Made by a program: the position numbers and the translations under genes. From NCBI GenBank assembly GCA_963798085.1, contig CAWCRS010000003.1, positions 384,001 through 448,000 on the forward strand: a stretch of 64,000 nucleotides of DNA, given 5' to 3'. The notes below the pieces were generated by a model. The model did no database searches, was not told the DNA's origin, and saw nothing but the letters and a program-made list of their open reading frames with translations. Source of the stretch: an uncultured Gemmatimonadales bacterium. GTDB taxonomy: Bacteria > Gemmatimonadota > Gemmatimonadetes > Longimicrobiales > RSA9. Below are positions 1 through 64,000 of the stretch, piece by piece. Numbering within the stretch: position 1 is the stretch's first letter; each line of letters starts with the position of its first letter.

Positions 1-756
1 CAGTACATCTTCATCTCGACCATCTCGGTGTACGGCGATACCAGCGTGGCGGGCATGGACGAGACCACACCCGTGCTCGAGTACACGGGCGAAACCGATG
101 CCTTCGCGCTGCAGCCCGCCGATGCGGGCAGGTTCTACGGTCCGCTCAAGGCGCTGTCGGAGCGCGAGGCCGCGTACTGGTTCCCGGGGCGCGCCACCAT
201 TATCCGACCCGGCCTCATCGTGGGACCGGGCGACGAGTCCGGTCGTTTCACGTACTGGCCCGCACGCATTGATCGCGGCGGTGAAGTGCTGGCGCCCGAC
301 AAGCCCGCGGATCCCACGCAGATCATCGATGCCCGCGACCTCGCCGAATGGACCATACGCATGGCGGAAGACGGGCGCGTGGGCATCTTCAACGCCACCG
401 GCCCCGACGAGCCCCGGCCCATCGGCGAGATGCTGAGCGGCATACGCACCGCGATTGGCTCTAACTGCACATTTACATGGGTCGACCAGGACTTCCTGCA
501 GCAGCAGCAGGTGCGCGGCTGGAGCGAGCTGCCCGTGTGGGTGCCGAGCCGCGCGGACAATGCCGGCTTCATGCGCGTCAGCGTGGCCCGCGCCATCGCC
601 CAGGGCCTGACATACCGCCGGCTGGCCCTGACCGCCCGCGACACCCTCGCCTACTGGAAGGCGATGACGCCCGAGCAGCAGCAGAAATCGCCCGCCGGCC
701 TCAAGGCTGAAAAAGAGCAGCAGGTCCTGGCCGCATGGCATGCCGCCAGGGGATAG
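1..756 (+). CDS. NAD-dependent epimerase/dehydratase (isoflavone reductase-like SDR), 5' truncated by window edge
   Basis: Frame open from base 1 (QYIFISTISVY); YGPLK (YxxxK), IRPGLIVGPGD and IDARDLA motifs. Confidence 0.85.
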   Translation, partial: QYIFISTISVYGDTSVAGMDETTPVLEYTGETDAFALQPADAGRFYGPLKALSEREAAYWFPGRATIIRPGLIVGPGDESGRFTYWPARIDRGGEVLAPDKPADPTQIIDARDLAEWTIRMAEDGRVGIFNATGPDEPRPIGEMLSGIRTAIGSNCTFTWVDQDFLQQQQVRGWSELPVWVPSRADNAGFMRVSVARAIAQGLTYRRLALTARDTLAYWKAMTPEQQQKSPAGLKAEKEQQVLAAWHAARG

Positions 757-790
757 AAATGGATGGACGGCGTAGCTGGTGAGGATGAGA

Positions 791-1375
791 GACTTGAAAT
801 GCGTTGCTGGGGCTGGTTGCTGGGGAACGATAACAGACTTGAACTGCGTGGCTGGGGCTGGTTGCCCGGGCGGGTTGCTGGGGCACGACAACAAGATCTT
901 GAACTGCGTGGCTGGCCCGGGAGCTTGAACTGGCCGGCAAACCGATTGGCGGAAGCGGAACCAGAACCTCCAGCGTACGATCAGTGGGGTCAGGTCGGGT
1001 GAGCTGCGGAGTCTGGCTGCCCTGTGACGAACGGGGGGCAGAGGCGATGCAGGACTCGGGCCGCCTAACGAGTCGTTAGAATGGGCTCCCCCCGTGCGTG
1101 CGCCGGATCCAGGCCGGGCCACCACGCGTCCTGCGCCCGGCTCTGACGAGCGTCATTCCAGAGAGCCCTTCCGCTGCAAGCCCCAGACGGCACGTTTCAA
1201 TCCGTTGTCCGTCCCCCAGCAACCAGCCCGAGCAACCAGCGCCAGCGACGCATTTCAATCTGTTCGCCGTTCCCCAGTAACCAGCCCGAGCCACGCATTT
1301 CAATCCGTTGTCCGTCCCCCAGCAACCAGCCCGAGCAACCAGCGCCAGCAACGCATTTCAATCTGTTCGCCGTCC
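791..1375. repeat. Repeat family A: tandem arm (791-918) and inverted tandem arm (about 1192-1375) flanking a unique core
   Basis: Left units TTGAAATGCGTTGCTGGGGCTGGTTGCTGGGGAAC. Right units are reverse-complement variants, with TTTCAAT at 1195/1253/1298/1356 (58/45/58 spacing, 103-bp higher-order period). Confidence 0.85.
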
Positions 1376-1409
1376 CGACCGATCCAGCGGGAGCCGGCAT
1401 TCCAGTCGA

Positions 1410-2333
1410 CTAGAGGGCAGGCTCAGGCGCAGCGGTCGCGCCCGCCAGCCGTCGCATTCCGGCGCGCAGCATCGTAATCGCCGTGTAGAGCACCACGACC
1501 ACTACCAGCCAGCGCACGGCGGTGAGTGGCAGTGACTTCACGATGTAGGCGGCGATGAGCACGGCGGGTATGCCGCCCAGTGTCAGCCCCAGTGCCGGGC
1601 GAGGACTGTAGCTGCCGGCCTGGATGAACTTGGTGCTGGCGACGGGCATGAGGAACGCGCACGAGCCCATCATGATGGGAAACGCTGCGCGTGGATTCAT
1701 GCCCAGCAGGCTGATCATGATGAGGGCCGGCGCGTACAGGCCGATGCCCAGTGTCATGAGCGCGCCCAGCACGAAGTTGCCCGCGATCCCGAGGTAGAGC
1801 AGCGTGCCGTGCAGCGCCAGTGCATCGCCGCCGTGGATCACGGGTGTGCCGCGCATCTCGTCCAGGTTCTTCAGCACGAAGAACGCCGCCGCAGCCAGCA
1901 GCGCGAGCCCCATTCCCAGCTGGATCTTGCGACGCGGCCAGCGTGACACCACGCCTGCGCCCAGCCACGAGCCCAGCACGGATGAAGCGATCAGTAACAC
2001 CATTGTCAGCACGTCCACCTGCACGATCGACACGTAGATGAACGCTTCCGCGATCGTGGGCAGCGTGTGGCCTACGTTGAGCGTGCCCGGGATCACTTCG
2101 TCCGGCACCACCTTGCCGATGCGGAACATGGCGGTAGTGGGCGCAAAGGAGCCGATGCCCAGCGTGTCGAAGAAATTCGTGATGAAGCCGATGCCGGTCT
2201 GCGGCGCCGTGGGCAGGCGCGCGGGCTCACCCTTGCCCGTGCGCGCGCGCGCCCGCAGATCGCGCCACCAGATCAGTGCGTAGGCGATCGTGAACAACGC
2301 CAGCACCAGCAGCAATCCGTTCTTGGCAGTCAT
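1410..2333 (-). CDS. TauE/SafE (TSUP) family membrane transporter
   Basis: Multi-TM protein with DTLGIGSFAPT, GTLNVG, LGIGLYAP and AFPIMMGSCA motifs; start moved to ATG 2333. Confidence 0.8.
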   Translation of the reverse strand: MTAKNGLLLVLALFTIAYALIWWRDLRARARTGKGEPARLPTAPQTGIGFITNFFDTLGIGSFAPTTAMFRIGKVVPDEVIPGTLNVGHTLPTIAEAFIYVSIVQVDVLTMVLLIASSVLGSWLGAGVVSRWPRRKIQLGMGLALLAAAAFFVLKNLDEMRGTPVIHGGDALALHGTLLYLGIAGNFVLGALMTLGIGLYAPALIMISLLGMNPRAAFPIMMGSCAFLMPVASTKFIQAGSYSPRPALGLTLGGIPAVLIAAYIVKSLPLTAVRWLVVVVVLYTAITMLRAGMRRLAGATAAPEPAL

Positions 2334-2924
2334 GCTCTGAACCTCGGCTCGCCAGTGTCGGAACTGTGAATGAGTCGGCGGGAGCGCCCAAAGTGCAGGC
2401 AGCGCCGGCCTGCAGCAACCATATCGGTCGCGCTTCGGTGGGCTGCGCGCAGACTCAGGGCAGGCGTTTGTCGACCTCGCCCCGGCCGCAACGCACGCTG
2501 CCGCACAATGGCGGCCATGGCCCGCGATTGATACCAGCAGTCGAGTCGCCTGCGACGCCGCAGCGCGACGCACGGCCGGCCGGCGCGCATACGCAGACGG
2601 CGGGTCGCTCGACCGGCCAGCCGGTCGCTGCACGCGGGTTCGCCTGCCCATTCTCGGCCTGCCGCGGCAATTCGCTCGCGGCGCCACCCTCCGGCCCGTG
2701 CAGGTGTGCTCGGTCCTGTCTGTCCGCGCGCGTGCGCGGCCGGCGCGCGCAGGGAAGAGCTGAAGCGCAGGATGCGTTGAAGGGGCGACGACCCGTCGTC
2801 GCCAACACCTGTTCCCGGATCCGCAAGTGAATCCTCGATGGCGATCCTATTGAGCCGGGAACGGAGGCTGAATATTGGTACGGAGCTGCAATCCGTTCCA
2901 CGTGCGTCTGGCGCTGCGCCGCCC

Positions 2925-2967
2925 TTCCCTATATACATATGGAATGACCCATATCAAGCTATGGGAA
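2925..2967. promoter_or_regulatory. Two tandem imperfect palindromes upstream of padR, probable PadR operator
   Basis: AT-rich CCCTA-N6-TATGG and CCCATA-N6-TATGGG directly before the padR ATG. Confidence 0.5.
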
Positions 2968-2974
2968 GACGACC

Positions 2975-3331
2975 ATGGGAAACAGCGATTACCTGCTCCA
3001 CGGCACCCTCGACTTCCTCGTGCTCAAGGCGCTCGCCTGGGGCGAGATGCACGGCTTCGGCGTGGCGCGCTGGATCGAGCGCATCACCGAGGATGTGCTG
3101 ACCGTCGAAGAGGGTTCGCTCTATCCCGCGCTGCACCGCCTCGAGCGGGACGGCCTGGTGTCCGGGCGCTGGGGCGTGTCGCAGAACAACCGGCGCGCCC
3201 GCTTCTATCGCATCACGCCGGCAGGTGAGAAACAGCTGCGCGCGACGTATGCGAACTGGTCGCGTTTCGCCGCGGCCATCGAGAAGGTCGCAGCGGCGCA
3301 GCCCACGCGACGCGGCCCGAGGCCGGCGTGA
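2975..3331 (+). CDS. PadR family transcriptional regulator (acidobacterial type)
   Basis: GTLDFLVLKAL, HGFGV, EEGSLYPALHRLE and NNRRARFY motifs. Confidence 0.93.
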   Translation: MGNSDYLLHGTLDFLVLKALAWGEMHGFGVARWIERITEDVLTVEEGSLYPALHRLERDGLVSGRWGVSQNNRRARFYRITPAGEKQLRATYANWSRFAAAIEKVAAAQPTRRGPRPA

Positions 3332-3401
3332 GCGCCGCGGGATCGCGCCGCGACCACCATGGACGCGTTGAGCGTCACCGCCAATTCGAGATGAAGGCGA
3401 C

Positions 3402-6113
3402 ATGAGTCGATCGTGGCGGCAGCGGTTGCGGCGGCGTCAGACGCGTGCCCGCGATGCCGACGTGCAGGACGAGCTCGATTTCCATCTCGACATGCTGACG
3501 CGGCAGAACCGGGCGCGCGGCATGGACGAGGCGTCGGCGCGGCGTGCGGCGGAACAGCGTTTCGGCCGGCGCGACTCGTTCGCGCGCCAGATGCACCAGT
3601 TGGATGCGCAGCGGGCACAGCGGCAGCGGCACGGCGACCGGCTGGGCGAGGTGCGGCGGGACGTGGCGTTCGCGCTGCGTGCGATCGCGCGTCGACCCGG
3701 CTTCACCATGATCGTGGTGCTCACGCTGGCGCTGGGCATTGGCGCGACCACGGCCATCTTCAGTCTTGTTAACTATGTGTTATGGCAGCCGCCAGTCGGG
3801 CTGGCCGACCCGGACGCACTGGTGACGGTCCGCTTTCCCGCGGCCAATTCGCCCGGTGCGTTCTACGTCATCTCCCATGCGGATTACGCCGATCTGGCCG
3901 GCGCTGTCCCCGCGCTGCGCAGTCTGGCGGCGAGTACGCAGCTGAATCTGCACGTGGTGACGCCCGGCGAGCTGCCGCGCCGAATGGCGGGCGATCTGAT
4001 AACCGACAATTACGCGGCGACACTCGGAATCCGTCCGCGTGTCGGCCGCATTCCTGCGCCGGCGGACCGCGACTATCCGCACGAGGCGCTGATCAGCGAT
4101 CGCCTCTGGGCCGAGGCGTACGAGCGTGCGCCGGATGTGACGGACCGCACGATCGTGGTCAACGGCAAGGCGCTCCGCATCAGTGGTGTAGCGCAGCGCG
4201 GATTTCGCGGTACGGTGCTCTGGCCGTCCGCAGGCGGCAGCGATCTGTGGATTCCGGTCGCGGCGTATCCGGAGGTATGGGGTGGCCGACGCGGCGACCT
4301 CCTGACGGACCGGCGGCAGCTGGTGTATCCCGGCGCCATCGGCCGTCTCGCCCCCGGCGTCACGCCCGCACTGGCGGAGGCACAGCTCACAGCGACGGCC
4401 GCGCGCATCGTGCAGGACCACCCGGAGGCAACGCTGAAGGGGCTGGTGCCGCGCGTCACGCCCGGTGTCGGTCTCAATCCCTGGGCGCGCCAGCAGGTGG
4501 CGGAGACGATGCGGATCCTGTTCGGCGTCGTCGCCTTTCTGCTGCTGCTGGCCTGCGCGAATGCTGGTAATATGCTGTTAGCGCGGGCCTCGGCGCGTGG
4601 CACCGAGCTGTCGCTGCGCCGGGCGCTCGGTGCGAGCCGCGCTCGCCTGGTGCGCCAGCTGCTCACGGAGGCGATGCTGCTGGCCGGGCTGAGCGGCGGC
4701 GGCGGCGTGGCGCTCATGTGGTTTTCACTGCGCCTTTTCCGCGGCGAGCACCTGATGTCGTTCCTGCCCGCCTTGCAGCGCGTGCCGGTGGATGCGCGCG
4801 TGCTGCTCTTCGCGCTGCTGCTTTCGACCCTGACCGGCGTGCTTTTCGCGATCCTGCCGGCGTTCGTGGCCACGCGCAGCGCGAGTGCCGCCCTGCACGC
4901 GCATGGGCGCACGGCCGCCGGGCGCTCTCCGGTACGCACAGCCCTCGTGGTGGCACAGGTCGCGATCTCGCTGACGCTGCTGGTGGCCGCGGGCCTGCTG
5001 CTTGCCTCCGTGCACGCGTTGCGCTCGGTCGATCTGGGTTTCCAGCCGGACGACGTGCTGGAAGCATCGGTGGATCCGTTCACCCAGGGCTACGACAGCG
5101 TGCGTACGGCGAGGCTGCTCGATGGCCTGCTGCAGCGCGCCCGCCAGCTGCCCGGCGTGACGGCGGCTGGCATGGCGTGGGCTCCCATACAGGGTCATAT
5201 GGGGGCGGGACTGCCCGTGCGGCCGGAAGGCGAAGCACGCGAGAGCGAGCACACCGTTTCCGCCTCTGCCAACCACATCACGGCGGGCCTGCTCCCGGCC
5301 ACCGGCATGCGGCTCGAGGCGGGTCGCGACTTCCAGGATAACGAAGCGTTTGCGTTCAACCCGCACGGCGGCGTCGCCATCGTGAATGCCACGCTGGCGC
5401 ACAAGCTGTTTCCCGCGGGCGCCCTGGGCCGTCGCATCGATGTCGGGTACGACGCGCCGCGCGTGCTGCGCATCGTGGGCGTAATTGCGGATGCACGGGT
5501 CGATCGGGTGAAGGACCCGGCTGACGCGCTGATCTACGAGCCGGTGGGCCAGCCGTGGGGCACACCATGGGCTACGCTGTACGTACGCCAGGCGCCGGGC
5601 GCGTGGAATCCGGCCGCGCTTGCCCAGCAGCTGCGCGCGGCCATGCGCGAGCTGGATGGCGCACTGCCCCTCTACGACGTGCAGCCCCTGACCCGGCGCA
5701 TCAGTGCCGACATCGCGGGGGAGCGCCTTCTCGCGCGCATCACCACCGTGTTCGCCACGCTGGCGCTGGCGCTCGCCGCCTTCGGCCTCTACGGCGTGCT
5801 GGCGTTCACGGTGGGACAGCGCACGCGGGAGATTGGTGTGCGGACGGCTCTGGGGGCGGGCGCCGGCCGCATCCTTGCCATGGTGCTGCGCCAGGGGCTG
5901 GGGGCGGCGCTGGCGGGCACGCTGATCGGCCTGTTCGCGGCCACCCAGCTCACGCGGCTGCTTTCTAACCGTCTGTTTGGCGTGTCTCGCCTCGACCTGC
6001 GCGTCTTCGGCCTGGCCGCACTTCTGCTGCTGGCCGTGGCCGCGCTGGCCTGCTGGGTGCCGGCCCGCCGCGCCACGCGCGTACACCCGACCGTCGCCCT
6101 GCGCACGGACTAG
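3402..6113 (+). CDS. Duplicated MacB/FtsX-like ABC permease (ADOP family)
   Basis: N-terminal ELDFHLDM prefix, LTLALGIGATTAIFS, LLLACAN and RTREIGVRTALGA; two FtsX-type halves; follows PadR. Confidence 0.9.
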   Translation: MSRSWRQRLRRRQTRARDADVQDELDFHLDMLTRQNRARGMDEASARRAAEQRFGRRDSFARQMHQLDAQRAQRQRHGDRLGEVRRDVAFALRAIARRPGFTMIVVLTLALGIGATTAIFSLVNYVLWQPPVGLADPDALVTVRFPAANSPGAFYVISHADYADLAGAVPALRSLAASTQLNLHVVTPGELPRRMAGDLITDNYAATLGIRPRVGRIPAPADRDYPHEALISDRLWAEAYERAPDVTDRTIVVNGKALRISGVAQRGFRGTVLWPSAGGSDLWIPVAAYPEVWGGRRGDLLTDRRQLVYPGAIGRLAPGVTPALAEAQLTATAARIVQDHPEATLKGLVPRVTPGVGLNPWARQQVAETMRILFGVVAFLLLLACANAGNMLLARASARGTELSLRRALGASRARLVRQLLTEAMLLAGLSGGGGVALMWFSLRLFRGEHLMSFLPALQRVPVDARVLLFALLLSTLTGVLFAILPAFVATRSASAALHAHGRTAAGRSPVRTALVVAQVAISLTLLVAAGLLLASVHALRSVDLGFQPDDVLEASVDPFTQGYDSVRTARLLDGLLQRARQLPGVTAAGMAWAPIQGHMGAGLPVRPEGEARESEHTVSASANHITAGLLPATGMRLEAGRDFQDNEAFAFNPHGGVAIVNATLAHKLFPAGALGRRIDVGYDAPRVLRIVGVIADARVDRVKDPADALIYEPVGQPWGTPWATLYVRQAPGAWNPAALAQQLRAAMRELDGALPLYDVQPLTRRISADIAGERLLARITTVFATLALALAAFGLYGVLAFTVGQRTREIGVRTALGAGAGRILAMVLRQGLGAALAGTLIGLFAATQLTRLLSNRLFGVSRLDLRVFGLAALLLLAVAALACWVPARRATRVHPTVALRTD

Positions 6114-6192
6114 CTCGCCGCGACGGTCGTGCGCAGATTGGGCGGATGAGCAGCCGCCACCGGCGCCGGTGCGCCGCAGCCGCGTTCTCGCG

Positions 6193-6699
6193 GTGAGTCA
6201 GCCGGCCGTGCGCATCCTCCCCATGTCGCGCGACCACGCGGAGGATGTCCTGGCGATCCATGGCCAGGGCATCAGCACCGGCAACGCGACCTTCGAGACG
6301 CGTGTGCCCGCCTGGGAGGAGTGGGACCTGCGGCACCGCGCGGACTGCCGCCTGGTGGCCGTGCGTGATAACATGGTGTTGGGATGGGCGGCGCTGAGCG
6401 CCGTCTCGACCCGCCCGGTCTATGCGGGTGTCGCCGAGGTCAGCGTGTACGTGCGAGCCGGGCACCGGGGCCGGGGCATCGGCCGGCAGCTGCTGCAGGC
6501 ACTGATCGCCGCATCCGAGGCCGCGCGCATCTGGACCCTGCAGTCCAGCGTGTTTCCCGAAAACCTCGGCACCATCCGACTGCACCAAAGCGCCGGTTTC
6601 CGCATGGTCGGCCGCCGCGAGCGCATCGGCCAGATGCACGGTCAGTGGCGCGACACCCTCCTCCTGGAACGGCGCAGCACGATCATTGGCTGCGACTGA
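6193..6699 (+). CDS. GNAT N-acetyltransferase (phosphinothricin acetyltransferase-like)
   Basis: GNATFE, YAGVAEVSVYV, RGRGIGRQLL, FPEN and GFRMVG; start at GTG 6193 or ATG 6223. Confidence 0.88.
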   Translation: MSQPAVRILPMSRDHAEDVLAIHGQGISTGNATFETRVPAWEEWDLRHRADCRLVAVRDNMVLGWAALSAVSTRPVYAGVAEVSVYVRAGHRGRGIGRQLLQALIAASEAARIWTLQSSVFPENLGTIRLHQSAGFRMVGRRERIGQMHGQWRDTLLLERRSTIIGCD

Positions 6700-6792
6700 T
6701 CCGCGTCGGTGCGTCGGGTGTGTGCGCATAATCGCGCAGCACCGCGCAGCAGATCGAGGCCGGTCGACACCTGGATTGTCGCTGGAGCGACG

Positions 6793-7091
6793 ATCGCATC
6801 GGACCAGCCTGGCATGGTCCCTTTGGCCATATCACATTCGGACCAGCCTGGTGTGGCCCCCTTTCGCTATATCGCATCGGACCAGCCTGGTATGGTTTCT
6901 TTCGCTATATCGCATCGGACCAGCCTGGCATTCTTTCCTTTGGGCCGCTGCCACTATCCGCGCGACCCCAAGACGCATGAGAAGTGGTCAATCCATTCGC
7001 ATTCGCGTCGCTGTCATACCTGGAACGGCCATAACCCAAGAATGCCAAGACGGTCCGGCAGGCTGGCTGGCTACACGCCAGGACGGTCCGA
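6793..7091. repeat. Repeat family B: four 38-40 bp tandem units plus two inverted copies
   Basis: ATCGCATCGGACCAGCCTGG-like units at 6793/6831/6871/6909; inverted GCCA(A/G)GACGGTCCG at about 7044 and 7077. Confidence 0.8.
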
Positions 7092-7123
7092 CCCGAACGC
7101 CTGGGCGCGGCCCGCAGGAAGCG

Positions 7124-8905
7124 CTAACGGTACACGGCTTCGCCGGTGTGGGGCGAGCCGCCGGGGTTGGGCGCGAGCGTCACGCTCACGCGCAGGACGG
7201 CGCCCGTCTTGCGCACGGTCCAGGAGACCGAGCGCACCGTGTCCGACACGGCTTTGGAGAACGGGTTCGAACCGCGCAGGTGGCCCACCACTACGCGCGC
7301 GGAACCCACCACTTCGCCACCCACCACGTTCAGGATGGCGACCGGTGGCGTCACGATCTGGTCCGTCACCCGGCCATCACTGCCCGTGCGGCCGGTCGCG
7401 CCGCGCTCGGTCAGGTTGGTGGGCAGGTAACCGGTGTTGCGCACCGCGATCTCGACGTGCACCTGGCCGCCGGATGTCCCGGCGACGTGCAGCGCGCCCA
7501 GCTCGAGGCGTGGCGACTTCTGCAGCAGTGAGAAGATCCAGGGCAGCTGCACTGCACATTCCTTCTCCAGGAACTCGGCGGGCGGATTCTGTCCCCAGAA
7601 GTGCGTGTGCCAGCCGCCGATCTCGACTTCGCCCAGCTGCGGATGCGCGAAGCGCTTCCAGTTCGAGAAATACTTCCCCTTCAGTTCCTCGTCGTCGAAG
7701 CGCATGGCTTCTTCGTCAGAAATGCGGCCGTCGCCATTGTAGTCTGTAACCCACGCGTTAGCGGGTACGTACTCGGGCACCCAGCCGATGATGCCGCGAA
7801 TGTCGTAGGCCCAGCCGATCAGCGTGCCATAGCGGTGATCGGTGGGATCGGTCGAGCTGGCCTGCACGGGCCGTCCCGTCGTTTCCGTGTACGGCTTGCC
7901 CATGGCTTCGATGAGGGCGAGGTCGGTGACATTGAAGGTCGCGGGATCGGATGACGAAGGCAGCCGGTACACGAAGCCGCCCGCCGTGTGACCGTGCACG
8001 ATGCTGGCGATGTTGGGATGCTCCACGATGAACTTCACCGTGGCGTACGTCTCGGGCTCCGACAGTGAGAAGGCGCCCGCGCCGTCCTGGATGTACTCCG
8101 GCTCCCAGTTGCGCGGGAAATTGCGGTTCATGTCAATGCCGCCCACGCCGTCCTCGTTGAAGCGGCCATCATGGTCGTTGTCGATTCCCTCGCTCAGCAG
8201 GAAATAGAACGGACCGGTGCTGTCGCGAGGCGTACGGCGCACCATGATGCGCGGGTCGCTGCCCAGCTTCCAGTCGCCCTTCGCGTCGCGCACGCGCATC
8301 TGCGTGATCCAGCCATCGCCGTCCAGGTCTTCGGGCGGATCCTCATCGGCCGTGCCGTCGCCATCCTCATCCCGGGGGCGCACCGTGCTGCGCAGGCGCT
8401 GGTCGTGCTCCAGCACGAGGTCCGATCCGTCGGGATTGAACTTCGGGCGAACATACAATGCGCGCGTGTCCAGCAGCTGTGTAACCAGGGAGTCCTTGCC
8501 GTAGTGCTCGAGCAGATAGCCGATCGTGTACAGCGCCACGGCCGACCCGGTCAGCTCGCCCGCGTGGATGCCGCCATCCAGATACAGTGCCGGTTTGTCC
8601 GCGGCCTTTCCGGTTTCTTCGCTGGTCACTTCCATGAGCATGAGTTCGGCGCCCTTGTAGCTGCGGCCGATGGAGTACAGCTCGGTCAGGCGGGGATAAC
8701 GCGCTGCAAGGGTGCGCATGATGGTGTTGTTCTGCGCGGCCGTGTAGTAGCGGTTCCAGTCCACCTTGCCGGCGGCGCTGACCAGCGGTTTCTCCTGCGC
8801 CGGGCGCCGGGCCGTCTGCTGCGCCCGCGCACGCCCCGCGCCTGCCAGCACCGCGAGCAGAAGCAACGACGGCAGCGCGGAACGGACATGCGTCGCCCGC
8901 ATCAT
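7124..8905 (-). CDS. Secreted M14 family zinc carboxypeptidase
   Basis: Signal peptide, GIHAGE (HxxE), NPDG, DMNRNF, SEPET and HGH motifs. Confidence 0.9.
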   Translation of the reverse strand: MMRATHVRSALPSLLLLAVLAGAGRARAQQTARRPAQEKPLVSAAGKVDWNRYYTAAQNNTIMRTLAARYPRLTELYSIGRSYKGAELMLMEVTSEETGKAADKPALYLDGGIHAGELTGSAVALYTIGYLLEHYGKDSLVTQLLDTRALYVRPKFNPDGSDLVLEHDQRLRSTVRPRDEDGDGTADEDPPEDLDGDGWITQMRVRDAKGDWKLGSDPRIMVRRTPRDSTGPFYFLLSEGIDNDHDGRFNEDGVGGIDMNRNFPRNWEPEYIQDGAGAFSLSEPETYATVKFIVEHPNIASIVHGHTAGGFVYRLPSSSDPATFNVTDLALIEAMGKPYTETTGRPVQASSTDPTDHRYGTLIGWAYDIRGIIGWVPEYVPANAWVTDYNGDGRISDEEAMRFDDEELKGKYFSNWKRFAHPQLGEVEIGGWHTHFWGQNPPAEFLEKECAVQLPWIFSLLQKSPRLELGALHVAGTSGGQVHVEIAVRNTGYLPTNLTERGATGRTGSDGRVTDQIVTPPVAILNVVGGEVVGSARVVVGHLRGSNPFSKAVSDTVRSVSWTVRKTGAVLRVSVTLAPNPGGSPHTGEAVYR

Positions 8906-9354
8906 GATGGGGCTCCCGGCTCCGCGAATTCGACTTCATCGCCCACGTGAATCTCGCCCTCGACCAGCACTTCGGCGAACGCGCCGCCGCCCCATTCGGG
9001 ATAGAGCGTGGCGCGCAGGCCGGCCAGCGCTTCTTCCATGATGTTGCACGGTTTGGTCTCGCCCATGATGCGCAGGTGACACCTGCCAATGCGCAGGACC
9101 CGCCCGCGCGAGTCGCGCAGCGCGGCGCCGCTCACCATGAGGTTGGCGCGGCGTGTCGAAGGATCGAGCGTTGCGCCCAGCTGCGTCATGGCGAGTTCCC
9201 ACACTTCCTTCTCGATGAGCGTGACCTGGCGGCGCCCACCCTGGTCCGCATTGCCGCTGATGCCGCGATCCAGCACCAGCCTGGCGCCGTCGACCGGGTC
9301 CATCACGCCGCGATGTGCGCGCTTGATCCAGATGGCTTCGAGTCTTCCGGGCAT
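8902..9354 (-). CDS. MOSC domain protein
   Basis: RQVTLI, RRANL, GETKPC and WGGG motifs; start moved to ATG 9354; stop overlaps the M14 start. Confidence 0.85.
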   Translation of the reverse strand: MPGRLEAIWIKRAHRGVMDPVDGARLVLDRGISGNADQGGRRQVTLIEKEVWELAMTQLGATLDPSTRRANLMVSGAALRDSRGRVLRIGRCHLRIMGETKPCNIMEEALAGLRATLYPEWGGGAFAEVLVEGEIHVGDEVEFAEPGAPS

Positions 9355-9523
9355 CGTCGTTGCGGTTGCGGGTGTCCAGGGAGCGCGCCCATGCGGCACA
9401 ATGTGTGTGGGCGGTCGCCGCGCAGGCACTGACCCGGGGACCAGTGCCGCGCGCGGGCTTGCCCTGTGCTGCTGCGCACGCCAGACTGCGCGCTCACGCT
9501 CACCGGCAAGATAGCGACCCGCA

Positions 9524-10675
9524 ATGATACAGTCACCGCTCGCGCTCGCGGCACTCGTCACCGGCCTCACGGGGCTGGCGTTCTGGCTCGACCGGAACGT
9601 CCCCGTGCTGTCGCGTGCGGGCGCCGGCATGATCGCGGTTCTGCTGGGTGCGCTGCTCTCCAACGTGGGCCTCGTGCCCGCCGATTCCGTGGTGTACGAC
9701 GCCGTGAGCGGACCGGTCACGTCGCTGGCCATCACGTGGCTGCTGCTGGCCGTCAATCTCGCGGACCTGCGCAAGGCGGGCGGTCGTGTGCTGGGCGCAT
9801 TCGCCCTGGCCTGCTTCGCCACCTGCGTGGGCGCCCTGCTGGGCAGCCTCGTGCTGGCGCGCACCTTCGGCGCGGAGACGTGGAGGCTGAGTGCGACGCT
9901 GACAGCCACGTACACAGGCGGTGGCATCAATTTCGTGGCAGTGGGTCGAGGCGTCGGACTGCCTGATCAGCTGTTTGCCGGCGCCACTGCAGCAGACAAC
10001 GTCACGACTGCGCTCTGGCTGGCCGCCACGCTCATGATTCCGTTGTGGTTCAGTCGTTTCTTCCCCGCCCCGCCAGCGAATCTGATCAGCGGTTCACGGG
10101 AAGATGCGCCGGGCACGGAGGAGCATCCGTTCTTCGCGGCTGCGCCCATGTCCACGCTGGATATCGCGCTGCTCGTGGCGACCGCGTTTCTGCTGCTGGT
10201 GCTGGCGCAATGGACCGCAGCGCGTGTACCCGCCATTCCCATGGTGCTGTGGCTGACCACGTTCGCGCTGCTGGCCGGTCACCTGACGCCGCTCGGTCGC
10301 GTGCCGGGCGCTCTGCAGCTGGGCAATCTCGCGCTCGTCTACTTCTTTATTACCATCGGCATCCATTCCCGCATTGCCGATATTGTCGCCGTGGGCGTGG
10401 GCGTGTTCTGGTTTACGCTCATGGTTGTGGCGATACACGGTGTTATCACGTTCGGCATCGGCCGGCTGCTGCGCCTGGATGTGGCGTCGCTGGCCATTGC
10501 CTCGCAGGCCGCCGTGGGCGGCCCGTCCAGCGCGCTGGCCGTGGCCGTGTCGCGCGAATGGCCCGGCCTGGTGCTGCCCGCCGTCATAACTGGCCTGTTA
10601 GGGTATGCCTCGGGCAACTACCTCGGCTTCGCCATGGGCTGGCTCACCCGCCATCTCGGGATCGGCATTGCCTGA
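9524..10675 (+). CDS. DUF819 family integral membrane protein
   Basis: About 12 TM helices; ATYTGGGINF, ADNV, ASQAAVGGP and GLLGYASGNY motifs. Confidence 0.8.
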   Translation: MIQSPLALAALVTGLTGLAFWLDRNVPVLSRAGAGMIAVLLGALLSNVGLVPADSVVYDAVSGPVTSLAITWLLLAVNLADLRKAGGRVLGAFALACFATCVGALLGSLVLARTFGAETWRLSATLTATYTGGGINFVAVGRGVGLPDQLFAGATAADNVTTALWLAATLMIPLWFSRFFPAPPANLISGSREDAPGTEEHPFFAAAPMSTLDIALLVATAFLLLVLAQWTAARVPAIPMVLWLTTFALLAGHLTPLGRVPGALQLGNLALVYFFITIGIHSRIADIVAVGVGVFWFTLMVVAIHGVITFGIGRLLRLDVASLAIASQAAVGGPSSALAVAVSREWPGLVLPAVITGLLGYASGNYLGFAMGWLTRHLGIGIA

Positions 10676-12285
10676 AGCGGAACAGCCCCCCGGCCCGGAC
10701 AACGGCGCAGACCACCGCCCTCGCTGGCGGCGCGTCCTTGTGCCGCTGCTCGACCTGGTCCTGCTGGGTCTGGCCGTCTGGATCTTCGACCGCATCCTCA
10801 CGCAGTACAACTACAGGGATGTCCTCACCGCACTGAGTCAGAATGCCCTGGGTGTACGCGCTGGCATCGCTCGCCCTAACCATCGCCGGCTATCTCGCCC
10901 TGGTTTCCTACGACTGGCTGGCACTGCGTTTCATCAGAAGGGCGCTGCCCATTCACCGCGTGCTCATCCCTTCCTTCATCAGCTACGCCGTGAGCAACAA
11001 TGCGCCCGCTTCCGTCGTCACCGGCGGAGGCGTGCGCTATCGTCTGTATTCAAGCCTGGGTCTGTCGGCCACCGAGATGGTGGCGGTGGCCGCGTTCGAC
11101 GTGGCCACCTACGTGGCGGGCCTGCTCACTGTGGCGGGCGTGGCCTTCGTGCTGGCGCCCGTGTCGCTGCCCGGGCACGCGCACCTGCACCTGGCCACGG
11201 TGCGCCCGCTGGGCGTGGTCTTCCTGCTGCTCATTCTAACAGCCGTGTTAACGGGCCGGCCGGGCGGGCGCGAGCTGCAGATCCGCCGCTGGACCATCCG
11301 CATACCCGGCCGCAGCATGCTGCTGCAGCAGGTCGTGATTTCGTCGTTCGACTGGATCCTGTCGTCGGCCGCGCTCTATGTGCTGCTGCGGGCCGCGGGA
11401 CCCGTACCCTATCTGCCCTTCCTGTCTGCGTTTCTGCTGGCGCAGATGATCACGCTGATCGCGCCGCTGCCCGGCGGTGTGGGCGTGTTCGAGGCGATCA
11501 TCCTGCTGCTGCACCCGGGGCACGCACCGGCGCCCGCAGTGCTGGGCGCGCTGCTCGTCTATCGCGTCGTCTACTATCTGCTGCCGCTGCTCGCCGCCGC
11601 GCTGCTGCTGGCCTTCGAGGAGCGCCGCATCCGCCAGGCCGGCGGCATCTCGCTCGTCGAACCGCTCGTGCGCGGCATCGTGGCGCTCGCGCCGCAGGCC
11701 CTGGCGGTCGTCACCTTCCTGGGCGGCATCACACTGCTCGCAACCGGCACGCTGCCCGCACGACCGGGACGCATGCAGTGGCTCGGCCGGCTCTTCCCGC
11801 TCGCCATCATCGAAGCATCACATTTCCTGGGCAGCATTGTCGGCACGGCGCTCATCATGGTGGCGTGGGGCCTTGCCCGGCGCGTGCGCTTCGCCTTCGA
11901 TCTGACCGTGCTGCTCATTCTCATGGGTGTGCCACTGGCGCTGCTGCGCGGCCTCGATTTCGTTGCCGCCGGTGTGCTCGTCGTGCTGCTGCTCGCACTG
12001 TGGCCCGCCCGCGGTGAATTCAATCGCCTGACGTCCCTGCGCGAGGAGCCGCTCGCGCTCGAGTGGGCACTCGCCTTCGCCGCCGCGCTCTTCGCCGGCG
12101 CCTGGCTGAGCCGTTTCGCGTACAGCAATGACGGCTACTCGGGCGATCTCTGGTGGCGCTTCGCCCTGCAGGGCAATGCATCGCGGGCACTGCGCGCGGC
12201 TGTGGGGGTCGCCATGACCGTGCTGGTCTTCGCCCTGGCCCGCCTGCTTCGCCCCGTGCGCCGCCACAAACGCGGCCCGGAGTGA
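10668..12285 (+). CDS. MprF-like aminoacyl-phosphatidylglycerol flippase domain only; +1 frameshift near 10841
   Basis: YDWLAL, GGGVRYRLYS, PGGVGVFEA, YRVVYYLLP and EASHFLGS motifs. The N-terminal TM (from TTG 10668) lies in another frame and is rejoined by removing one A (about 538 aa). Confidence 0.8.
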
Positions 12286-12399
12286 CGGACCCGGTTCCGG
12301 GCGCCGCTCCATCACGCGGCGTGGCTCGATCCATTTCGCGCAGCGGCCGCAGGCGGTGCGCCGCCGGTCGCCTGCGATCCGGGCGCTCCTAACCAGCCA

Positions 12400-12843
12400 T
12401 TACAGCGGCGGCACGGCCACGCGCTCGTGGTACGCCCGGCACAGCTGCACCAGGTGCGCAAGGATGCGGCCCAGCTCTTCCGGTGCCGGCGTCGCGCCGG
12501 CGCGGCGGTCGCGGTGGGCGACGACGCGGTCCGCGAAGTGCTCGGCCGGCTTCGCCACGCGGCGCAGCTCCGCAATGTCACGGCGCACCGTCCCGGCGTC
12601 GACGCCGGCAGCACGCGGGTTCGCGGCCACATCCTCCAGCAGCCCGGCCAGCGAGATGTTGCGCGAGCCGGGCTTCAGCTGCCGGCGAATGCCGATGGCG
12701 AGCGCGTGCGCGTACACTTCGCGCATGGTGCTCAGGAACTCGGGGTCGACCGCCGTGCCGCGGGCGGTGAGCGCCTGTTGCGCGGCCTCGAACACGCGCC
12801 GCCAGGACGACAGCCGCGCCAGGTCCTCGTCCAGCACACGCAC
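12400..12843 (-). CDS. Hypothetical helical protein, AbiU2/HEPN-like
   Basis: IGIRRQL, NISLAGLL and ADRVVAH resemble AbiU2-type HEPN proteins; start uncertain. Confidence 0.5.
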   Translation of the reverse strand: MRVLDEDLARLSSWRRVFEAAQQALTARGTAVDPEFLSTMREVYAHALAIGIRRQLKPGSRNISLAGLLEDVAANPRAAGVDAGTVRRDIAELRRVAKPAEHFADRVVAHRDRRAGATPAPEELGRILAHLVQLCRAYHERVAVPPL

Positions 12844-13163
12844 CCAGCGACGCCACTTGTCGGACTTGCCGGACAGCTTCGCCTCCCATCATTGCGGGTT
12901 CATCCGTCCCCGCCTGCGTTCCGCCCACTGCTGATTGCGCCTGCCACCGCCGCACCCCACTATCCTCGCCGCACTACGCAGACGCCAGCCCCCCGGAAAT
13001 CAGTCGTTCCCCATCAGGAGCCATCAATGCCAGCAACGCAGCAGCGCAGCTGCACCCCTCGCCAGGCTCGCGCCGGCGCGCGCCCGGCGCCACATGCGTG
13101 CGCACGTCGAACACTGTGTTCCATGAAGGACTCCCTGACCACCCTTCGACGCACCGATTACTG

Positions 13164-14483
13164 ATGGAAAACGAAAACCGGGTTACCGACGCGCGGCCCT
13201 GGCCGCTCTGGCAGCGCATCCTGTTCCGCTTCTTCTTCATTTACCTCCTGCTGCAGATCGAGCCGTGGGGCTGGTTCAACCGCATTCCCGGGGTGATCAA
13301 CGTCACGCGCTACTGGTACCGGCTGGACGACTGGGCGGTGCGCGCGGGCAACCGCTCTTTCTTCCATGTGCGCGAAACGCTCGTGCCCGTGAATGGCAGC
13401 GGCGACACCTCATGGGCATACGCACAGCTCTGCCTGTTTCTCTCGCTGGCGGCCATCGGCTGCATCCTCTGGAGCGTGCTGGACCGGCGCCGCATGCGCT
13501 ATGACCGCCTGGGCTACTGGCTGCGCACCATCGTGCGCTATTACATCGCGACGTTCGCGCTCAGCTACGGCATCATCAAGCTGTTTTCAATGCAGATGTC
13601 CTTCCCCACGCTGAGCCAGCTGTCCACGCCGCTGGGCGACCTGCTGCCCATGCGCTTCTCCTGGCTCTTCATCGGCTATTCCACGAAATACCAGTTCTTC
13701 TCCGGCATGGCGGAGACCGTCGCCGGCCTGCTGCTGCTCTTCCGCCGGACCGTCACGCTGGGCCTGTTCGCCGGCGCAGGCGCGTTCCTCAATGTCGTGA
13801 TGATAAACATGAGTTATGACGTGCCGGTGAAACTGTTCGCCAGCCATCTCCTGTTCGCGTGCGTATTCCTGCTGCTCTGGGACGCACCCCGCCTGTTCAA
13901 CTTCCTGGTGCTGAACCGGCCGTCGCCCGCCACATCGCTCTACACACCCCGCTTCACGCGACCCTGGCAGCAGTACGCGGCCTGGGCCGTCAAGGCGGTG
14001 CTGGTGTGGTTCATCCTGATCACGCCGTTCCGCAATGCGCGGCGCAACTACACGATGATCACGCACCAGCCGCCGGCACTGCCCTTCCGGACGGGCGTGT
14101 ACGACGTTCACCGCTTCGCCATCAACGGCGACACGCTCCCGCCTCTCATGACGGACGCGCGCCGCTGGCACGACGTGATCTTCGACAATGCCGGCGCCGG
14201 CAGCATCGGTACCGATGACACGCTGTTCTGGCACCGCTACGGCCGTGGCTACTTCCGCTACCGCGCGGACCAGAAGCAACAGACTGTTGCGGTCTGGAAG
14301 ACATCAACCAGGCTGGACAGCACGTGGCTGTTCACCATGCGCTACGAAACGCCCGACACCAGCACCATCCGTCTGTGGGTGCCGCTGCACGACGACTCCG
14401 TGTTCGTCGAGCTGGTGCGCACCGACCGGCATTTCCAGCTGGCTGAGCGCCAGTTCCACTGGCTTTCGGAGTACAACCGGTAG
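13164..14483 (+). CDS. DoxX-like membrane protein
   Basis: FRFFFIY, NGSGDT, YGIIKLF-x-QM, WLFIGYS and NMSYDVPVKLF motifs. Confidence 0.7.
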   Translation: MENENRVTDARPWPLWQRILFRFFFIYLLLQIEPWGWFNRIPGVINVTRYWYRLDDWAVRAGNRSFFHVRETLVPVNGSGDTSWAYAQLCLFLSLAAIGCILWSVLDRRRMRYDRLGYWLRTIVRYYIATFALSYGIIKLFSMQMSFPTLSQLSTPLGDLLPMRFSWLFIGYSTKYQFFSGMAETVAGLLLLFRRTVTLGLFAGAGAFLNVVMINMSYDVPVKLFASHLLFACVFLLLWDAPRLFNFLVLNRPSPATSLYTPRFTRPWQQYAAWAVKAVLVWFILITPFRNARRNYTMITHQPPALPFRTGVYDVHRFAINGDTLPPLMTDARRWHDVIFDNAGAGSIGTDDTLFWHRYGRGYFRYRADQKQQTVAVWKTSTRLDSTWLFTMRYETPDTSTIRLWVPLHDDSVFVELVRTDRHFQLAERQFHWLSEYNR

Positions 14484-14616
14484 CGGGCGCGGTCACACGG
14501 TCCGGTGTTCTGACCGCCGCGTGCGGGCCGCTCGTCATGGCTCGAGAAGGATCGCGCCGCGACGGGCGTATCATGGCGTCCTCGATCGCCACAGTCCGAT
14601 CCCCCGGAGGAACGCC

Positions 14617-15060
14617 ATGACGGTCTGGAAATCTGCGCCCATCGGTGTGCTCCTGTTGCTGCTCGCGGCCTGCAACGACCGGGCGAGGGAGCCGGAGCCG
14701 CCCGCAGGTTCGTTCTCGACCGATTCCGCGTCGATCGCGGTGGACAGTCAGGACAGCGTCAAGGTCGCGGTTGCGTTGGTCACACCCGCTTTCTTCGAAG
14801 CCCTGAACACTCATCCGCTGCTTGGCCGGCTCTTCGTTGCCGGCGATTACCAGCAGAACAGCACGCGCCCGGTACTGCTCGCCTGGAGCCTGTGGCAGGC
14901 GCACTTTCATGCGCGGCCCACGATCATCGGCACAACTGTCACTGTGCGTGGCAGACCGGCGATGGTCGTCGGCATCATGCCGAAGGGCTTCGAACAGCCG
15001 GATCACACATCGCTCTGGCTGCCCGCGCGCGACTCCACGACCGTGCGCGGTTCGAGCTGA
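14617..15060 (+). CDS. Small lipoprotein made of an isolated MacB-like periplasmic subdomain
   Basis: GGAGG RBS and LAAC lipobox; VTPAFF...LLGRLF...VVGIMPKGF...LWLP aligns by eye with the permease at 22335. Confidence 0.7.
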   Translation: MTVWKSAPIGVLLLLLAACNDRAREPEPPAGSFSTDSASIAVDSQDSVKVAVALVTPAFFEALNTHPLLGRLFVAGDYQQNSTRPVLLAWSLWQAHFHARPTIIGTTVTVRGRPAMVVGIMPKGFEQPDHTSLWLPARDSTTVRGSS

Positions 15061-15205
15061 CGGCGCCTGCGCGTCATGGCGCCTCCAGGGCGGAGCGCCA
15101 ACACGCCGTTGCGCGCCGGCCCGCGACCACGCAATCTGCAACCGGCGGGCGCATGTGCCCGTGTTGCTCCCGGCTGGTCCAGCCCTCTCGTGACGCCGCG
15201 CAGCC

Positions 15206-16057
15206 ATGTGCCGCTTCGTGTTCTACCGGGGAAAGCCGCTGCGGGTCAGCGCACTGCTGACCGAGCCCGCGCATTCCCTGATCCATCAGAGCTTCCATTC
15301 CGACGAGCGCGACGAGCCGCTCAACGGTGACGGCTTCGGCCTCGCCTGGTATGTCGATGGCGAGACGGAACCCGCGCTGTTCCGCTCGGTTTCGCCCGCA
15401 TGGAGCAACACGAATCTGCGCGAGCTGGCGCGCGTCACCAGCAGCGCGTGCATTCTGGCGCACGTGCGCGCCGCCAGCCGTCAGCTCGACGTCAGCGAAG
15501 CCAGCTGCCATCCGTTCAAGAGCGGCGCATGGACGTTCATGCACAACGGGGAGCTGGGCGGCTTCCCGCGGATTCGCCGCGCTCTGCTGGAGAGTCTGGG
15601 CGACGATGCTTTTCACGTCATTCGCGGAACCACGGATTCGGAGCACCTCTTCGCCGTCTTCATGGACGAGCTGCTGCGCCGGCCCGCACCCACCGCAGCC
15701 GACGCGGCGCTCGTGCTGGAAGCCGCGATCCGCCGCGTGTTCGCACTCATCGATCGCTACGCGCCAGGCGAGCCCAGCTACCTGAACCTGGTGATCAGCA
15801 ATGGCGACTGCGCCGTCGCCTGCCGTGTGACTACCGACTCGCCCGAGCAGGCCGATTCGCTCTACTTCAGCAAGGGCCGGCGCTACGTGTGTGAGGGCAA
15901 TGTCTGCCGCATGCTGACCGCGGATCAGCAGGGCAGCGCAGTCCTGATCAGCTCCGAGTGCCTGAGCGATGATGCCGCGTGGCACAGCATCGAAGTGGGT
16001 GACATGGTGCTCGTCGAATCCGACCTGAGCGTGGATCTGCGGGCGATCCGCGTGTGA
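15206..16057 (+). CDS. Class II glutamine amidotransferase (EgtC-like Ntn hydrolase)
   Basis: N-terminal MCR nucleophile; NGDGFGLAWY, AHVRAA, CHPF, MHNG and GTTDSE motifs. Confidence 0.9.
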   Translation: MCRFVFYRGKPLRVSALLTEPAHSLIHQSFHSDERDEPLNGDGFGLAWYVDGETEPALFRSVSPAWSNTNLRELARVTSSACILAHVRAASRQLDVSEASCHPFKSGAWTFMHNGELGGFPRIRRALLESLGDDAFHVIRGTTDSEHLFAVFMDELLRRPAPTAADAALVLEAAIRRVFALIDRYAPGEPSYLNLVISNGDCAVACRVTTDSPEQADSLYFSKGRRYVCEGNVCRMLTADQQGSAVLISSECLSDDAAWHSIEVGDMVLVESDLSVDLRAIRV

Positions 16058-16146
16058 CCCACGGGCGGCGCGTGGCACCCCGCGGCCGGGCTGCGTACCT
16101 TGTGCATCCAGCCCCCGGCCTGGCTGACCTCGGCATTGGGAGAGTG

Positions 16147-17685
16147 ATGACTTCCGGGTTATCGGGAACGCACAGCCCCGCGGCGCGCATCGCGGCGACG
16201 GTCTTCGTTATTCTGTTCGCGCGCATATCGCCTGTGGCCGCACAGCGTGGCCAGGCTCGCGACTCGACTGTCGCACGCCTCGCGTACGCCAGCCTGAGCG
16301 AAATGCTGGCCGCACTGCCCGACATTGCGGCGCCAACCCTCGACGAAGCGAATGCGCTGTGGCTGGGCGCCTTGCCGCTCGCATGCCTGGACCGGTTGCA
16401 GCCGCGCGTCCCCAACCGCGGCGGCGGCGCTGGCCGCGCCAATGCCGACTCGGCGGCGGAGAATGCCGTGCGCGACACGGCCGCGCGTCGCACCGCAGCC
16501 CGCGGCGCGCAGGCCGGCGAGCGACGGGCCCGTGGCGCTGGCGCCCGCGGCGCCAACCCCGCCGACCCCGACACACTGCTCGCACGCGGGCGCAGCAACA
16601 ACGGCGCGGAGTACTTCTGGCTGCCCACCTATCATCTCGTGCCCGACTACAATCGCAATCGCGCCTTCTGGGGTTGCAGCGACTGGCATTCCGCGGTCAG
16701 CTCGACGTGGGTGGCGGTGAAGCTGCTGGAAGACTTTCCGCACCTCGGGCTCCAGGAGCTGGCACGGGAGAAGCTCAACGATCATCTCGGCAAGACGAAT
16801 CTGGCAGGCGAGATCGCGTTCTTCCGCGATGCCGCGGGCGCATTCGAACGGCCCTACGGCTACGCCTGGCTGCTGCGCCTGGCGGCCGAACTGCGCGCCT
16901 GGCCCGACTCGCAGGCCCAGCGCTGGTCGCAGAACATGACGCCCCTCGCCAGCTGGATGGCCGACAGCCTCGTCGCCGCGCTGCACGCACTGCCCCGGCC
17001 CGTGCGCACCGGCGGCCCGACAAACACTGCGTTAGGAATCACGCTGGCCCTCGCCTGGGCCTCGCCCGCTTCCGCCCTCCACGACAGCCTCGCCGTGCTG
17101 GCGCACCGCTTCTTCGATGCCGACACCGACTGCAGCACACAGTCGGAAGCGGCGGCCGCGCGCGGGCGAGGCGCACGCGGCGACAGCACGGCGGCCGGAC
17201 GAGGCCGCGGGCGGGCCGGCGGGCGAGCCGGTGGCGTCAACGACCTGTCGCGCGGCAACGGGCGAGGCACACGCGGCGGCGGCGCAGGCGGCGGCTTCAC
17301 GCCGGGCGGTGGCGCCGACATCGTGTCGCCCTGTCTCACGGAAGCCGCGCTCATGGCGGATGTCATGGAGCCGGCGCCGTTCGCTGCCTGGCTCGATGCC
17401 TTCCTGCCTCCACTGCAGTCGACGCGCTTCACGCCGCTCGTCGAGCTTCCGCCCGACAGCAGCAGCAGCGCCGATGCCGCGCGCTTTGCCGCACTCTCCT
17501 TCCAGCGCGCGCAGACCATGGCGAGAATCGCGCGCGCGCTGCCGGCGAGCGATGCGCGCGTGCCCGTGTTGCGCCGGCTGTCCGCAGTGCACGCAGACCG
17601 CGCGTTCACGCTGATGCGCGCAGACACGTCGGGCACGAACTGGGTGCCCGCGTTCGCGCTCCTGTATTTCACTTCGAGCAACTGA
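16147..17685 (+). CDS. Secreted DUF2891 family protein, divergent copy with Gly/Arg-rich inserts
   Basis: AFWGCSDWHSAV, FERPYGYAWLL and SPCLTEA motifs; start approximate. Confidence 0.75.
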   Translation: MTSGLSGTHSPAARIAATVFVILFARISPVAAQRGQARDSTVARLAYASLSEMLAALPDIAAPTLDEANALWLGALPLACLDRLQPRVPNRGGGAGRANADSAAENAVRDTAARRTAARGAQAGERRARGAGARGANPADPDTLLARGRSNNGAEYFWLPTYHLVPDYNRNRAFWGCSDWHSAVSSTWVAVKLLEDFPHLGLQELAREKLNDHLGKTNLAGEIAFFRDAAGAFERPYGYAWLLRLAAELRAWPDSQAQRWSQNMTPLASWMADSLVAALHALPRPVRTGGPTNTALGITLALAWASPASALHDSLAVLAHRFFDADTDCSTQSEAAAARGRGARGDSTAAGRGRGRAGGRAGGVNDLSRGNGRGTRGGGAGGGFTPGGGADIVSPCLTEAALMADVMEPAPFAAWLDAFLPPLQSTRFTPLVELPPDSSSSADAARFAALSFQRAQTMARIARALPASDARVPVLRRLSAVHADRAFTLMRADTSGTNWVPAFALLYFTSSN

Positions 17686-17689
17686 GGTC

Positions 17690-18898
17690 GTGATGCCCGG
17701 CGTGAAACCATCCTGGCGCAGCGCGCTGACCGCGCTGTTCATCGTTTGCGGCACGGCCGCGGCGCAGGCGCCACGCTCGCGCGCGGATTCGGCAAAAGCG
17801 GCGAGGCCGGAGTATCCGGATCTGCAGTCGTTCTTCGCATCGCTGCCGTCGGTGCCACCGCATCCGCTCGACCTGCCGACCGCGCTATCCCTGGCCGCCA
17901 TGCCGCTTTCCTGCATGGACCATCCGCACGCGAAACCCAACACCGTGCCCTACCTCTGGGACGTGACCTGGACACCGCTGCCTGACTTCGACACGAAGCG
18001 CGCGTTCTACGGCTGCAGCGACTGGCACTCCGCGGTCAATTCGGCATGGACGCTGGTCAAGCTGATGAAGCTGCAACCCGCGCTGCCCACCGCAGCAGTG
18101 ATCCGCGAGAAACTGAACGAGCATTTCGGTACGTCCAGCATGGCGGGTGAGCTGGAGTATTTCCGCAGCGCGGGCACCTTCGAGCTGCCCTATGGCTACG
18201 CCTGGCTCCTGCGGCTGCAGGGTGAGCTGCGCTCGTGGAAGGACTCCGATGCGCAACGCTGGGCCGCGGCCATACAACCGCTCGCAACCTTCATGGCGGG
18301 CCGCATGACCGCGTACCTCGCCAGGCTCGACCAGCCGGTGCGTACCGGTGTGCACCCTAACACGGCGATGGCCATCGACAACATGCTCGAGTATGCCACG
18401 GCCTTTGACCCGACACTGCTGGCTGCCATACGCGAGGCCGTGCCCCGACTGTTCGGCAACGACGTCCATTGCAACACCGCGGAGGAGCCCGGCAGCAGCG
18501 ACTTCATGTCGCCCTGCCTGATGGAAGCCTCCATCATGAGCCGGTTCCTTCCCCGCGCCGCGTTCCTCGCCTGGCTCGACAATTTCCTGCCGGCGCTCCA
18601 ATCGCTCGAGTTCCGGCCGCTGACAGAACCGTTAGGCCCCGAGTACATCGACAATCCCTCCGCCATCGCGGCACGCTCGCACATCATTGCGCTCGCGTTC
18701 GCGCGCGCCAAGTCGATGGGCGAGCTGGCCAACGCGCTGCCGCCCGGCGACCCGCGCATCGAGGTGCTGCGCCGCATTGCCGCGATCCAGGCGGCCAAGG
18801 GCTTTCAGGTGATCGGCGCCGTCGGCTATGACGGCTCCCACTACTACGCCACCTACGCCACCATGTACCTGCTCACTACGCTTTCCGGCGATCATTGA
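17690..18898 (+). CDS. Secreted DUF2891 family protein
   Basis: Signal peptide; AFYGCSDWHSAV, GVHPNTA, SPCLMEA and YDGSHY motifs. Confidence 0.8.
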   Translation: MMPGVKPSWRSALTALFIVCGTAAAQAPRSRADSAKAARPEYPDLQSFFASLPSVPPHPLDLPTALSLAAMPLSCMDHPHAKPNTVPYLWDVTWTPLPDFDTKRAFYGCSDWHSAVNSAWTLVKLMKLQPALPTAAVIREKLNEHFGTSSMAGELEYFRSAGTFELPYGYAWLLRLQGELRSWKDSDAQRWAAAIQPLATFMAGRMTAYLARLDQPVRTGVHPNTAMAIDNMLEYATAFDPTLLAAIREAVPRLFGNDVHCNTAEEPGSSDFMSPCLMEASIMSRFLPRAAFLAWLDNFLPALQSLEFRPLTEPLGPEYIDNPSAIAARSHIIALAFARAKSMGELANALPPGDPRIEVLRRIAAIQAAKGFQVIGAVGYDGSHYYATYATMYLLTTLSGDH

Positions 18899-18908
18899 AG
18901 GCGGAGCA

Positions 18909-21566
18909 GTGACCCTCCCGCCCCTGCCCGCCGCGCACGTGCCGCGGCCGCGGCTGCTGCAATTGCTGCCCGCGGCGCCCGGCGATGTCGCAGCCATTAC
19001 GGCGCCTGCCGGCTGGGGCAAGACCACGCTGCTCGCGGAATGGGCGCGCCAGTGGCCGGGCAGCATTGCGTGGATCGCGCTCGACGCACGGCACCGCAAT
19101 GGCGGACTGCTGCTCGACGCCCTGCTCCGCTCGCTGCGGGCTGCGGGCGTGGCGCCGCCGCGGGCGGCCGGCCTCGTTGCCGACACCACCCGCCCCGTTG
19201 CGGAGCGCGCGGCACTGCTCGCGCAGCGTGTACGGCTGCGTGCGGGCAAACCACTCGCATTGATCGTCGACGACGCGCACCTCACCGATGCCGGCGACGC
19301 TGGCGCCGTGCTGGCTGCATTCCTGAAGTCGCTGCGCGGCATCGCGTGCGTCATCGCGGCGCGCGAGCGGCCGGCCTGCCTCGATGCCCGCGAATTCGTG
19401 TACGGTCGCGTGCGCGAGCTGGGCTGGCGCGAGCTGGCGCTGAATGGCGAGGAGATAACACAGCTGTTCGCGGGGGTGCGGACCGCGGACGATGCGACGT
19501 TCCTCGCACAGGCTGGAGCCCGCACAGCCGGCTGGGCCGCGGGCCTTCGCCTGCTCCGCCTGCACGCGGATCGCGGGCCGGCAGGAACGGCCCTCCCCGA
19601 TGCGTTGCTGGCCGGCGACGAAGCGCTGGCGGCGTTCTTCGCGGACGAAGTGCTCGCGTCGTTGTCGGACGAGGAGCGTCGCCTCCTCCATGATGCTTCC
19701 GTCCTCGACAGGCTGACGCCGGCCGCGTGTGCCGCTGTGCTGCGCTCGACGGCCGCATGGCCGCTGCTCTGCCGCCTGGAACGGCGGGGCAGCTTCGTCA
19801 TGGCGGAGGACGCGGCCCGCGCGGCGCTGCGCATGCACGCGCTGCTGCGCGAGACGCTGCTCCACCGTCTCTGCCACGACGCGCCCCAACACGCTGTCAG
19901 ACTGCACGGCCGCGCCGCGCGCTGGCACGCCCGCCAGGCACGCATGGAGCCGGCCATCGATCACGGACTGGCCGCCTTGTCCATCGCGCAGCGTGCGCGT
20001 CAGGCGGGCGCCGCGTCCCGTGTAGCCGACCATACGGCGGCGCTGCTCGAGGACGCGGCCGGTTCACTGCTGCCGCGCGGCGCGCGCGACTGGTTCCTCG
20101 AACGTGTGGATCGCATTCCCGAAGCGACGCTGGCGGCGAGGCCGTACCTCGCGCAGATCGAAGCCTGGGTGCGCCGGCGCGAGGCGGGCTGTCAGAGTAC
20201 CGCGCACATCGCGGCCGACGCGCCGCGCGCACAGCACGCGCGCTGCCTGCTCGCCGTGCGCGAAGTCCTGCGTGGCGCTCGGGAGCGCCATCCCGAAGCG
20301 CTGCGTGCGGCGGCGCTGGCCGCGCGTGCCGCGTTGCCCGCTGATGACATGTGGCTGCGCAACACCGTGGTTTCCGCGTTGCAGGTGGCCTACCGCTTCG
20401 GCGGCGATCCCGCGGTGGCGAGCGCGGCGATCGAAGAAATGCAGACGCTCGTGCAGCGCACGGATCGCCCACAGGAAGCGGCGCAGGCCAGGATCATGCT
20501 GGGTGTACTGTGCATGATGCAGGGCCGTCTGCACGCGGCGGAGGAGGCGCTGCAGCACGGCTTGTCGCTGGCACTCTCGAAGCTGGGCGACAATGCCGGC
20601 CTCACGGGCATGGCCGTGCAGTTCCTGGGCTACCTGCGCTACGAATGGAATCGCCTGGACGAGGCCGCGGCCTGCCTGGAGCGCGCCATCCGCATCGCAG
20701 AGCCGCTGGGACACCGCGGCATTCTCACCGGCGCCTGGCGCGTGCTCGCGCTCGTGCGTGCCCGCACCGGTGATCACGATGGCAGTCGCGCTGCAGTGGC
20801 GTCACTCGCGCGCATCATGGAAACACCGGATGCGGCGCCCATCGATCATGAATGGATGGATGGCGTGCGCGCGGCCACAGCACTGGCGCGCGCCGAGTAC
20901 GATACGCTGCCCGCCTGGCTCGCGCGTCGCGCCTACGACGCCGCTGCGCTGGCTGCGCTGCCATCGGCCTTGCTGCACGCGCGTATGCAGGAATGCTGCG
21001 TGGTCGCCGAAGCCGTGCTCGTGCTGGGGCGCCCCACCGAGTCGCTGGCGCTGGCGCGCGCACTGGAACGGGCCGCGGCAGAAGGTGAGCGACTCGGCTT
21101 CCGCGTGTGCACGCTGGTGCTTCAGGCGGCTGCGCTCGAAACGCTGCGTTCGTTCGCTGAAGCCAATGCGGCATTGCAGTGCGCACTGCGGCTGGCTGCG
21201 CCGGAAGGCATGGTGCGCGCCATTGCGGACGGTCCGCCGGCGCTGCGCAGCGTGCTCGCACGACATTGCGCCAACGGAACGGATAACGCGTTCCTGGAAG
21301 CCGTGCATGCCGCCGCCGGCACGAGCCCGCTGAACGGCAGCGCCCTGACCGTGCGCGAGCGCGAAGTCCTGGTCCTGCTCGAGCGCGGCCTGTCCAACAA
21401 GGCAATGGCGAGCGAGCTGCAGCTCTCGCTCGCCACCATCAAGACGCACCTCAATCATCTGTACGACAAGCTGGACGCGCGCAGCCGCACCCACGCACTC
21501 GCCCGCGCCCGCGCCGCCGGCTGGTTGCGAACGGAACCCGAGGCGGCGTCGTCGCCTGCGCTCTGA
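18909..21566 (+). CDS. MalT-like ATP-dependent LuxR family regulator
   Basis: APAGWGKTT P-loop, IVDDAH Walker B, helical repeat region, C-terminal LTVREREVL...TIKTHL HTH; start moved to GTG 18909. Confidence 0.88.
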   Translation: MTLPPLPAAHVPRPRLLQLLPAAPGDVAAITAPAGWGKTTLLAEWARQWPGSIAWIALDARHRNGGLLLDALLRSLRAAGVAPPRAAGLVADTTRPVAERAALLAQRVRLRAGKPLALIVDDAHLTDAGDAGAVLAAFLKSLRGIACVIAARERPACLDAREFVYGRVRELGWRELALNGEEITQLFAGVRTADDATFLAQAGARTAGWAAGLRLLRLHADRGPAGTALPDALLAGDEALAAFFADEVLASLSDEERRLLHDASVLDRLTPAACAAVLRSTAAWPLLCRLERRGSFVMAEDAARAALRMHALLRETLLHRLCHDAPQHAVRLHGRAARWHARQARMEPAIDHGLAALSIAQRARQAGAASRVADHTAALLEDAAGSLLPRGARDWFLERVDRIPEATLAARPYLAQIEAWVRRREAGCQSTAHIAADAPRAQHARCLLAVREVLRGARERHPEALRAAALAARAALPADDMWLRNTVVSALQVAYRFGGDPAVASAAIEEMQTLVQRTDRPQEAAQARIMLGVLCMMQGRLHAAEEALQHGLSLALSKLGDNAGLTGMAVQFLGYLRYEWNRLDEAAACLERAIRIAEPLGHRGILTGAWRVLALVRARTGDHDGSRAAVASLARIMETPDAAPIDHEWMDGVRAATALARAEYDTLPAWLARRAYDAAALAALPSALLHARMQECCVVAEAVLVLGRPTESLALARALERAAAEGERLGFRVCTLVLQAAALETLRSFAEANAALQCALRLAAPEGMVRAIADGPPALRSVLARHCANGTDNAFLEAVHAAAGTSPLNGSALTVREREVLVLLERGLSNKAMASELQLSLATIKTHLNHLYDKLDARSRTHALARARAAGWLRTEPEAASSPAL

Positions 21567-21572
21567 TCCGCT

Positions 21573-21900
21573 TCAGAACAGCCAGGCGAGGCCCAGCTGC
21601 AGGGAGCGGCGCGCGCCCGGTGTGAAGCTCAGCTCCGTGATGCCGCCCTCCGGTTCGCGCGCGGGTGATACGACAGCAGCCAGCGCAACGGCGAGGACAG
21701 GCAGGAAAGGACGGAAACCCGCACACATGAGCCAGACTCCTCGCGATAACAGGCGATTCCGTTGCGTTCGGCTGAGGCCGTGATCGAGAAGCCCGACTCC
21801 TCGGTGAAGTAGCCCGTGATCGACCGGTTCGGTTGCTGCACGTCCTGCGTCGGGACCGCGGCGGCTGGATTGAGCGGCGGGCTCATCCGGGTCGGCAGCA
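21573..21900 (-). pseudogene. Possible internally deleted remnant of a TonB-dependent receptor or outer-membrane protein
   Basis: Ends in PGARRSLQLGLAWLF* (beta-signal-like); SITGYFTEESG nearby in another frame. Confidence 0.3.
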
Positions 21901-22152
21901 CGCAACGGCTCGACCTGGATGCGGCGAATGCCCCCGTCCGCGGCAACGAGCGAGCGGCTCGGGGCCGGTCTTGCGAATCCGGGATTGGCCATCGCAGATG
22001 CGGACGGTAGCCGAGTCGTGCCTTCCACTTGAAACGATTGTCCTGCAACGACTTGCACCAGGGTCCATGCCTTGCCACTCACCGGTGCAGGAGCGCCGGC
22101 CGATGGCAGTGAAGTGACACGCGATTCCGGCCGGCAGCGAAGGAGTGGTCCC

Positions 22153-22335
22153 GTGAAATCGATCATGACAATGCGGCACGCGATTGCCGCCGCAGTCTCC
22201 CTGCTGGCGCTGGTCAGCATCGCGCTCGGTGCCCGCCCGCATCCGGCGGTGAGCGGCGCGAGCGACGCCGTTGTCTACCCGGCTGTTCGCAATGCGCCGG
22301 CCCCGGCCGCGGCGCCGCTCACCCGACGCGGCTGA
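22153..22335 (+). CDS. Small (about 60 aa) putative secreted peptide coupled to the downstream permease
   Basis: AGGAG RBS at 22141, hydrophobic signal-like N-terminus, TGATG overlap with the permease start. Confidence 0.5.
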   Translation: MKSIMTMRHAIAAAVSLLALVSIALGARPHPAVSGASDAVVYPAVRNAPAPAAAPLTRRG

Positions 22336-24746
22336 TGCGCCTGCTGCACGATCTGCGACTGGCGGCGCGCGCGCTGCGCCGCCGCCCCGGCTTCACGCTG
22401 GCCGCGGCCGGCACGCTGGCACTGGCCATCGCTTCCGTGACCGTCGTGTTCACGGTTTCTAACGATGTGTTGCTCCGGCCGCTGGCCTTTCCGCGTCCGG
22501 ACCGGCTCGCGCAGGTCTACGAGCGTCAGCTCGATCGCGGCTCCGGACACGTCGAGGAGCGCGGCTATTTCGCCTGGCAGAACTACGCCGACATACGGGA
22601 ACAGGTCCCGGCTTTTTCTGCGATCACGGCCTGGCAGTACTACGACAGGACGCTGATGGGCGTGCAGAATGCCCGCCGCCTCGCCGGCCGCATGGTGACG
22701 CCGGAATTCTTCCGCGTGTTCGGCGTGCAGCCGCTGCTGGGACGCGCGTTCGGTGCGGAAGACGCGACGGAAGGCCATCAGCGCGTCGCCATCCTGGGCT
22801 GGGGCGTCTGGCAGAATGCATTCGCCGGTGATGCCGGCATTGTCGGACGCACGATTTCGCTGGACGGTGACAGTTATGCGGTGGTGGGGGTGATGCCACC
22901 CGGCTTCGATTTCCCCTACGATGCCCAGCTCTGGATGCCGCTGGTGCCGTTTCTGGGCGACAACGGCGAAGGGGCACGACGCTTCCACCGTTATCGCGTT
23001 GCCGGCCGTCTTGCCGACGGCGCAACGCTGCTCACTGCACGAGCCGAGCTGACGTCGCTGGCGGACCGTCTGGGCAGGGCATTCCCCGAGACCAACGCGG
23101 ATGCAGGCCTGCGCGCGGTGCCGTTGCGCAATGTGCTGGTGGGTGATGCACGGCCCGGACTGCGCGCGCTGTCGGCCGCAGTGGCGTTCCTGCTGCTCAT
23201 CGCGTGCGCCAACATTGCGGGACTGATGCTGGCGCGAGCCGTGGGCCGGGCACGTGATCTCGGCGTGCGCGCCGCGCTCGGCGCGTCGCGTCGGCGCCTG
23301 CTGACAGAGCTGTTGACGGAGAGTCTGCTGCTCGCGCTGCTGGGTGGCGTCGCCGGGGTCATGCTGGCCGCGTGGGGCCTGCAGGCGTTCCTCGCGCTGG
23401 TGGGCGATGCGCTGCCCCGCGCCCGCGAGGTCCACATGGATGGTCAGGCGCTGCTGCTTTCCCTCGTCGTCACGGTCGCGGCGGGCCTGCTTTTCGGCAT
23501 CCTGCCGGCCGTGCGCTTCTCCCGCGACCCGTCACCCGCCCTGCTCCGCGGGGGACGCTCCGGCGCAGGTGACCTGGGCGCGGGCAGGCTGCGCATGGTG
23601 CTCACTTCGGCGCAGCTGGCACTCGCGTTCCTGCTGGTCAGCGGCGCCGCGCTCCTGCTGAACAGCTTCGTGCAGCTGCAACGCGGTGTTATCGGCGTCG
23701 ACCCGGTCGGTCTGCTGACCATGGACGTGTCGCTGCCCGAGGCCAGATACGCGACACCGGCACAGAGTGTGGGCTTCTATGACCAGCTGATCGCGCGCGT
23801 CCAGGCGCTGCCCGGCGTGCGCGCGGCCGCGGCCGGCCTCACCTGGCCGCTGGGTGGCAGCGGCTGGCGCAATCGCCTCTACATCGAAGGCGAAGCGCGG
23901 GCGGAGGCCGAACTGCCCCAGGTCGCCTATGACATCGTTACGCCCGGCTGGTTCCGCACCAGCGGCATCCGCCTGCTGAATTGCACGGACGTCAGCGCGC
24001 GCAGCGATCCCGCCGCGCAGACCGTCGTCATTAACCATGCGTTAGAACAGCGCTGGTTCGCCGGACGCGAGCCGATCGGTCGGCGCGTCCGCTTCGACCC
24101 GAAGTCGCCCTGGGCAACCATTGTCGGCGTCGCCGCTGATGTGCCACCGTCCTTGACCGATCCGCCCGAACCCGCCGTGTTCGTGCCCAGCACTCTCGAG
24201 CCGAACCTCTCCCTGACGCTGCTGGTGCGCGCCGAGGGGGACGCCGGCATCGTCGCCGGAGCCGTACGTTCCGCGCTGCGCTCGCTGGATGCCGACGTGC
24301 CGGTGACACGCGTCGCCACCCTGGATGAGCGCCTCGCCGAATCGATCGCGCAGCCGCGCTACCTGATGACCATCGTCGCATTGTTCGCCGCGCTGGCGCT
24401 CCTGCTCACGTGCGTCGGCTTGTACGGGGTCCTGGCGTACCTCGTGGGCAGGCGCACACGCGAGCTGGGCCTGCGCGTGGCCATTGGCGCGCGCCCGCGC
24501 AATCTGTTGACACTCGTTCTCGGCGAGGGTGTGATCATGGCGGCAGCCGGCATTGCGGCCGGTCTCGCCGGCGCACTCGCGCTGCGCCGCGCCATCGCCA
24601 CGCTGCTCTTCCACACGAGCCCCAGCGATCCGCGCATCCTGGCCGGCGTGGCGCTGCTCGTCCTCGCCGTTACGCTCCTCGCCAGCTGGCAGCCCGCCCG
24701 CCGCGCCGCCCGGATCGATCCCATGCGGGCGCTCCACAGCGACTGA
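22335..24746 (+). CDS. Duplicated MacB/FtsX-like ABC permease (ADOP family)
   Basis: DLRLAARALRRRPGF, LLLIACANIA, RTRELGLRVAIGA and RIDPMRAL motifs. Confidence 0.92.
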   Translation: MRLLHDLRLAARALRRRPGFTLAAAGTLALAIASVTVVFTVSNDVLLRPLAFPRPDRLAQVYERQLDRGSGHVEERGYFAWQNYADIREQVPAFSAITAWQYYDRTLMGVQNARRLAGRMVTPEFFRVFGVQPLLGRAFGAEDATEGHQRVAILGWGVWQNAFAGDAGIVGRTISLDGDSYAVVGVMPPGFDFPYDAQLWMPLVPFLGDNGEGARRFHRYRVAGRLADGATLLTARAELTSLADRLGRAFPETNADAGLRAVPLRNVLVGDARPGLRALSAAVAFLLLIACANIAGLMLARAVGRARDLGVRAALGASRRRLLTELLTESLLLALLGGVAGVMLAAWGLQAFLALVGDALPRAREVHMDGQALLLSLVVTVAAGLLFGILPAVRFSRDPSPALLRGGRSGAGDLGAGRLRMVLTSAQLALAFLLVSGAALLLNSFVQLQRGVIGVDPVGLLTMDVSLPEARYATPAQSVGFYDQLIARVQALPGVRAAAAGLTWPLGGSGWRNRLYIEGEARAEAELPQVAYDIVTPGWFRTSGIRLLNCTDVSARSDPAAQTVVINHALEQRWFAGREPIGRRVRFDPKSPWATIVGVAADVPPSLTDPPEPAVFVPSTLEPNLSLTLLVRAEGDAGIVAGAVRSALRSLDADVPVTRVATLDERLAESIAQPRYLMTIVALFAALALLLTCVGLYGVLAYLVGRRTRELGLRVAIGARPRNLLTLVLGEGVIMAAAGIAAGLAGALALRRAIATLLFHTSPSDPRILAGVALLVLAVTLLASWQPARRAARIDPMRALHSD

Positions 24747-24778
24747 GCCCGACCCGTCCGCTGCGACGTCACCGTCGC

Positions 24779-24811
24779 CTGTTACATTGCCTTTACAGTT
24801 CCTTTACCCGG
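24779..24811 (+). promoter_or_regulatory. Pho-box-like 11-bp direct repeats upstream of pstC
   Basis: CTGTTACATTG / CCTTTACAGTT / CCTTTACCCGG at 24779/24790/24801. Confidence 0.65.
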
Positions 24812-24840
24812 CCGCTATGCGCCAGGCTGACGTTCCAGCC

Positions 24841-25845
24841 ATGGGTGTAATGGAGGTCCCCGAGAAGCCGGCGATCCTGGAGGCGGCGCCCGCGCGGACC
24901 TGGCGCGGCCCCGGCCAGGATGCGCGGCGCCGGTCCCTGGGCAACGGCATCTACGCCGGCGTAACACTGGTGTTCGCACTGTGCGTGCCGGGGCTGCTGC
25001 TGGTGATCGCCGGGGTGGTGCTGGTCGCGGCGTGGCCCGCGCTGCACACGTTCGGTCTCTCCTTCGTGACGTCCAGTGACTGGGACCCGGTGGCGCATCA
25101 TTTCGGCGTGCTGCCCGCAATGTACGGCACCGTTGTTTCATCCGCGGTCGCCCTGATCATCGCGACGCCGCTGGCGGTGGGCGCGGCCGTGTTCCTCTCC
25201 GAACTGGCGCCGCGCTGGCTGCGGCGCCCCGTGGCCAGCCTGATGGATCTGCTGGCGGCGGTGCCCAGCGTCGTCTACGGCTTGTGGGCGATCTTCGTGC
25301 TGATTCCATTCCTGCGCACGTACGTGATGCCGTTCCTGCGGGACACACTGCATCTGGGGGCGACGCCGTTCTTCTCCGGACCGGCGTACGGTCCGAGCAT
25401 GCTGGCCGCCGGCGTGATTCTCGCCATCATGGTGCTGCCCTACATCTCGGCTGTTTCCCGCGAAGTGCTTCTCACCGTGCCGCGCGCGCAGCGTGAGGCC
25501 GCGCTGGCACTGGGTGCGACGCGCTGGGAGACGATCCGGCGCGTGGTACTGCCGTTCGCCCGCTCCGGCATCGTGGGCGGCGTAATCCTCGGTCTGGGTC
25601 GCGCGCTGGGTGAGACCATGGCGGTGACCATGGTGATCGGCAATCGCAACGAGGTCGCGGCTTCGCTGTTCGCGCCCGGCAACACGCTGGCCTCGCTGGT
25701 CGCGAACAAGTTTTCGGAGGCGACCGGCGACCTCGAGCTGTCGGCGCTGATGGCTGCGGGCTTCGTGCTGCTGCTGATTTCGCTGCTGGTGAACGCGGGC
25801 GCGCGCTGGCTGGTGTGGCGCACGGCGAGGGATCTGCGCGTATGA
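24841..25845 (+). CDS. pstC: Phosphate ABC transporter permease PstC
   Basis: WDP, LLAAVPSVVYGLW and GRALGETMAV motifs; start approximate. Confidence 0.93.
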   Translation: MGVMEVPEKPAILEAAPARTWRGPGQDARRRSLGNGIYAGVTLVFALCVPGLLLVIAGVVLVAAWPALHTFGLSFVTSSDWDPVAHHFGVLPAMYGTVVSSAVALIIATPLAVGAAVFLSELAPRWLRRPVASLMDLLAAVPSVVYGLWAIFVLIPFLRTYVMPFLRDTLHLGATPFFSGPAYGPSMLAAGVILAIMVLPYISAVSREVLLTVPRAQREAALALGATRWETIRRVVLPFARSGIVGGVILGLGRALGETMAVTMVIGNRNEVAASLFAPGNTLASLVANKFSEATGDLELSALMAAGFVLLLISLLVNAGARWLVWRTARDLRV

Positions 25846-26684
25846 GGGCCTCGCTGCTGCGCCGTTTCACGAACCGCCTGATGCTGGGCCTGGCGTTGCT
25901 GTGCGCACTCCTGACCCTGCTGCCGCTGTTCCTCGTGCTCTCCTATCTGCTGGCGAAGGGCGCCTCCAGCCTTTCGGTTTCGTTCTTCACGCACATGCCC
26001 AAGCCGGTGGGTGAAGCGGGCGGGGGCATGGCTAACGCAATGGTAGGGACACTGATCATCCTGGCGGTGGCTGCGCTGCTGGGTGTGCCCGTGGGCGTGG
26101 GCGCGGGTGTCTACCTCGCGGAGCACAAGGCCAGCTCGATCGCGTCGAGCGTGCGGCTGACCGCTGACGTTCTGGGCGGCGTGCCTTCCATCGTGATGGG
26201 CGCGTTCGCATGGCAGCTGCTGGTACGTCCGGTCGGGCATTTCTCGGCGCTCGCGGGCGGTCTGGCACTGGGCGTCATGATGGTGCCGACCGTGGCGCGC
26301 ACCACCGAGGAGATGGTGTTGACGGTACCGCTGCCCCTGCGCAATGCGGCGCTGGCCCTCGGCGCCGCGCAGTGGCAGGCGTCGCTCCGCGTCGTGCTTC
26401 CCACGGCAATGGCGGGCATCGTGACGGGCATCATGGTTGCCATGGCCAGGGTCGCTGGTGAAACAGCGCCGCTCCTGTTCACCGCGTTCGGCAATCAGTT
26501 CTGGTCGACATCGCTGCGCCAGCCCATCGCAGCCCTGCCCCTGACCGTCTTCAACTACGCCATCAGCGCCTACGAGGAATGGCACCGGCTGGCGTGGGCC
26601 GGCGCGCTCGTGCTGATCTTCCTCGTCTTTGTGATTGGCATCTTCGCCCGCTTCGCCGCGCGACAGCGCCACATCGAGCAGTAG
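25842..26684 (+). CDS. pstA: Phosphate ABC transporter permease PstA
   Basis: GVYLAE, GVPSIV and ARVAGETAPLLFT motifs; ATGA overlap with pstC. Confidence 0.93.
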   Translation: MRASLLRRFTNRLMLGLALLCALLTLLPLFLVLSYLLAKGASSLSVSFFTHMPKPVGEAGGGMANAMVGTLIILAVAALLGVPVGVGAGVYLAEHKASSIASSVRLTADVLGGVPSIVMGAFAWQLLVRPVGHFSALAGGLALGVMMVPTVARTTEEMVLTVPLPLRNAALALGAAQWQASLRVVLPTAMAGIVTGIMVAMARVAGETAPLLFTAFGNQFWSTSLRQPIAALPLTVFNYAISAYEEWHRLAWAGALVLIFLVFVIGIFARFAARQRHIEQ

Positions 26685-26714
26685 GCGTTTCCGGAGGCCG
26701 TCGGCCGAAGGCCG

Positions 26715-26758
26715 CAGTGACATCGCTGTTACGTAACTGTCGTTTTCGGTTTACCGCG
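26715..26758 (+). promoter_or_regulatory. Pho-box-like 11-bp direct repeats upstream of pstS
   Basis: CAGTGACATCG / CTGTTACGTAA / CTGTCGTTTTC / GGTTTACCGCG at 11-bp spacing. Confidence 0.6.
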
Positions 26759-26841
26759 TAGTGATATGCTCCGTGGGCATGGTGCAGCGCGCTTCACGCT
26801 GCGGGCACCTGCGCCGGTACAACAATCCAGGAGAACCTTCG

Positions 26842-27880
26842 ATGACTCGCAAGCTGACGCTCGCAGTGCTCTCGCTGCTCATCGCAGCCCCGCCCGCCGC
26901 CGTCCGTGCACAGGGCGCTGACCTCACGGGCGCGGGCGCGACATTCCCGTATCCGATCTACTCGAAGTGGTTCGATACCTACGCATCGACCAAGGGTGTG
27001 AAGATCAACTACCAGTCGATCGGTTCCGGTGGCGGTATTCGCCAGCTCGTCGAGCAGACAGTCGACTTCGGCGCGTCGGACGGCCCCATGAGCGATCAGG
27101 AAATGGCGGGCGCAAAGGGGGGTGCGGTGCTGCACATTCCGACCGTCATTGGCGCGCTGGCCATCGTCTACAACCTGGACCTGAAACAGCCGCTGAAGCT
27201 CAGCGGCGACGTGGTCGCCGACATTTTCCTGGGCAAGATCACGAAATGGAATGATGCCCGCATGGTGGCGCTCAACCCGGGTGTCGTGCTTCCGAAAGGC
27301 GACATTCTCGTAGTGCACCGGTCGGAATGCCAGCGGCACATCGTACGTGTTCACGGACTACCTGTCGGCGGTGAGCCCGGCATGGAAGGCCGGACCGGGG
27401 CGGGGCAAGGATGTGGCGTGGCCGGTGGGTCTCGGCAGCAAAGGCAATGAGGGCGTGTCCGGCCAGGTCACGCAGCTGCCCGGCTCGATCGGTTATGTCG
27501 AGCTGGCCTATGCGAAGCAGAACGGCGTGAAGTACGCCCTGATCCGCAACGCGGCCGGCAAGTTCCTGGCGCCCTCGATCGAAGGCGCGACGGCGGCCGC
27601 CGCGGGCGTGGCTCAGGCACTGCCCGCCACCACGGATTTTCGCATATCCATTGTGAATGGAGCCGGCGACGCGGCGTACCCGATCTCTTCGTTCACCTGG
27701 ATCCTGATCTACAAGAATCAGCGCGATGCGGTGAAGGGCGCCAAGCTGCTGGCCTTCCTGCGCTGGGCCCTGCACGAGGGACAGCAGCAGGTCCCGGCGC
27801 TGGACTACGCGCCACTCCCCGCGAACATCGTGGCAATGCTCGACCAGCGTCTCAAGACGGTGAGCATGGCGGCGCGCTGA
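26842..27880 (+). CDS. pstS: Phosphate-binding protein PstS; +1 frameshift near 27328
   Basis: GAGATFPYP, YQSIGSGGG and DFGASD motifs; removing one A restores HRSDASGTSYVFTDYLS; YPISSFTW in the second half. Confidence 0.92.
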
Positions 27881-27890
27881 CTTCTGTTTC

Positions 27891-28086
27891 CGGACCGTCT
27901 TGGCGTTGTTGGCTTTCGGCCGATCGACGCATGGGTTGGATCCGCATCCGTTCCAGGCCGGAGCTCGCGCTGGCTCGTCCGCGCATCAGCGCGACCGTTT
28001 GTGCCGGGCTCCGCCTGGATCAGGGACTCAAGCGGGTCCTTGCCATGAGCGCTTGAGACGCAACCCACGAACGCCAAGACGGTCCG
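27891..28086. repeat. About 196-bp element with imperfect terminal inverted repeats (family B), MITE-like
   Basis: CGGACCGTCTTGGCGTT at 27891 is the exact reverse complement of AACGCCAAGACGGTCCG ending at 28086; the right end matches 7033-7057 at 23 of 25 positions. Confidence 0.7.
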
Positions 28087-28295
28087 AGGGCGTTGCCCTT
28101 CTCCCCCAACAACTTGCATCACGCCGGACCGGTCAAAGTCGCCTTCCGGCCGATCCGGTCATGTAGCCTTCGTGGGATTCGCCTCGCACCCAACACCGCC
28201 GATCGCCGCCCCGCGCCACTTCTCACATCCCGACTGATCCGTCATCTTGGGCCCCGCTCGCGCACGCCGAGGCACGCGCTACGGAGGGAGGGAGC

Positions 28296-29732
28296 ATGGA
28301 CGCGGGTGAGTTTCGCCGCGTGGGACACGAGGTGATCGATCGGCTCGCCGATTACCTGTCATCGCTGGACGACCGCAGGCTGTTTCCACAGGTAGCGCCG
28401 GCCGAGCTCGAGCAGCTGTTCCGGGAACCGTTGCCTCGAAACGGTATGCCGGCTGAGGATGTGCTGGGCCTGCTCAATGAGAAGCTGCTGCCCTACTGCT
28501 GCCATGTCGGGCATCCGGGCTATTTCGGCCTGATCACGCCCACCCCCAACCCGGTCGGCATTCTGGGCGATCTGATCGCATCCGCGCTCAACCAGAACGT
28601 CGGCGCCTGGACCATCGGACCCTCGGCGGTAGCGGTCGAACGGCAGACTGTGCGCTGGCTGACGGAGCTGATCGGCTGGGGCGATGGCGCCGGCGGCAAC
28701 CTCACGAGCGGCGGCATGATGGCGAACTTCATCGCGCTCAAGCTGGCGCGGGATGCCGTGTCTGGTGATGCGGCGCAGCATGATGGCGTGCAGGGTGGCT
28801 GGGCCGCTTATACGTCGGAAGAGCGACACGTCTCGGTCGACAAATCCGTTGATGCTGTGGGCCTCGGTCGCAAAGGCCTGCGTGTGCTGCCCACGGACGA
28901 GCGCTTCCGCCTTCGCATCGACGCACTGCAAGACGCCATTGCGGCGGACCGGCATCGCGGCATCCGGCCCATGTGCATCATTGCCATGGGTGGCAGCACG
29001 AACACGGGTGCGGTGGATCCACTGCGCGAGCTGCGGCGCATCGCCGACCGTGAGGGCGTGTGGCTGCATGTGGACGCGGCGTACGGCGGCGGCCTGCTGC
29101 TGTCGCGCCGGCATCCGGGCGTGCTGGACGGCATTGCGCTGGCGGATTCGGTGACAATCGACCCGCACAAGTGGTTCTACGCTCCGCTCGATGCGGGCGC
29201 GATCCTCGTGCGCGACGAGAAGCGGCTCACGGCCTCGTTCGGCATGGCGCCCGCCTATCTCACGGATCGCATGGATCCGGCGGGCGAGCGTTACAACTAC
29301 TACGTGCACGGCTTCGAGCAGTCGCGCCGGTTCCGCAGTCTCAAGGTGTGGATGAGCTTCAAGCGTTACGGCGCCGATGAGATCGGCAGCTGGATCGATG
29401 GCAATGTCGAACAGGCGATGCATCTGTACGAGCATGTTGCGGCCAGCACCGACTTCGCGGCGGCTTGTCCACCGGTGATGTCCGCCGTGTGCGTGCGGCG
29501 CGTGAGCGCGGGGTTCGATGAAGCGGCGTCCGCCAGACTGCACGCGGAAGTCGCGCGTCGCATCGAAGAGAGTGGTCGCTTCTGGATTTCGACCACATCA
29601 CTCAGGGGTCGGAGCTGGTTCCGCATCAACCCGGTCAACTTCAGGACCCGCAAGGAACACATCGATCAACTGCTCGCGCTGCTGCGCGAGGAGTGCGCCG
29701 CGTTCGAGGCGAGAGAAAGGAGCAGGGCATGA
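28296..29732 (+). CDS. PLP-dependent group II amino acid decarboxylase
   Basis: HPGYFG, SGGMMAN, HVDAAYGG, DPHKW (PLP lysine) and SRRFRSLK motifs. Confidence 0.92.
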   Translation: MDAGEFRRVGHEVIDRLADYLSSLDDRRLFPQVAPAELEQLFREPLPRNGMPAEDVLGLLNEKLLPYCCHVGHPGYFGLITPTPNPVGILGDLIASALNQNVGAWTIGPSAVAVERQTVRWLTELIGWGDGAGGNLTSGGMMANFIALKLARDAVSGDAAQHDGVQGGWAAYTSEERHVSVDKSVDAVGLGRKGLRVLPTDERFRLRIDALQDAIAADRHRGIRPMCIIAMGGSTNTGAVDPLRELRRIADREGVWLHVDAAYGGGLLLSRRHPGVLDGIALADSVTIDPHKWFYAPLDAGAILVRDEKRLTASFGMAPAYLTDRMDPAGERYNYYVHGFEQSRRFRSLKVWMSFKRYGADEIGSWIDGNVEQAMHLYEHVAASTDFAAACPPVMSAVCVRRVSAGFDEAASARLHAEVARRIEESGRFWISTTSLRGRSWFRINPVNFRTRKEHIDQLLALLREECAAFEARERSRA

Positions 29733-30127
29733 GGTCGAGAGTACGCACGCGAGCACTGCTGGCCGCGTTTCTGTGCAGCGGGTTGCTGGCGTGCAGCAGC
29801 ACGGACCCGGGAGACCAGCCGGTGACGGTGAGCAACAAGTCGGACGACTTCAGTTTCCAGCTCAAGGACTCACCGGACTTCTCGGGCCAGTACCACTACC
29901 TCTGGACCAACACCGGCACGACTGCCGCTGTCAATGTCAGCCAGGCTCCCGCCTCCGGCATCGGCACGATCGAGATCCGCGATGCCGACAACGCGCTGGT
30001 CCACACGGGTGACCTCCTGACGACTGGAAATTCGAACACGAGCCCGGGCCGCGCTGGCACCTGGACGATCGACATCGTCTTCGTGCGCGCGGCCGGCGCA
30101 CTCAGCCTTACGGTCAGGAAGAGCTGA
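29729..30127 (+). CDS. Small beta-rich lipoprotein of unknown function
   Basis: LLAC lipobox; ATGA overlap with the decarboxylase stop. Confidence 0.65.
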   Translation: MRSRVRTRALLAAFLCSGLLACSSTDPGDQPVTVSNKSDDFSFQLKDSPDFSGQYHYLWTNTGTTAAVNVSQAPASGIGTIEIRDADNALVHTGDLLTTGNSNTSPGRAGTWTIDIVFVRAAGALSLTVRKS

Positions 30128-30192
30128 GCAGAGGCTGACCGGGCAAGATCATTGGGGTGGCGGCGCCCACGCCAGAACTCGGCTGTGCTTCG

Positions 30193-31221
30193 TCAGAAAA
30201 CGAACTCCGTCTGAAACAGCAGTCGGTTGCGCGCAGCCGAGAGCGCCGCGGAGGGCGTGCCCTGGTAGCCCGTGTGCTCCAGGTCGCCGAGCACACGCAC
30301 GTTGCTCCCCAGCTTGTACGAGACGCCGCCCATGAAGCGGGTGTAGGCATTGTCGTCGACAGCAGTGTTAGGATCTACGCCGTCCACACGTGCGATGACC
30401 GACCATGGCGACCCGGGCACGTTGAGCACACCCATCAGGCTGAATACGCGGCCGTCAATGTCGTCGAGATTGCGGTTGGTGTTGCCGTCCCTGGTAACCG
30501 CGAACTCGCCGGCGAGCGTGGCGCGTGTGGAGCGCCAGGAGAGCATCCCCAGCCAGCGGTCGCGGACACCGCCATCGCTGCGTTTGCCTGCGTGGCCGTA
30601 GCCGCTGAGGCGCAGCCCGCCTACCCTGCTCATGTCGTCGCTCGTGCTGAGGCGGACCGACCCGCGCGCCTCGAAATCGCGGTACCGGCCACCCGCCGGG
30701 TGCGCGTAGCCTTCGCCGTTGACCACCGTGAACTGCGCGTTCACTCGCTCATCGCTGGCGCGCAGATCGACACCTGCGCCCAGGTCCGCGGACGTCAGGT
30801 AGCCCGCCCGATCGGTGGCCATGCTTCCCTGCATGCGATAACCCCAGAACGCCTCCTCCCAGTCCAGCCAGGGCGTATGGATGGCGCCGAACTTCAGCGT
30901 GGCCGGACTGTTGGCGGGTGTCCAGGCGAAGTACGCGTACTTCAGCCTGTAGCCAAGCGAGCCGTCCGGATTGCGATAGATGTCCGCCGTCACGCGGGTG
31001 GCAATCCCGTGATCGAACTTGCCCAGCACGTTCAGGTAGGCGCGCGTCACCTCGAACTCGTTGCGGTGCGTCGCTGTGTCGGACAACAGCGCGCGGAACT
31101 CCGAATACACCACGCCGGTCAGCCGCACCGGGTTCTCCTGCGCGGCCGCCAGACCCCGCGCCGCCAGCAGCACCACGCACACGCCTGCCGCCCGCCGCGC
31201 CCAGCCTCTACCATGTCGCAT
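30193..31221 (-). CDS. Outer-membrane porin, possibly phosphate-selective
   Basis: Signal peptide, FEVTRAYLN, RLKYAY, amphipathic strands and C-terminal FQTEFVF; near the pst genes. Confidence 0.7.
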   Translation of the reverse strand: MRHGRGWARRAAGVCVVLLAARGLAAAQENPVRLTGVVYSEFRALLSDTATHRNEFEVTRAYLNVLGKFDHGIATRVTADIYRNPDGSLGYRLKYAYFAWTPANSPATLKFGAIHTPWLDWEEAFWGYRMQGSMATDRAGYLTSADLGAGVDLRASDERVNAQFTVVNGEGYAHPAGGRYRDFEARGSVRLSTSDDMSRVGGLRLSGYGHAGKRSDGGVRDRWLGMLSWRSTRATLAGEFAVTRDGNTNRNLDDIDGRVFSLMGVLNVPGSPWSVIARVDGVDPNTAVDDNAYTRFMGGVSYKLGSNVRVLGDLEHTGYQGTPSAALSAARNRLLFQTEFVF

Positions 31222-31276
31222 TCCGTTACGCTCCCGTGATGCTGTAAGTGATGACGCGTGATAGTGTCCCCGTTGC

Positions 31277-31317
31277 GTAACTGCAAAGGCGGCAGCAGAG
31301 TCACGGATATGTAACGA
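31277..31317 (-). promoter_or_regulatory. Pho-box-like repeats upstream of the porin
   Basis: On the minus strand, GTTAC and GTGAC lie 11 bp apart, with another GTTAC 23 bp further on. Confidence 0.45.
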
Positions 31318-31323
31318 GGACTC

Positions 31324-31362
31324 GTTGCTGGGGCTGGTTGCTGAGGCTGGTTGCTCGGGAAC
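31324..31362. repeat. Isolated copy of repeat family A
   Basis: GTTGCTGGGGCTGGTTGCTGAGGCTGGTTGCTCGGGAAC matches 803-828 and 50559-50597. Confidence 0.75.
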
Positions 31363-31779
31363 GGATGTCGCTGGGCCCATTCCACCGCACTGGATCAACC
31401 CTCGGTCCAGTGCCACGTGCGATCCGGTGCCGAGGGCTCGTCGAGCCAATCCGGCTGGGACTGTGCTCAGGGACTGACCGTATGGACACCCAGCGCGTGC
31501 GTCAGGCGCAGCAGAGCGAGCCCCGTGTCCACGTCACATGGCGCGCAGCTGGGGGGCGCACTAACAGTGTCTTGCGGTGTGTGTCTGTGTGCGTGCGCGC
31601 GGCATGAAACCACCGGTCACGAATGACCCGACAACAGCGCGACCCGGTATGCTTCCGGCGACTTCAGGCGATTCGTTGCTCCTGACAGATCATTCGTGTT
31701 CCATCTTCACCGCCGGACGCAAGTCGCGGCACCACGCCCATCATGGCCGGTGCACGATCGGGTGATGCCGTCCTCGTTT

Positions 31780-31980
31780 TTTTGTTGTTGACGTCGTCCC
31801 GGGCCGGTTCCACACACGCCTTCGAGACAGCGGATGAAAATCCCCGCATCCGCCCATTTCGTTGTCGTTGACGACATTCCGGAACCCATCCCACCGACAC
31901 GCCTCGACGACAGCGGATGGAACGCCATGATCCGTCCACGTCGTTGTCGTTGAACATCATTCCAGATCCATCCCCGCCGG
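31780..31980. repeat. Degenerate tandem repeat of about 83 bp (about 2.5 copies) with an internal hairpin
   Basis: GACAGCGGATG at 31826/31909 and TCGTTGTCGTTGA at 31859/31941; GCGGATG...CATCCGC stem. Confidence 0.65.
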
Positions 31981-32258
31981 GATGTCTCCGGCGCGCGCGT
32001 GACGACAGCCGTTCGCGAAGAAACCGCAGTTCCTCGAGCCGAGCCCGCCATCGCCCCGTCGCCTCTCTGCGCCGTCCACGTTCTCAGCGGTGAAGGAGTA
32101 GTGGCGAGACCGATGGAGTCGGCCCTAGTTTGCGCTCGCCGCAGGAGAGTCGGGCTCCCGCCCCCGAGCCCGGCCGGCGTTGCCGGCGCCGCGCGCCTGC
32201 GCCGGAACGGACCGCCGGTCAGACCTCGAACAGACCGCCGATCGAAAGGAACACCCCA

Positions 32259-34694
32259 ATGCCGACCCGCCACAGCTGCCTCAGCTTTCGTCTGCTGACA
32301 CTGGGTTTGCTGCTGCTGCCCGCCGCCGTCAGCGCACAGGGCACACTCGCCGACTACCAGCGCGCCATCAGCCTGCGAACGAAGCTGCAGGGGATGGTGG
32401 TCAATGCCCCGGATCAGGCCACCTGGATCGCGGGAACCGAGCGGTTCTTCTATCGCAAGTCGGTGGCGGGCGGCAATGAATTCGAGATGGTGGATGCGAC
32501 AACGCAGCAGAAGCGACCGGCGTTCGATCATGCCCGTCTCGCCTCGGCGCTCGCCGCGGCCGGCGGTCACACTTACACGGCTCTCACGCTGCCCTTCAAC
32601 AACGTCACCTTCGTGAACGGTGAAGGCGCCATCGAGTTCGTGGCGGACACGGCGCGCTGGCGCTGCACCGTGAGCGACTACCAGTGCAGCCGTCTGGGGC
32701 CGGCGGGCCCCGGCTTCGGCCGCGGCGGCCGGGGCGGTGGCGGCGGCCAGTTCCAGGGCGGGCGCGGCCAGGGTGCGGGCAGCGAAGCGGAGCCGGTGCG
32801 GCTCTCGCCGGACGGCAAGACGGAAGCGCTCATCGAGAACTACAACCTGTACGTCCGCCCGGCCGGCACGCACAACGCCACGGCGCTGAGCTGGGACGGC
32901 TCCGAGGGCAACGCCTACGTGCTGCAGTCCATTTCCTGGGCGCCCGACTCGAAGAAGCTGGCCGCCTACCGTGTCATTCCCGGCTACCGCCGCATGGTGC
33001 ACTACGTGGAGTCGTCGCCCGCGGACCAGCTGCAGCCCAGGTCCTTCGAGCGCTTCTATGCCAAGCCCGGCGACGTGCTGGACAAGGAGCAGCCGGTCCT
33101 GTTCAATCTGGCATGCGAAGCAGGAGTTCATCGTCGATAACACGCTGTTCCCGAATGCCTACGACCTGTCACAACTGGAATGGCGGCGGGACAGCCATGC
33201 GCTGACCTTCGAATACAACCAGCGCGGCCATCAGGTCTATCGCGTGATCGAAGTCAATGCGGCGAACGGCAGGGCGCACGCCGTGATCTCGGAGGAAACG
33301 AAAACGTTCTTCGACTATCGCCCGATCCGCGCCAACCAGACCGACTCGGGGCACAAGTTCCGTTTCGACATCGATGATGGCCGGGAAGTGATCTGGATGT
33401 CGGAGCGCGATGGCTGGAATCACCTGTATCTGTTCGATGGCGTGACGGGCCAGGTGAAGAACCAGATCACGAAGGGCGACTGGGTGGTGCGCGCAGTGGA
33501 CAGCGTGGACGTGCAGAACCGCCAGATCTGGTTCCGTGCCAGCGGCATGAACGCGGGCAAGGACCCCTATTTCATGCACTACTACCGCATCAATTTCGAC
33601 GGCACGGGCCTGGTCGCGTACACGGATGGCCGATGCCAACCACACGGTCAGCTGGTCGCCGGACCAGCAGTACTACGTGGATACGTACTCGCGCGTGGAT
33701 CTGGCGCCGGTCGTCGGAGCTGCGCCGCACGAGCGACCGCACGGTGATGATGACCGCTCGAGAAGGGCGACATCTCGCAGGAGCTGCAAGCGCGGGCTGG
33801 CAGCCGCCCGAGGTGTTCGTCGCCAAGGGCCGCGACGGCGAGACCGACATCTGGGGCGTGATCATCCGGCCCACCAATTTCGATCCACGCCGAGAAGTAT
33901 CCGGTGATCGAGAACATCTACGCCGGGCCGCAGGGTTCGTTCGTGCCCAAGACGTTCGCGGCCGTACAACGCGATGCAGCGCGCTGGCCGAGCTGGGCTT
34001 CATCGTCGTGCAGATCGACGGCATGGGCACGGCGAATCGCTCGAAGGCGTTCCACGATGTCGCCTGGCAAGAACCTGGGCGATGCCGGCTTCCCCGATCG
34101 CATCCTGTGGCACAAGGCGGTGGCGGCGAAGTACCCCTGGTACGACATCACGCGCGTCGGCATCTACGGCACATCGGCGGGCGGACAGAACGCGCTGGGC
34201 GCGCTGCTCTTCCATCCGGAGTTCTACAAGGTGGCGTTCTCGGCTGCCGGCTGCCACGACAATCGCATGGACAAGATCTGGTGGAACGAGCAGTGGATGG
34301 GCTGGCCGCATCGGCCCGCAGTACGCGGCTTCGTCGAACGTCGACAACGCGTACAAGCTGCAGGGCAAGCTGCTGCTGGTGGTGGGCGAGCTGGACACGA
34401 ACGTCGATCCGTCCTCGACCATGCAGGTCGTGAACGCGCTGATCAAGGCGAACAAGCAGTTCGATCTGCTCGTGATCCCGGGCGCCGACCACACCTCGGG
34501 CGGCGTGTACGGTGACCGCAAGCGCTTCGACTTCTTCGTGCACAACCTGCTGGGCGTCGAGCCGCCCGACTGGAACAGCGGCGCCCTTGTGACGGACGGC
34601 ATGGACGACCTGGATGGCGACCTGCTGGGTCTGCCCGCCGGCATGACCGACGACAACTTCTTCGATACGCCGTACGCGCCCTGGACTGCACTGA
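32259..34694 (+). CDS. S9 family dipeptidyl peptidase IV-like secreted peptidase with several frameshifts; end approximate
   Basis: Signal peptide, [21 protein letters not shown] nucleophile, DTNVDP and ADH catalytic motifs, spread over several frames. Confidence 0.85.
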
Positions 34695-34720
34695 CCGCGG
34701 TTTCAACACGGAGTCAGCAG

Positions 34721-37684
34721 ATGAAGCGATGGAGCAGTGGATTGTCGAGGCGGCTGGCGCGCAGCAGGCCGGCGCTGGCGGCGTCCCCGGCCCGGCGGAC
34801 CAGTCTGCGTCTGGCACTGTCAGCGCTGCTGCTCGCGGCGTCCGCGGCTGCACAGCAGCCGCTCAAGACGCTGACCTTCGCGGACTACCCGCGCTGGTCA
34901 CGCATCACGGACGTGCAGCTGTCCGCGGACGGGCGCTGGATGGCGTACGCGTACGCGCCCAATGAAGGCGATGCCACGCTCTTCGTCCGCGACCTCACGG
35001 GCACGGCGATCGACACGATTCGCACGCGCCAGTGGTCCGGCGTTCTCCGAGGATTCGCGCTGGGTTGTCTACACGGTGAATCCACCCGGGCAGAGCGGCG
35101 GCCGCGGGGGTCGGGGCGGGCGAGGTGGCGGCGGTCGCGGTCAGACGCCACCGGACAACACGACGCCGCAGCGCGGTCAGGGCGGCGGCCCGCCGGCGGC
35201 GCCGCGCATGCTGCAGCTGCTGGAGCTGGCAACGGGCACGAAGACGGACATTGTGCCGGATCCCCAGTCCTCCGCTTTCTCTGCCGACTCGAAGTTCCTC
35301 GCAGTTCGCCGCAGCAAGGCGAACCGCGAGGCCACCCACGACGGCACCGACCTCGTGCTGCGCAACCTGAGCATGGGCACGACGCTGAACATCGGCAACG
35401 TGTCCGCGTTCGCGTTCAACAAGCCGGGAGCGCTGCTCGGCTAGGACGGTCGATGCGGCCGGCAAGGTCGGCAACGGCCTCTACCTGATGGACCCTTCGA
35501 GCGGCGCGGTGCGGGCGCTGGACACGGACACGCTGCGCTATGACCGGCTGACGTGGAGCCGCGACGGTTCCCGCCTGGCCGTGCTGCGCGGCGAGACGGC
35601 GAAAGGCAAGGAGCAGCGTTCCAATGCGCTGGTCGCATTCAGCGGGCTGGCCGGCGGCGCGAAGAACGCTGGACCGCAGCCGCAGGAGCGGAGGCGCGAC
35701 GGGAGCCGAAGCCGCATCGTCGCCTGTCATGATCAGCGCCGGCACTCGCCTCGACTGGGATCCCGCCGCCGATCCGGCATTCCCGAAGGACATGGTGCTG
35801 TCCGAGCTGGGCGCCATGGAGTGGAGCCGTGATGGCGCCCGCCTGTTCCTGGGTGTGAAGCCGCAGCAGGACAAGGTCGAGGAACCGCCGGCGGGCAGCG
35901 ACCCGAAGGCAAACGTCGAGATCTGGCACTGGGGCGATGACAGGCTGTTATCAGTGCAGAAGATTCAGGCCGATGCCGATCGGCGCGCGACCTGTCCGCT
36001 GCGCTCGAATCTGGCGGACCGGCACTTCGTGCAGCTGGGCGACGCCGACATGCCTCGCCTGCTGACCCACGCGCGACGGCCACTGGGCCATGGGCGAGAA
36101 CGACAAGCCCTACATCCGCGACTGGGATGAGGCGGATGGCCTGGGCGATCTCGTGCGCGTCAGCACGGCGACCGGTGAGCGCACCACGCTGGCCGACCGT
36201 GTGCGCTTCCCGCTGGGCGTGTCACCCGACGGCAGGTGGAACCTCTGGTTCAAGGAAGGCAAACTCTGGCTGCAGGACATTGCCTCCGGCGCGCGCACCG
36301 ACCTCTCGGCCGTGGCCGGCACGAGCTTTCTCAATGTCGAGTACGACACGCCCGGCGAAAAGTCGTCGTACGGCATTGCGGGCTGGTCGAGCGATGGCCG
36401 CTCCGTCCTCGTAAATGCCGAGTTACGACTCTGTGGCCGCTGCCGCTCGCGGCGGGTGGAGGGCGATCGAACCTCACGCGCGGCATTGGTGACGAAGGAC
36501 CAGGTGCGTTTCCGCGTGGAGAATCTCGCGGCCGATGACGACGAGCCCGGCATCGACACGTCGAAGCCGATCGTGCTCACGCGTACGGCGAATGGACGAA
36601 GAAGTCCGGCTACTGGACGTTGGAGCCGGGAAGAGAACCGCGGCCGTTGATCTGGGAGGATCGCTCGATCGGTCAGAGAGGAAGGCGAAGAACGCGGACC
36701 GTGTGGTCTTCACGGCCAGACCTTCGTGGATTTCCCGGACTGGTACAAGCGGCGCTGCAGCTTCGCAGCCCGGTGCGCGTCACGGACGCGAATCCGCAGC
36801 AGAAGGAGTACGCGTGGGGCCGGCGCAGTGCTCATCGACTACACGGACCAGCGGGGCCACAAGCTGCAGGCCACGCTCTCCCTGCCTGCCGGCTACGTCG
36901 AGGGAAGGAGTATCCGATGCTCGTCTACTTCTACGAGAAGCTCTCGCAGAACCACCACCAGTACTCGATGCCCACGTACGACGACCGGCCACACATGTCC
37001 ACGTACGCGAGCGACGGCTACCTCGTGCTCATGCCGGACATCGTGTACGACATGGGCAAGCCCGGCACCTCCGCCTGGATGACATCACCAGCGCCACGAA
37101 GAAGGTGATCGAGCTCGGCTACGCGGATCCCGCGCACATCGGCGCGCAGGGTCACAGCTGGGGCGGCTACGAGTCCTCGTTCCTCGTCACGCAGACAGAC
37201 ATGTTCGCCGCCGTCGTCACGGGCGCGCCGCTGACGAATCTCGAGAGCATGCACAACATCCTGTACAAGCAGTCGGGCGGCGGCAACGCGCCGTTGATCC
37301 AGTGGGGCCAGGGCCGCATGGGCACCGTGCCCTGGGAGGATCCCGAGGGGTACGCGAGCCAGTCGCCGGTCCGCTTCGTCGAGAACATCCGAACGCCGTT
37401 CATGATCATGCAGGGCACGGCCGATGGCGCGGTCGACTGGAACCAGGGTCTCGAGTTCTACGTCGCGGCCCGGCGCGCGGGCAAGAAAGTCATCTTCCTG
37501 ACGCTATCCCGACGAACCGCACCATCTCGCGAAGAAGGAGAACCAGAAGGATTTCCAGCGTCGCATGAAGGAGTTCTTCGATCACTATCTCAAGGGCGCG
37601 CCGGCGCCGAAATGGATGACGGATGGCGTGCCCTACCTGGATCGCGCGCGCGAGATCGTTGCCGCTCCCAGCGGTTCGCGCTGA
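34721..37684 (+). CDS. S9 family prolyl oligopeptidase-like secreted peptidase with many frameshifts
   Basis: GGAG RBS plus [36 protein letters not shown] and FFDHYLKG motifs across frames. Confidence 0.85.
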
Positions 37685-37717
37685 TAACGGGCTGTCAGTC
37701 GTGGTGCACCGCCGGGG

Positions 37718-38533
37718 GTGCGCGTGACGCACCTCCGGCAGATCGTGCGTGCGAGCGCTGTGGACGACACCGGCGCCGCCGTGTTTCCCTTCTCGGTTCC
37801 CGCCATCCGCTCGCTCGAGTCACTCGATGTCTCGGCCAATGTCGTGTACTTCGTGGGCGAGAACGGCTCGGGCAAGTCCACACTGCTGGAGGCCATCGCC
37901 GCGGGCGCCCGCCTGCCCACGGTGGGCAGCGCCGAGGTCGCGTATGACGAAACCCTGGCGGCGCAGCGCCGGCTGGCGGCCGCGTTCCGCCTGATCTGGG
38001 AAAAGCGAACGCACCGCGGCTTTTTCCTGCGCGCGGAGGACTTCTTCGGTTTCGCCCGCCGGCTGCGCAGCATGAAGACCGAGCTGCGGCAGCGCATGGA
38101 CGAGGTGGAAGTCGAGTACAAGGACCGGTCCGCACTGGCGCGAGGCCTGGCGCTGGGTCCGCTGGCCGGGTCCATCCACGAGATAACCCGGCGTTATGGC
38201 GAAGACCTGGATGCGCAATCGCATGGCGAGAGCTTCCTGACGCTGTTCCGGGCGAGGTTCGTGCCCGGCGGCCTGTATCTGCTGGACGAGCCGGAAGCCG
38301 CGCTGTCGCCGCAGAGCCAGCTGGCACTGCTGCTCATGCTGAAGCAGATGGTGGCGCAGTCAGGGCAGTTCATCATTGCCACGCACTCGCCCATGCTGCT
38401 GGCGTACCCGGGCGCGCGCATCTACAGCTTCGACCAGTCGCCCATTGCCGAGGTGGCCTGGGCGGACCTGGACCACGTCACGCTGACGCGCGCGTTCCTC
38501 GCCGATCCGGAGTCGTTCCTGCGCCGCCTCTGA
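37718..38533 (+). CDS. ABC/AAA-type ATPase (COG3910-like)
   Basis: GENGSGKST, FFLRAE, SHGESF, LDEPEAALS and ATHSP motifs. Confidence 0.88.
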   Translation: MRVTHLRQIVRASAVDDTGAAVFPFSVPAIRSLESLDVSANVVYFVGENGSGKSTLLEAIAAGARLPTVGSAEVAYDETLAAQRRLAAAFRLIWEKRTHRGFFLRAEDFFGFARRLRSMKTELRQRMDEVEVEYKDRSALARGLALGPLAGSIHEITRRYGEDLDAQSHGESFLTLFRARFVPGGLYLLDEPEAALSPQSQLALLLMLKQMVAQSGQFIIATHSPMLLAYPGARIYSFDQSPIAEVAWADLDHVTLTRAFLADPESFLRRL

Positions 38534-38552
38534 AGCGCGCGCCGCCCGCCGA

Positions 38553-39188
38553 CTACAGTCCCAGGTCGAGCGCCGCTCGGATCAGCATATAGGCGGCAAG
38601 CGCAACCAGAACGACGCCCATGATGCGGTGAATCCGCTGCTGCATTCCAGGTCCGATCATGTGGTGTATGCGGCGCAGCACAAAAGTGAGGGTGGTGAGG
38701 TACGAGGCGAGGCCGAGCCCGCCGAACAGAATGAAGACCGCGGACTGGGACGCTGTGAAGCTCTCCACGATGCCGAGGTCCCTGGCAAGCTTCGCGCCCA
38801 CCAGCCACCAGAACATGATCGGCGGGTTCGTAACGGCGAGGGTGAAACCCGCCGTGAAGGACAACCCCCGACTGCGCAGTGCCGGACTCTGCGGCAGGTC
38901 GACATTCGACGCGCGGGCTGCGTTGCGGAACGTGAACCACGCGAGCACCAGCAGCACAATCGCGCCGGCCAGCCCGAACCAGCCCTCGATCGTGCGGTGG
39001 CGCAGGAACGTGGCCAGGCCGAAGAGCGCGATGACGCCGTACATCACGTCGGACACGACGGACCCCGCCACGACCATCAGAGCCGCACCGACCTCGTTCG
39101 CGATAGCCCGCTTCGCGATCTCGATCTGTGTAGCGCCGATGGGGATCGCCGCGAAGAACCCCAGCACGTACGCCAGCAGCTGGAGCAA
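38553..39188 (-). CDS. LysE family translocator
   Basis: IPIGA, GF-x-LAVTNP and about 6 TM helices. Confidence 0.8.
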   Translation of the reverse strand: MLQLLAYVLGFFAAIPIGATQIEIAKRAIANEVGAALMVVAGSVVSDVMYGVIALFGLATFLRHRTIEGWFGLAGAIVLLVLAWFTFRNAARASNVDLPQSPALRSRGLSFTAGFTLAVTNPPIMFWWLVGAKLARDLGIVESFTASQSAVFILFGGLGLASYLTTLTFVLRRIHHMIGPGMQQRIHRIMGVVLVALAAYMLIRAALDLGL

Positions 39189-39208
39189 CCGCCTCTACTC
39201 CCGGCAGT

Positions 39209-40516
39209 TCACGCGACGCAGTGGGGCGCGTGGTTCAGCCACGGTACCACATCGTCCTGTACCACATCATGCGCATCCAACGCCTCGAAGCAGCGGACAA
39301 CCCGGCATGTCTTTGCCATCTTGTTGATGCAGGTCAGGTTTCGACAAGGGCTCCAGGCGATGTGCACGAAGGACGGCGCCGACTGATTGGCCGGAAAAAA
39401 GCCGGCACGCGCCGAGGCGTACCCGTAAAAACGCGCGGGTGTCGCACCGAAGGCGGAGATCACAACGGTGCGATTGCGGAAGTCGTTTCGACTGCTGCGC
39501 GTCACCTTGCGTGCGGCGGCAATGTGCAGAGGACCGGTGTCGCCACTGAAAAAGCAGTCGGCCGCGTCAATGACTGCGGCATACGTGTCCAGCGCTACCG
39601 TTGCAGGCAGGATCCGCACCCTGGCGCGCTCCGCCGTCGTGAGGCTTTCGAGCAGTCGTTGCTCAATGCCCGGCTGCGCGTGTCCCGCACCCAGCACGAT
39701 GGTGAGCGGCAGCGCCGCGAGCTCGCGCAGCAGCGTCGCCTGCAATTCCAGGGGCATGCGCGTGTACGGCGACAATGTGTCGGGGTTGAAGAGCACGAAC
39801 GGATCGCCCGGTGTCAGGCCGGCGCCGCCGAGGAATCGAGACGCGCGTTCCACCGCCGCCTCGGACAGCTGGATCGAGACGCCGGTGAAGGGGCAGCTGC
39901 GCACAGGCTCCAGCACTCTGGAGAAAAGGCGGTGGATCAGCTGGTGTGCCTGTACGACGACGTGATTCGCAATCCGCGGGTCCCGCTGGTTGCGGATGGC
40001 CGTGGCCGCGAGCGGTTTAATGTCGAGCACGGGCATGCCCCGAGGTACCACCGCATCGTTGCGGATGAGCGGGCAGAAATTGAACACCAGATCGTAGTTG
40101 CGACGCATGACCAGACTGCGTACGGCCTCGAAATCGTCATGCGTGGGCGCGGGCCCGCCATGGAGAACTGCGAACAACTCTGTTATCTCGGGGTTCCCGG
40201 CCACCAGATGGCGGGCCAACCGCGAGATCACGTAGTCAATGTCGGCGTGCGGCAGGAAATCACGCAGCCCGGCAATGCAGGCCTGCATCATGACCGCATC
40301 GCCAATGTTGAGGTCTGCGATCACGAGGATCCGGTCGAGACGCCGGACCGCCGCGATGCGGGCGCGCGCGGCACTGAGCAGGTGATCGACGACGACGCGG
40401 CTGCCGCCGGTCATGCCGAGCATGGTATCGAGCAGCCGCGCACCGCCGCGCGGAAACATCTCCGTCAGGCTGCTCGACAGATGAAACAATCTCTGGTATC
40501 GGGCGGGCTCAGCCGT
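39209..40516 (-). CDS. Glycosyltransferase family 9 (heptosyltransferase-like)
   Basis: NIGDAV and SGDTGPLHIAAA motifs, C-terminal Cys cluster; start inferred at an ACG after GGAGG (alternative ATG near 40460). Confidence 0.8.
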   Translation of the reverse strand, partial: TAEPARYQRLFHLSSSLTEMFPRGGARLLDTMLGMTGGSRVVVDHLLSAARARIAAVRRLDRILVIADLNIGDAVMMQACIAGLRDFLPHADIDYVISRLARHLVAGNPEITELFAVLHGGPAPTHDDFEAVRSLVMRRNYDLVFNFCPLIRNDAVVPRGMPVLDIKPLAATAIRNQRDPRIANHVVVQAHQLIHRLFSRVLEPVRSCPFTGVSIQLSEAAVERASRFLGGAGLTPGDPFVLFNPDTLSPYTRMPLELQATLLRELAALPLTIVLGAGHAQPGIEQRLLESLTTAERARVRILPATVALDTYAAVIDAADCFFSGDTGPLHIAAARKVTRSSRNDFRNRTVVISAFGATPARFYGYASARAGFFPANQSAPSFVHIAWSPCRNLTCINKMAKTCRVVRCFEALDAHDVVQDDVVPWLNHAPHCVA

Positions 40517-41420
40517 GAGAACCTCCGGTCGCAAGGTCGGAGCCGCGCGGAACGGACGCGTTCGTCCTGCTGCAGCCCGCACCGGCCGCAACCGCTGGCG
40601 ACCCGGCTGCAGACTGTGGACGCCTGCTCGCTCTGGCCGTTTCTCCCGCTGCGTGCGGCTGCACCGGCCCGGTCCCGGGCTGCCACGACTCGAGTGCAAG
40701 CGTAAGCAATGCGAACGGCAAACGCGAGCGGATCTTGAGCAGGACGCGCGTGGGATCCTCGGCGATCCACACTTCCGCGCGACGGCTGGCGCCGAAGATA
40801 CCATCATTGTTCACTACCGGCTGGATCACGATCGCATCGAACGTTCCAGCCGGTACCGTCACGCGCTCGCGTCGCAGGACCGTGACGGTTACGGGATTCT
40901 CCGCCCGCCTGAAATAGCGATCGAAACGGTACGTCTTCCCGGGCTCGAGCGGGATCGTGCGAATGAAGAACAGGAAGGACGCATCATCGAGCGGCTCGGA
41001 AACCGATAAGGCAGTGCTGTCCGCCGTCTCGTCGAACATGCTCGTGTCTCCCGGACAGAATGCCCACGCGTGATGCACGTGACTCGATCCTTCGTTCAGC
41101 GTCTGAACGAATCGGACCGAGCGCATGGCGTCCGGATCGAACGAACTCTCGAACGCATCGTTCACGTGAAAGAGCAGTGTGCCACCGCGGAACGCAACGG
41201 TGAAGTGGATCAGGGGGTCACTGTCCAGCGGTTTCATTCCGGTTACGGTCAGGGTGCCTGAACCCACATGCAAGACGCCGAACTTCATTGCGTAGGTCAG
41301 GTTTTCGCCGACCCTGAAGGGCAGCGGAGCCGACAGCTGCCGCGCGCTGAGCCCACCGGGCAGCAGCCCGGCCACCAAAGCAGCGGTCATTGTTCCCCGG
41401 TTGCGAACCCGGGCGTACAT
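40509..41420 (-). CDS. DUF3108 domain exported protein
   Basis: PFRVGENLTY, LFFIRTIPL, ERVTVPAGTF and EVWIAED motifs; start approximate. Confidence 0.75.
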   Translation of the reverse strand: MYARVRNRGTMTAALVAGLLPGGLSARQLSAPLPFRVGENLTYAMKFGVLHVGSGTLTVTGMKPLDSDPLIHFTVAFRGGTLLFHVNDAFESSFDPDAMRSVRFVQTLNEGSSHVHHAWAFCPGDTSMFDETADSTALSVSEPLDDASFLFFIRTIPLEPGKTYRFDRYFRRAENPVTVTVLRRERVTVPAGTFDAIVIQPVVNNDGIFGASRRAEVWIAEDPTRVLLKIRSRLPFALLTLALESWQPGTGPVQPHAAGETARASRRPQSAAGSPAVAAGAGCSRTNASVPRGSDLATGGSHG

Positions 41421-42024
41421 GCTGCCCCGCCCGCCCGCCAGCGAGGCCAGGGGGCGGCCTGCCCGCGCTTTCGGGACTCGTACGCGCCTCTCGCGACGCA
41501 TTGCCTCTGTCATGATGATTTGCCTGCCCGCCGACGACACCGGCCGGAATGAACTGCAGATCGAGATCGTCCGAAGGCGGTCTCCTGCAGACGACGATCG
41601 AGCCGGCACGCGATCATCGCCTGCGCCGGTCCTACGTTGTGCTTCACGGGAATGTTCCGGTTCTGCCCTGTCACGCATCCGTCATGTGCAGCATGACACG
41701 AACGTGACGCATAGGTATAACATGGTATTACAGACTGCGCGGCGACGCGAGCAGTGTTGCCGATTGCCCAGTGAAACACACGGCTGGTTGTGCGTCGAAC
41801 CGGCGTTGACGCGGACACGATCCAGGCGCGCGCGGAGCAACGCTGCGTGCCTGCCGGGTGCGACGACTTGTGCGTAACGTTGTCCGGCACTGGAGTCGGC
41901 GAGGCCCTGTTGCACCCGACCCTGCGGGCCGCGCGACCGGCGAGCCGATACTGTCAACGGAGAAGCCCGCTACCGCACGAACCACTCGTTGAAGACACGA
42001 GCAATGTCAGCGAACCCGGCCAGC

Positions 42025-42465
42025 ATGGATCCCGTCGAGTTTGTACGCGCGGACGCCCGTCTGCGACGCAACGCGATTGGCCTTGCCTTCTGCGGCGTGG
42101 TTGTCGGAGCGCTGACGATCGGGTGGGTTCTGCCCTGGTTCCTGCGGGTGGTGCAGGAGAAGGCATTGCGTGCCGGCGGGTTCGACCGGCGCATCGTGTG
42201 CATGAGCTTCCTGGTGGTGGTGTCGTTGGTGGCGGCAAGTGTGGCTGGCCTTGGTGTGAGCGCCGTGCGTCAGGGGCGGCGCGTCTGTGCGGCGGACCGT
42301 TATCCGCTGGCCGGCATGAAGGTGCTGCGGGATACGCGTGTGCTCCGCGGACGCGCCGCGCAGATCACGGGCCGCGGGCAGATGCTGATCGGCGGCACGC
42401 TCGTGGGTCTCGCGCTGTTGCTGCTCGCCGTCTCCATCTACGGTGCTCTTCTGCTTCTGCATTGA
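42025..42465 (+). CDS. Hypothetical membrane protein with 3 TM segments
   Basis: Three hydrophobic segments and a RYPLAGMKVLRDT loop. Confidence 0.6.
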   Translation: MDPVEFVRADARLRRNAIGLAFCGVVVGALTIGWVLPWFLRVVQEKALRAGGFDRRIVCMSFLVVVSLVAASVAGLGVSAVRQGRRVCAADRYPLAGMKVLRDTRVLRGRAAQITGRGQMLIGGTLVGLALLLLAVSIYGALLLLH

Positions 42466-42933
42466 AGCGCGCCGCCAACGCCTTTCGCCCGACTCTGACC
42501 CTCCGGTCCGGCGCACATCGGGCATGGCCGTTCCTCCCGCCTGACGCGGTTCGGTTCGATCCGACGTCCGCCGCGCTGCGGTGCGGAGCCGAAACGGACG
42601 CTCTTCCGCATCGTCGCCAGCTGTAAGAGTCTGTTTTGGCGTGGGATGGCGTGATACCTTGATACGGCTTCGCGCCAAGCGCTGCGCCGCGTTCATGAGC
42701 CCTGCCGCCGGGGCCATGCCCGGACCGACCTTTCCGCACGTCGCGTGACGATGGGCGCCTTCTTCGATCTGCCGGGACAGTTCCGGGTCCCATCATCATC
42801 GGGCTGAGCGGTCTGGCGCCAATCGGCGCTGTCGCGCGCATTGCGCGTCGCGGCTGCACCTGAACGCAATGCCGGGAGGCATGCGCCTGTGCGCGAGCCT
42901 GCCCGTTTCTCGCCTTCGTGATGCGGAGGTTTC

Positions 42934-45900
42934 ATGGCCAGCAGGAAGCAGACTACGAAGCGTGCTGTGAAGCGGGGTCGCAAGAGTGCAGCGAAGTCGT
43001 CGGCCGCGCGAGTGAAGGCCGCTTCGACGACGCAGCCGGATCGTTCGGCGCACGCACTGCAGGATGCTGCAGTGGAGGCGGCGCTGGCGACGGGCGAGCT
43101 GAGCGGGCCGCTCGAAGATTATTTCGGTGCGGCGAACTACGCGGAGCTGCGGCAGCTGGCGAGGGAAGCATCGACGCGCGCGGCGGTGCGGGGTGGTCCC
43201 CGCGTACTGATCCTTCCGGGCATCATGGGCTCGAAGATCGGCACGCAGGGTCCATTGATCTTCGATCATGTCTTCTGGGTCGACCCCATCAGCATTGCGG
43301 CGGGCAAGCTGGCGGACCTGGCGCTGCCGGGCAGCAGGAAATTCGAGCCGCTGGGTGTCATTCTGCTGGCCTACCTCAAGCTGAAGCTGCGACTCGTCGC
43401 TGCCGGCTATAACGCGGAGTTCTACCCGTTCGACTGGCGCCAGAGTGTGGACGATCTGGGGCGTGGCCTGAAGCAGCGCATCGAGCAGACGCCGGGGGAG
43501 TTGTCACTGGTGGCGCACAGCATGGGCGGGCTGGTGTCGCGCGCCGCCGTCGCGCAGGGCGCGAAGGTCAAGCGATTGATCATGCTGGGCACGCCCAACT
43601 TCGGCTCGTTCGCACCCGTAATGGCCATCCGCGCGACGTATGATGTGGTGCGCAAGGTGGGCTGGCTGGACACGAAGCACACGGCCGAGCAGCTGAGTCG
43701 CGATGTGTTCGGCACGTTTCCCGGGCTCGTGCAGATGCTGCCTTCGCCCGACCACTGGGACGGCCTGAACCTGTACGACCGCGCGACGTGGCCGGGTGAC
43801 CTGGCGCCGCACGCCGATATTCTGGCCGCCGCGCCCGGCGTGCAGAAGTCGCTGTCGCCGGGCCGCGACAACTTCTACCTGATCGCCGGCGTGGAGAAGT
43901 CCACGGCGGTGAGCACGCGGCTGGAGACTGACAACGGCGTCACGCAATTCGTGTACGACTACTCGCTCGAGGGTGACGGCACGGTACCCCTTGCCTTCGC
44001 GAAGCTGCCCGGCATTGCAAAGACGTACTACGTGGTCGAATCGCACGGCAGCCTGCCCAACAACGGCACGGTCGAGCAGGCCGTGCTGGACCTGCTGGAG
44101 AAGGACAGCACGAGTGTGCTGCCGGAGAGCTGGACGCCGCCGCAGCAGCGCGGCGCGGCGACGCGCCGGGAATCGGAGCTGCGCACGGAGCCGTTCGGCG
44201 GGCGGCGCGCCGGTCTGCTGAGCCAGTCGGAGGTGCGCCACCTGCTGGATGAGGTGGCCTCGCCGGACGCCGCGGAAACGGGCGAGGCGACAGGCGCGGC
44301 CACGGCCGCCGCGCCTGCGGCAGCGCCTCTAACGCCCGGTTATCAGCACGCCTTCGACCACGTGGTCGTGGGCCGGCGCACGCAGCATCGCATTGACCTG
44401 CGCTTCGCACAGGGCAGCATCACGGAGGCGAACACGCGTGCCATTCTGCTGGGCGTGTTCAGCGATGTCACGCCGTCGGGTGCGGCGAGGGCGCTGGACG
44501 AGCGCCTGGACGGCGCCATTACGGATCTGTTCCGCCGGCGCATGTTCGAGGCGAGGGTGGGTGAGGTGTTCGTGCTGCCCAAGGGCCGGCACCTGCTGGC
44601 GGCGGACTTCGTCACGTTCGTGGGACTGGGAAGTTTCGACCGCTTCGGCGACCAGTCGCTGCAGACGGCGGCCGAGAATGTGATCCGCATGCTGATCGCC
44701 GCCCGCATCGAGGAGTTCGCGACCGTGCTGTTCGGCGGCGGCTCGGGCGAGAGCCCGGCAGGCGCGCTGCAGAACCTGCTGACGGGATTCTTCCGCGGGT
44801 TGCGTGATGCGGATCACGATCAGGATTTCCGGCGCATCGTCATCTGCGAACAGGACCCGGCGCGCTACATCGCGCTCAAGTCGGAGCTGTTCCGTCTGTC
44901 CAGCACGGCGCTGTGCCAGGATGTGGAGATCACGTTCGAGGAGAAGCCACTGCCCGAGCCGCCGATCCTGACGGCGACCGAGACGCGCGGCGTCTCGCGC
45001 CTGGATCCGGTCTACCTGATCGTGCGCCAGGAGCAGAATGTGGCTGGCGACACGCACATCCGCTCCTCACTGCTGACTGCGGGCGCCAAGGCGACGATCA
45101 TCTCCGGCGTCCTCACCAATCCGGCCAGCGATCTGGAAACGCTGCGCCGCCAGATCGCCGAGGTGGATTCGACGAATTTCGAAAAAGCGGGGCCACAGCT
45201 GGCGCAGGCGGTGCTTTCCGAGCAGATCGTGCAGGTACTGCCCCGCTACCGCGACCATCACCTGGTCGTGGTGCACGACGCGGCCATGTCGCGTGTTCCG
45301 TGGGAAGTCATGGGACTGCGGTCGGGCGATGGTGACGCGGGTGGCGTGTGGTTCCCGGCTCTCGAGAAGGGCCTGACACACCGTTATGCCGCGGACAATC
45401 TCTCGGTTGCGAAGTGGCTGGAAGAGCGCGTGCAGGATGACAAGCTGAACATCCTGGTCGTGATCAATCCCACTGAGGACCCGGGCCTGGCGGCGGCCGA
45501 CATCGAAGGTGACCGCGTCGCAAAGCTGTTCGCGGGCCGTACCGACGGCGTGGTGCAGGTGTTGAAGGGCGCGGCGGCCACGCACCGCGCACTGCTGGCC
45601 GCATTCAGCTCGGGCAGGTACGATGTGATTCATTATGCGGGCCACGCCTTCTTCGACCCGCAGAATCCCGAGCGCAGCGGCATTCTCGCCCATCGCGAAG
45701 AGCCGCTGACCGGCGCGCAGCTGGCCGGGCTCAACAACCTGCCCACGCTGGTATTCTTCAATGCCTGCGAATCGGCGCGGGTGCGCGGCGTGCGCGGTGG
45801 CCCGAAGCTGAAGTTCAAGGCGCCCGCCTCGAAGCAGGAACACGCCGAGCGCGCGGTGGGCTTCGCCGAGGCGTTCATGCGCGGCGGCATTGCCAATTTC

Positions 45901-46122
45901 CTGGGCACGTACTGGCCCGTGCACGATGCGTCCGCCGGTGATTTCGCAGAGACGTTCTACGGCGAGCTGGTGCAGGGCAGCACGCTGAGCGACGCCCTGC
46001 TCGCGGGCCGCCGCCGTGTGCACGAGTTGACGGTGAACGAGGGTCAGAAGGACTGGGCCGATTACGTCTTCTATGGCAGTCCCGACTTCAGTCTGAAGCA
46101 ACCGCCGCCGGCGGGCGGCTGA
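42934..46122 (+). CDS. Multidomain protein: LCAT-like alpha/beta lipase + macro/M17-N-like domain + CHAT caspase-like protease
   Basis: Lipase motifs PGIMGS, FDWR, AHSMGG, GTPNFGS and GDGTVP; middle segment GSITE...GAARALDERLDGAI; CHAT dyad HYAGH and FFNAC, plus GTYWPV and DWADY. Confidence 0.85.
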   Translation: MASRKQTTKRAVKRGRKSAAKSSAARVKAASTTQPDRSAHALQDAAVEAALATGELSGPLEDYFGAANYAELRQLAREASTRAAVRGGPRVLILPGIMGSKIGTQGPLIFDHVFWVDPISIAAGKLADLALPGSRKFEPLGVILLAYLKLKLRLVAAGYNAEFYPFDWRQSVDDLGRGLKQRIEQTPGELSLVAHSMGGLVSRAAVAQGAKVKRLIMLGTPNFGSFAPVMAIRATYDVVRKVGWLDTKHTAEQLSRDVFGTFPGLVQMLPSPDHWDGLNLYDRATWPGDLAPHADILAAAPGVQKSLSPGRDNFYLIAGVEKSTAVSTRLETDNGVTQFVYDYSLEGDGTVPLAFAKLPGIAKTYYVVESHGSLPNNGTVEQAVLDLLEKDSTSVLPESWTPPQQRGAATRRESELRTEPFGGRRAGLLSQSEVRHLLDEVASPDAAETGEATGAATAAAPAAAPLTPGYQHAFDHVVVGRRTQHRIDLRFAQGSITEANTRAILLGVFSDVTPSGAARALDERLDGAITDLFRRRMFEARVGEVFVLPKGRHLLAADFVTFVGLGSFDRFGDQSLQTAAENVIRMLIAARIEEFATVLFGGGSGESPAGALQNLLTGFFRGLRDADHDQDFRRIVICEQDPARYIALKSELFRLSSTALCQDVEITFEEKPLPEPPILTATETRGVSRLDPVYLIVRQEQNVAGDTHIRSSLLTAGAKATIISGVLTNPASDLETLRRQIAEVDSTNFEKAGPQLAQAVLSEQIVQVLPRYRDHHLVVVHDAAMSRVPWEVMGLRSGDGDAGGVWFPALEKGLTHRYAADNLSVAKWLEERVQDDKLNILVVINPTEDPGLAAADIEGDRVAKLFAGRTDGVVQVLKGAAATHRALLAAFSSGRYDVIHYAGHAFFDPQNPERSGILAHREEPLTGAQLAGLNNLPTLVFFNACESARVRGVRGGPKLKFKAPASKQEHAERAVGFAEAFMRGGIANFLGTYWPVHDASAGDFAETFYGELVQGSTLSDALLAGRRRVHELTVNEGQKDWADYVFYGSPDFSLKQPPPAGG

Positions 46123-46165
46123 CCGGGCTGACTCGTACTGACGCGAATCCGGATGGAGGAGAGCG

Positions 46166-47573
46166 ATGCCTGACCAGACATGTTTCGTGATTCAGGGCTT
46201 CAACAAGAAGCAGGACTATCCGACGGGCCGGACGCTGGACCTGGACGCGTCGTACGCGGTGATCAAGGAAGCCGTCGAGTCCATGGGTCTGAACTGCGTT
46301 CGTGCGGATGAGATCAAACACTCCGGCACGATCAATGAACCGATGTTCCAGCAGATCCTGGATGCCGACATCGTGATCGCGGATCTGTCGACGTACAACG
46401 TGAACGCGGCCTACGAGCTGGGCGTGCGCCACGCACTGCGCCCGTATACGACGATCATTGTGGCCGAGAATCAGATGAAATACCCGTTCGACTTCAGCCA
46501 CATCGCCATTCAGTCGTACGAGCATTCTGGGTTCGGATATCGGACGGCGCGAGGCCGCGCGCTTCCAGGACGTGCTGCGCGGCCTGATTGCCGCGCTGCT
46601 GCAGAAGAGCAACACGGACAGTCCGGTCTACACCTTCATCCCCGCACTGACGCCGCCGGCCCGTCCCGCACCACCACCACCGCCACCGCCGCCACCCGCG
46701 CCCCCGGCCGCTCCCGCGACACGCGGCGCCTCGCCGGCGCCAGCCGCTGCGCAGCCTCAGGCGGCGGGCGCAGCCGCCGGCACGGCCGCAGCCGCAGGTG
46801 AGAGCATCAAGTCGCGCACCGACCGGGCAAGAGACGCACTGCGCCGCAGCGACTTCGTGACCGCACGCGCGGAGCTGCTGTCGCTGCAGAACGATCTGAA
46901 ACAGTCAGGCACTCCGGACGCCTCGATCACACAGATGCTGGCGCTGGCTACCTACAAGGGCGGCAAGCCCACCGTGGATGCAGCACTGGGTGAAGCACGC
47001 GGTTATCTCGCGGAGCTGGATCCCGCCAATTCGCATGACACGGAGACGCTGGGACTGTGGGGCGCCATCCACAAGCGGATCTGGGACCGGAGCAGGGATC
47101 CGGCGGCTCTCAATGAGGCCATCCGCGGTTACGAGCGCGGATTCCAGCTGCGACAGGATTACTACAATGGCATTAACTACGCGTTTCTGCTCAATGTGCG
47201 CGCGCACGAGCTGACCGGGACGAAGCTGCCCGAGGCCGTGACCGACTGGGTGATCGCGGAGCGGGTGCGCCAGCAGGTGCTCGAGATCTGCGCCACGGAG
47301 CTGCAGAAGATCCCGGCTGTAGACGTCACTGCCGATGACGCGGCGTCGAAGGAGCTGATCGACCGCAAGTACTGGATCCTTGCGACACTGCAGGAAGCGG
47401 CCGCAGGTCTGGGCGACGACGCTGCCATGGACCAGTGGAAGCAGCAGGCGGCCGCGCTCAATCCTGCGGGCTGGATGCTGGAATCGACGATCAGTCAGAT
47501 CATGCGCCTGCAGCAGCTGCTGGCCGATCCGCCCACGCGCGCGCTGGGCGCCGCCGCCGGCGCCGGTACCTGA
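46166..47573 (+). CDS. Nucleoside deoxyribosyltransferase-like domain + Pro-rich linker + TPR (DUF4071/MAP3K TRAF-binding-like); +1 frameshift near 46525
   Basis: CFVIQGF, RADE and ADLSTYNVNAAYELGVRHAL; removing one T gives YEHLGSDIG; ETLGLWGAIHKR, YYNGINYA, YWILAT and WMLEST in the helical part. Confidence 0.82.
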
Positions 47574-47668
47574 AGACGCGGCGATCTGCGTCGAGCCATG
47601 TGCATGAGGACTGCATGCAACAGGCGGGTGCGAAACCGCCGATCCGGCCGGCCTGACGCTCTGTCAGG

Positions 47669-48286
47669 GTGAGCTACGATCTGAGTCTGACGCGCGGCAA
47701 TTACGCCTGGGAGAACGCCGGCGTCGAGATCGCGCCCTTCGAGCTGCGCGAGCTGATGGCCGGCGATCGCTCGTTGCGTGGCGAGCTGATCGATGGCGAA
47801 CTGGTCGGCTTGCGCTGGGGCGGCCATCCGGATGGCGACACGGTCGTGTTCCGCCTGGCCGACGGCAATCTCGTTGCCAGCGATCCCGACCGCCCCACGG
47901 TCAGCAAGCTGGTCGACATGGCCACGCGGCTGCGCGGGCGCGTGCTGGGCGATGACGGCGAGCGCTACGCCCGCGATGGCAGCTGGACGCACCCTGCGGC
48001 CGGCGCCGGCCGCGTCGGTGGTGCGACGCAGGACCGCCGCCAGTTCTTCCGCGGCCTGTTCGACATGGCGCGCCAATCCGTGCGCGCCACCCCAGCCCGC
48101 CCGAATGCCCCCTTCCACAAAGGCGATCGCGTTCGCGATACCGCGGGCAATGTGGCAACCGTTCTCGGCATCGAGTACGTCAACGGCGGCGGCCTCAATG
48201 TGCTGGTCACGCGCTTCCCGGATGGGAGGCTGGTGAAGAGGGCGCTGAGGACGACGCAGGACCTGGTGAGGGAGGCGCAGGCGTGA
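47669..48286 (+). CDS. Hypothetical protein
   Basis: GC3-biased ORF; N-terminal SYDLSLTR and ATRLRGRVLGDDGERY; C-terminal FHKGDRVRD SH3/KOW-like segment. Confidence 0.6.
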   Translation: MSYDLSLTRGNYAWENAGVEIAPFELRELMAGDRSLRGELIDGELVGLRWGGHPDGDTVVFRLADGNLVASDPDRPTVSKLVDMATRLRGRVLGDDGERYARDGSWTHPAAGAGRVGGATQDRRQFFRGLFDMARQSVRATPARPNAPFHKGDRVRDTAGNVATVLGIEYVNGGGLNVLVTRFPDGRLVKRALRTTQDLVREAQA

Positions 48287-48332
48287 ACCGCGTCACGAGG
48301 ACCATGATCGGTACGCCACGTCTTCTGGTAGC

Positions 48333-48815
48333 TCCACGCAAACGGATCGTTATCACACAGGGGACACGGGGGGATCTGAGGGGCGCTGGTCGGGAGCGGG
48401 ACAAGCCCATGGCCTTTTTGTCGTTCCAGGCAAACGGATCGTTATCACACAGGGGACACGGGGGGGGTTAGGGGCGCTGGTCGGGAGCGGGACAAGCCCA
48501 TGGCCTTTTGTCGTTCCACGCAAACGGATCGTTATCACACAGGGGACACGGGGGGATGCGAGGGGCGCTGGCTGGCACCTGGACCAACCCGGTCGTGGGG
48601 GAGGCCGGTGCTTGGAGGATCTGATTGACGGATTACGAAAACATCACGTGCACCCGATCAGGGCCGGTCACCCGTAGATCCTGATTTGTGCAATATCTGT
48701 TGAAACAGATTCCGCGGTCCTCTCCTGTCACGCCCGACTGCGTGAACCGCGCCCCTCAGTAGCCTCAGTTCCCCCGTGTTATCCTCTGTGTGAAAACAAT
48801 CTGTTTGCCTGGAAC
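48333..48815. repeat. Repeat family C: about 2.6 tandem units of 90-92 bp plus an inverted copy, flanking an AT-richer core
   Basis: TCCA(C/G)GCAAACGGATCGTTATCACACAGGGGACACGGGGGG at 48333/48425/48515; reverse-complement variant at 48749-48815. Confidence 0.88.
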
Positions 48816-49328
48816 TCCCTGCACGCCGACCGGAGCCGCCCGCTCACCGTGACCTCGCACCACAGCCCCACCCCTCCGCAGCCGTCGCTCCGGCAGCCCG
48901 AGGAGGAAGATGCTGAAGGCGCAGCCGGCGCAGGTCACGCACCAGGGGCAGAAGGCGTGGATGAAGAAGACTTCGACGCTGGTGTTGTAAGTGGCGAAGG
49001 CGGCGGCGCAGCAGCCGAGTGCGAACAGCGTTGTAGACACGCCGCGGTCTTCGAAAAAGCGCGGGCGGGTGCCGGCGAGTGCGGTGGACAGGAGCGCCGT
49101 GTACGCAACCACACCAATGTAGACAACGGGGATGCCCGCCAGCTTCGACCACTCCGAGAGCTGCACCGTTTCGCAGCCTTTGCCGGCGACGCCGCAGAGG
49201 AGTGTGCCCAGTATGCCAAGGCGGTACAGCGACAGATAAATGGCAATCATCAGTCCGACCAGCGCCAGCAGGGCAATGCCCATGCGCCGGTAGATGGTGG
49301 CTGCGGATACAGTGGCGCCTTCATTCAT
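48765..49328 (-). CDS. Vitamin K epoxide reductase (VKOR) family protein
   Basis: C-x6-C loop, V-x-x-S-x-WS, GIP and FCPWC redox motif. Confidence 0.88.
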   Translation of the reverse strand: MNEGATVSAATIYRRMGIALLALVGLMIAIYLSLYRLGILGTLLCGVAGKGCETVQLSEWSKLAGIPVVYIGVVAYTALLSTALAGTRPRFFEDRGVSTTLFALGCCAAAFATYNTSVEVFFIHAFCPWCVTCAGCAFSIFLLGLPERRLRRGGAVVRGHGERAAPVGVQGVPGKQIVFTQRITRGN

Positions 49329-49574
49329 GGCTGGCCCGGCTCCGGCTCAACGGTGGCGCGCGTGGCAGTCGCACCCGGGCGGTGCATGACGCGCTGCTGC
49401 CAGTATCGACAGCACTCCATGTGTACACGCAATGGTGTGCGGACAATGCGGGCGATCCCCCGACAACGTGTCGCCGGATGCCTTACACGGGTTGCGCAAA
49501 CGCGGAAGTTGCAGCCGGCCGAGCGAGGATCTGGCGGAAACGAAGCGCGCGCGGAGCGGCGCCGTCGCCTGCAA

Positions 49575-49914
49575 TCAGAAAGGCGTGAAGCCGGGCAGGA
49601 ACTTGAACAGGATGACCAGGCTGATGACCACGAAGAGCGCCAGCATGAGCGGCCCGAAGAAGACCCGGCTGAAGAGCGGGCTGTCGTAGCGCAGGTGCAT
49701 GTAGAAGAGCACGACAATGACGAACTTCGTGGCCGAGAGAATGAGCAGGACGGGCACGAGGATGCGCGCCAGTGCGGGAATGTAGAAGATCGCGACTTCG
49801 ACAGCGGTGATGACGGTGAGGATGACACGCCACCAGCACGTACGTGCCCACGGTCGCGTGAGCGGCGTGGCCCGGGTCGTGGGTCGTGCTCGTCGTTGCT
49901 GCGGGTTCCGCCAC
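49575..49914 (-). CDS. ctaF: Cytochrome c oxidase subunit IV (caa3 type); +1 frameshift near 49827
   Basis: ITAVEVAIFY and KFVIVVLFYMHLRYD motifs; GTG start after AGGAG. Confidence 0.82.
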
Positions 49915-49933
49915 GATCGTGCTCCTGTTGATC

Positions 49934-50536
49934 TCAGTTGATCAGGTAGATGAGCGTGAAGATCGCGATCCAGACGATGTCGACGAAGTGCCAGTAGAGT
50001 CCCGCGATCTCCAGGCGAAGCGCGTTGTGCGAGCGCAGCCGGCCTTTCCACGCATCAGTCCAGAGGATCAGCAGCCAGATCACGCCCACCGTGACGTGAG
50101 CGCCATGGAACCCCGTCAGTATGAAGAACGACGAGCCGAACAGGTTCTTCTGCAGCGTCAGTCCTTCGTGGTAGAAGTGCGTGAACTCGTACGACTGGAA
50201 GCCGAGGAACAGTGCGCCCAGCACGCACACCGCCATGATTCCGAAGAGCGCGGCCTTGCGCCGGTCGCGCTGCACCGCATCGAGCGCGATCACCATCGCG
50301 AGCGAACTCATGAGCAGCACGAACGTGCTGATGCTGGTCAATGGAATGTTCAGGATCGCGCGCGGCAGTGGCCCGACAATGCTCTCGTGCTTGTAGACCA
50401 TGTACGTCGAGATCAGCGACCCGAAGAACAGCGTCTCCGAGCCGAGGAAGATCCAGAAGCCGAGCTTCCAGGTGTCGAGGCCGGTTGCGGTGGGCGCGTG
50501 GCCGGGTGCGCGGATCGCGGCGGATTCCGTGCTCAT
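49934..50536 (-). CDS. ctaE: Cytochrome c oxidase subunit III
   Basis: WIFLGSE, TGFHGAHV and YWHFVDIVW motifs. Confidence 0.92.
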   Translation of the reverse strand: MSTESAAIRAPGHAPTATGLDTWKLGFWIFLGSETLFFGSLISTYMVYKHESIVGPLPRAILNIPLTSISTFVLLMSSLAMVIALDAVQRDRRKAALFGIMAVCVLGALFLGFQSYEFTHFYHEGLTLQKNLFGSSFFILTGFHGAHVTVGVIWLLILWTDAWKGRLRSHNALRLEIAGLYWHFVDIVWIAIFTLIYLIN

Positions 50537-50550
50537 CTGCTCCCGCCGGC

Positions 50551-50796
50551 TGAACTGTGTTGCTGGCAGTGGTTGCTCGGGCTGGTTGCTGGGGAACAGA
50601 TCACAGCCAGGCCCGCAGCAGATCCGAGCGGTTGGCCGGCATGTGCGGGACACGCGGCCCGGGTGCTCCGCCGCGTCCGCTCACGCAGAGTGATCGATTC
50701 GTCTAACACCATCTTCACGCGCGTCCTCTCATCCCAACTGCAAGATCCGTTGTCAATTCAGTCGTTCCCCACCAACCAGCCCCAGCAACGCCGTTC
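50551..50796. repeat. Family A inverted-repeat element between oxidase subunit I and III genes
   Basis: GTTGCTCGGGCTGGTTGCTGGGGAAC (ending 50597) pairs with GTTCCCCACCAACCAGCCCCAGCAAC (starting 50764). Confidence 0.8.
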
Positions 50797-50804
50797 GCAG
50801 TCTC

Positions 50805-52620
50805 TCAGGCATGCCCACCCTCATACGCCCAGTTGACCACGCCTACGGCCGCCCAGGCTACGCCCATGAGTGGCGCCCACCAGAGGTGCGTCAGGAACAG
50901 GGCGAACGTGCCGACCACGCCCATGGCGGTGAACAGCGGCCAGTAGGAAGGTGGCGGCATGTGGAACGACTCGGGCGGGCCGAAGGCGACGGCTTCGACG
51001 CGCTCGCGCTCGAGCCACAGCGGTTCCCGGCTGTGCACCGTGGGTATGCGCTGGAAGTTGTGCTCGACGGGCGGGCTCTCGGTCGCCCACTCGAGCGTCG
51101 CTGCGCCCCACGGATTGCGGCCCGCGGGCTCGCCATGTTTGAGACTCCGGAACACGTTGATGAAGATCAGCAGCACGCCCACCGCGGTCAGGAATCCGCC
51201 GACCGTGGCGATCATGTTGAGGTTGCCGAGGCCCAGCTCGCTCGAGTACGTGAATACGCGCCGAGGCATGCCCAGCAGGCCGATCCAGTGCATGGGCAGG
51301 AACGTCGTGTGCAGGCCGACGACGTAGAACCAGAAGCTCCACCTGCCCAGCCGCTCGTTCATCAGACGGCCGGTGACCTTCGGATACCAGTAGTGGATGC
51401 CGGAGAGCACGCCCAGGATGAGGCCGCCCAGCAGCACGTAATGGAAGTGCGCGACGACGAAATACGTGTCGGTCTGCTGCAGGTCGTGCGGCGATGTCGC
51501 ATGCATCACACCGGAGACACCGCCCATGGTGAAGGTCGCGACCGCGGCCGTCGCGTACATCATCGCAGCTGGTGAAGCGGATCGAGCCGCCCCACATGGT
51601 GGCAATCCAGTTGAAGATCTTCACGCCCGTCGGGAATGGCGATGATCATCGTGCTGATGGTGAAGAACGAATCGGCAATCGGCCCCATGCCGGTGGCGAA
51701 CATGTGGTGCGCCCAGACGCCCCAGCCGATCGAGGCCGATCAGTGCGCCCGAGTACACCATCACGGCGTAACCGAAGAGCGGCTTGCGCGAGAACGTCGG
51801 AATCACTTCGGACAGGATGCCGAATGCGGGCAGGATCAGGATGTACACTTCCGGATGCCCGAACAGCCAGAACAGGTGCTGCCAGAGTATGGGATCGCCG
51901 CCGGCCGCGGTGGCGAAGAAGAGCGTGCCCCAGAAGCGGTCGAATGTGACCAGGAACAGCGCCACCGCGAACACGGGCAGTGCGGTGATGATGATGAAGC
52001 TGGTGATCAGCGCCATCCAGGTGAACAGTGGCAGGCGCATCAGTGCGCATGCCGGGCGCGCGCAGGTTTACGATCGTGGCAATGAAGTTGACGCCGCCCA
52101 TGATCGACGCGATGCCCAGCATCTGCAGGCCGAGCGCCCAGAAATCGATGTTGAGGCCGGGCGCGAACTGGCGCTCCGTGAGGTTGGCGTACCCGAACCA
52201 GCCGCCGTTGGGCGCCTGACCCACGAGGAAGCTCGAGTTCATGAACAGCGCGCCGAAGAAGAAGATCCAGAAGGAGAGCGCGTTGAGGCGAGGGAACGCC
52301 ACGTCGCGGGCGCCGATCTGGAGCGGCACGATGAAGTTGAAGAATGCTACGGCAATGGGCATCCCGACCAGGAACACCATGGTCGTGCCGTGCATGGTAA
52401 ACAGCTGGTTATACGTGTCCGCGGTAACGAAGTGGTTTTCCGGCCGGGACAGCTGTATGCGCATCAGCAGGGCTTCGATGCCACCGACCAGGAAGAAGAC
52501 CAGTGCGGTGAGGCCGTACATTACGCCGATCTTCTTGTGATCGACGGTCGTGAGCCACTCCCACACGACCGACCTGCGCTCGTGCGTAGCGACTGCCACC
52601 GGTGTTGCAGTGCTTGCCAT
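50805..52620 (-). CDS. ctaD: Cytochrome c oxidase subunit I; about 4 single-base frameshifts
   Basis: TVDHKKIG, TMHG, FPRLN, WLFGHPEVYI, VWAHHMF, AHFHY and GMPRR motifs. Confidence 0.93.
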
Positions 52621-52647
52621 CCGGATCCTCGATAACGCGCTGTCCGC

Positions 52648-53820
52648 CTACTTCAGACTCACGAGGTACGCGGCAATCGCGTGGATTTCATCGTCGGTCA
52701 GCCCGGTGGGCGGGAAGCCCGCCGCGCCCTGCTGCGCGCCCGGCATGTGTGCACCCGCCTTGAGCGACTGCGGGTTGTGGATCCATTGCTCGACGTTGGC
52801 AGCCGTGTTAGCCGCTGCGCCCGCACCCACCGTGGGCCGTGAGCCGAAGCGCGTGAGATTGGGCCCGACCACGCCCTTCGCCGTGGTGTTCGCGATCGTG
52901 TGACAGGCGATGCACGCCTTGCTCAGGAAGATCCGCCTGCCCTGCTCTTCGAGCGTTTCCTGCGCGGCGCCGCCTGCGCCCTGCGCCGCGGCAGCGCCGG
53001 TGGGCGGAGTGGCCGGGGCACCACCTGCCGCGGCCTGCGCGCCACCGCCGGCGGCCGGCGCTTCCCGCATGGAGGCGACCCACGCATCGAATTCGGATGG
53101 CGGCACGGCCACCGCGTACATCGCCATGATGCCGTGCGCCTCGCCGCAGAACTCGGCGCACTGGCCGCGGTAGGTGCCGGCCTCGTCCACTGTGAACACC
53201 AGGCTGTTCGGTCGCGGCCGCTCGCCTTCGACCGTGCGCGGCGCGGGCATCACATCGCGTTTCCCGCCAATGCGCGGAACCCAGAAGCTGTGAATCACGT
53301 CCGCGGATTCCAGTCGCAGATGGACTTCACGACCGACCGGCACGTAGAACTGATTCGCCGTCACCACGTTCTGTGCCGGGTAGCGGAACTCCCACCACCA
53401 CTGGTGCCCGTAGACCTCGATCTCGAGTGCGTCCGCAGCCGGCGGGCGTTGCGACGAAAACACCGTCTGCACTGTCGGCACCGCAATGAACGTGACGATC
53501 ACCGCGGGAATCAGTGTCCACAGGATTTCCAGCCGGGTGTTGCCGTGGATCTGCTTCGGGTGCGGCCGGCCGGGTTTTTCGCGGAATCGGATGATGATGA
53601 TGACGATGAGCACCAGGACCAGTGCGAGGATGGCCATGGTCCAGGCGAGGGTGTTCAGGAACACGCGGTTCAGCGAGCGGCCGAATTCGCTGACCGGCTG
53701 GAAGGTGGTCTGCTCGTACTGCTCGCCGCCCGTGCATGCGGCGGCGAGGCTGACGGCCAGCGGAAGGACTCGCCACAGGCGATGCCAGCCGGTCGCTCTC
53801 GAATACGTCACAACTCTCAT
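52648..53820 (-). CDS. ctaC: Cytochrome c oxidase subunit II with fused cytochrome c (caa3)
   Basis: Lipobox AAAC, HQWWW, DVIHSFW, CAEFCGEAHGIM (CuA site) and CIACH heme c motif. Confidence 0.93.
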   Translation of the reverse strand: MRVVTYSRATGWHRLWRVLPLAVSLAAACTGGEQYEQTTFQPVSEFGRSLNRVFLNTLAWTMAILALVLVLIVIIIIRFREKPGRPHPKQIHGNTRLEILWTLIPAVIVTFIAVPTVQTVFSSQRPPAADALEIEVYGHQWWWEFRYPAQNVVTANQFYVPVGREVHLRLESADVIHSFWVPRIGGKRDVMPAPRTVEGERPRPNSLVFTVDEAGTYRGQCAEFCGEAHGIMAMYAVAVPPSEFDAWVASMREAPAAGGGAQAAAGGAPATPPTGAAAAQGAGGAAQETLEEQGRRIFLSKACIACHTIANTTAKGVVGPNLTRFGSRPTVGAGAAANTAANVEQWIHNPQSLKAGAHMPGAQQGAAGFPPTGLTDDEIHAIAAYLVSLK

Positions 53821-53882
53821 GGTTTGAACCGGATCGCGCTTTCTGTCGAAGGCCGGGATGTTACCGCAGCGTCCCGGGGTGG

Positions 53883-54845
53883 TCAAGCAACGGCGCTGGT
53901 GCGCGTGTCGAGCCTCGCGAGTGTGGCCCATGCCGCCAGTGCGAACCAGACGGCGGCGCCCACGGCCAGGTGCAGCGCCTGGAGCGCGTGCGGCAGGCGC
54001 AGCAGGACGAGCGCCGCGGCCACGCCGAGCTGTACGAACACGAGCGCGAGGGCCAGTACCGCCATGCGCCTGGCGCGCGGCGATGCGCCGCCCCGTGTCA
54101 CCAGCACTGCGGCAACGATGACGAACACAAGTGCGAACGCGACCAGGCGGTGACCCCACTGCACGTGCGCGGTTGTCGCCTGTGCGGGCGGGATCAGCCA
54201 CCCGCTGCACAGGGGGAACCCCGTACACGCCGCCGCTGCGCCCGGCGTATTGGCCGTTGCGGCCCCGAAGGCGACGACCACGAGTCCGACCGCCGCAGCC
54301 GCCGTGGCCCAGCTCGCGGCACGCCGCACGTTCCCGGTGCTGCCTGCTGTGTGGCTCTCACCGAGCGCCCCGCCGCGCGCCGCCGCATTGATCAGCGTGG
54401 CCATGAAAACGAGCGCGGTCACGAAGTGCACGATGGTCACGGCAGGCGGCAGGTCGAGCCACACCGTGACGGCGCCGAGCAGTGCCTGCAGCACGAAGAG
54501 CGTCGTCGCCAGCACGAGGGGCCGGAGCATGCCACCCCTGCCGCTGACGGCGGGCGCTCGCCGGTGCAGCAGGGCATAACCGAATACCGCGAGCACGACA
54601 ATGCCGATGCCGGCGGCGAGCAGGCGGTGCGTGTACTCGATCAGCGTATTGAGTGTGAAGGGCGGGATCCACTCGCCATGGCAGCGCGGCCAGTCATTGC
54701 CGCAGCCCAGGCCTGATCCCGTGATGCGCACAATGCCACCGAATACCACGAGCGCGTACGTGTAGCATGCCGCGAGCAGCGAGAGCAGCGCGAGCCGCTG
54801 TCTCGGTGCCCCGGCATCGTCACCGACGCGCGTGTCTGCGATCAT
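53883..54845 (-). CDS. ctaA: Heme A synthase (COX15/CtaA)
   Basis: GSGLGCGNDWPRC, IEYTHR, QALLGA, CTGFPLC and HR motifs. Confidence 0.88.
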   Translation of the reverse strand: MIADTRVGDDAGAPRQRLALLSLLAACYTYALVVFGGIVRITGSGLGCGNDWPRCHGEWIPPFTLNTLIEYTHRLLAAGIGIVVLAVFGYALLHRRAPAVSGRGGMLRPLVLATTLFVLQALLGAVTVWLDLPPAVTIVHFVTALVFMATLINAAARGGALGESHTAGSTGNVRRAASWATAAAAVGLVVVAFGAATANTPGAAAACTGFPLCSGWLIPPAQATTAHVQWGHRLVAFALVFVIVAAVLVTRGGASPRARRMAVLALALVFVQLGVAAALVLLRLPHALQALHLAVGAAVWFALAAWATLARLDTRTSAVA

Positions 54846-55003
54846 GCCAGCTGCCGTGCTCAATCCTGCGCTCCTGCGGCGTCTGCTGCGTCCGGCTGTG
54901 GGCCGCGCCAATATCACCCGGCGTCCCCGCCGCCGCCAGTTTGCCGGGCCCCCGCACGCGTACTACTCTGCTGGCGGGAATCCCCGTGCAGCGAGCCGCC
55001 GCT

Positions 55004-56215
55004 ATGCGCAGGATACAACACATTCTTCTCGTGTTTTCCGTTCTCGGAGCGAGCCGCGCGAACATGGCAGCCGCACAGAGCAATGGCACGGCGGGTGCAC
55101 GGCCGCGGGCCCGCGAAGCCGGCGTGATCGTCGGCATCTTCCAGCCGGGTGCTCAGAACGCGATCACGGATGTCGCGGGCGTCCGAGTGGGTCAGACGAC
55201 GGTGGTGCGCGAAGGCGTGAATACCGGTGTCACCGCGATCCTGCCGCATGCGGGCAGCATCTTCCGCGAGAAGGTGCCCGCCGCGATCGTCGTGGGGAAC
55301 GGCTTCGGCAAACTGCTCGGCATCTCGCAGGTGCAGGAACTGGGCGAAATCGAAACGCCCATCCTGCTGACCTGCACGTTGTGTGTCTGGAAAGCGGCGG
55401 ACGCCATGGTCGCGTGGCTGCTGGCACAGCCCGGCATGGAAGACGTGCGCTCCATCAATCCCGTCGTCGGCGAAACCAATGATGGCGGACTGAACGACAT
55501 TCGCGCGCGCCCCATTTCGCCGCAGGATGTCGTGCACGCGCTCGAGTCGGCGAACAGCGGACCCGTCGAGGAGGGCGCGGTGGGCGCGGGTCGCGGCACA
55601 TCCGCGTTCGGCTTCAAGGGCGGCATCGGCACCAGCTCGCGCGTCCTGCCCGCATCGGCCGGCGGCTACACGGTGGGGGTGCTCGTGCAGTCCAACTTCG
55701 GCGGCGTTCTCGTCATCAATGGCGCGCCCGTGGGCCGCGAACTGGGGCGTTACTCCTTCCAGCGTGAAGTCACGGGCCGGGGCGGCCGCGGGGGTGGCAG
55801 CGATCGCCTCGAGTCACCGGACGGCAGCATCATGATGGTCGTGGCGACGGATGCGCCGCTCAGCGCACGCAGTCTCGAGCGCGTCGCGCATCGCGCGCTC
55901 ACTGGCCTGGCGCGCACGGGCGCGACCATGAGCAACGGCTCGGGCGACTACGTGATCGCCTTCTCCACGGCGGACAGCGTGCGCCGGCGAGGCAACGAGC
56001 GGTCGCGCCAGATCGAGGATCTCTCCAACGATGCCGTGACGCCGCTGTTCCAGGCCGTTGCGGAGGCCACGGAAGAAGCGGTGTATAACTCGCTGTTCAA
56101 GGCGGTCACGGTGAGCAACGGCCGCAATCAGACGGAAGCGCTGCCCATCGAGAAGACACTCGAGATCCTGAAGAAGTACAACGCGCTGAACTGGGACCGC
56201 ACCATCGGGAAGTAG
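55004..56215 (+). CDS. P1 family peptidase (DmpA-like aminopeptidase)
   Basis: NAITDVAGVRVG, NGFGK, VGETND, KGGIGTSSR, DGSI autocleavage site and GSGD. Confidence 0.92.
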   Translation: MRRIQHILLVFSVLGASRANMAAAQSNGTAGARPRAREAGVIVGIFQPGAQNAITDVAGVRVGQTTVVREGVNTGVTAILPHAGSIFREKVPAAIVVGNGFGKLLGISQVQELGEIETPILLTCTLCVWKAADAMVAWLLAQPGMEDVRSINPVVGETNDGGLNDIRARPISPQDVVHALESANSGPVEEGAVGAGRGTSAFGFKGGIGTSSRVLPASAGGYTVGVLVQSNFGGVLVINGAPVGRELGRYSFQREVTGRGGRGGGSDRLESPDGSIMMVVATDAPLSARSLERVAHRALTGLARTGATMSNGSGDYVIAFSTADSVRRRGNERSRQIEDLSNDAVTPLFQAVAEATEEAVYNSLFKAVTVSNGRNQTEALPIEKTLEILKKYNALNWDRTIGK

Positions 56216-56234
56216 GCGACCGGCTCCCTCACGG

Positions 56235-57443
56235 TCACTGGCTCGAAGCAGCCGCCGCGTTCGTTTCCGCGGGCCCGAGGAACGCCTCGATGTCCGCCGC
56301 CCTCGCCTCCGCATCTTCCTCGCCGATCTGCATGATGCGCTCGAGGTAGTCAGGCTGGAACAGCAGCAGCGACAGCATGTCCGGGCTCTTCTGCTCGCGC
56401 GTGCCCAGGCCGCGCACCATGAAGCGGAACGCTTTGGGCAGGCGGGGCTCGAACTCGGCGGCCATGCGACCCAGGTCGCGGGAGGGACGGATAACGAGGA
56501 GGTCCACCGGTCGCATACCCGAACGCCGTTCATCGGGCACCGTCTGCAGCAGCTCGTTGATGCGCTGCAGGCGAAGCGCGTCCTGATCGATCAGGTCGAG
56601 GAACACCGCATTGAGCAGCGCGCCCAGGATCTGCGCGGGCGGCGGGTAGCCGGTGATCTGCAGCGCATCCGCTTCGGCCTGCGAGCGGTCGTAGCGTGTG
56701 GAGATGGCGATGATGCGGTCCGCGCCCAGATGCAGTGCCGGTGACAGTGGTGCGGCCAGCCGGATGCCGCCATCACCGTACCAGTTGTTGCCCACGCGGA
56801 TCGCCGGGAAGAACAGCGGCAGCGCGGTGGACGCCATGACGTGCTCGATGCAGAGCGTCGTCTTCTCGGCGCGGCGTTGCGGCCGCTTCCACGGCTCAAT
56901 GGCGCCGCCCTGGAAGAACACGACGGACTGTCCGGTCGAATACAATGTGGCAGTAACGGCAACGGCCAGCAGCTTGCCCGTTGCCAGGTTCCTGCCGATA
57001 CCGGTCAGTACGCCGTCTCTCGACTCGATCACCTCATGCAGCAGCACGCGCAGCGGCGAGGTGTTGAGGAAGGCGCGAACCTGGAGCGCGGGCGCGCCGC
57101 CCGAGATCAGGCGGAAGCCCCAGCGCATCACGGTCCAGGAGATGGACGCGGCATCCACCTTGAACACTCGCTCGGCGGTCAGCCCCTGCCAGAGATCGGA
57201 CAGGCTGAATACCGCCTTCCTGAAGTTGCCGGGATGCGACGCGAGTGAAGCGATGTTGACGGCACCGGCGGACACGCCGGTGAGAATCGGGAGCTGCAGG
57301 TCCGGATAGTGGCGTGCGATCCAGCGCAGCACGCCGACCTGGTATGCCGCGCGGGCGCCGCCGCCGGTCAATACGAGGCCCAGTGGCCCGCTTGCGACGA
57401 GGCGTTCATCCTGCGGCAGAGTGGAATCCGTCCTGTTGATCAC
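56235..57443 (-). CDS. Patatin-like phospholipase
   Basis: GGGARAAY, GVSAG and DGG motifs; start approximate. Confidence 0.9.
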   Translation of the reverse strand: MINRTDSTLPQDERLVASGPLGLVLTGGGARAAYQVGVLRWIARHYPDLQLPILTGVSAGAVNIASLASHPGNFRKAVFSLSDLWQGLTAERVFKVDAASISWTVMRWGFRLISGGAPALQVRAFLNTSPLRVLLHEVIESRDGVLTGIGRNLATGKLLAVAVTATLYSTGQSVVFFQGGAIEPWKRPQRRAEKTTLCIEHVMASTALPLFFPAIRVGNNWYGDGGIRLAAPLSPALHLGADRIIAISTRYDRSQAEADALQITGYPPPAQILGALLNAVFLDLIDQDALRLQRINELLQTVPDERRSGMRPVDLLVIRPSRDLGRMAAEFEPRLPKAFRFMVRGLGTREQKSPDMLSLLLFQPDYLERIMQIGEEDAEARAADIEAFLGPAETNAAAASSQ

Positions 57444-57725
57444 GGTCTCGAACGTTGTTATGTGGCGCAAACATACCGCATTCAGGCCGCCTCCGGGAGC
57501 GCAGCTCGGATGGGCTGCCCCAGCATCGCACACCGAGGTCGATTCTGCATGCTGCCGCAACGCCCGCAGCCGGGACCGTGGCTTTGCCGCTACGGGTAGC
57601 AGTGTTCTTCGGGTGTCACTTCTCCAGTATTCGGCTCGCGCCTCCGCGCGATGCGTCTATCCGGTTGTCGCGCCAGCCGCCGCACTTCGCGGCAATGCGC
57701 GGCGCCCCCACGCTGTGAGCACGGT

Positions 57726-60057
57726 ATGGTCCATCTGCAGTTGAACGCCCGCACCAATGCGCGGGCGCGTGTGCACGTCGCGCTTGTGCTCTCGCTGCTG
57801 GCGCCCGCGCTGGTTGCCTCGTGCAAGAGCGGCGATTCCACCGCTCCGCCGGGCGGCACGGCGACAGTCAACGTCGAAGCGGCCGGCAACTCCGTCGAAG
57901 TGGGCGGCACACTGCAGCTCACCGCGACGGCACTCGACGCATCGGGCAACAACCTCAGCAAGACCTTCGCGTGGGCGTCATCGAACCAGGGCGTGGCGGT
58001 CGTCTCACCCACGGGCCTGGTCAACGGCGTCGCAGTGGGCGCCGCCACCATCAGCGCGACCGCGGATGGCAAGTCCGGCAACTTCACGGTCACCGTGACT
58101 GCGCCGACCGTTCCCCTGATCAGCGCCGTGTCGCCCAGCCCGCTGGTCGCCGGCCAGACCGCGACGCTCACCGGTGACAATTTCAGCACCACGCCCACGA
58201 GCAACATCGTGACCATCGGCGGCGCCGCCGTGACCGTAACGGCCGCCACCAAGACCTCGCTGACCGTGGCAGTGCCGTCGGCCCTGTGCACGGCAGGCAC
58301 CGCCGCCGTGAAGGTCTCCGTCAATGGACGCGCCAGCAACAGCCTGCTGCAGCCCGCGCCGAAGACGGGCACGGACGTGACGGTCGCCACCGGCAAACAG
58401 ACGATCCTCACGAATCCTGCCGACTTCTGTCTGCAGTTCGCGGCAACCGGCGCGAATGAAGCGTACCTGGTGGGCGTGCAGAACCTCACGGAGTCCGGCA
58501 CCTCGGTGCAGAGCGTGATCGTGGGCAATGCTTCCGCAACGGGCGCCGAGTCCGCAGCCACACTGCCCGTCGCGGCTTCCAGCATGCAGCCTGCCGCTCC
58601 CACCACGGCGGACCTCGCCAGGATGAAGCGCTGGGACCGCCAGCGGGCCGGTGAACTCACCCTGCGCATGGCTGAGCGCGCGCAGATCCCGTTCGCGCAG
58701 GTGGCCAGCAACATCCGCCAGTCCCTGCGCGGCACCGCGTCGCTCACGGCCGCGGCCTCGGTCGTGCCGGGCACCGTGCAGGTGGGCGACAACGTGACCG
58801 TGCGCATTCCCGACCGGAACCGCAGCCTCTGTCAGAATTACGCCGAGATCACCACCGTCGTCCGCCTGGTAGGGCTGCACAGCATCTGGCTCGAGGACAG
58901 CGGCAATCCGGCCAACGGTTACACCGCTGCAGATTTCACCACGATGGCCGCCGATTTCGATAACACCATCTACCAGAACGATGTCGACTACTTCGGCGAG
59001 CCCAGCGACCTCGACAACAATGGTCGCATTGTGATGATCGTGACCAAGGAGGTCAACAAGGAGGGCGTGCTGGGTTTCACCACCAGCGCCGATTTCCAGA
59101 CGCGCACGCAGTGTCCATCCAGCAATGGCGGCGAGGTCTTCTACACGATCGCGCCTGACCCCAATGGCACGTACGCGGACGCATACGCGCGCGCCGACGG
59201 CCTGGCGGATGCACCCATCCTCACCGGCCACGAGTTCTCGCACATCCTGCAGTTCGTCAATCGCGCGGCGGCGGGCGTGTCCACACCTGCGGCCATCTGG
59301 GAGCTGGAAGGCCAGGCAACGCTCGCCGAAGAGATCACCGGCCACAAGTTCACCAGTCGCTCACCCGGGCAGAACTACGGCTTCAATGTGGCGTTCATGG
59401 GGATCTATAACAACGCGTTGGCGTCGGATCATGCGTGGTACGCCGCCGGCTTCTTCGATCTGGCTCTGTACTGGGGCTTCAACGGCGCCTGCGACCCCAA
59501 CGTGACAGGGCAGTGCGACACGAAGATCAGCGGCACGCCCGAGCAGTGCACCTGGCTCGCCGCCAACACCGGCGCACCGTGCTTCCCGGGCCGCGAAGTC
59601 TACGGCGTGCCCTGGTCGTTGCTCCGCTACATCTCCGACCAGTTCTCGACTCGCTTCGCGGGCGGCGAAAAGGAGCTCCACCACAAGCTCATCACGGACC
59701 CGGGCACCGGTTTCCAGACGCTCGCCAACGTGAGCGGCCAGCCCATCAATGTGCTGCTGGCGCCGCTGGGCCGCCGCGCAGTACGTCGATGACCGGACCG
59801 CCGGCGCCGACCCGACACTGCAGTTCACCAGCTGGAACATGTTCGAGGCGTTCAGCCATTTCCGTGTCTCCGTGCCGCTGGTGCCGCGCGATCGCAGCTT
59901 CGCTACATTCACCGACCAGGCCAGCGTGCGCGGCGGCTCGACTGCCTACTTCCGCGTCAGTGGCGCGAGCCGGCCGGCCACCGCGTTGCGCGTACGCACC
60001 GCCACGGAAGCGCTGCTGCCCTCGACCACTCAGGTGTGGATCGTGCGCTTGCAGTAA
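57726..60057 (+). CDS. Lipoprotein with Ig-like (Big_2) and IPT/TIG domains plus an HExxH metallopeptidase-like domain; +1 frameshift near 59763
   Basis: VASC lipobox, WASSNQGVAVV, LTGDNF, FGEPSDLDNNGRI and HEFSH...LEG. Confidence 0.78.
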
Positions 60058-60266
60058 ACAGGCTGTTGCCCTTCTGACGGGCGGGGTCGCGGCCTGCATG
60101 CGACCTCGCCCGTTTGCTTTCCAAACCCGCTGTCAGGCCCCGCGTGTCCGCTTTCCGCATCGCTTTGCGCGTCACTGGACAGTCCGGTAAGAGGCTGGCC
60201 TGCCGTTCCCCGCTGCGCCGCCCGACAGCTCCGGACCGTTCCAGCCAAGCCAATGGAGCCAGACCC

Positions 60267-61499
60267 ATGTCCAGCGTTCTGCAGAGCGTTCTGACCCGCA
60301 TGCTCGCATTCGCCGCCCGCGACCGGCAGCGCATCTTCATCAGCTACCGCCGCCGCGGTGAGGGCGCGGGGTACGCCGGCCGCCTGGCGGACCGGCTGAT
60401 CCACGAATTCGGGTCGGACCAGTGCTTTCGGGATATCGACGACATCGAATCAGGCACCGACTTCGTGGAAGCCATTTCCCACGCCGTGGGTTCATGCGAC
60501 GTGCTGATTGCCGTGATCGGCCCCGACTGGCTGAGCGCCACCGACGCGCACGGCCAGCGGCGGCTCGAGAATGAGCGCGATTTCGTGCGTCTGGAGATCA
60601 CGGCCGCCCTGGCAAGGGACATACGGGTGGTGCCCGTGCTGGTCGGTGCCGCGCTCATGCCCACGCCCGAACAGCTGCCGGACGCCATGGCCGCGCTGTC
60701 CCGCAGGCAGGCACACGAGCTGAGCGACACCCGCTGGGACTACGACGTCAGCCAGCTCATCACGTCCATCGAGCGGCTCGGTATCCGCCGCGCGCGCGAC
60801 GCCAGTCGCCAGCCCGTGCGCCGCCGCTGGAAGCTCGCGGGCGCGCTCGTGGCCGGCTTCACCGCGATCAGCCTCGGCATCGCGGCGCTCAGCTCTGCCA
60901 TCGACCGCATGAACACGGCTTCGCTGGATACTCTCCCCGCGTTCACTCCCGCCGCCGGCGGGAGTGCGGTCGATGGCATCCGTACTGCGTCCGAATCCGT
61001 TCCGCTGCGTACCCCGCACACCGAGTTGGTGAAGAGCGGCGCAGACCGCCGGGACGTGTCGTATCAGCCACCCGACCCGACACTCGGACAGGGACCCGCC
61101 ATTCTCGCCGCCATGCGCCGCGCGAATCAAGCGGAGACGGAGGCGTTCCGTGCGCTCGATGAGGACGTGCTCAATGGCCCGTTCACAGGCGAGGCCCTGG
61201 CCATGGAGCAGCTGGCGCTGCGGGGTCTGGCTGCCGCCGGCCAGTTCACGGTCAACACGCTGCACGACCAGCGCATCCTCTCGCTGAACGTGAGCCCGGA
61301 CGGCAGCAGCGCCACGGTTCGGGCGGTGGAGACCTGGAGCGACGTCCACTATAACGCGCTGTTGCGCCAGTGCATGTTCCGCGTGCCGCCGCACGAAGTG
61401 CCGCAGACCGTGCGCCTGCTGCGGGTGGCGGGATTGTGGCGGGTGACGGCAATTGAAGGCGACGCCGCCGAATCACCGGATCCGACGCCCTGCGTGTGA
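60267..61499 (+). CDS. TIR domain protein with a TM helix and a C-terminal extracytoplasmic domain
   Basis: IFISYRR, FRDIDDI, DVLIAVIGPDW and DFVRLEI; hydrophobic helix at about aa 190-215. Confidence 0.85.
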   Translation: MSSVLQSVLTRMLAFAARDRQRIFISYRRRGEGAGYAGRLADRLIHEFGSDQCFRDIDDIESGTDFVEAISHAVGSCDVLIAVIGPDWLSATDAHGQRRLENERDFVRLEITAALARDIRVVPVLVGAALMPTPEQLPDAMAALSRRQAHELSDTRWDYDVSQLITSIERLGIRRARDASRQPVRRRWKLAGALVAGFTAISLGIAALSSAIDRMNTASLDTLPAFTPAAGGSAVDGIRTASESVPLRTPHTELVKSGADRRDVSYQPPDPTLGQGPAILAAMRRANQAETEAFRALDEDVLNGPFTGEALAMEQLALRGLAAAGQFTVNTLHDQRILSLNVSPDGSSATVRAVETWSDVHYNALLRQCMFRVPPHEVPQTVRLLRVAGLWRVTAIEGDAAESPDPTPCV

Positions 61500-61608
61500 G
61501 GCTGTGGTGCGACGCGGAACGGCGGCAGCATCAGCAGAGTCGCCTGGCACGCACTGCGCGCGCGCCAGCTGACGCGTGCGGCTGGCGCGTCAGCGCTGCT
61601 GCGCGCTG

Positions 61609-61815
61609 CTACTTCAAGGTGATCTCGCCCTCGATGTCGTGATCCAGGCCCACACCGCTCAGGCGGATGGTGGCGTGCGCGGTCAGCGTCTCGTCGCCGC
61701 GGATGCGGCCCGAATCGATCGCCTCACGCACCGCCTGCTCGATCTCGCGCTGCGCCGTCACACCGAAGGTCTTGAGAAACTTGCGCAGGCTGAGGTTGAA
61801 CGCGTCCTCGTTCAT
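61609..61815 (-). CDS. Small conserved hypothetical protein (DUF6494-like)
   Basis: MNEDAFNLSLRKFLKTFGVTAQREIE pattern. Confidence 0.75.
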   Translation of the reverse strand: MNEDAFNLSLRKFLKTFGVTAQREIEQAVREAIDSGRIRGDETLTAHATIRLSGVGLDHDIEGEITLK

Positions 61816-61925
61816 GATCCCCGCAATGTGTTGCTGGTGACGGCCGCGGCCGGCGCCCGCCGGCGCGGTGCGTGCATTGACAGCCTCATGCCGCGCCCTC
61901 GTTCTGAATCACCTCTCGGAAACGG

Positions 61926-63605
61926 TCAGTCGGAGCCACCCGCCGTCACCGCCTTCGCCGTCACGTAGTAGTTCACGTCGACCTTGAACTCGGCGGAATC
62001 GGCCAGCTGCACACTCATCGTCTGCCACGCCTCCGTCGGGTGGATCACGGTGTAGCCGCCGACCGACAGTGTCACCGGCACCTGCATGCGGAAGCCCGGC
62101 ACGACATTGGCCCAGCGGTAGCGCAGCCTGCCTCCGCTGATGCTGTATTCCAGCACCGGGATCTTCGTGGTCGTCAGGTACTGCTCGAACACCTTGCTCA
62201 GGTCCGTGCCCGCCTGCTGGCTGATGTAGTCCTCGACCTGTTTGCCGGTCACGGTCTGGTGCCAGAACGTCTGGTTCAGGCCGCGCAGGATGCCTCGCCA
62301 TTTCTCGTCATTGCCCACGATCTGGCGGATGGTGTGCAGCATGTTCCCGCCCTTCGGGTACATGTCGCCCGAGCCTTCCTGATTCACGCCGAACGCGGGC
62401 ACGATGGGCCGGTCGTTACGGACGCCTCGCCGGACGCCCACTGTGTACGCGGCGCCCTTGTCCTTGCCGAACAGGCACTCCGTGTACAGGCCCTCCGCAT
62501 AGTTGGCGAAGCTCTCGTGCACCCACATGTCGGCCAGGTCCTTCGACGTGAGGTTGTTGCCGAACCATTCGTGGGCACTCTCGTGCACAATGATGAAGTC
62601 CCACTGCATGCCCAGACCGGTGCCCGATGCATCACGGCCGCGGTAGCCGTTGGCGAACCAGTTGCCGTACGCGACCGCGGTCTGGTGCTCCATCCCCGTG
62701 TTAGGCACTTCGATGAGCTTGTAGCCGTCTTCGTACCACGGGTACGGCCCGAACCAGTGCTCGAAGCACTTCATCATCGACTTCGCCTGCGCGAACTGCC
62801 GGTGGGCCGCCTCCAGGTGGTAGGTCAGCGGCCAGAAGTCCATGCTCAGCGGTCCCTTCTCACCGTCGTAGGTTTCCGTGTAATGGTCGTAGCTGCCCGC
62901 AGCCACCGCGATCGCGTAGTTGTTGATGGGATTCACCACGAACCACTCGTATGTTGTGGTGCCATCCGCGTTGTGCGTGGTGCTGCGCAGGCGGCCATTG
63001 GAAACGTCGAGCAGTGGATCCGGCACCGTCAGCGCAACACGCTGGCTGTCCGGCTCATCCATTTGCGTGTCCTTGTTGGGCCACCAGATGCTCGCGCCCA
63101 CGCCCTGGTCGGTCGTCACCACCCACGTCCGTCCCAGGCTGTCCGCCGTCCACGTGAAGCCGCCCTCCCAGGGTGGCCGCCTGGCCACGCGCGGCCGGCC
63201 GTGATAATGGACTGTCAGCGTACGACTCGTGCCGGCCCGCTGCGCCGAAGGCAGCGTGACGAAGAAGGCGTTGCCATCCCGCCGGTACGTCACGGCTTTT
63301 CCGTCCTGCACCATGCTGTCGACGTCCAGCGGCGTCATGAGATCGATCTGCATCTCCTGCGCCGGCTTCAGCACGCGATAGGTGATGGCGTTGTAGCCGC
63401 GGATCGAACTGTCCGCGGGATTGATGGCGACGTGCAGGTCGTAGAACGACACATCCCACCACGTCCGTGCGGGCGAGGTCAGCGAGCCACGCAGCGTGTC
63501 CGCGTGCGTGAAGCTCTGCTGCTGCTGCTGCTGCTGCGCGCGTCCGCGCGTGCTGGAACCGGCAAGCAGAACGATCCCGAGTGCAATAGACAGCATCCGT
63601 CGCAT
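61926..63605 (-). CDS. Secreted M1 family aminopeptidase
   Basis: Signal peptide, GMEHQ, HESAHEWFGN...HES (HExxH-x18-E) and YPKG. Confidence 0.92.
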   Translation of the reverse strand: MRRMLSIALGIVLLAGSSTRGRAQQQQQQQSFTHADTLRGSLTSPARTWWDVSFYDLHVAINPADSSIRGYNAITYRVLKPAQEMQIDLMTPLDVDSMVQDGKAVTYRRDGNAFFVTLPSAQRAGTSRTLTVHYHGRPRVARRPPWEGGFTWTADSLGRTWVVTTDQGVGASIWWPNKDTQMDEPDSQRVALTVPDPLLDVSNGRLRSTTHNADGTTTYEWFVVNPINNYAIAVAAGSYDHYTETYDGEKGPLSMDFWPLTYHLEAAHRQFAQAKSMMKCFEHWFGPYPWYEDGYKLIEVPNTGMEHQTAVAYGNWFANGYRGRDASGTGLGMQWDFIIVHESAHEWFGNNLTSKDLADMWVHESFANYAEGLYTECLFGKDKGAAYTVGVRRGVRNDRPIVPAFGVNQEGSGDMYPKGGNMLHTIRQIVGNDEKWRGILRGLNQTFWHQTVTGKQVEDYISQQAGTDLSKVFEQYLTTTKIPVLEYSISGGRLRYRWANVVPGFRMQVPVTLSVGGYTVIHPTEAWQTMSVQLADSAEFKVDVNYYVTAKAVTAGGSD

Positions 63606-63913
63606 CAATGGCCTCCCGTGAATTCCGGCCGTTGTGCCCGGCCCTGTTGTGAAACTCGGACGACCGGGTGCGGCCGACAAGGGCTCGTGCACTCACGGTG
63701 AGCCGCAGGGATCGTTGCGCGAGGGCACCGGATCTCTGCAGGAGGCGCTCGCTTGCCGGCCCAACCCGGCAGGTTCCCGCACAACAGATCTTCCCGCAGC
63801 GATGTTCCCCGGTCCCACGACAATGCCGCCGGTGCCCGACGCATTGTAGGTTGAAGCGTCGCACGCGCGCTCGACTGGCCGGGCGCAGCAACAGGCAGGC
63901 AAGGAGGCGTTGC

Positions 63914-64000
63914 ATGGCTCCCCGTGGCGCATCGCAAAACCCGAAATGGACGCCGGCGCCCGACAGCCTCGTGCGCAGCTTCGCCACGCTCATCGGCAGC
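63914..64000 (+). CDS. Partial CDS at window edge, possibly TfoX-N-like
   Basis: AAGGAGG RBS then MAPRGASQNPKWTPAPDSLVRSFATLIGS, open to the end of the window. Confidence 0.45.
   Translation, partial: MAPRGASQNPKWTPAPDSLVRSFATLIGS

Follow-up and report, generated by a model that had tools for sequence, protein, structure and literature searches.

A lipase-CHAT protease gene beside a frameshifted Tpr-core gene in an uncultured Gemmatimonadales bacterium: a likely rare variant of a predicted cell-suicide defence

We analysed two neighbouring genes in a 64,000-nucleotide stretch of DNA (the window) from an uncultured Gemmatimonadales bacterium, and found that the pair is likely a rare variant of the predicted Tpr-family cell-suicide defence and not a wholly new system. 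In gene 1 a lipase, a macro-like domain and a CHAT protease are joined in one protein, while gene 2 belongs to the already described Tpr-core family of NAD-cleaving anti-phage sensors. The pairing is rare yet recurrent. The explanation that we favour, with about even confidence, is that the two genes form a facultative Tpr-centred abortive-infection module.

Results

The two genes are co-oriented on the + strand with a GGAGG-type ribosome site ahead of each ATG. Since gene 1 ends at 46122 and gene 2 begins at 46166, the gap between them is 43 bp, in agreement with a previous interpretation made from the letters of the DNA (the sequence-only reading), and the arrangement is operon-like. No TIR gene lies beside the pair, the closest being 12.5 kb distant, and no SAVED, SLOG/ThsA or Cas components adjoin it. 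PADLOC, proposed earlier as a check, gave domain-level matches only on the pair and recognised no system. The features of gene 1 are listed here.

42934..46122, + strand: gene 1, 1062 aa, reading frame intact, with three fused parts: LCAT-type lipase, M17-N/macro-fold, CHAT protease (ORF and translation)
42925..42929, + strand: ribosome-binding site GGAGG of gene 1, 5 nt upstream of the ATG (from sequence)
43189..44133, + strand: alpha/beta-hydrolase (LCAT-type lipase) domain, residues about 86-400 (Pfam, conserved columns, PDB profile match)
44371..44949, + strand: macro-fold / M17-N-like domain, residues about 480-672 (Pfam, model, Foldseek)
45187..46080, + strand: CHAT (caspase-like, clan CD) protease domain, residues 752-1049 (Pfam, invariant H904 and C945)

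Pfam placed LCAT at residues 150-380 (E 8e-8, 32.3 bits against a cut-off of 21), Peptidase_M17_N at residues 506-619 (E 2.8e-11, 43.9 bits, cut-off 23.4) and CHAT at residues 752-1049 (E 3.1e-37, exceeding the cut-off). The lipase motifs are VAHSMGG (S196, 43519-43521), GDGTVP (D348) and ESHG (H371), and the lipase domain matched the putative lipase 7x2p among PDB profiles (E 2.5e-7). Neither the S196, D348, H371 triad nor the H904, C945 dyad varied across the 30 gene-1 homologs of alignment A1, which bears out the claims of an apparently intact lipase (AHSMGG, GDGTVP and a later His) and of a CHAT protease with a His-Cys dyad. The same alignment showed a near-invariant R86-G87-G88-P89 ahead of the lipase domain. 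The predicted structure of residues 470-760 (pLDDT 82) gave 362 Foldseek matches at E <= 0.001; it resembled leucine aminopeptidase N-domains (8pzm, E 1.5e-10) and also true macro domains, namely YmdB, TTHA0132, PARP9 macro 2 and macroH2A1.1 (E about 1e-8 to 1e-9, TMt 0.75-0.81), so that the macro/M17-N-like fold assigned earlier to this middle domain was upheld when tested. Relatives of gene 1 numbered 1173 at E <= 0.001, and the best 120 of these 1173 had 48-66% identity.

Gene 2 comprises the following features.

46166..47573, + strand: gene 2, Tpr-core type, about 468 aa on read-through, one +1 frameshift, two overlapping frames
46156..46162, + strand: ribosome-binding site GGAGGAG of gene 2, within the 43-bp spacer (from sequence)
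46166..46646, + strand: MilB/NDT-like (DRHyd superfamily) N-glycosidase domain with N78, N80 and E84 (N-x-N-x-x-x-E-L-G)
46523..46526, + strand: one extra base, giving CATT at the point where homologs have a His codon of three bases and then Leu
46650..46799, + strand: Pro/Ala-rich low-complexity linker (translation), equal to the low-confidence stretch 166-181 of the homolog model
46800..47573, + strand: TPR-S / MAP3K_TRAF_bd helical repeat domain, ASK1 central-regulatory-region-like (Pfam, VIA)

The frameshift suspected by the sequence-only reading is present as one extra base. Across the break, intact homologs (433-470 aa) read YEHLGSDIGRRE, and reading four letters in place of three once, at codon 120 (rendered as X), opens a frame of 468 residues. 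Downstream of the frameshift, gene 2 fits the 28-sequence alignment A4 at every one of its 61 invariant columns. In this assembly the gene may be inactive.

The domains of gene 2 were those proposed earlier. Pfam identified TPR-S (E 4e-22) and MAP3K_TRAF_bd (formerly DUF4071, E 1.9e-10) in the helical repeat, and the translation contains the poly-Pro linker and the YELG glutamate, which is E84. The N-terminal part matched a PADLOC TIR effector model (E 2.3e-6), and Pfam Nuc_deoxyrib_tr at just E 0.085; its N-x-N-x-x-x-E motif was retained in 71 of the 71 gene-2 homolog loci whose sequence includes the N-terminus. For the model of a close homolog, the best structural match over both domains was the thioredoxin-binding domain plus TPR of ASK1 (MAP3K5), as had been anticipated from the resemblance to the ASK/MAP3K regulatory region (Foldseek 8qgy_A, E 2.6e-6 over 471 columns; VIA Z 16.3 for 5ulm_B and 14.9 for a further ASK1 comparison). 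MilB (4ohr_A, Z 12.5) and NDTs (Z 12.2 and 11.7) also matched by VIA. Gene 2 differs from ASK1 in having no PH, kinase or SAM domains, and its N-domain retains a glycosidase-type glutamate motif; the likeness is one of shared build, not of membership.

We then compared gene-1 and gene-2 loci across genomes. A gene-2 relative was found near gene 1 at none of the 34 further full-length ortholog loci that have 1.5 kb or more of downstream sequence and at none of the 75 other gene-1-like loci of any kind, and no full-length gene 2 occurred anywhere in the 12 genomes holding a gene-1 ortholog. Partial gene-2 matches came from three of these 12: G428, G433 (N-domain only) and G001 (two other proteins). 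G001, which is of the same genus, has gene 1 at the same syntenic place without window 46.03-49.55 kb, that is, without gene 2 and two unrelated genes; what this 3.5-kb segment of the window contains besides gene 2 is an unrelated ORF, a VKOR gene and repeats. Full-length gene-1 orthologs are patchy, occurring in 3 of 41 related genomes, and in the 401-genome phylum sample a full-length Tpr core was found only in G000 and G149.

Seen from gene 2, the partners across 80 metagenome loci were TIR-WD40 (22), LSDAT SLOG (15), patatin lipase (14), DUF4231 (4) and a lipase-CHAT-like neighbour (4). Among the last four, the gene-1 type without its own TPR-S occurred at L095 only, where the exact arrangement is repeated: a gene-1 ortholog (48% identity, LCAT + M17_N + CHAT) ends 51 nt before the Tpr core. 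At L164, genes for CHAT-TPR-S, Tpr core, patatin, TPR protein and TIR follow one another on the same strand. The best matches of genes 1 and 2, P0004 (66%) and P0124 (52%), both come from a JGI contig with a length of 13,033 nt, which suggests that they share one and the same contig. In a quick tree the gene 2 of the window fell in a clade set apart (97*) from the group holding L095, L120, L122 and L164, and the association therefore appears at several distinct points of the gene-2 tree. The co-localisation of homologs across genomes that the sequence-only reading had required was thus largely missing, and because it was seen at 0 of 75 gene-1-like and 4 of 80 gene-2 loci, the pair is not a conserved two-gene system.

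A large family of fusion proteins (~1800 aa) joins the same parts in one chain. In this genome the paralog P0243, on contig C5 with a TIR-WD40 gene nearby, carries DUF7379, LCAT, a weak M17_N, CHAT and TPR-S. CHAT and TPR-S were both present in 117 of the 120 relatives listed for the CHAT + TPR-S part of P0243 (the best 120 of 2516), two of the 120 having an added TIR_2. The fused family was found only in G000, G149 and G136 of the 401-genome phylum sample; G149 also holds the Tpr core, unlinked there. These proteins share with gene 1 the order lipase, (weak) M17-N, CHAT, at ~26% identity. They differ from the pair in carrying TPR-S in cis, whereas here TPR-S is part of a separate protein, gene 2, and in having no glycosidase domain with TPR-S and an additional N-terminal DUF7379 region.

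Discussion

In a facultative Tpr-centred module, a trigger sensed through TPR-S would switch on the E84 glycosidase of gene 2, which would convert NAD+ into an ADP-ribose-derived signal. The macro-like domain of gene 1 could recognise this product; alternatively, the TPR-S of gene 2 may act as a scaffold that docks on CHAT, as it might in cis in the fused paralogs. CHAT would then cleave its own chain or that of a neighbour, possibly between the near-invariant R86 and G87 before the first lipase strand, and the freed lipase would attack membrane lipids, so that the cell would be dead before phage maturation. In Thoeris and in type III CRISPR SAVED-CHAT/Craspase, a nucleotide-derived signal or a sensor scaffold triggers a death effector, CHAT being a gated protease. 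The proposed logic of the pair resembles these systems, and the pair matches their models at the domain level only.

Tpr-centred assemblies were reportedly predicted by Burroughs and Aravind in 2020. In the available part of a more recent preprint (10.1101/2023.05.26.542521), BcTpr, a Tpr-core protein, has NADase activity, produces a cADPR isomer and protects against phage, and its N82A and E86A mutants lose defence. Gene 2 is like BcTpr by motif and build: a MilB-like N-glycosidase with N-x-N-x-x-x-E is followed by a TPR domain of about 230 residues, and the spacing of N78/N80/E84 equals that of N80/N82/E86 in BcTpr. As far as that part of the preprint describes them, Tpr-centred assemblies and the gene-2 relatives alike have varied partners (TIR, LSDAT, patatin, 'Caspase') and frequent stand-alone copies. 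The pair differs from BcTir-BcTpr in that the partner is a lipase, macro-like and CHAT fusion, with no TIR protein, and in that gene 2 is frameshifted. The pairing had been thought to lie outside the named systems; since gene 2 is a 'core Tpr' and the Fig. 5B legend of the preprint already lists 'Caspase' among the partners, it does not. Of the route earlier proposed from TPR sensor through NAD-derived signal to gated effector, the part concerning the gene-2 family has been proposed and partly tested in the portion of the preprint available; its operation as a conserved pair did not hold.

Gene 1 likewise has a counterpart. In the accessible portions of Kaur et al. 2020 (PMC7159879) and the Evans et al. 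2025 preprint (PMC12642450), a caspase-like protease and an alpha/beta-hydrolase are an established conflict-system pairing, and in the latter the protease activates a separate hydrolase zymogen by cutting between R and G. By analogy, gene 1 may couple a clan-CD cysteine protease to a lipase-like alpha/beta-hydrolase death effector, and its near-invariant R-G just ahead of the hydrolase core may recall the R-G motifs of LcHydrolase (PMC12642450). It differs from the pair described there in being a single chain with a macro-like domain in between, a CHAT-family protease and one conserved R-G seen.

Two autonomous single-gene systems could instead stand side by side, gene 1 as a self-contained protease-gated lipase and gene 2 as a core Tpr NADase working on its own, which arrived in a variable site and is undergoing decay. 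We regard this main alternative as possible, though doubtful. It would account for the solitary gene 1 at 34 of 34 other full-length loci, for the lack of a full-length gene 2 in the searched genomes, for the gene 2 segment missing from G001 with its unrelated ORF, VKOR gene and repeats, and for the frameshift. 'Core Tpr alone' is also the commonest class, with 29 of 78 operons, in the available part of the preprint (10.1101/2023.05.26.542521), and four gene-2 loci (L090, L100, L108 and L129) are partnerless within 7 kb on each side. However, the 43-bp spacing, common strand and own ribosome site of gene 2 favour co-transcription, the same order and spacing appear again in L095 and L164, lipase-CHAT-TPR-S fusions are widespread, both families co-occur in G149, though unlinked, and no decay was seen downstream of the frameshift.

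It is unlikely that gene 1 is a non-immune, vertically inherited enzyme of regulated lipid or protein processing, needed for instance when cells die under stress or in development or when membranes are remodelled, with gene 2 incidental. Its relatives do occur in conserved synteny with housekeeping genes at about 35 Steroidobacteraceae or proteobacterial MAG loci, gene 1 itself has one and the same location in two genomes of the genus, mobile-element genes were not found beside it, and the cell-division CHAT protein HetF matches it weakly (NCBIfam, E 1.7e-4). Against this, gene 1 is patchy among related genomes, its paralogs and relatives sit within TIR, patatin and TPR-S gene rows, and protease-hydrolase pairs of this kind are known from conflict systems, as cited above. 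Very improbable, in our view, is a guard or antitoxin-like role for gene 2, in which TPR-S would block the CHAT of gene 1 up to the point where a trigger displaces it. TPR-S does come directly after CHAT in the fused relatives, and the homologous TPR of ASK1 docks on and restrains its effector kinase domain, according to the available part of a preprint (10.1101/2023.12.20.572539). Yet gene 1 is intact without gene 2 in G001, G009 and ten further genomes, and here the gene 2 next to it carries a frameshift, which means that gene 1 cannot depend on gene 2 as an inhibitor.

For the facultative module that we favour, a looser functional link between the two families survives, because the pairing recurs at scattered positions in the tree and lipase-CHAT-TPR-S fusions are widespread. 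Since most relatives of gene 1 stand alone, gene 1 can evidently also function without gene 2.

Domain architecture of the two genes

The sequence-only reading had described two co-oriented genes 43 bp apart, and this is the arrangement we found in the window: gene 1 ends at 46122, gene 2 starts at 46166, and GGAGG-type ribosome sites precede both ATGs. The window is C3:384001-448000 of genome G000, which comprises 6.2 Mb in 12 contigs, with completeness rated 90%. That reading had also placed a lipase, a macro/M17-N-like domain and a CHAT protease in gene 1, and an NDT-like domain followed by a helical repeat in gene 2. These domain statements all hold by Pfam, Foldseek and VIA-align, because the Pfam hits and the fold matches (macro for gene 1, ASK1 and MilB/NDT for gene 2) bear them out.

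Gene 1 and its Pfam domains
42934-46122, + strand: gene 1, an unbroken frame of 1062 codons
residues 150-380: LCAT-type alpha/beta-hydrolase, 32.3 bits (cut-off 21)
residues 506-619: Peptidase_M17_N, 43.9 bits (cut-off 23.4)
residues 752-1049: CHAT (PF12770, clan CD), E 3.1e-37

The lipase domain has the G-x-S-x-G nucleophile elbow and the triad Asp and His of an LCAT-type enzyme, with PDB lipases among its matches. Across 30 aligned relatives (50-66% identity) the triad residues S196, D348 and H371 showed no variation. The CHAT domain likewise carries its His-Cys dyad, H904 and C945, invariant across the same 30 sequences, so that gene 1 belongs to the CHAT proteases by both domain and dyad. 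Directly ahead of the first strand of the lipase fold, R86-G87-G88-P89 is near-invariant; a second conserved R-G was not seen by eye in the gene 1 consensus. A search with gene 1 found 1173 relatives with E <= 0.001, and all 120 of those listed (the best of the 1173) have CHAT and nearly all M17_N, P0086 being a relative among the matches listed that lacks the latter.

Residues 470-760 of gene 1 were folded together with 25 orthologous stretches (pLDDT 82). The model gave 362 Foldseek matches at E <= 0.001, with leucine aminopeptidase (LAP) N-domains as the top PDB matches (8pzm, E 1.5e-10), and next true macro domains, namely YmdB, TTHA0132, PARP9 macro 2 and macroH2A1.1 (TMt 0.75-0.81). Because the model matches both LAP N-domains and macro domains, the middle domain has the macro fold that the sequence-only reading had put forward, in its M17-N branch. 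In sequence it resembles LAP N-domains more closely than it does the catalytic macro domains.

Gene 2 is a Tpr core with an interrupted frame

The C-terminal half of gene 2 matched TPR-S (PF20308) at E 4e-22, with 79.2 bits against a cut-off of 27.6, and also MAP3K_TRAF_bd, formerly DUF4071 (E 1.9e-10). The N-terminal half matched the PADLOC TIR-effector model at domain level only (E 2.3e-6). Fold searches were needed because a sequence-only PDB search with the gene-2 profile returned nothing meaningful (best E 0.093). We read the fold from a model of the homolog P0125 (85% identity to the window in the N-domain; pLDDT 85), not from the window's broken chain. The best Foldseek match of this model was the ASK1 cryo-EM structure 8qgy_A, which covered both domains (E 2.6e-6, 471 columns), and in VIA-align it matched 5ulm_B, the central regulatory region of ASK1 (Z 16.3). 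Residues 2-153 of P0125 aligned by VIA-align with MilB (4ohr_A, Z 12.5, rmsd 3.8, 136 aligned) and with nucleoside 2-deoxyribosyltransferases (6evs_B, Z 12.2; 7o62_A, Z 11.7).

A preprint (10.1101/2023.05.26.542521) describes BcTpr of Bacillus cereus as a MilB-like N-glycosidase followed by a TPR domain, encoded beside a TIR gene. It reports defence against phage, depletion of NAD+ and production of a cADPR isomer by BcTpr, all three of which are gone in N82A and E86A. The preprint names the BcTpr-type protein the core of 'Tpr-centred assemblies', after Burroughs and Aravind 2020, and counts 78 Tpr operons, 29 with the core alone and 28 with a TIR gene; in others the partner is YpsA, patatin, LSDAT or calcineurin, and the legend of Fig. 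5B also has 'Caspase'. In gene 2, N78, N80 and E84 form an N-x-N-x-x-x-E motif spaced as in BcTpr, invariant in the gene-2 alignment A2 and kept in 71 of the 71 homolog loci that include the N-terminus. Gene 2 thus combines TPR-S, the MilB/NDT-like (DRHyd) fold as seen in the P0125 model, and the catalytic Asn/Glu spacing of a Tpr core. Burroughs and Aravind in 2020 reportedly predicted that the TPR scaffold senses NAD+-derived signals and that the scaffold of the ASK signalosome derives from it. The derivation of the ASK scaffold is restated in PMC8195603.

In the assembly gene 2 is not a single uninterrupted frame: it consists of two overlapping frames, with an extra base at 46523-46526. Intact relatives (433-470 aa) have YEHLGSDIGRRE across the junction, and if the four bases 46523-46526 are read as a single codon X (codon 120), the result is a clean frame of 468 residues with no further lesion. 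Downstream of the break, gene 2 could be placed in 61 of the 61 invariant columns of a 28-sequence alignment. Since the part after the break fits every one of these columns, the break must have arisen very recently or be an artefact of assembly. Only one public sequencing run has words in common with this stretch (8% of those sampled); its contigs, mostly from other organisms, miss 46523-46526.

A further broken gene lies 4 kb downstream of gene 2:
50805-52620, - strand: COX1 (cytochrome oxidase subunit I), split over three or more frames, with pieces out of frame and a stop

Either assembly indels cluster locally in this gene or it is a pseudogene, and its state bears on whether the frameshift in gene 2 is real. 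Its ortholog in G001, a genome of the same genus, is in one frame and 77-89% identical per piece; the broken window copy against this single-frame ortholog suggests indel errors in this region. Yet Pfam matches were normal for fifteen other long ORFs in the window, and in no case was one family divided between two ORFs.

Gene 1 is mostly found without gene 2

The sequence-only reading took the two genes for a module whose homologs would be co-localised across genomes, and this expectation was for the most part not borne out. No gene-2 relative lay within the flanks of gene-1 relatives in 71 species-representative loci and four loci from relatives, nor beside any of the 34 other full-length gene-1 orthologs with at least 1.5 kb of downstream sequence. 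We further searched 12 genomes with an ortholog of gene 1, namely G001, G009 and the ten to which loci L015-L019, L021, L022, L026, L036 and L076 led. A full-length gene 2 was found in none of the 12, and partial matches in three, confined to the N-domain in G428 and G433 and falling on two other proteins in G001. In G001, gene 1 (60% identity) occupies the same position, with the same genes on either side. Missing there is the stretch corresponding to 46.03-49.55 kb of the window, where gene 2 lies together with an ORF that could not be annotated, a VKOR gene and a short array of repeats.

In Steroidobacteraceae metagenome-assembled genomes (MAGs), gene-1 relatives sit in stable housekeeping synteny. 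The relatives of the L022-L078 lineage (Steroidobacteraceae and other proteobacterial MAGs) appear to have been inherited vertically and not by island-hopping. Genes for an amidase, a PCuAC copper chaperone, an acyl-CoA dehydrogenase and an EAL protein flank the gene-1 relatives in about 20-35 of these loci.

Judged from the side of gene 1, then, the pair is mostly not a unit, and because so many relatives and genomes hold gene 1 without gene 2, gene 1 must be capable of acting without it. We also considered gene 2 as an antitoxin-type partner and rejected this, as gene 1 is intact without gene 2 in many genomes. Other partners were scarce too: a search of the gene-1 loci for TIR-WD40, LSDAT, patatin and DUF4231 found almost nothing beyond a patatin (L083), a DUF4231 (L077) and a fused TPR-S (L085). 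We note that a search of genome contigs with gene 1 alone found no related loci, whereas an alignment query did find loci.

Gene 2 relatives are linked to lipase-CHAT proteins

We surveyed the neighbours of gene-2 relatives within 5 kb in 80 metagenome loci. Flanks were often short: 3 kb or more of upstream sequence was available in 31 loci, and 3 kb or more of downstream sequence in 23. TIR-WD40 proteins were present in 22 of the 80, LSDAT SLOG proteins in 15 and patatin lipases in 14; DUF4231 and a lipase-CHAT-like protein were each found in four. Some loci with 7 kb on each side had none of these five. Our sample agrees with the varied partners of the Tpr core in the preprint.

In L095, a locus of a distant lineage, a gene-1 ortholog (48% identity, LCAT, M17_N and CHAT) ends 51 nt before a Tpr core, which is a repeat of the window's gene layout. 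In L120 a Tpr core is followed 863 nt on by an 1844-aa DUF7379-LCAT-CHAT-TPR-S protein, and L122 holds a divergent lipase and M17-N gene cut off at the contig end. L164 holds a row of five genes:
3-8556, + strand: CHAT-TPR-S (truncated N-terminally at the contig edge), Tpr core, patatin, TPR protein, TIR_2 protein

The L164 row offers a compact natural case for testing Tpr-centred systems. The best matches of gene 1 (P0004) and gene 2 (P0124) each come from a JGI contig 13,033 nt long, which hints that they share one contig.

A quick maximum-likelihood tree built from the 270 C-terminal residues (92 rows, two very long rows included, careful search unfinished) clusters gene 2 of the window with P0124 and P0125, and this clade is split (SH-aLRT 97) from a 77-row group in which L095, L120, L122 and L164 are scattered. 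As such genes number one or two per genome, chance adjacency within 5 kb should, on a rough reckoning, be well under 1% per locus, against the 4 of 80 observed. Clustering of defence genes in islands could inflate this count.

The domains also occur fused. A paralog in the same genome, P0243, joins them in one chain:
C5:708245-712924 (L013:6243-11024), - strand: P0243, about 1560-1600 aa, DUF7379, LCAT, weak M17_N, CHAT and TPR-S

A TIR-WD40 gene (L013:1081-3804, - strand) lies two genes from P0243. A 501-aa ORF with DUF7379 overlaps P0243 upstream and hints at another frame break. The CHAT and TPR-S part of P0243 has 2516 relatives in all, and both Pfam domains were present in 117 of the 120 listed (the best of the 2516), P0286, P0307 and P0330 lacking TPR-S among the matches listed. 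P0282 (2211 aa) and P0362 (2136 aa) add TIR_2, so that lipase, TIR, CHAT and TPR-S stand in one chain. Of 401 sampled genomes of the phylum, only G000 and G149 yielded a full-length Tpr core, and only G000, G149 and G136 the fused family; this co-occurrence points the same way, toward a link between Tpr core and fused family, with a count that is small and non-independent. The gene-2 neighbourhoods and the domain fusions show that the link between the Tpr core and lipase-CHAT proteins is real.

Surroundings of the pair

The surroundings of the pair are only weakly island-like and include the following two genes.

Defence-related neighbours
37718-38533, + strand: AAA_15/AAA_21 ATPase, short or truncated (271 aa), matching many defence-ATPase models (mad3, AriA, PtuA, GajA)
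60078-61496, + strand: TIR_2 protein, 473 aa, Pfam E 3e-12, with a weak PADLOC ThsB-like match

The ATPase lies 4.4 kb upstream of the pair, in a segment (37.7-43.2 kb) absent from G001, and the TIR_2 protein 12.5 kb downstream of gene 2, past the cytochrome oxidase cluster. No TIR gene adjoins the pair, that at 60078-61496 being the nearest; the genome as a whole has 17 TIR_2 matches and several CHAT matches.

An ORF at 47669-48286 (GC3 0.85, coding-like) was considered as a third component and rejected: it had no Pfam or PADLOC match and no relative in any fetched locus. Repeats follow it.

Repeats downstream of the pair
48316-48590: tandem repeat, three copies of a 91-93-nt unit, between the ORF at 47669-48286 and the VKOR gene
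48771-48815: inverted partial copy, about 300 nt beyond the array

Eight blastn matches, spread over four of the genome's contigs, mark it as a dispersed repeat of low copy number; it falls within the segment missing in G001. A promoter scan found one promoter-like site against a shuffle average of 1.0, and a terminator scan one terminator-like site, under the shuffle average of 3.4. Rfam gave no match at E <= 0.1 on 41000-49000.

Discussion

We conclude that the window pair is a rare variant, possibly a decaying one, of a known kind of conflict system, the Tpr-centred systems that signal through NAD+. Its basis is a lipase + macro-like + CHAT gene that is widespread and uncharacterised and normally acts on its own. 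The sequence-only reading had proposed a two-gene nucleotide-signalling conflict or cell-death module of no named system. This interpretation is supported in part. Its signalling logic is that proposed for the Tpr core in the literature, and a looser functional link between the genes is backed by recurrence and by fusions; a conserved two-gene pairing is not. PADLOC v2 gave no system-level match (Thoeris, CBASS, SAVED-CHAT and others) for the pair, nor for its homologs, and only a domain-level match for gene 1 (BovA, 1.3e-6). Gene 2 itself is of the known Tpr-core kind. Literature searches turned up no account of the lipase + macro-like + CHAT architecture, or of a Tpr core paired with it; the variant may be listed in the preprint supplements or in Burroughs and Aravind 2020.

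Some known arrangements come close. The Tir-Tpr subtype has an adjacent TIR gene, whereas the window pair is without one. ASK-type MAP3Ks carry a kinase after TBD-TPR-PH, whereas gene 2 stops after TPR-S, so that the likeness is limited to TBD and TPR. According to Kaur et al. 2020 (PMC7159879), caspase-superfamily domains in the conflict systems they studied always have an alpha/beta-hydrolase as a neighbour, and Evans et al. 2025 (PMC12642450) showed for one caspase-like protease that it cuts its hydrolase at two R|G sites, with fragments that kill the cell. In that zymogen pair the hydrolase is a separate gene and the two R|G sites flank an inhibitory fragment; in gene 1 both activities are in one chain, with one near-invariant R-G recognised from sequence.

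Because of these caspase/hydrolase papers, the presence of both activities in one chain and R86-G87-G88-P89, we propose that gene 1 may be a protease-gated lipase. The Tpr core would supply an NAD+-derived ligand, for which the macro-like domain of gene 1 is a candidate receptor. Alternatively, the Tpr core would supply the TPR-S scaffold, which the fused relatives attach to CHAT. Beyond the domain assignments, these are steps that we infer. Taken to its full length, the ligand proposal would make gene 1 a one-chain death switch, in which the macro-like domain receives the NAD+-derived product of an ASK1-like glycosidase-TPR protein and CHAT then cuts R86|G87 to free a membrane lipase, a 'caspase-activated lipase' under an ancestor of the ASK scaffold; we regard this complete scheme as improbable.

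The window is a weak exemplar, since its gene 2 carries a frameshift and such pairs are rare; intact natural pairs such as L095, or the five-gene row of L164, would be better ones. Both building blocks are abundant, with more than 1,100 relatives of the lipase + macro-like + CHAT family and more than 2,500 of the fused lipase-CHAT-TPR-S family. If the coupling is true, NAD+-derived signalling and proteolytic licensing of death effectors, both current themes in bacterial immunity, would be joined in one small module, which would provide a bacterial setting for an ASK1-type TBD-TPR scaffold controlling a caspase-like protease.
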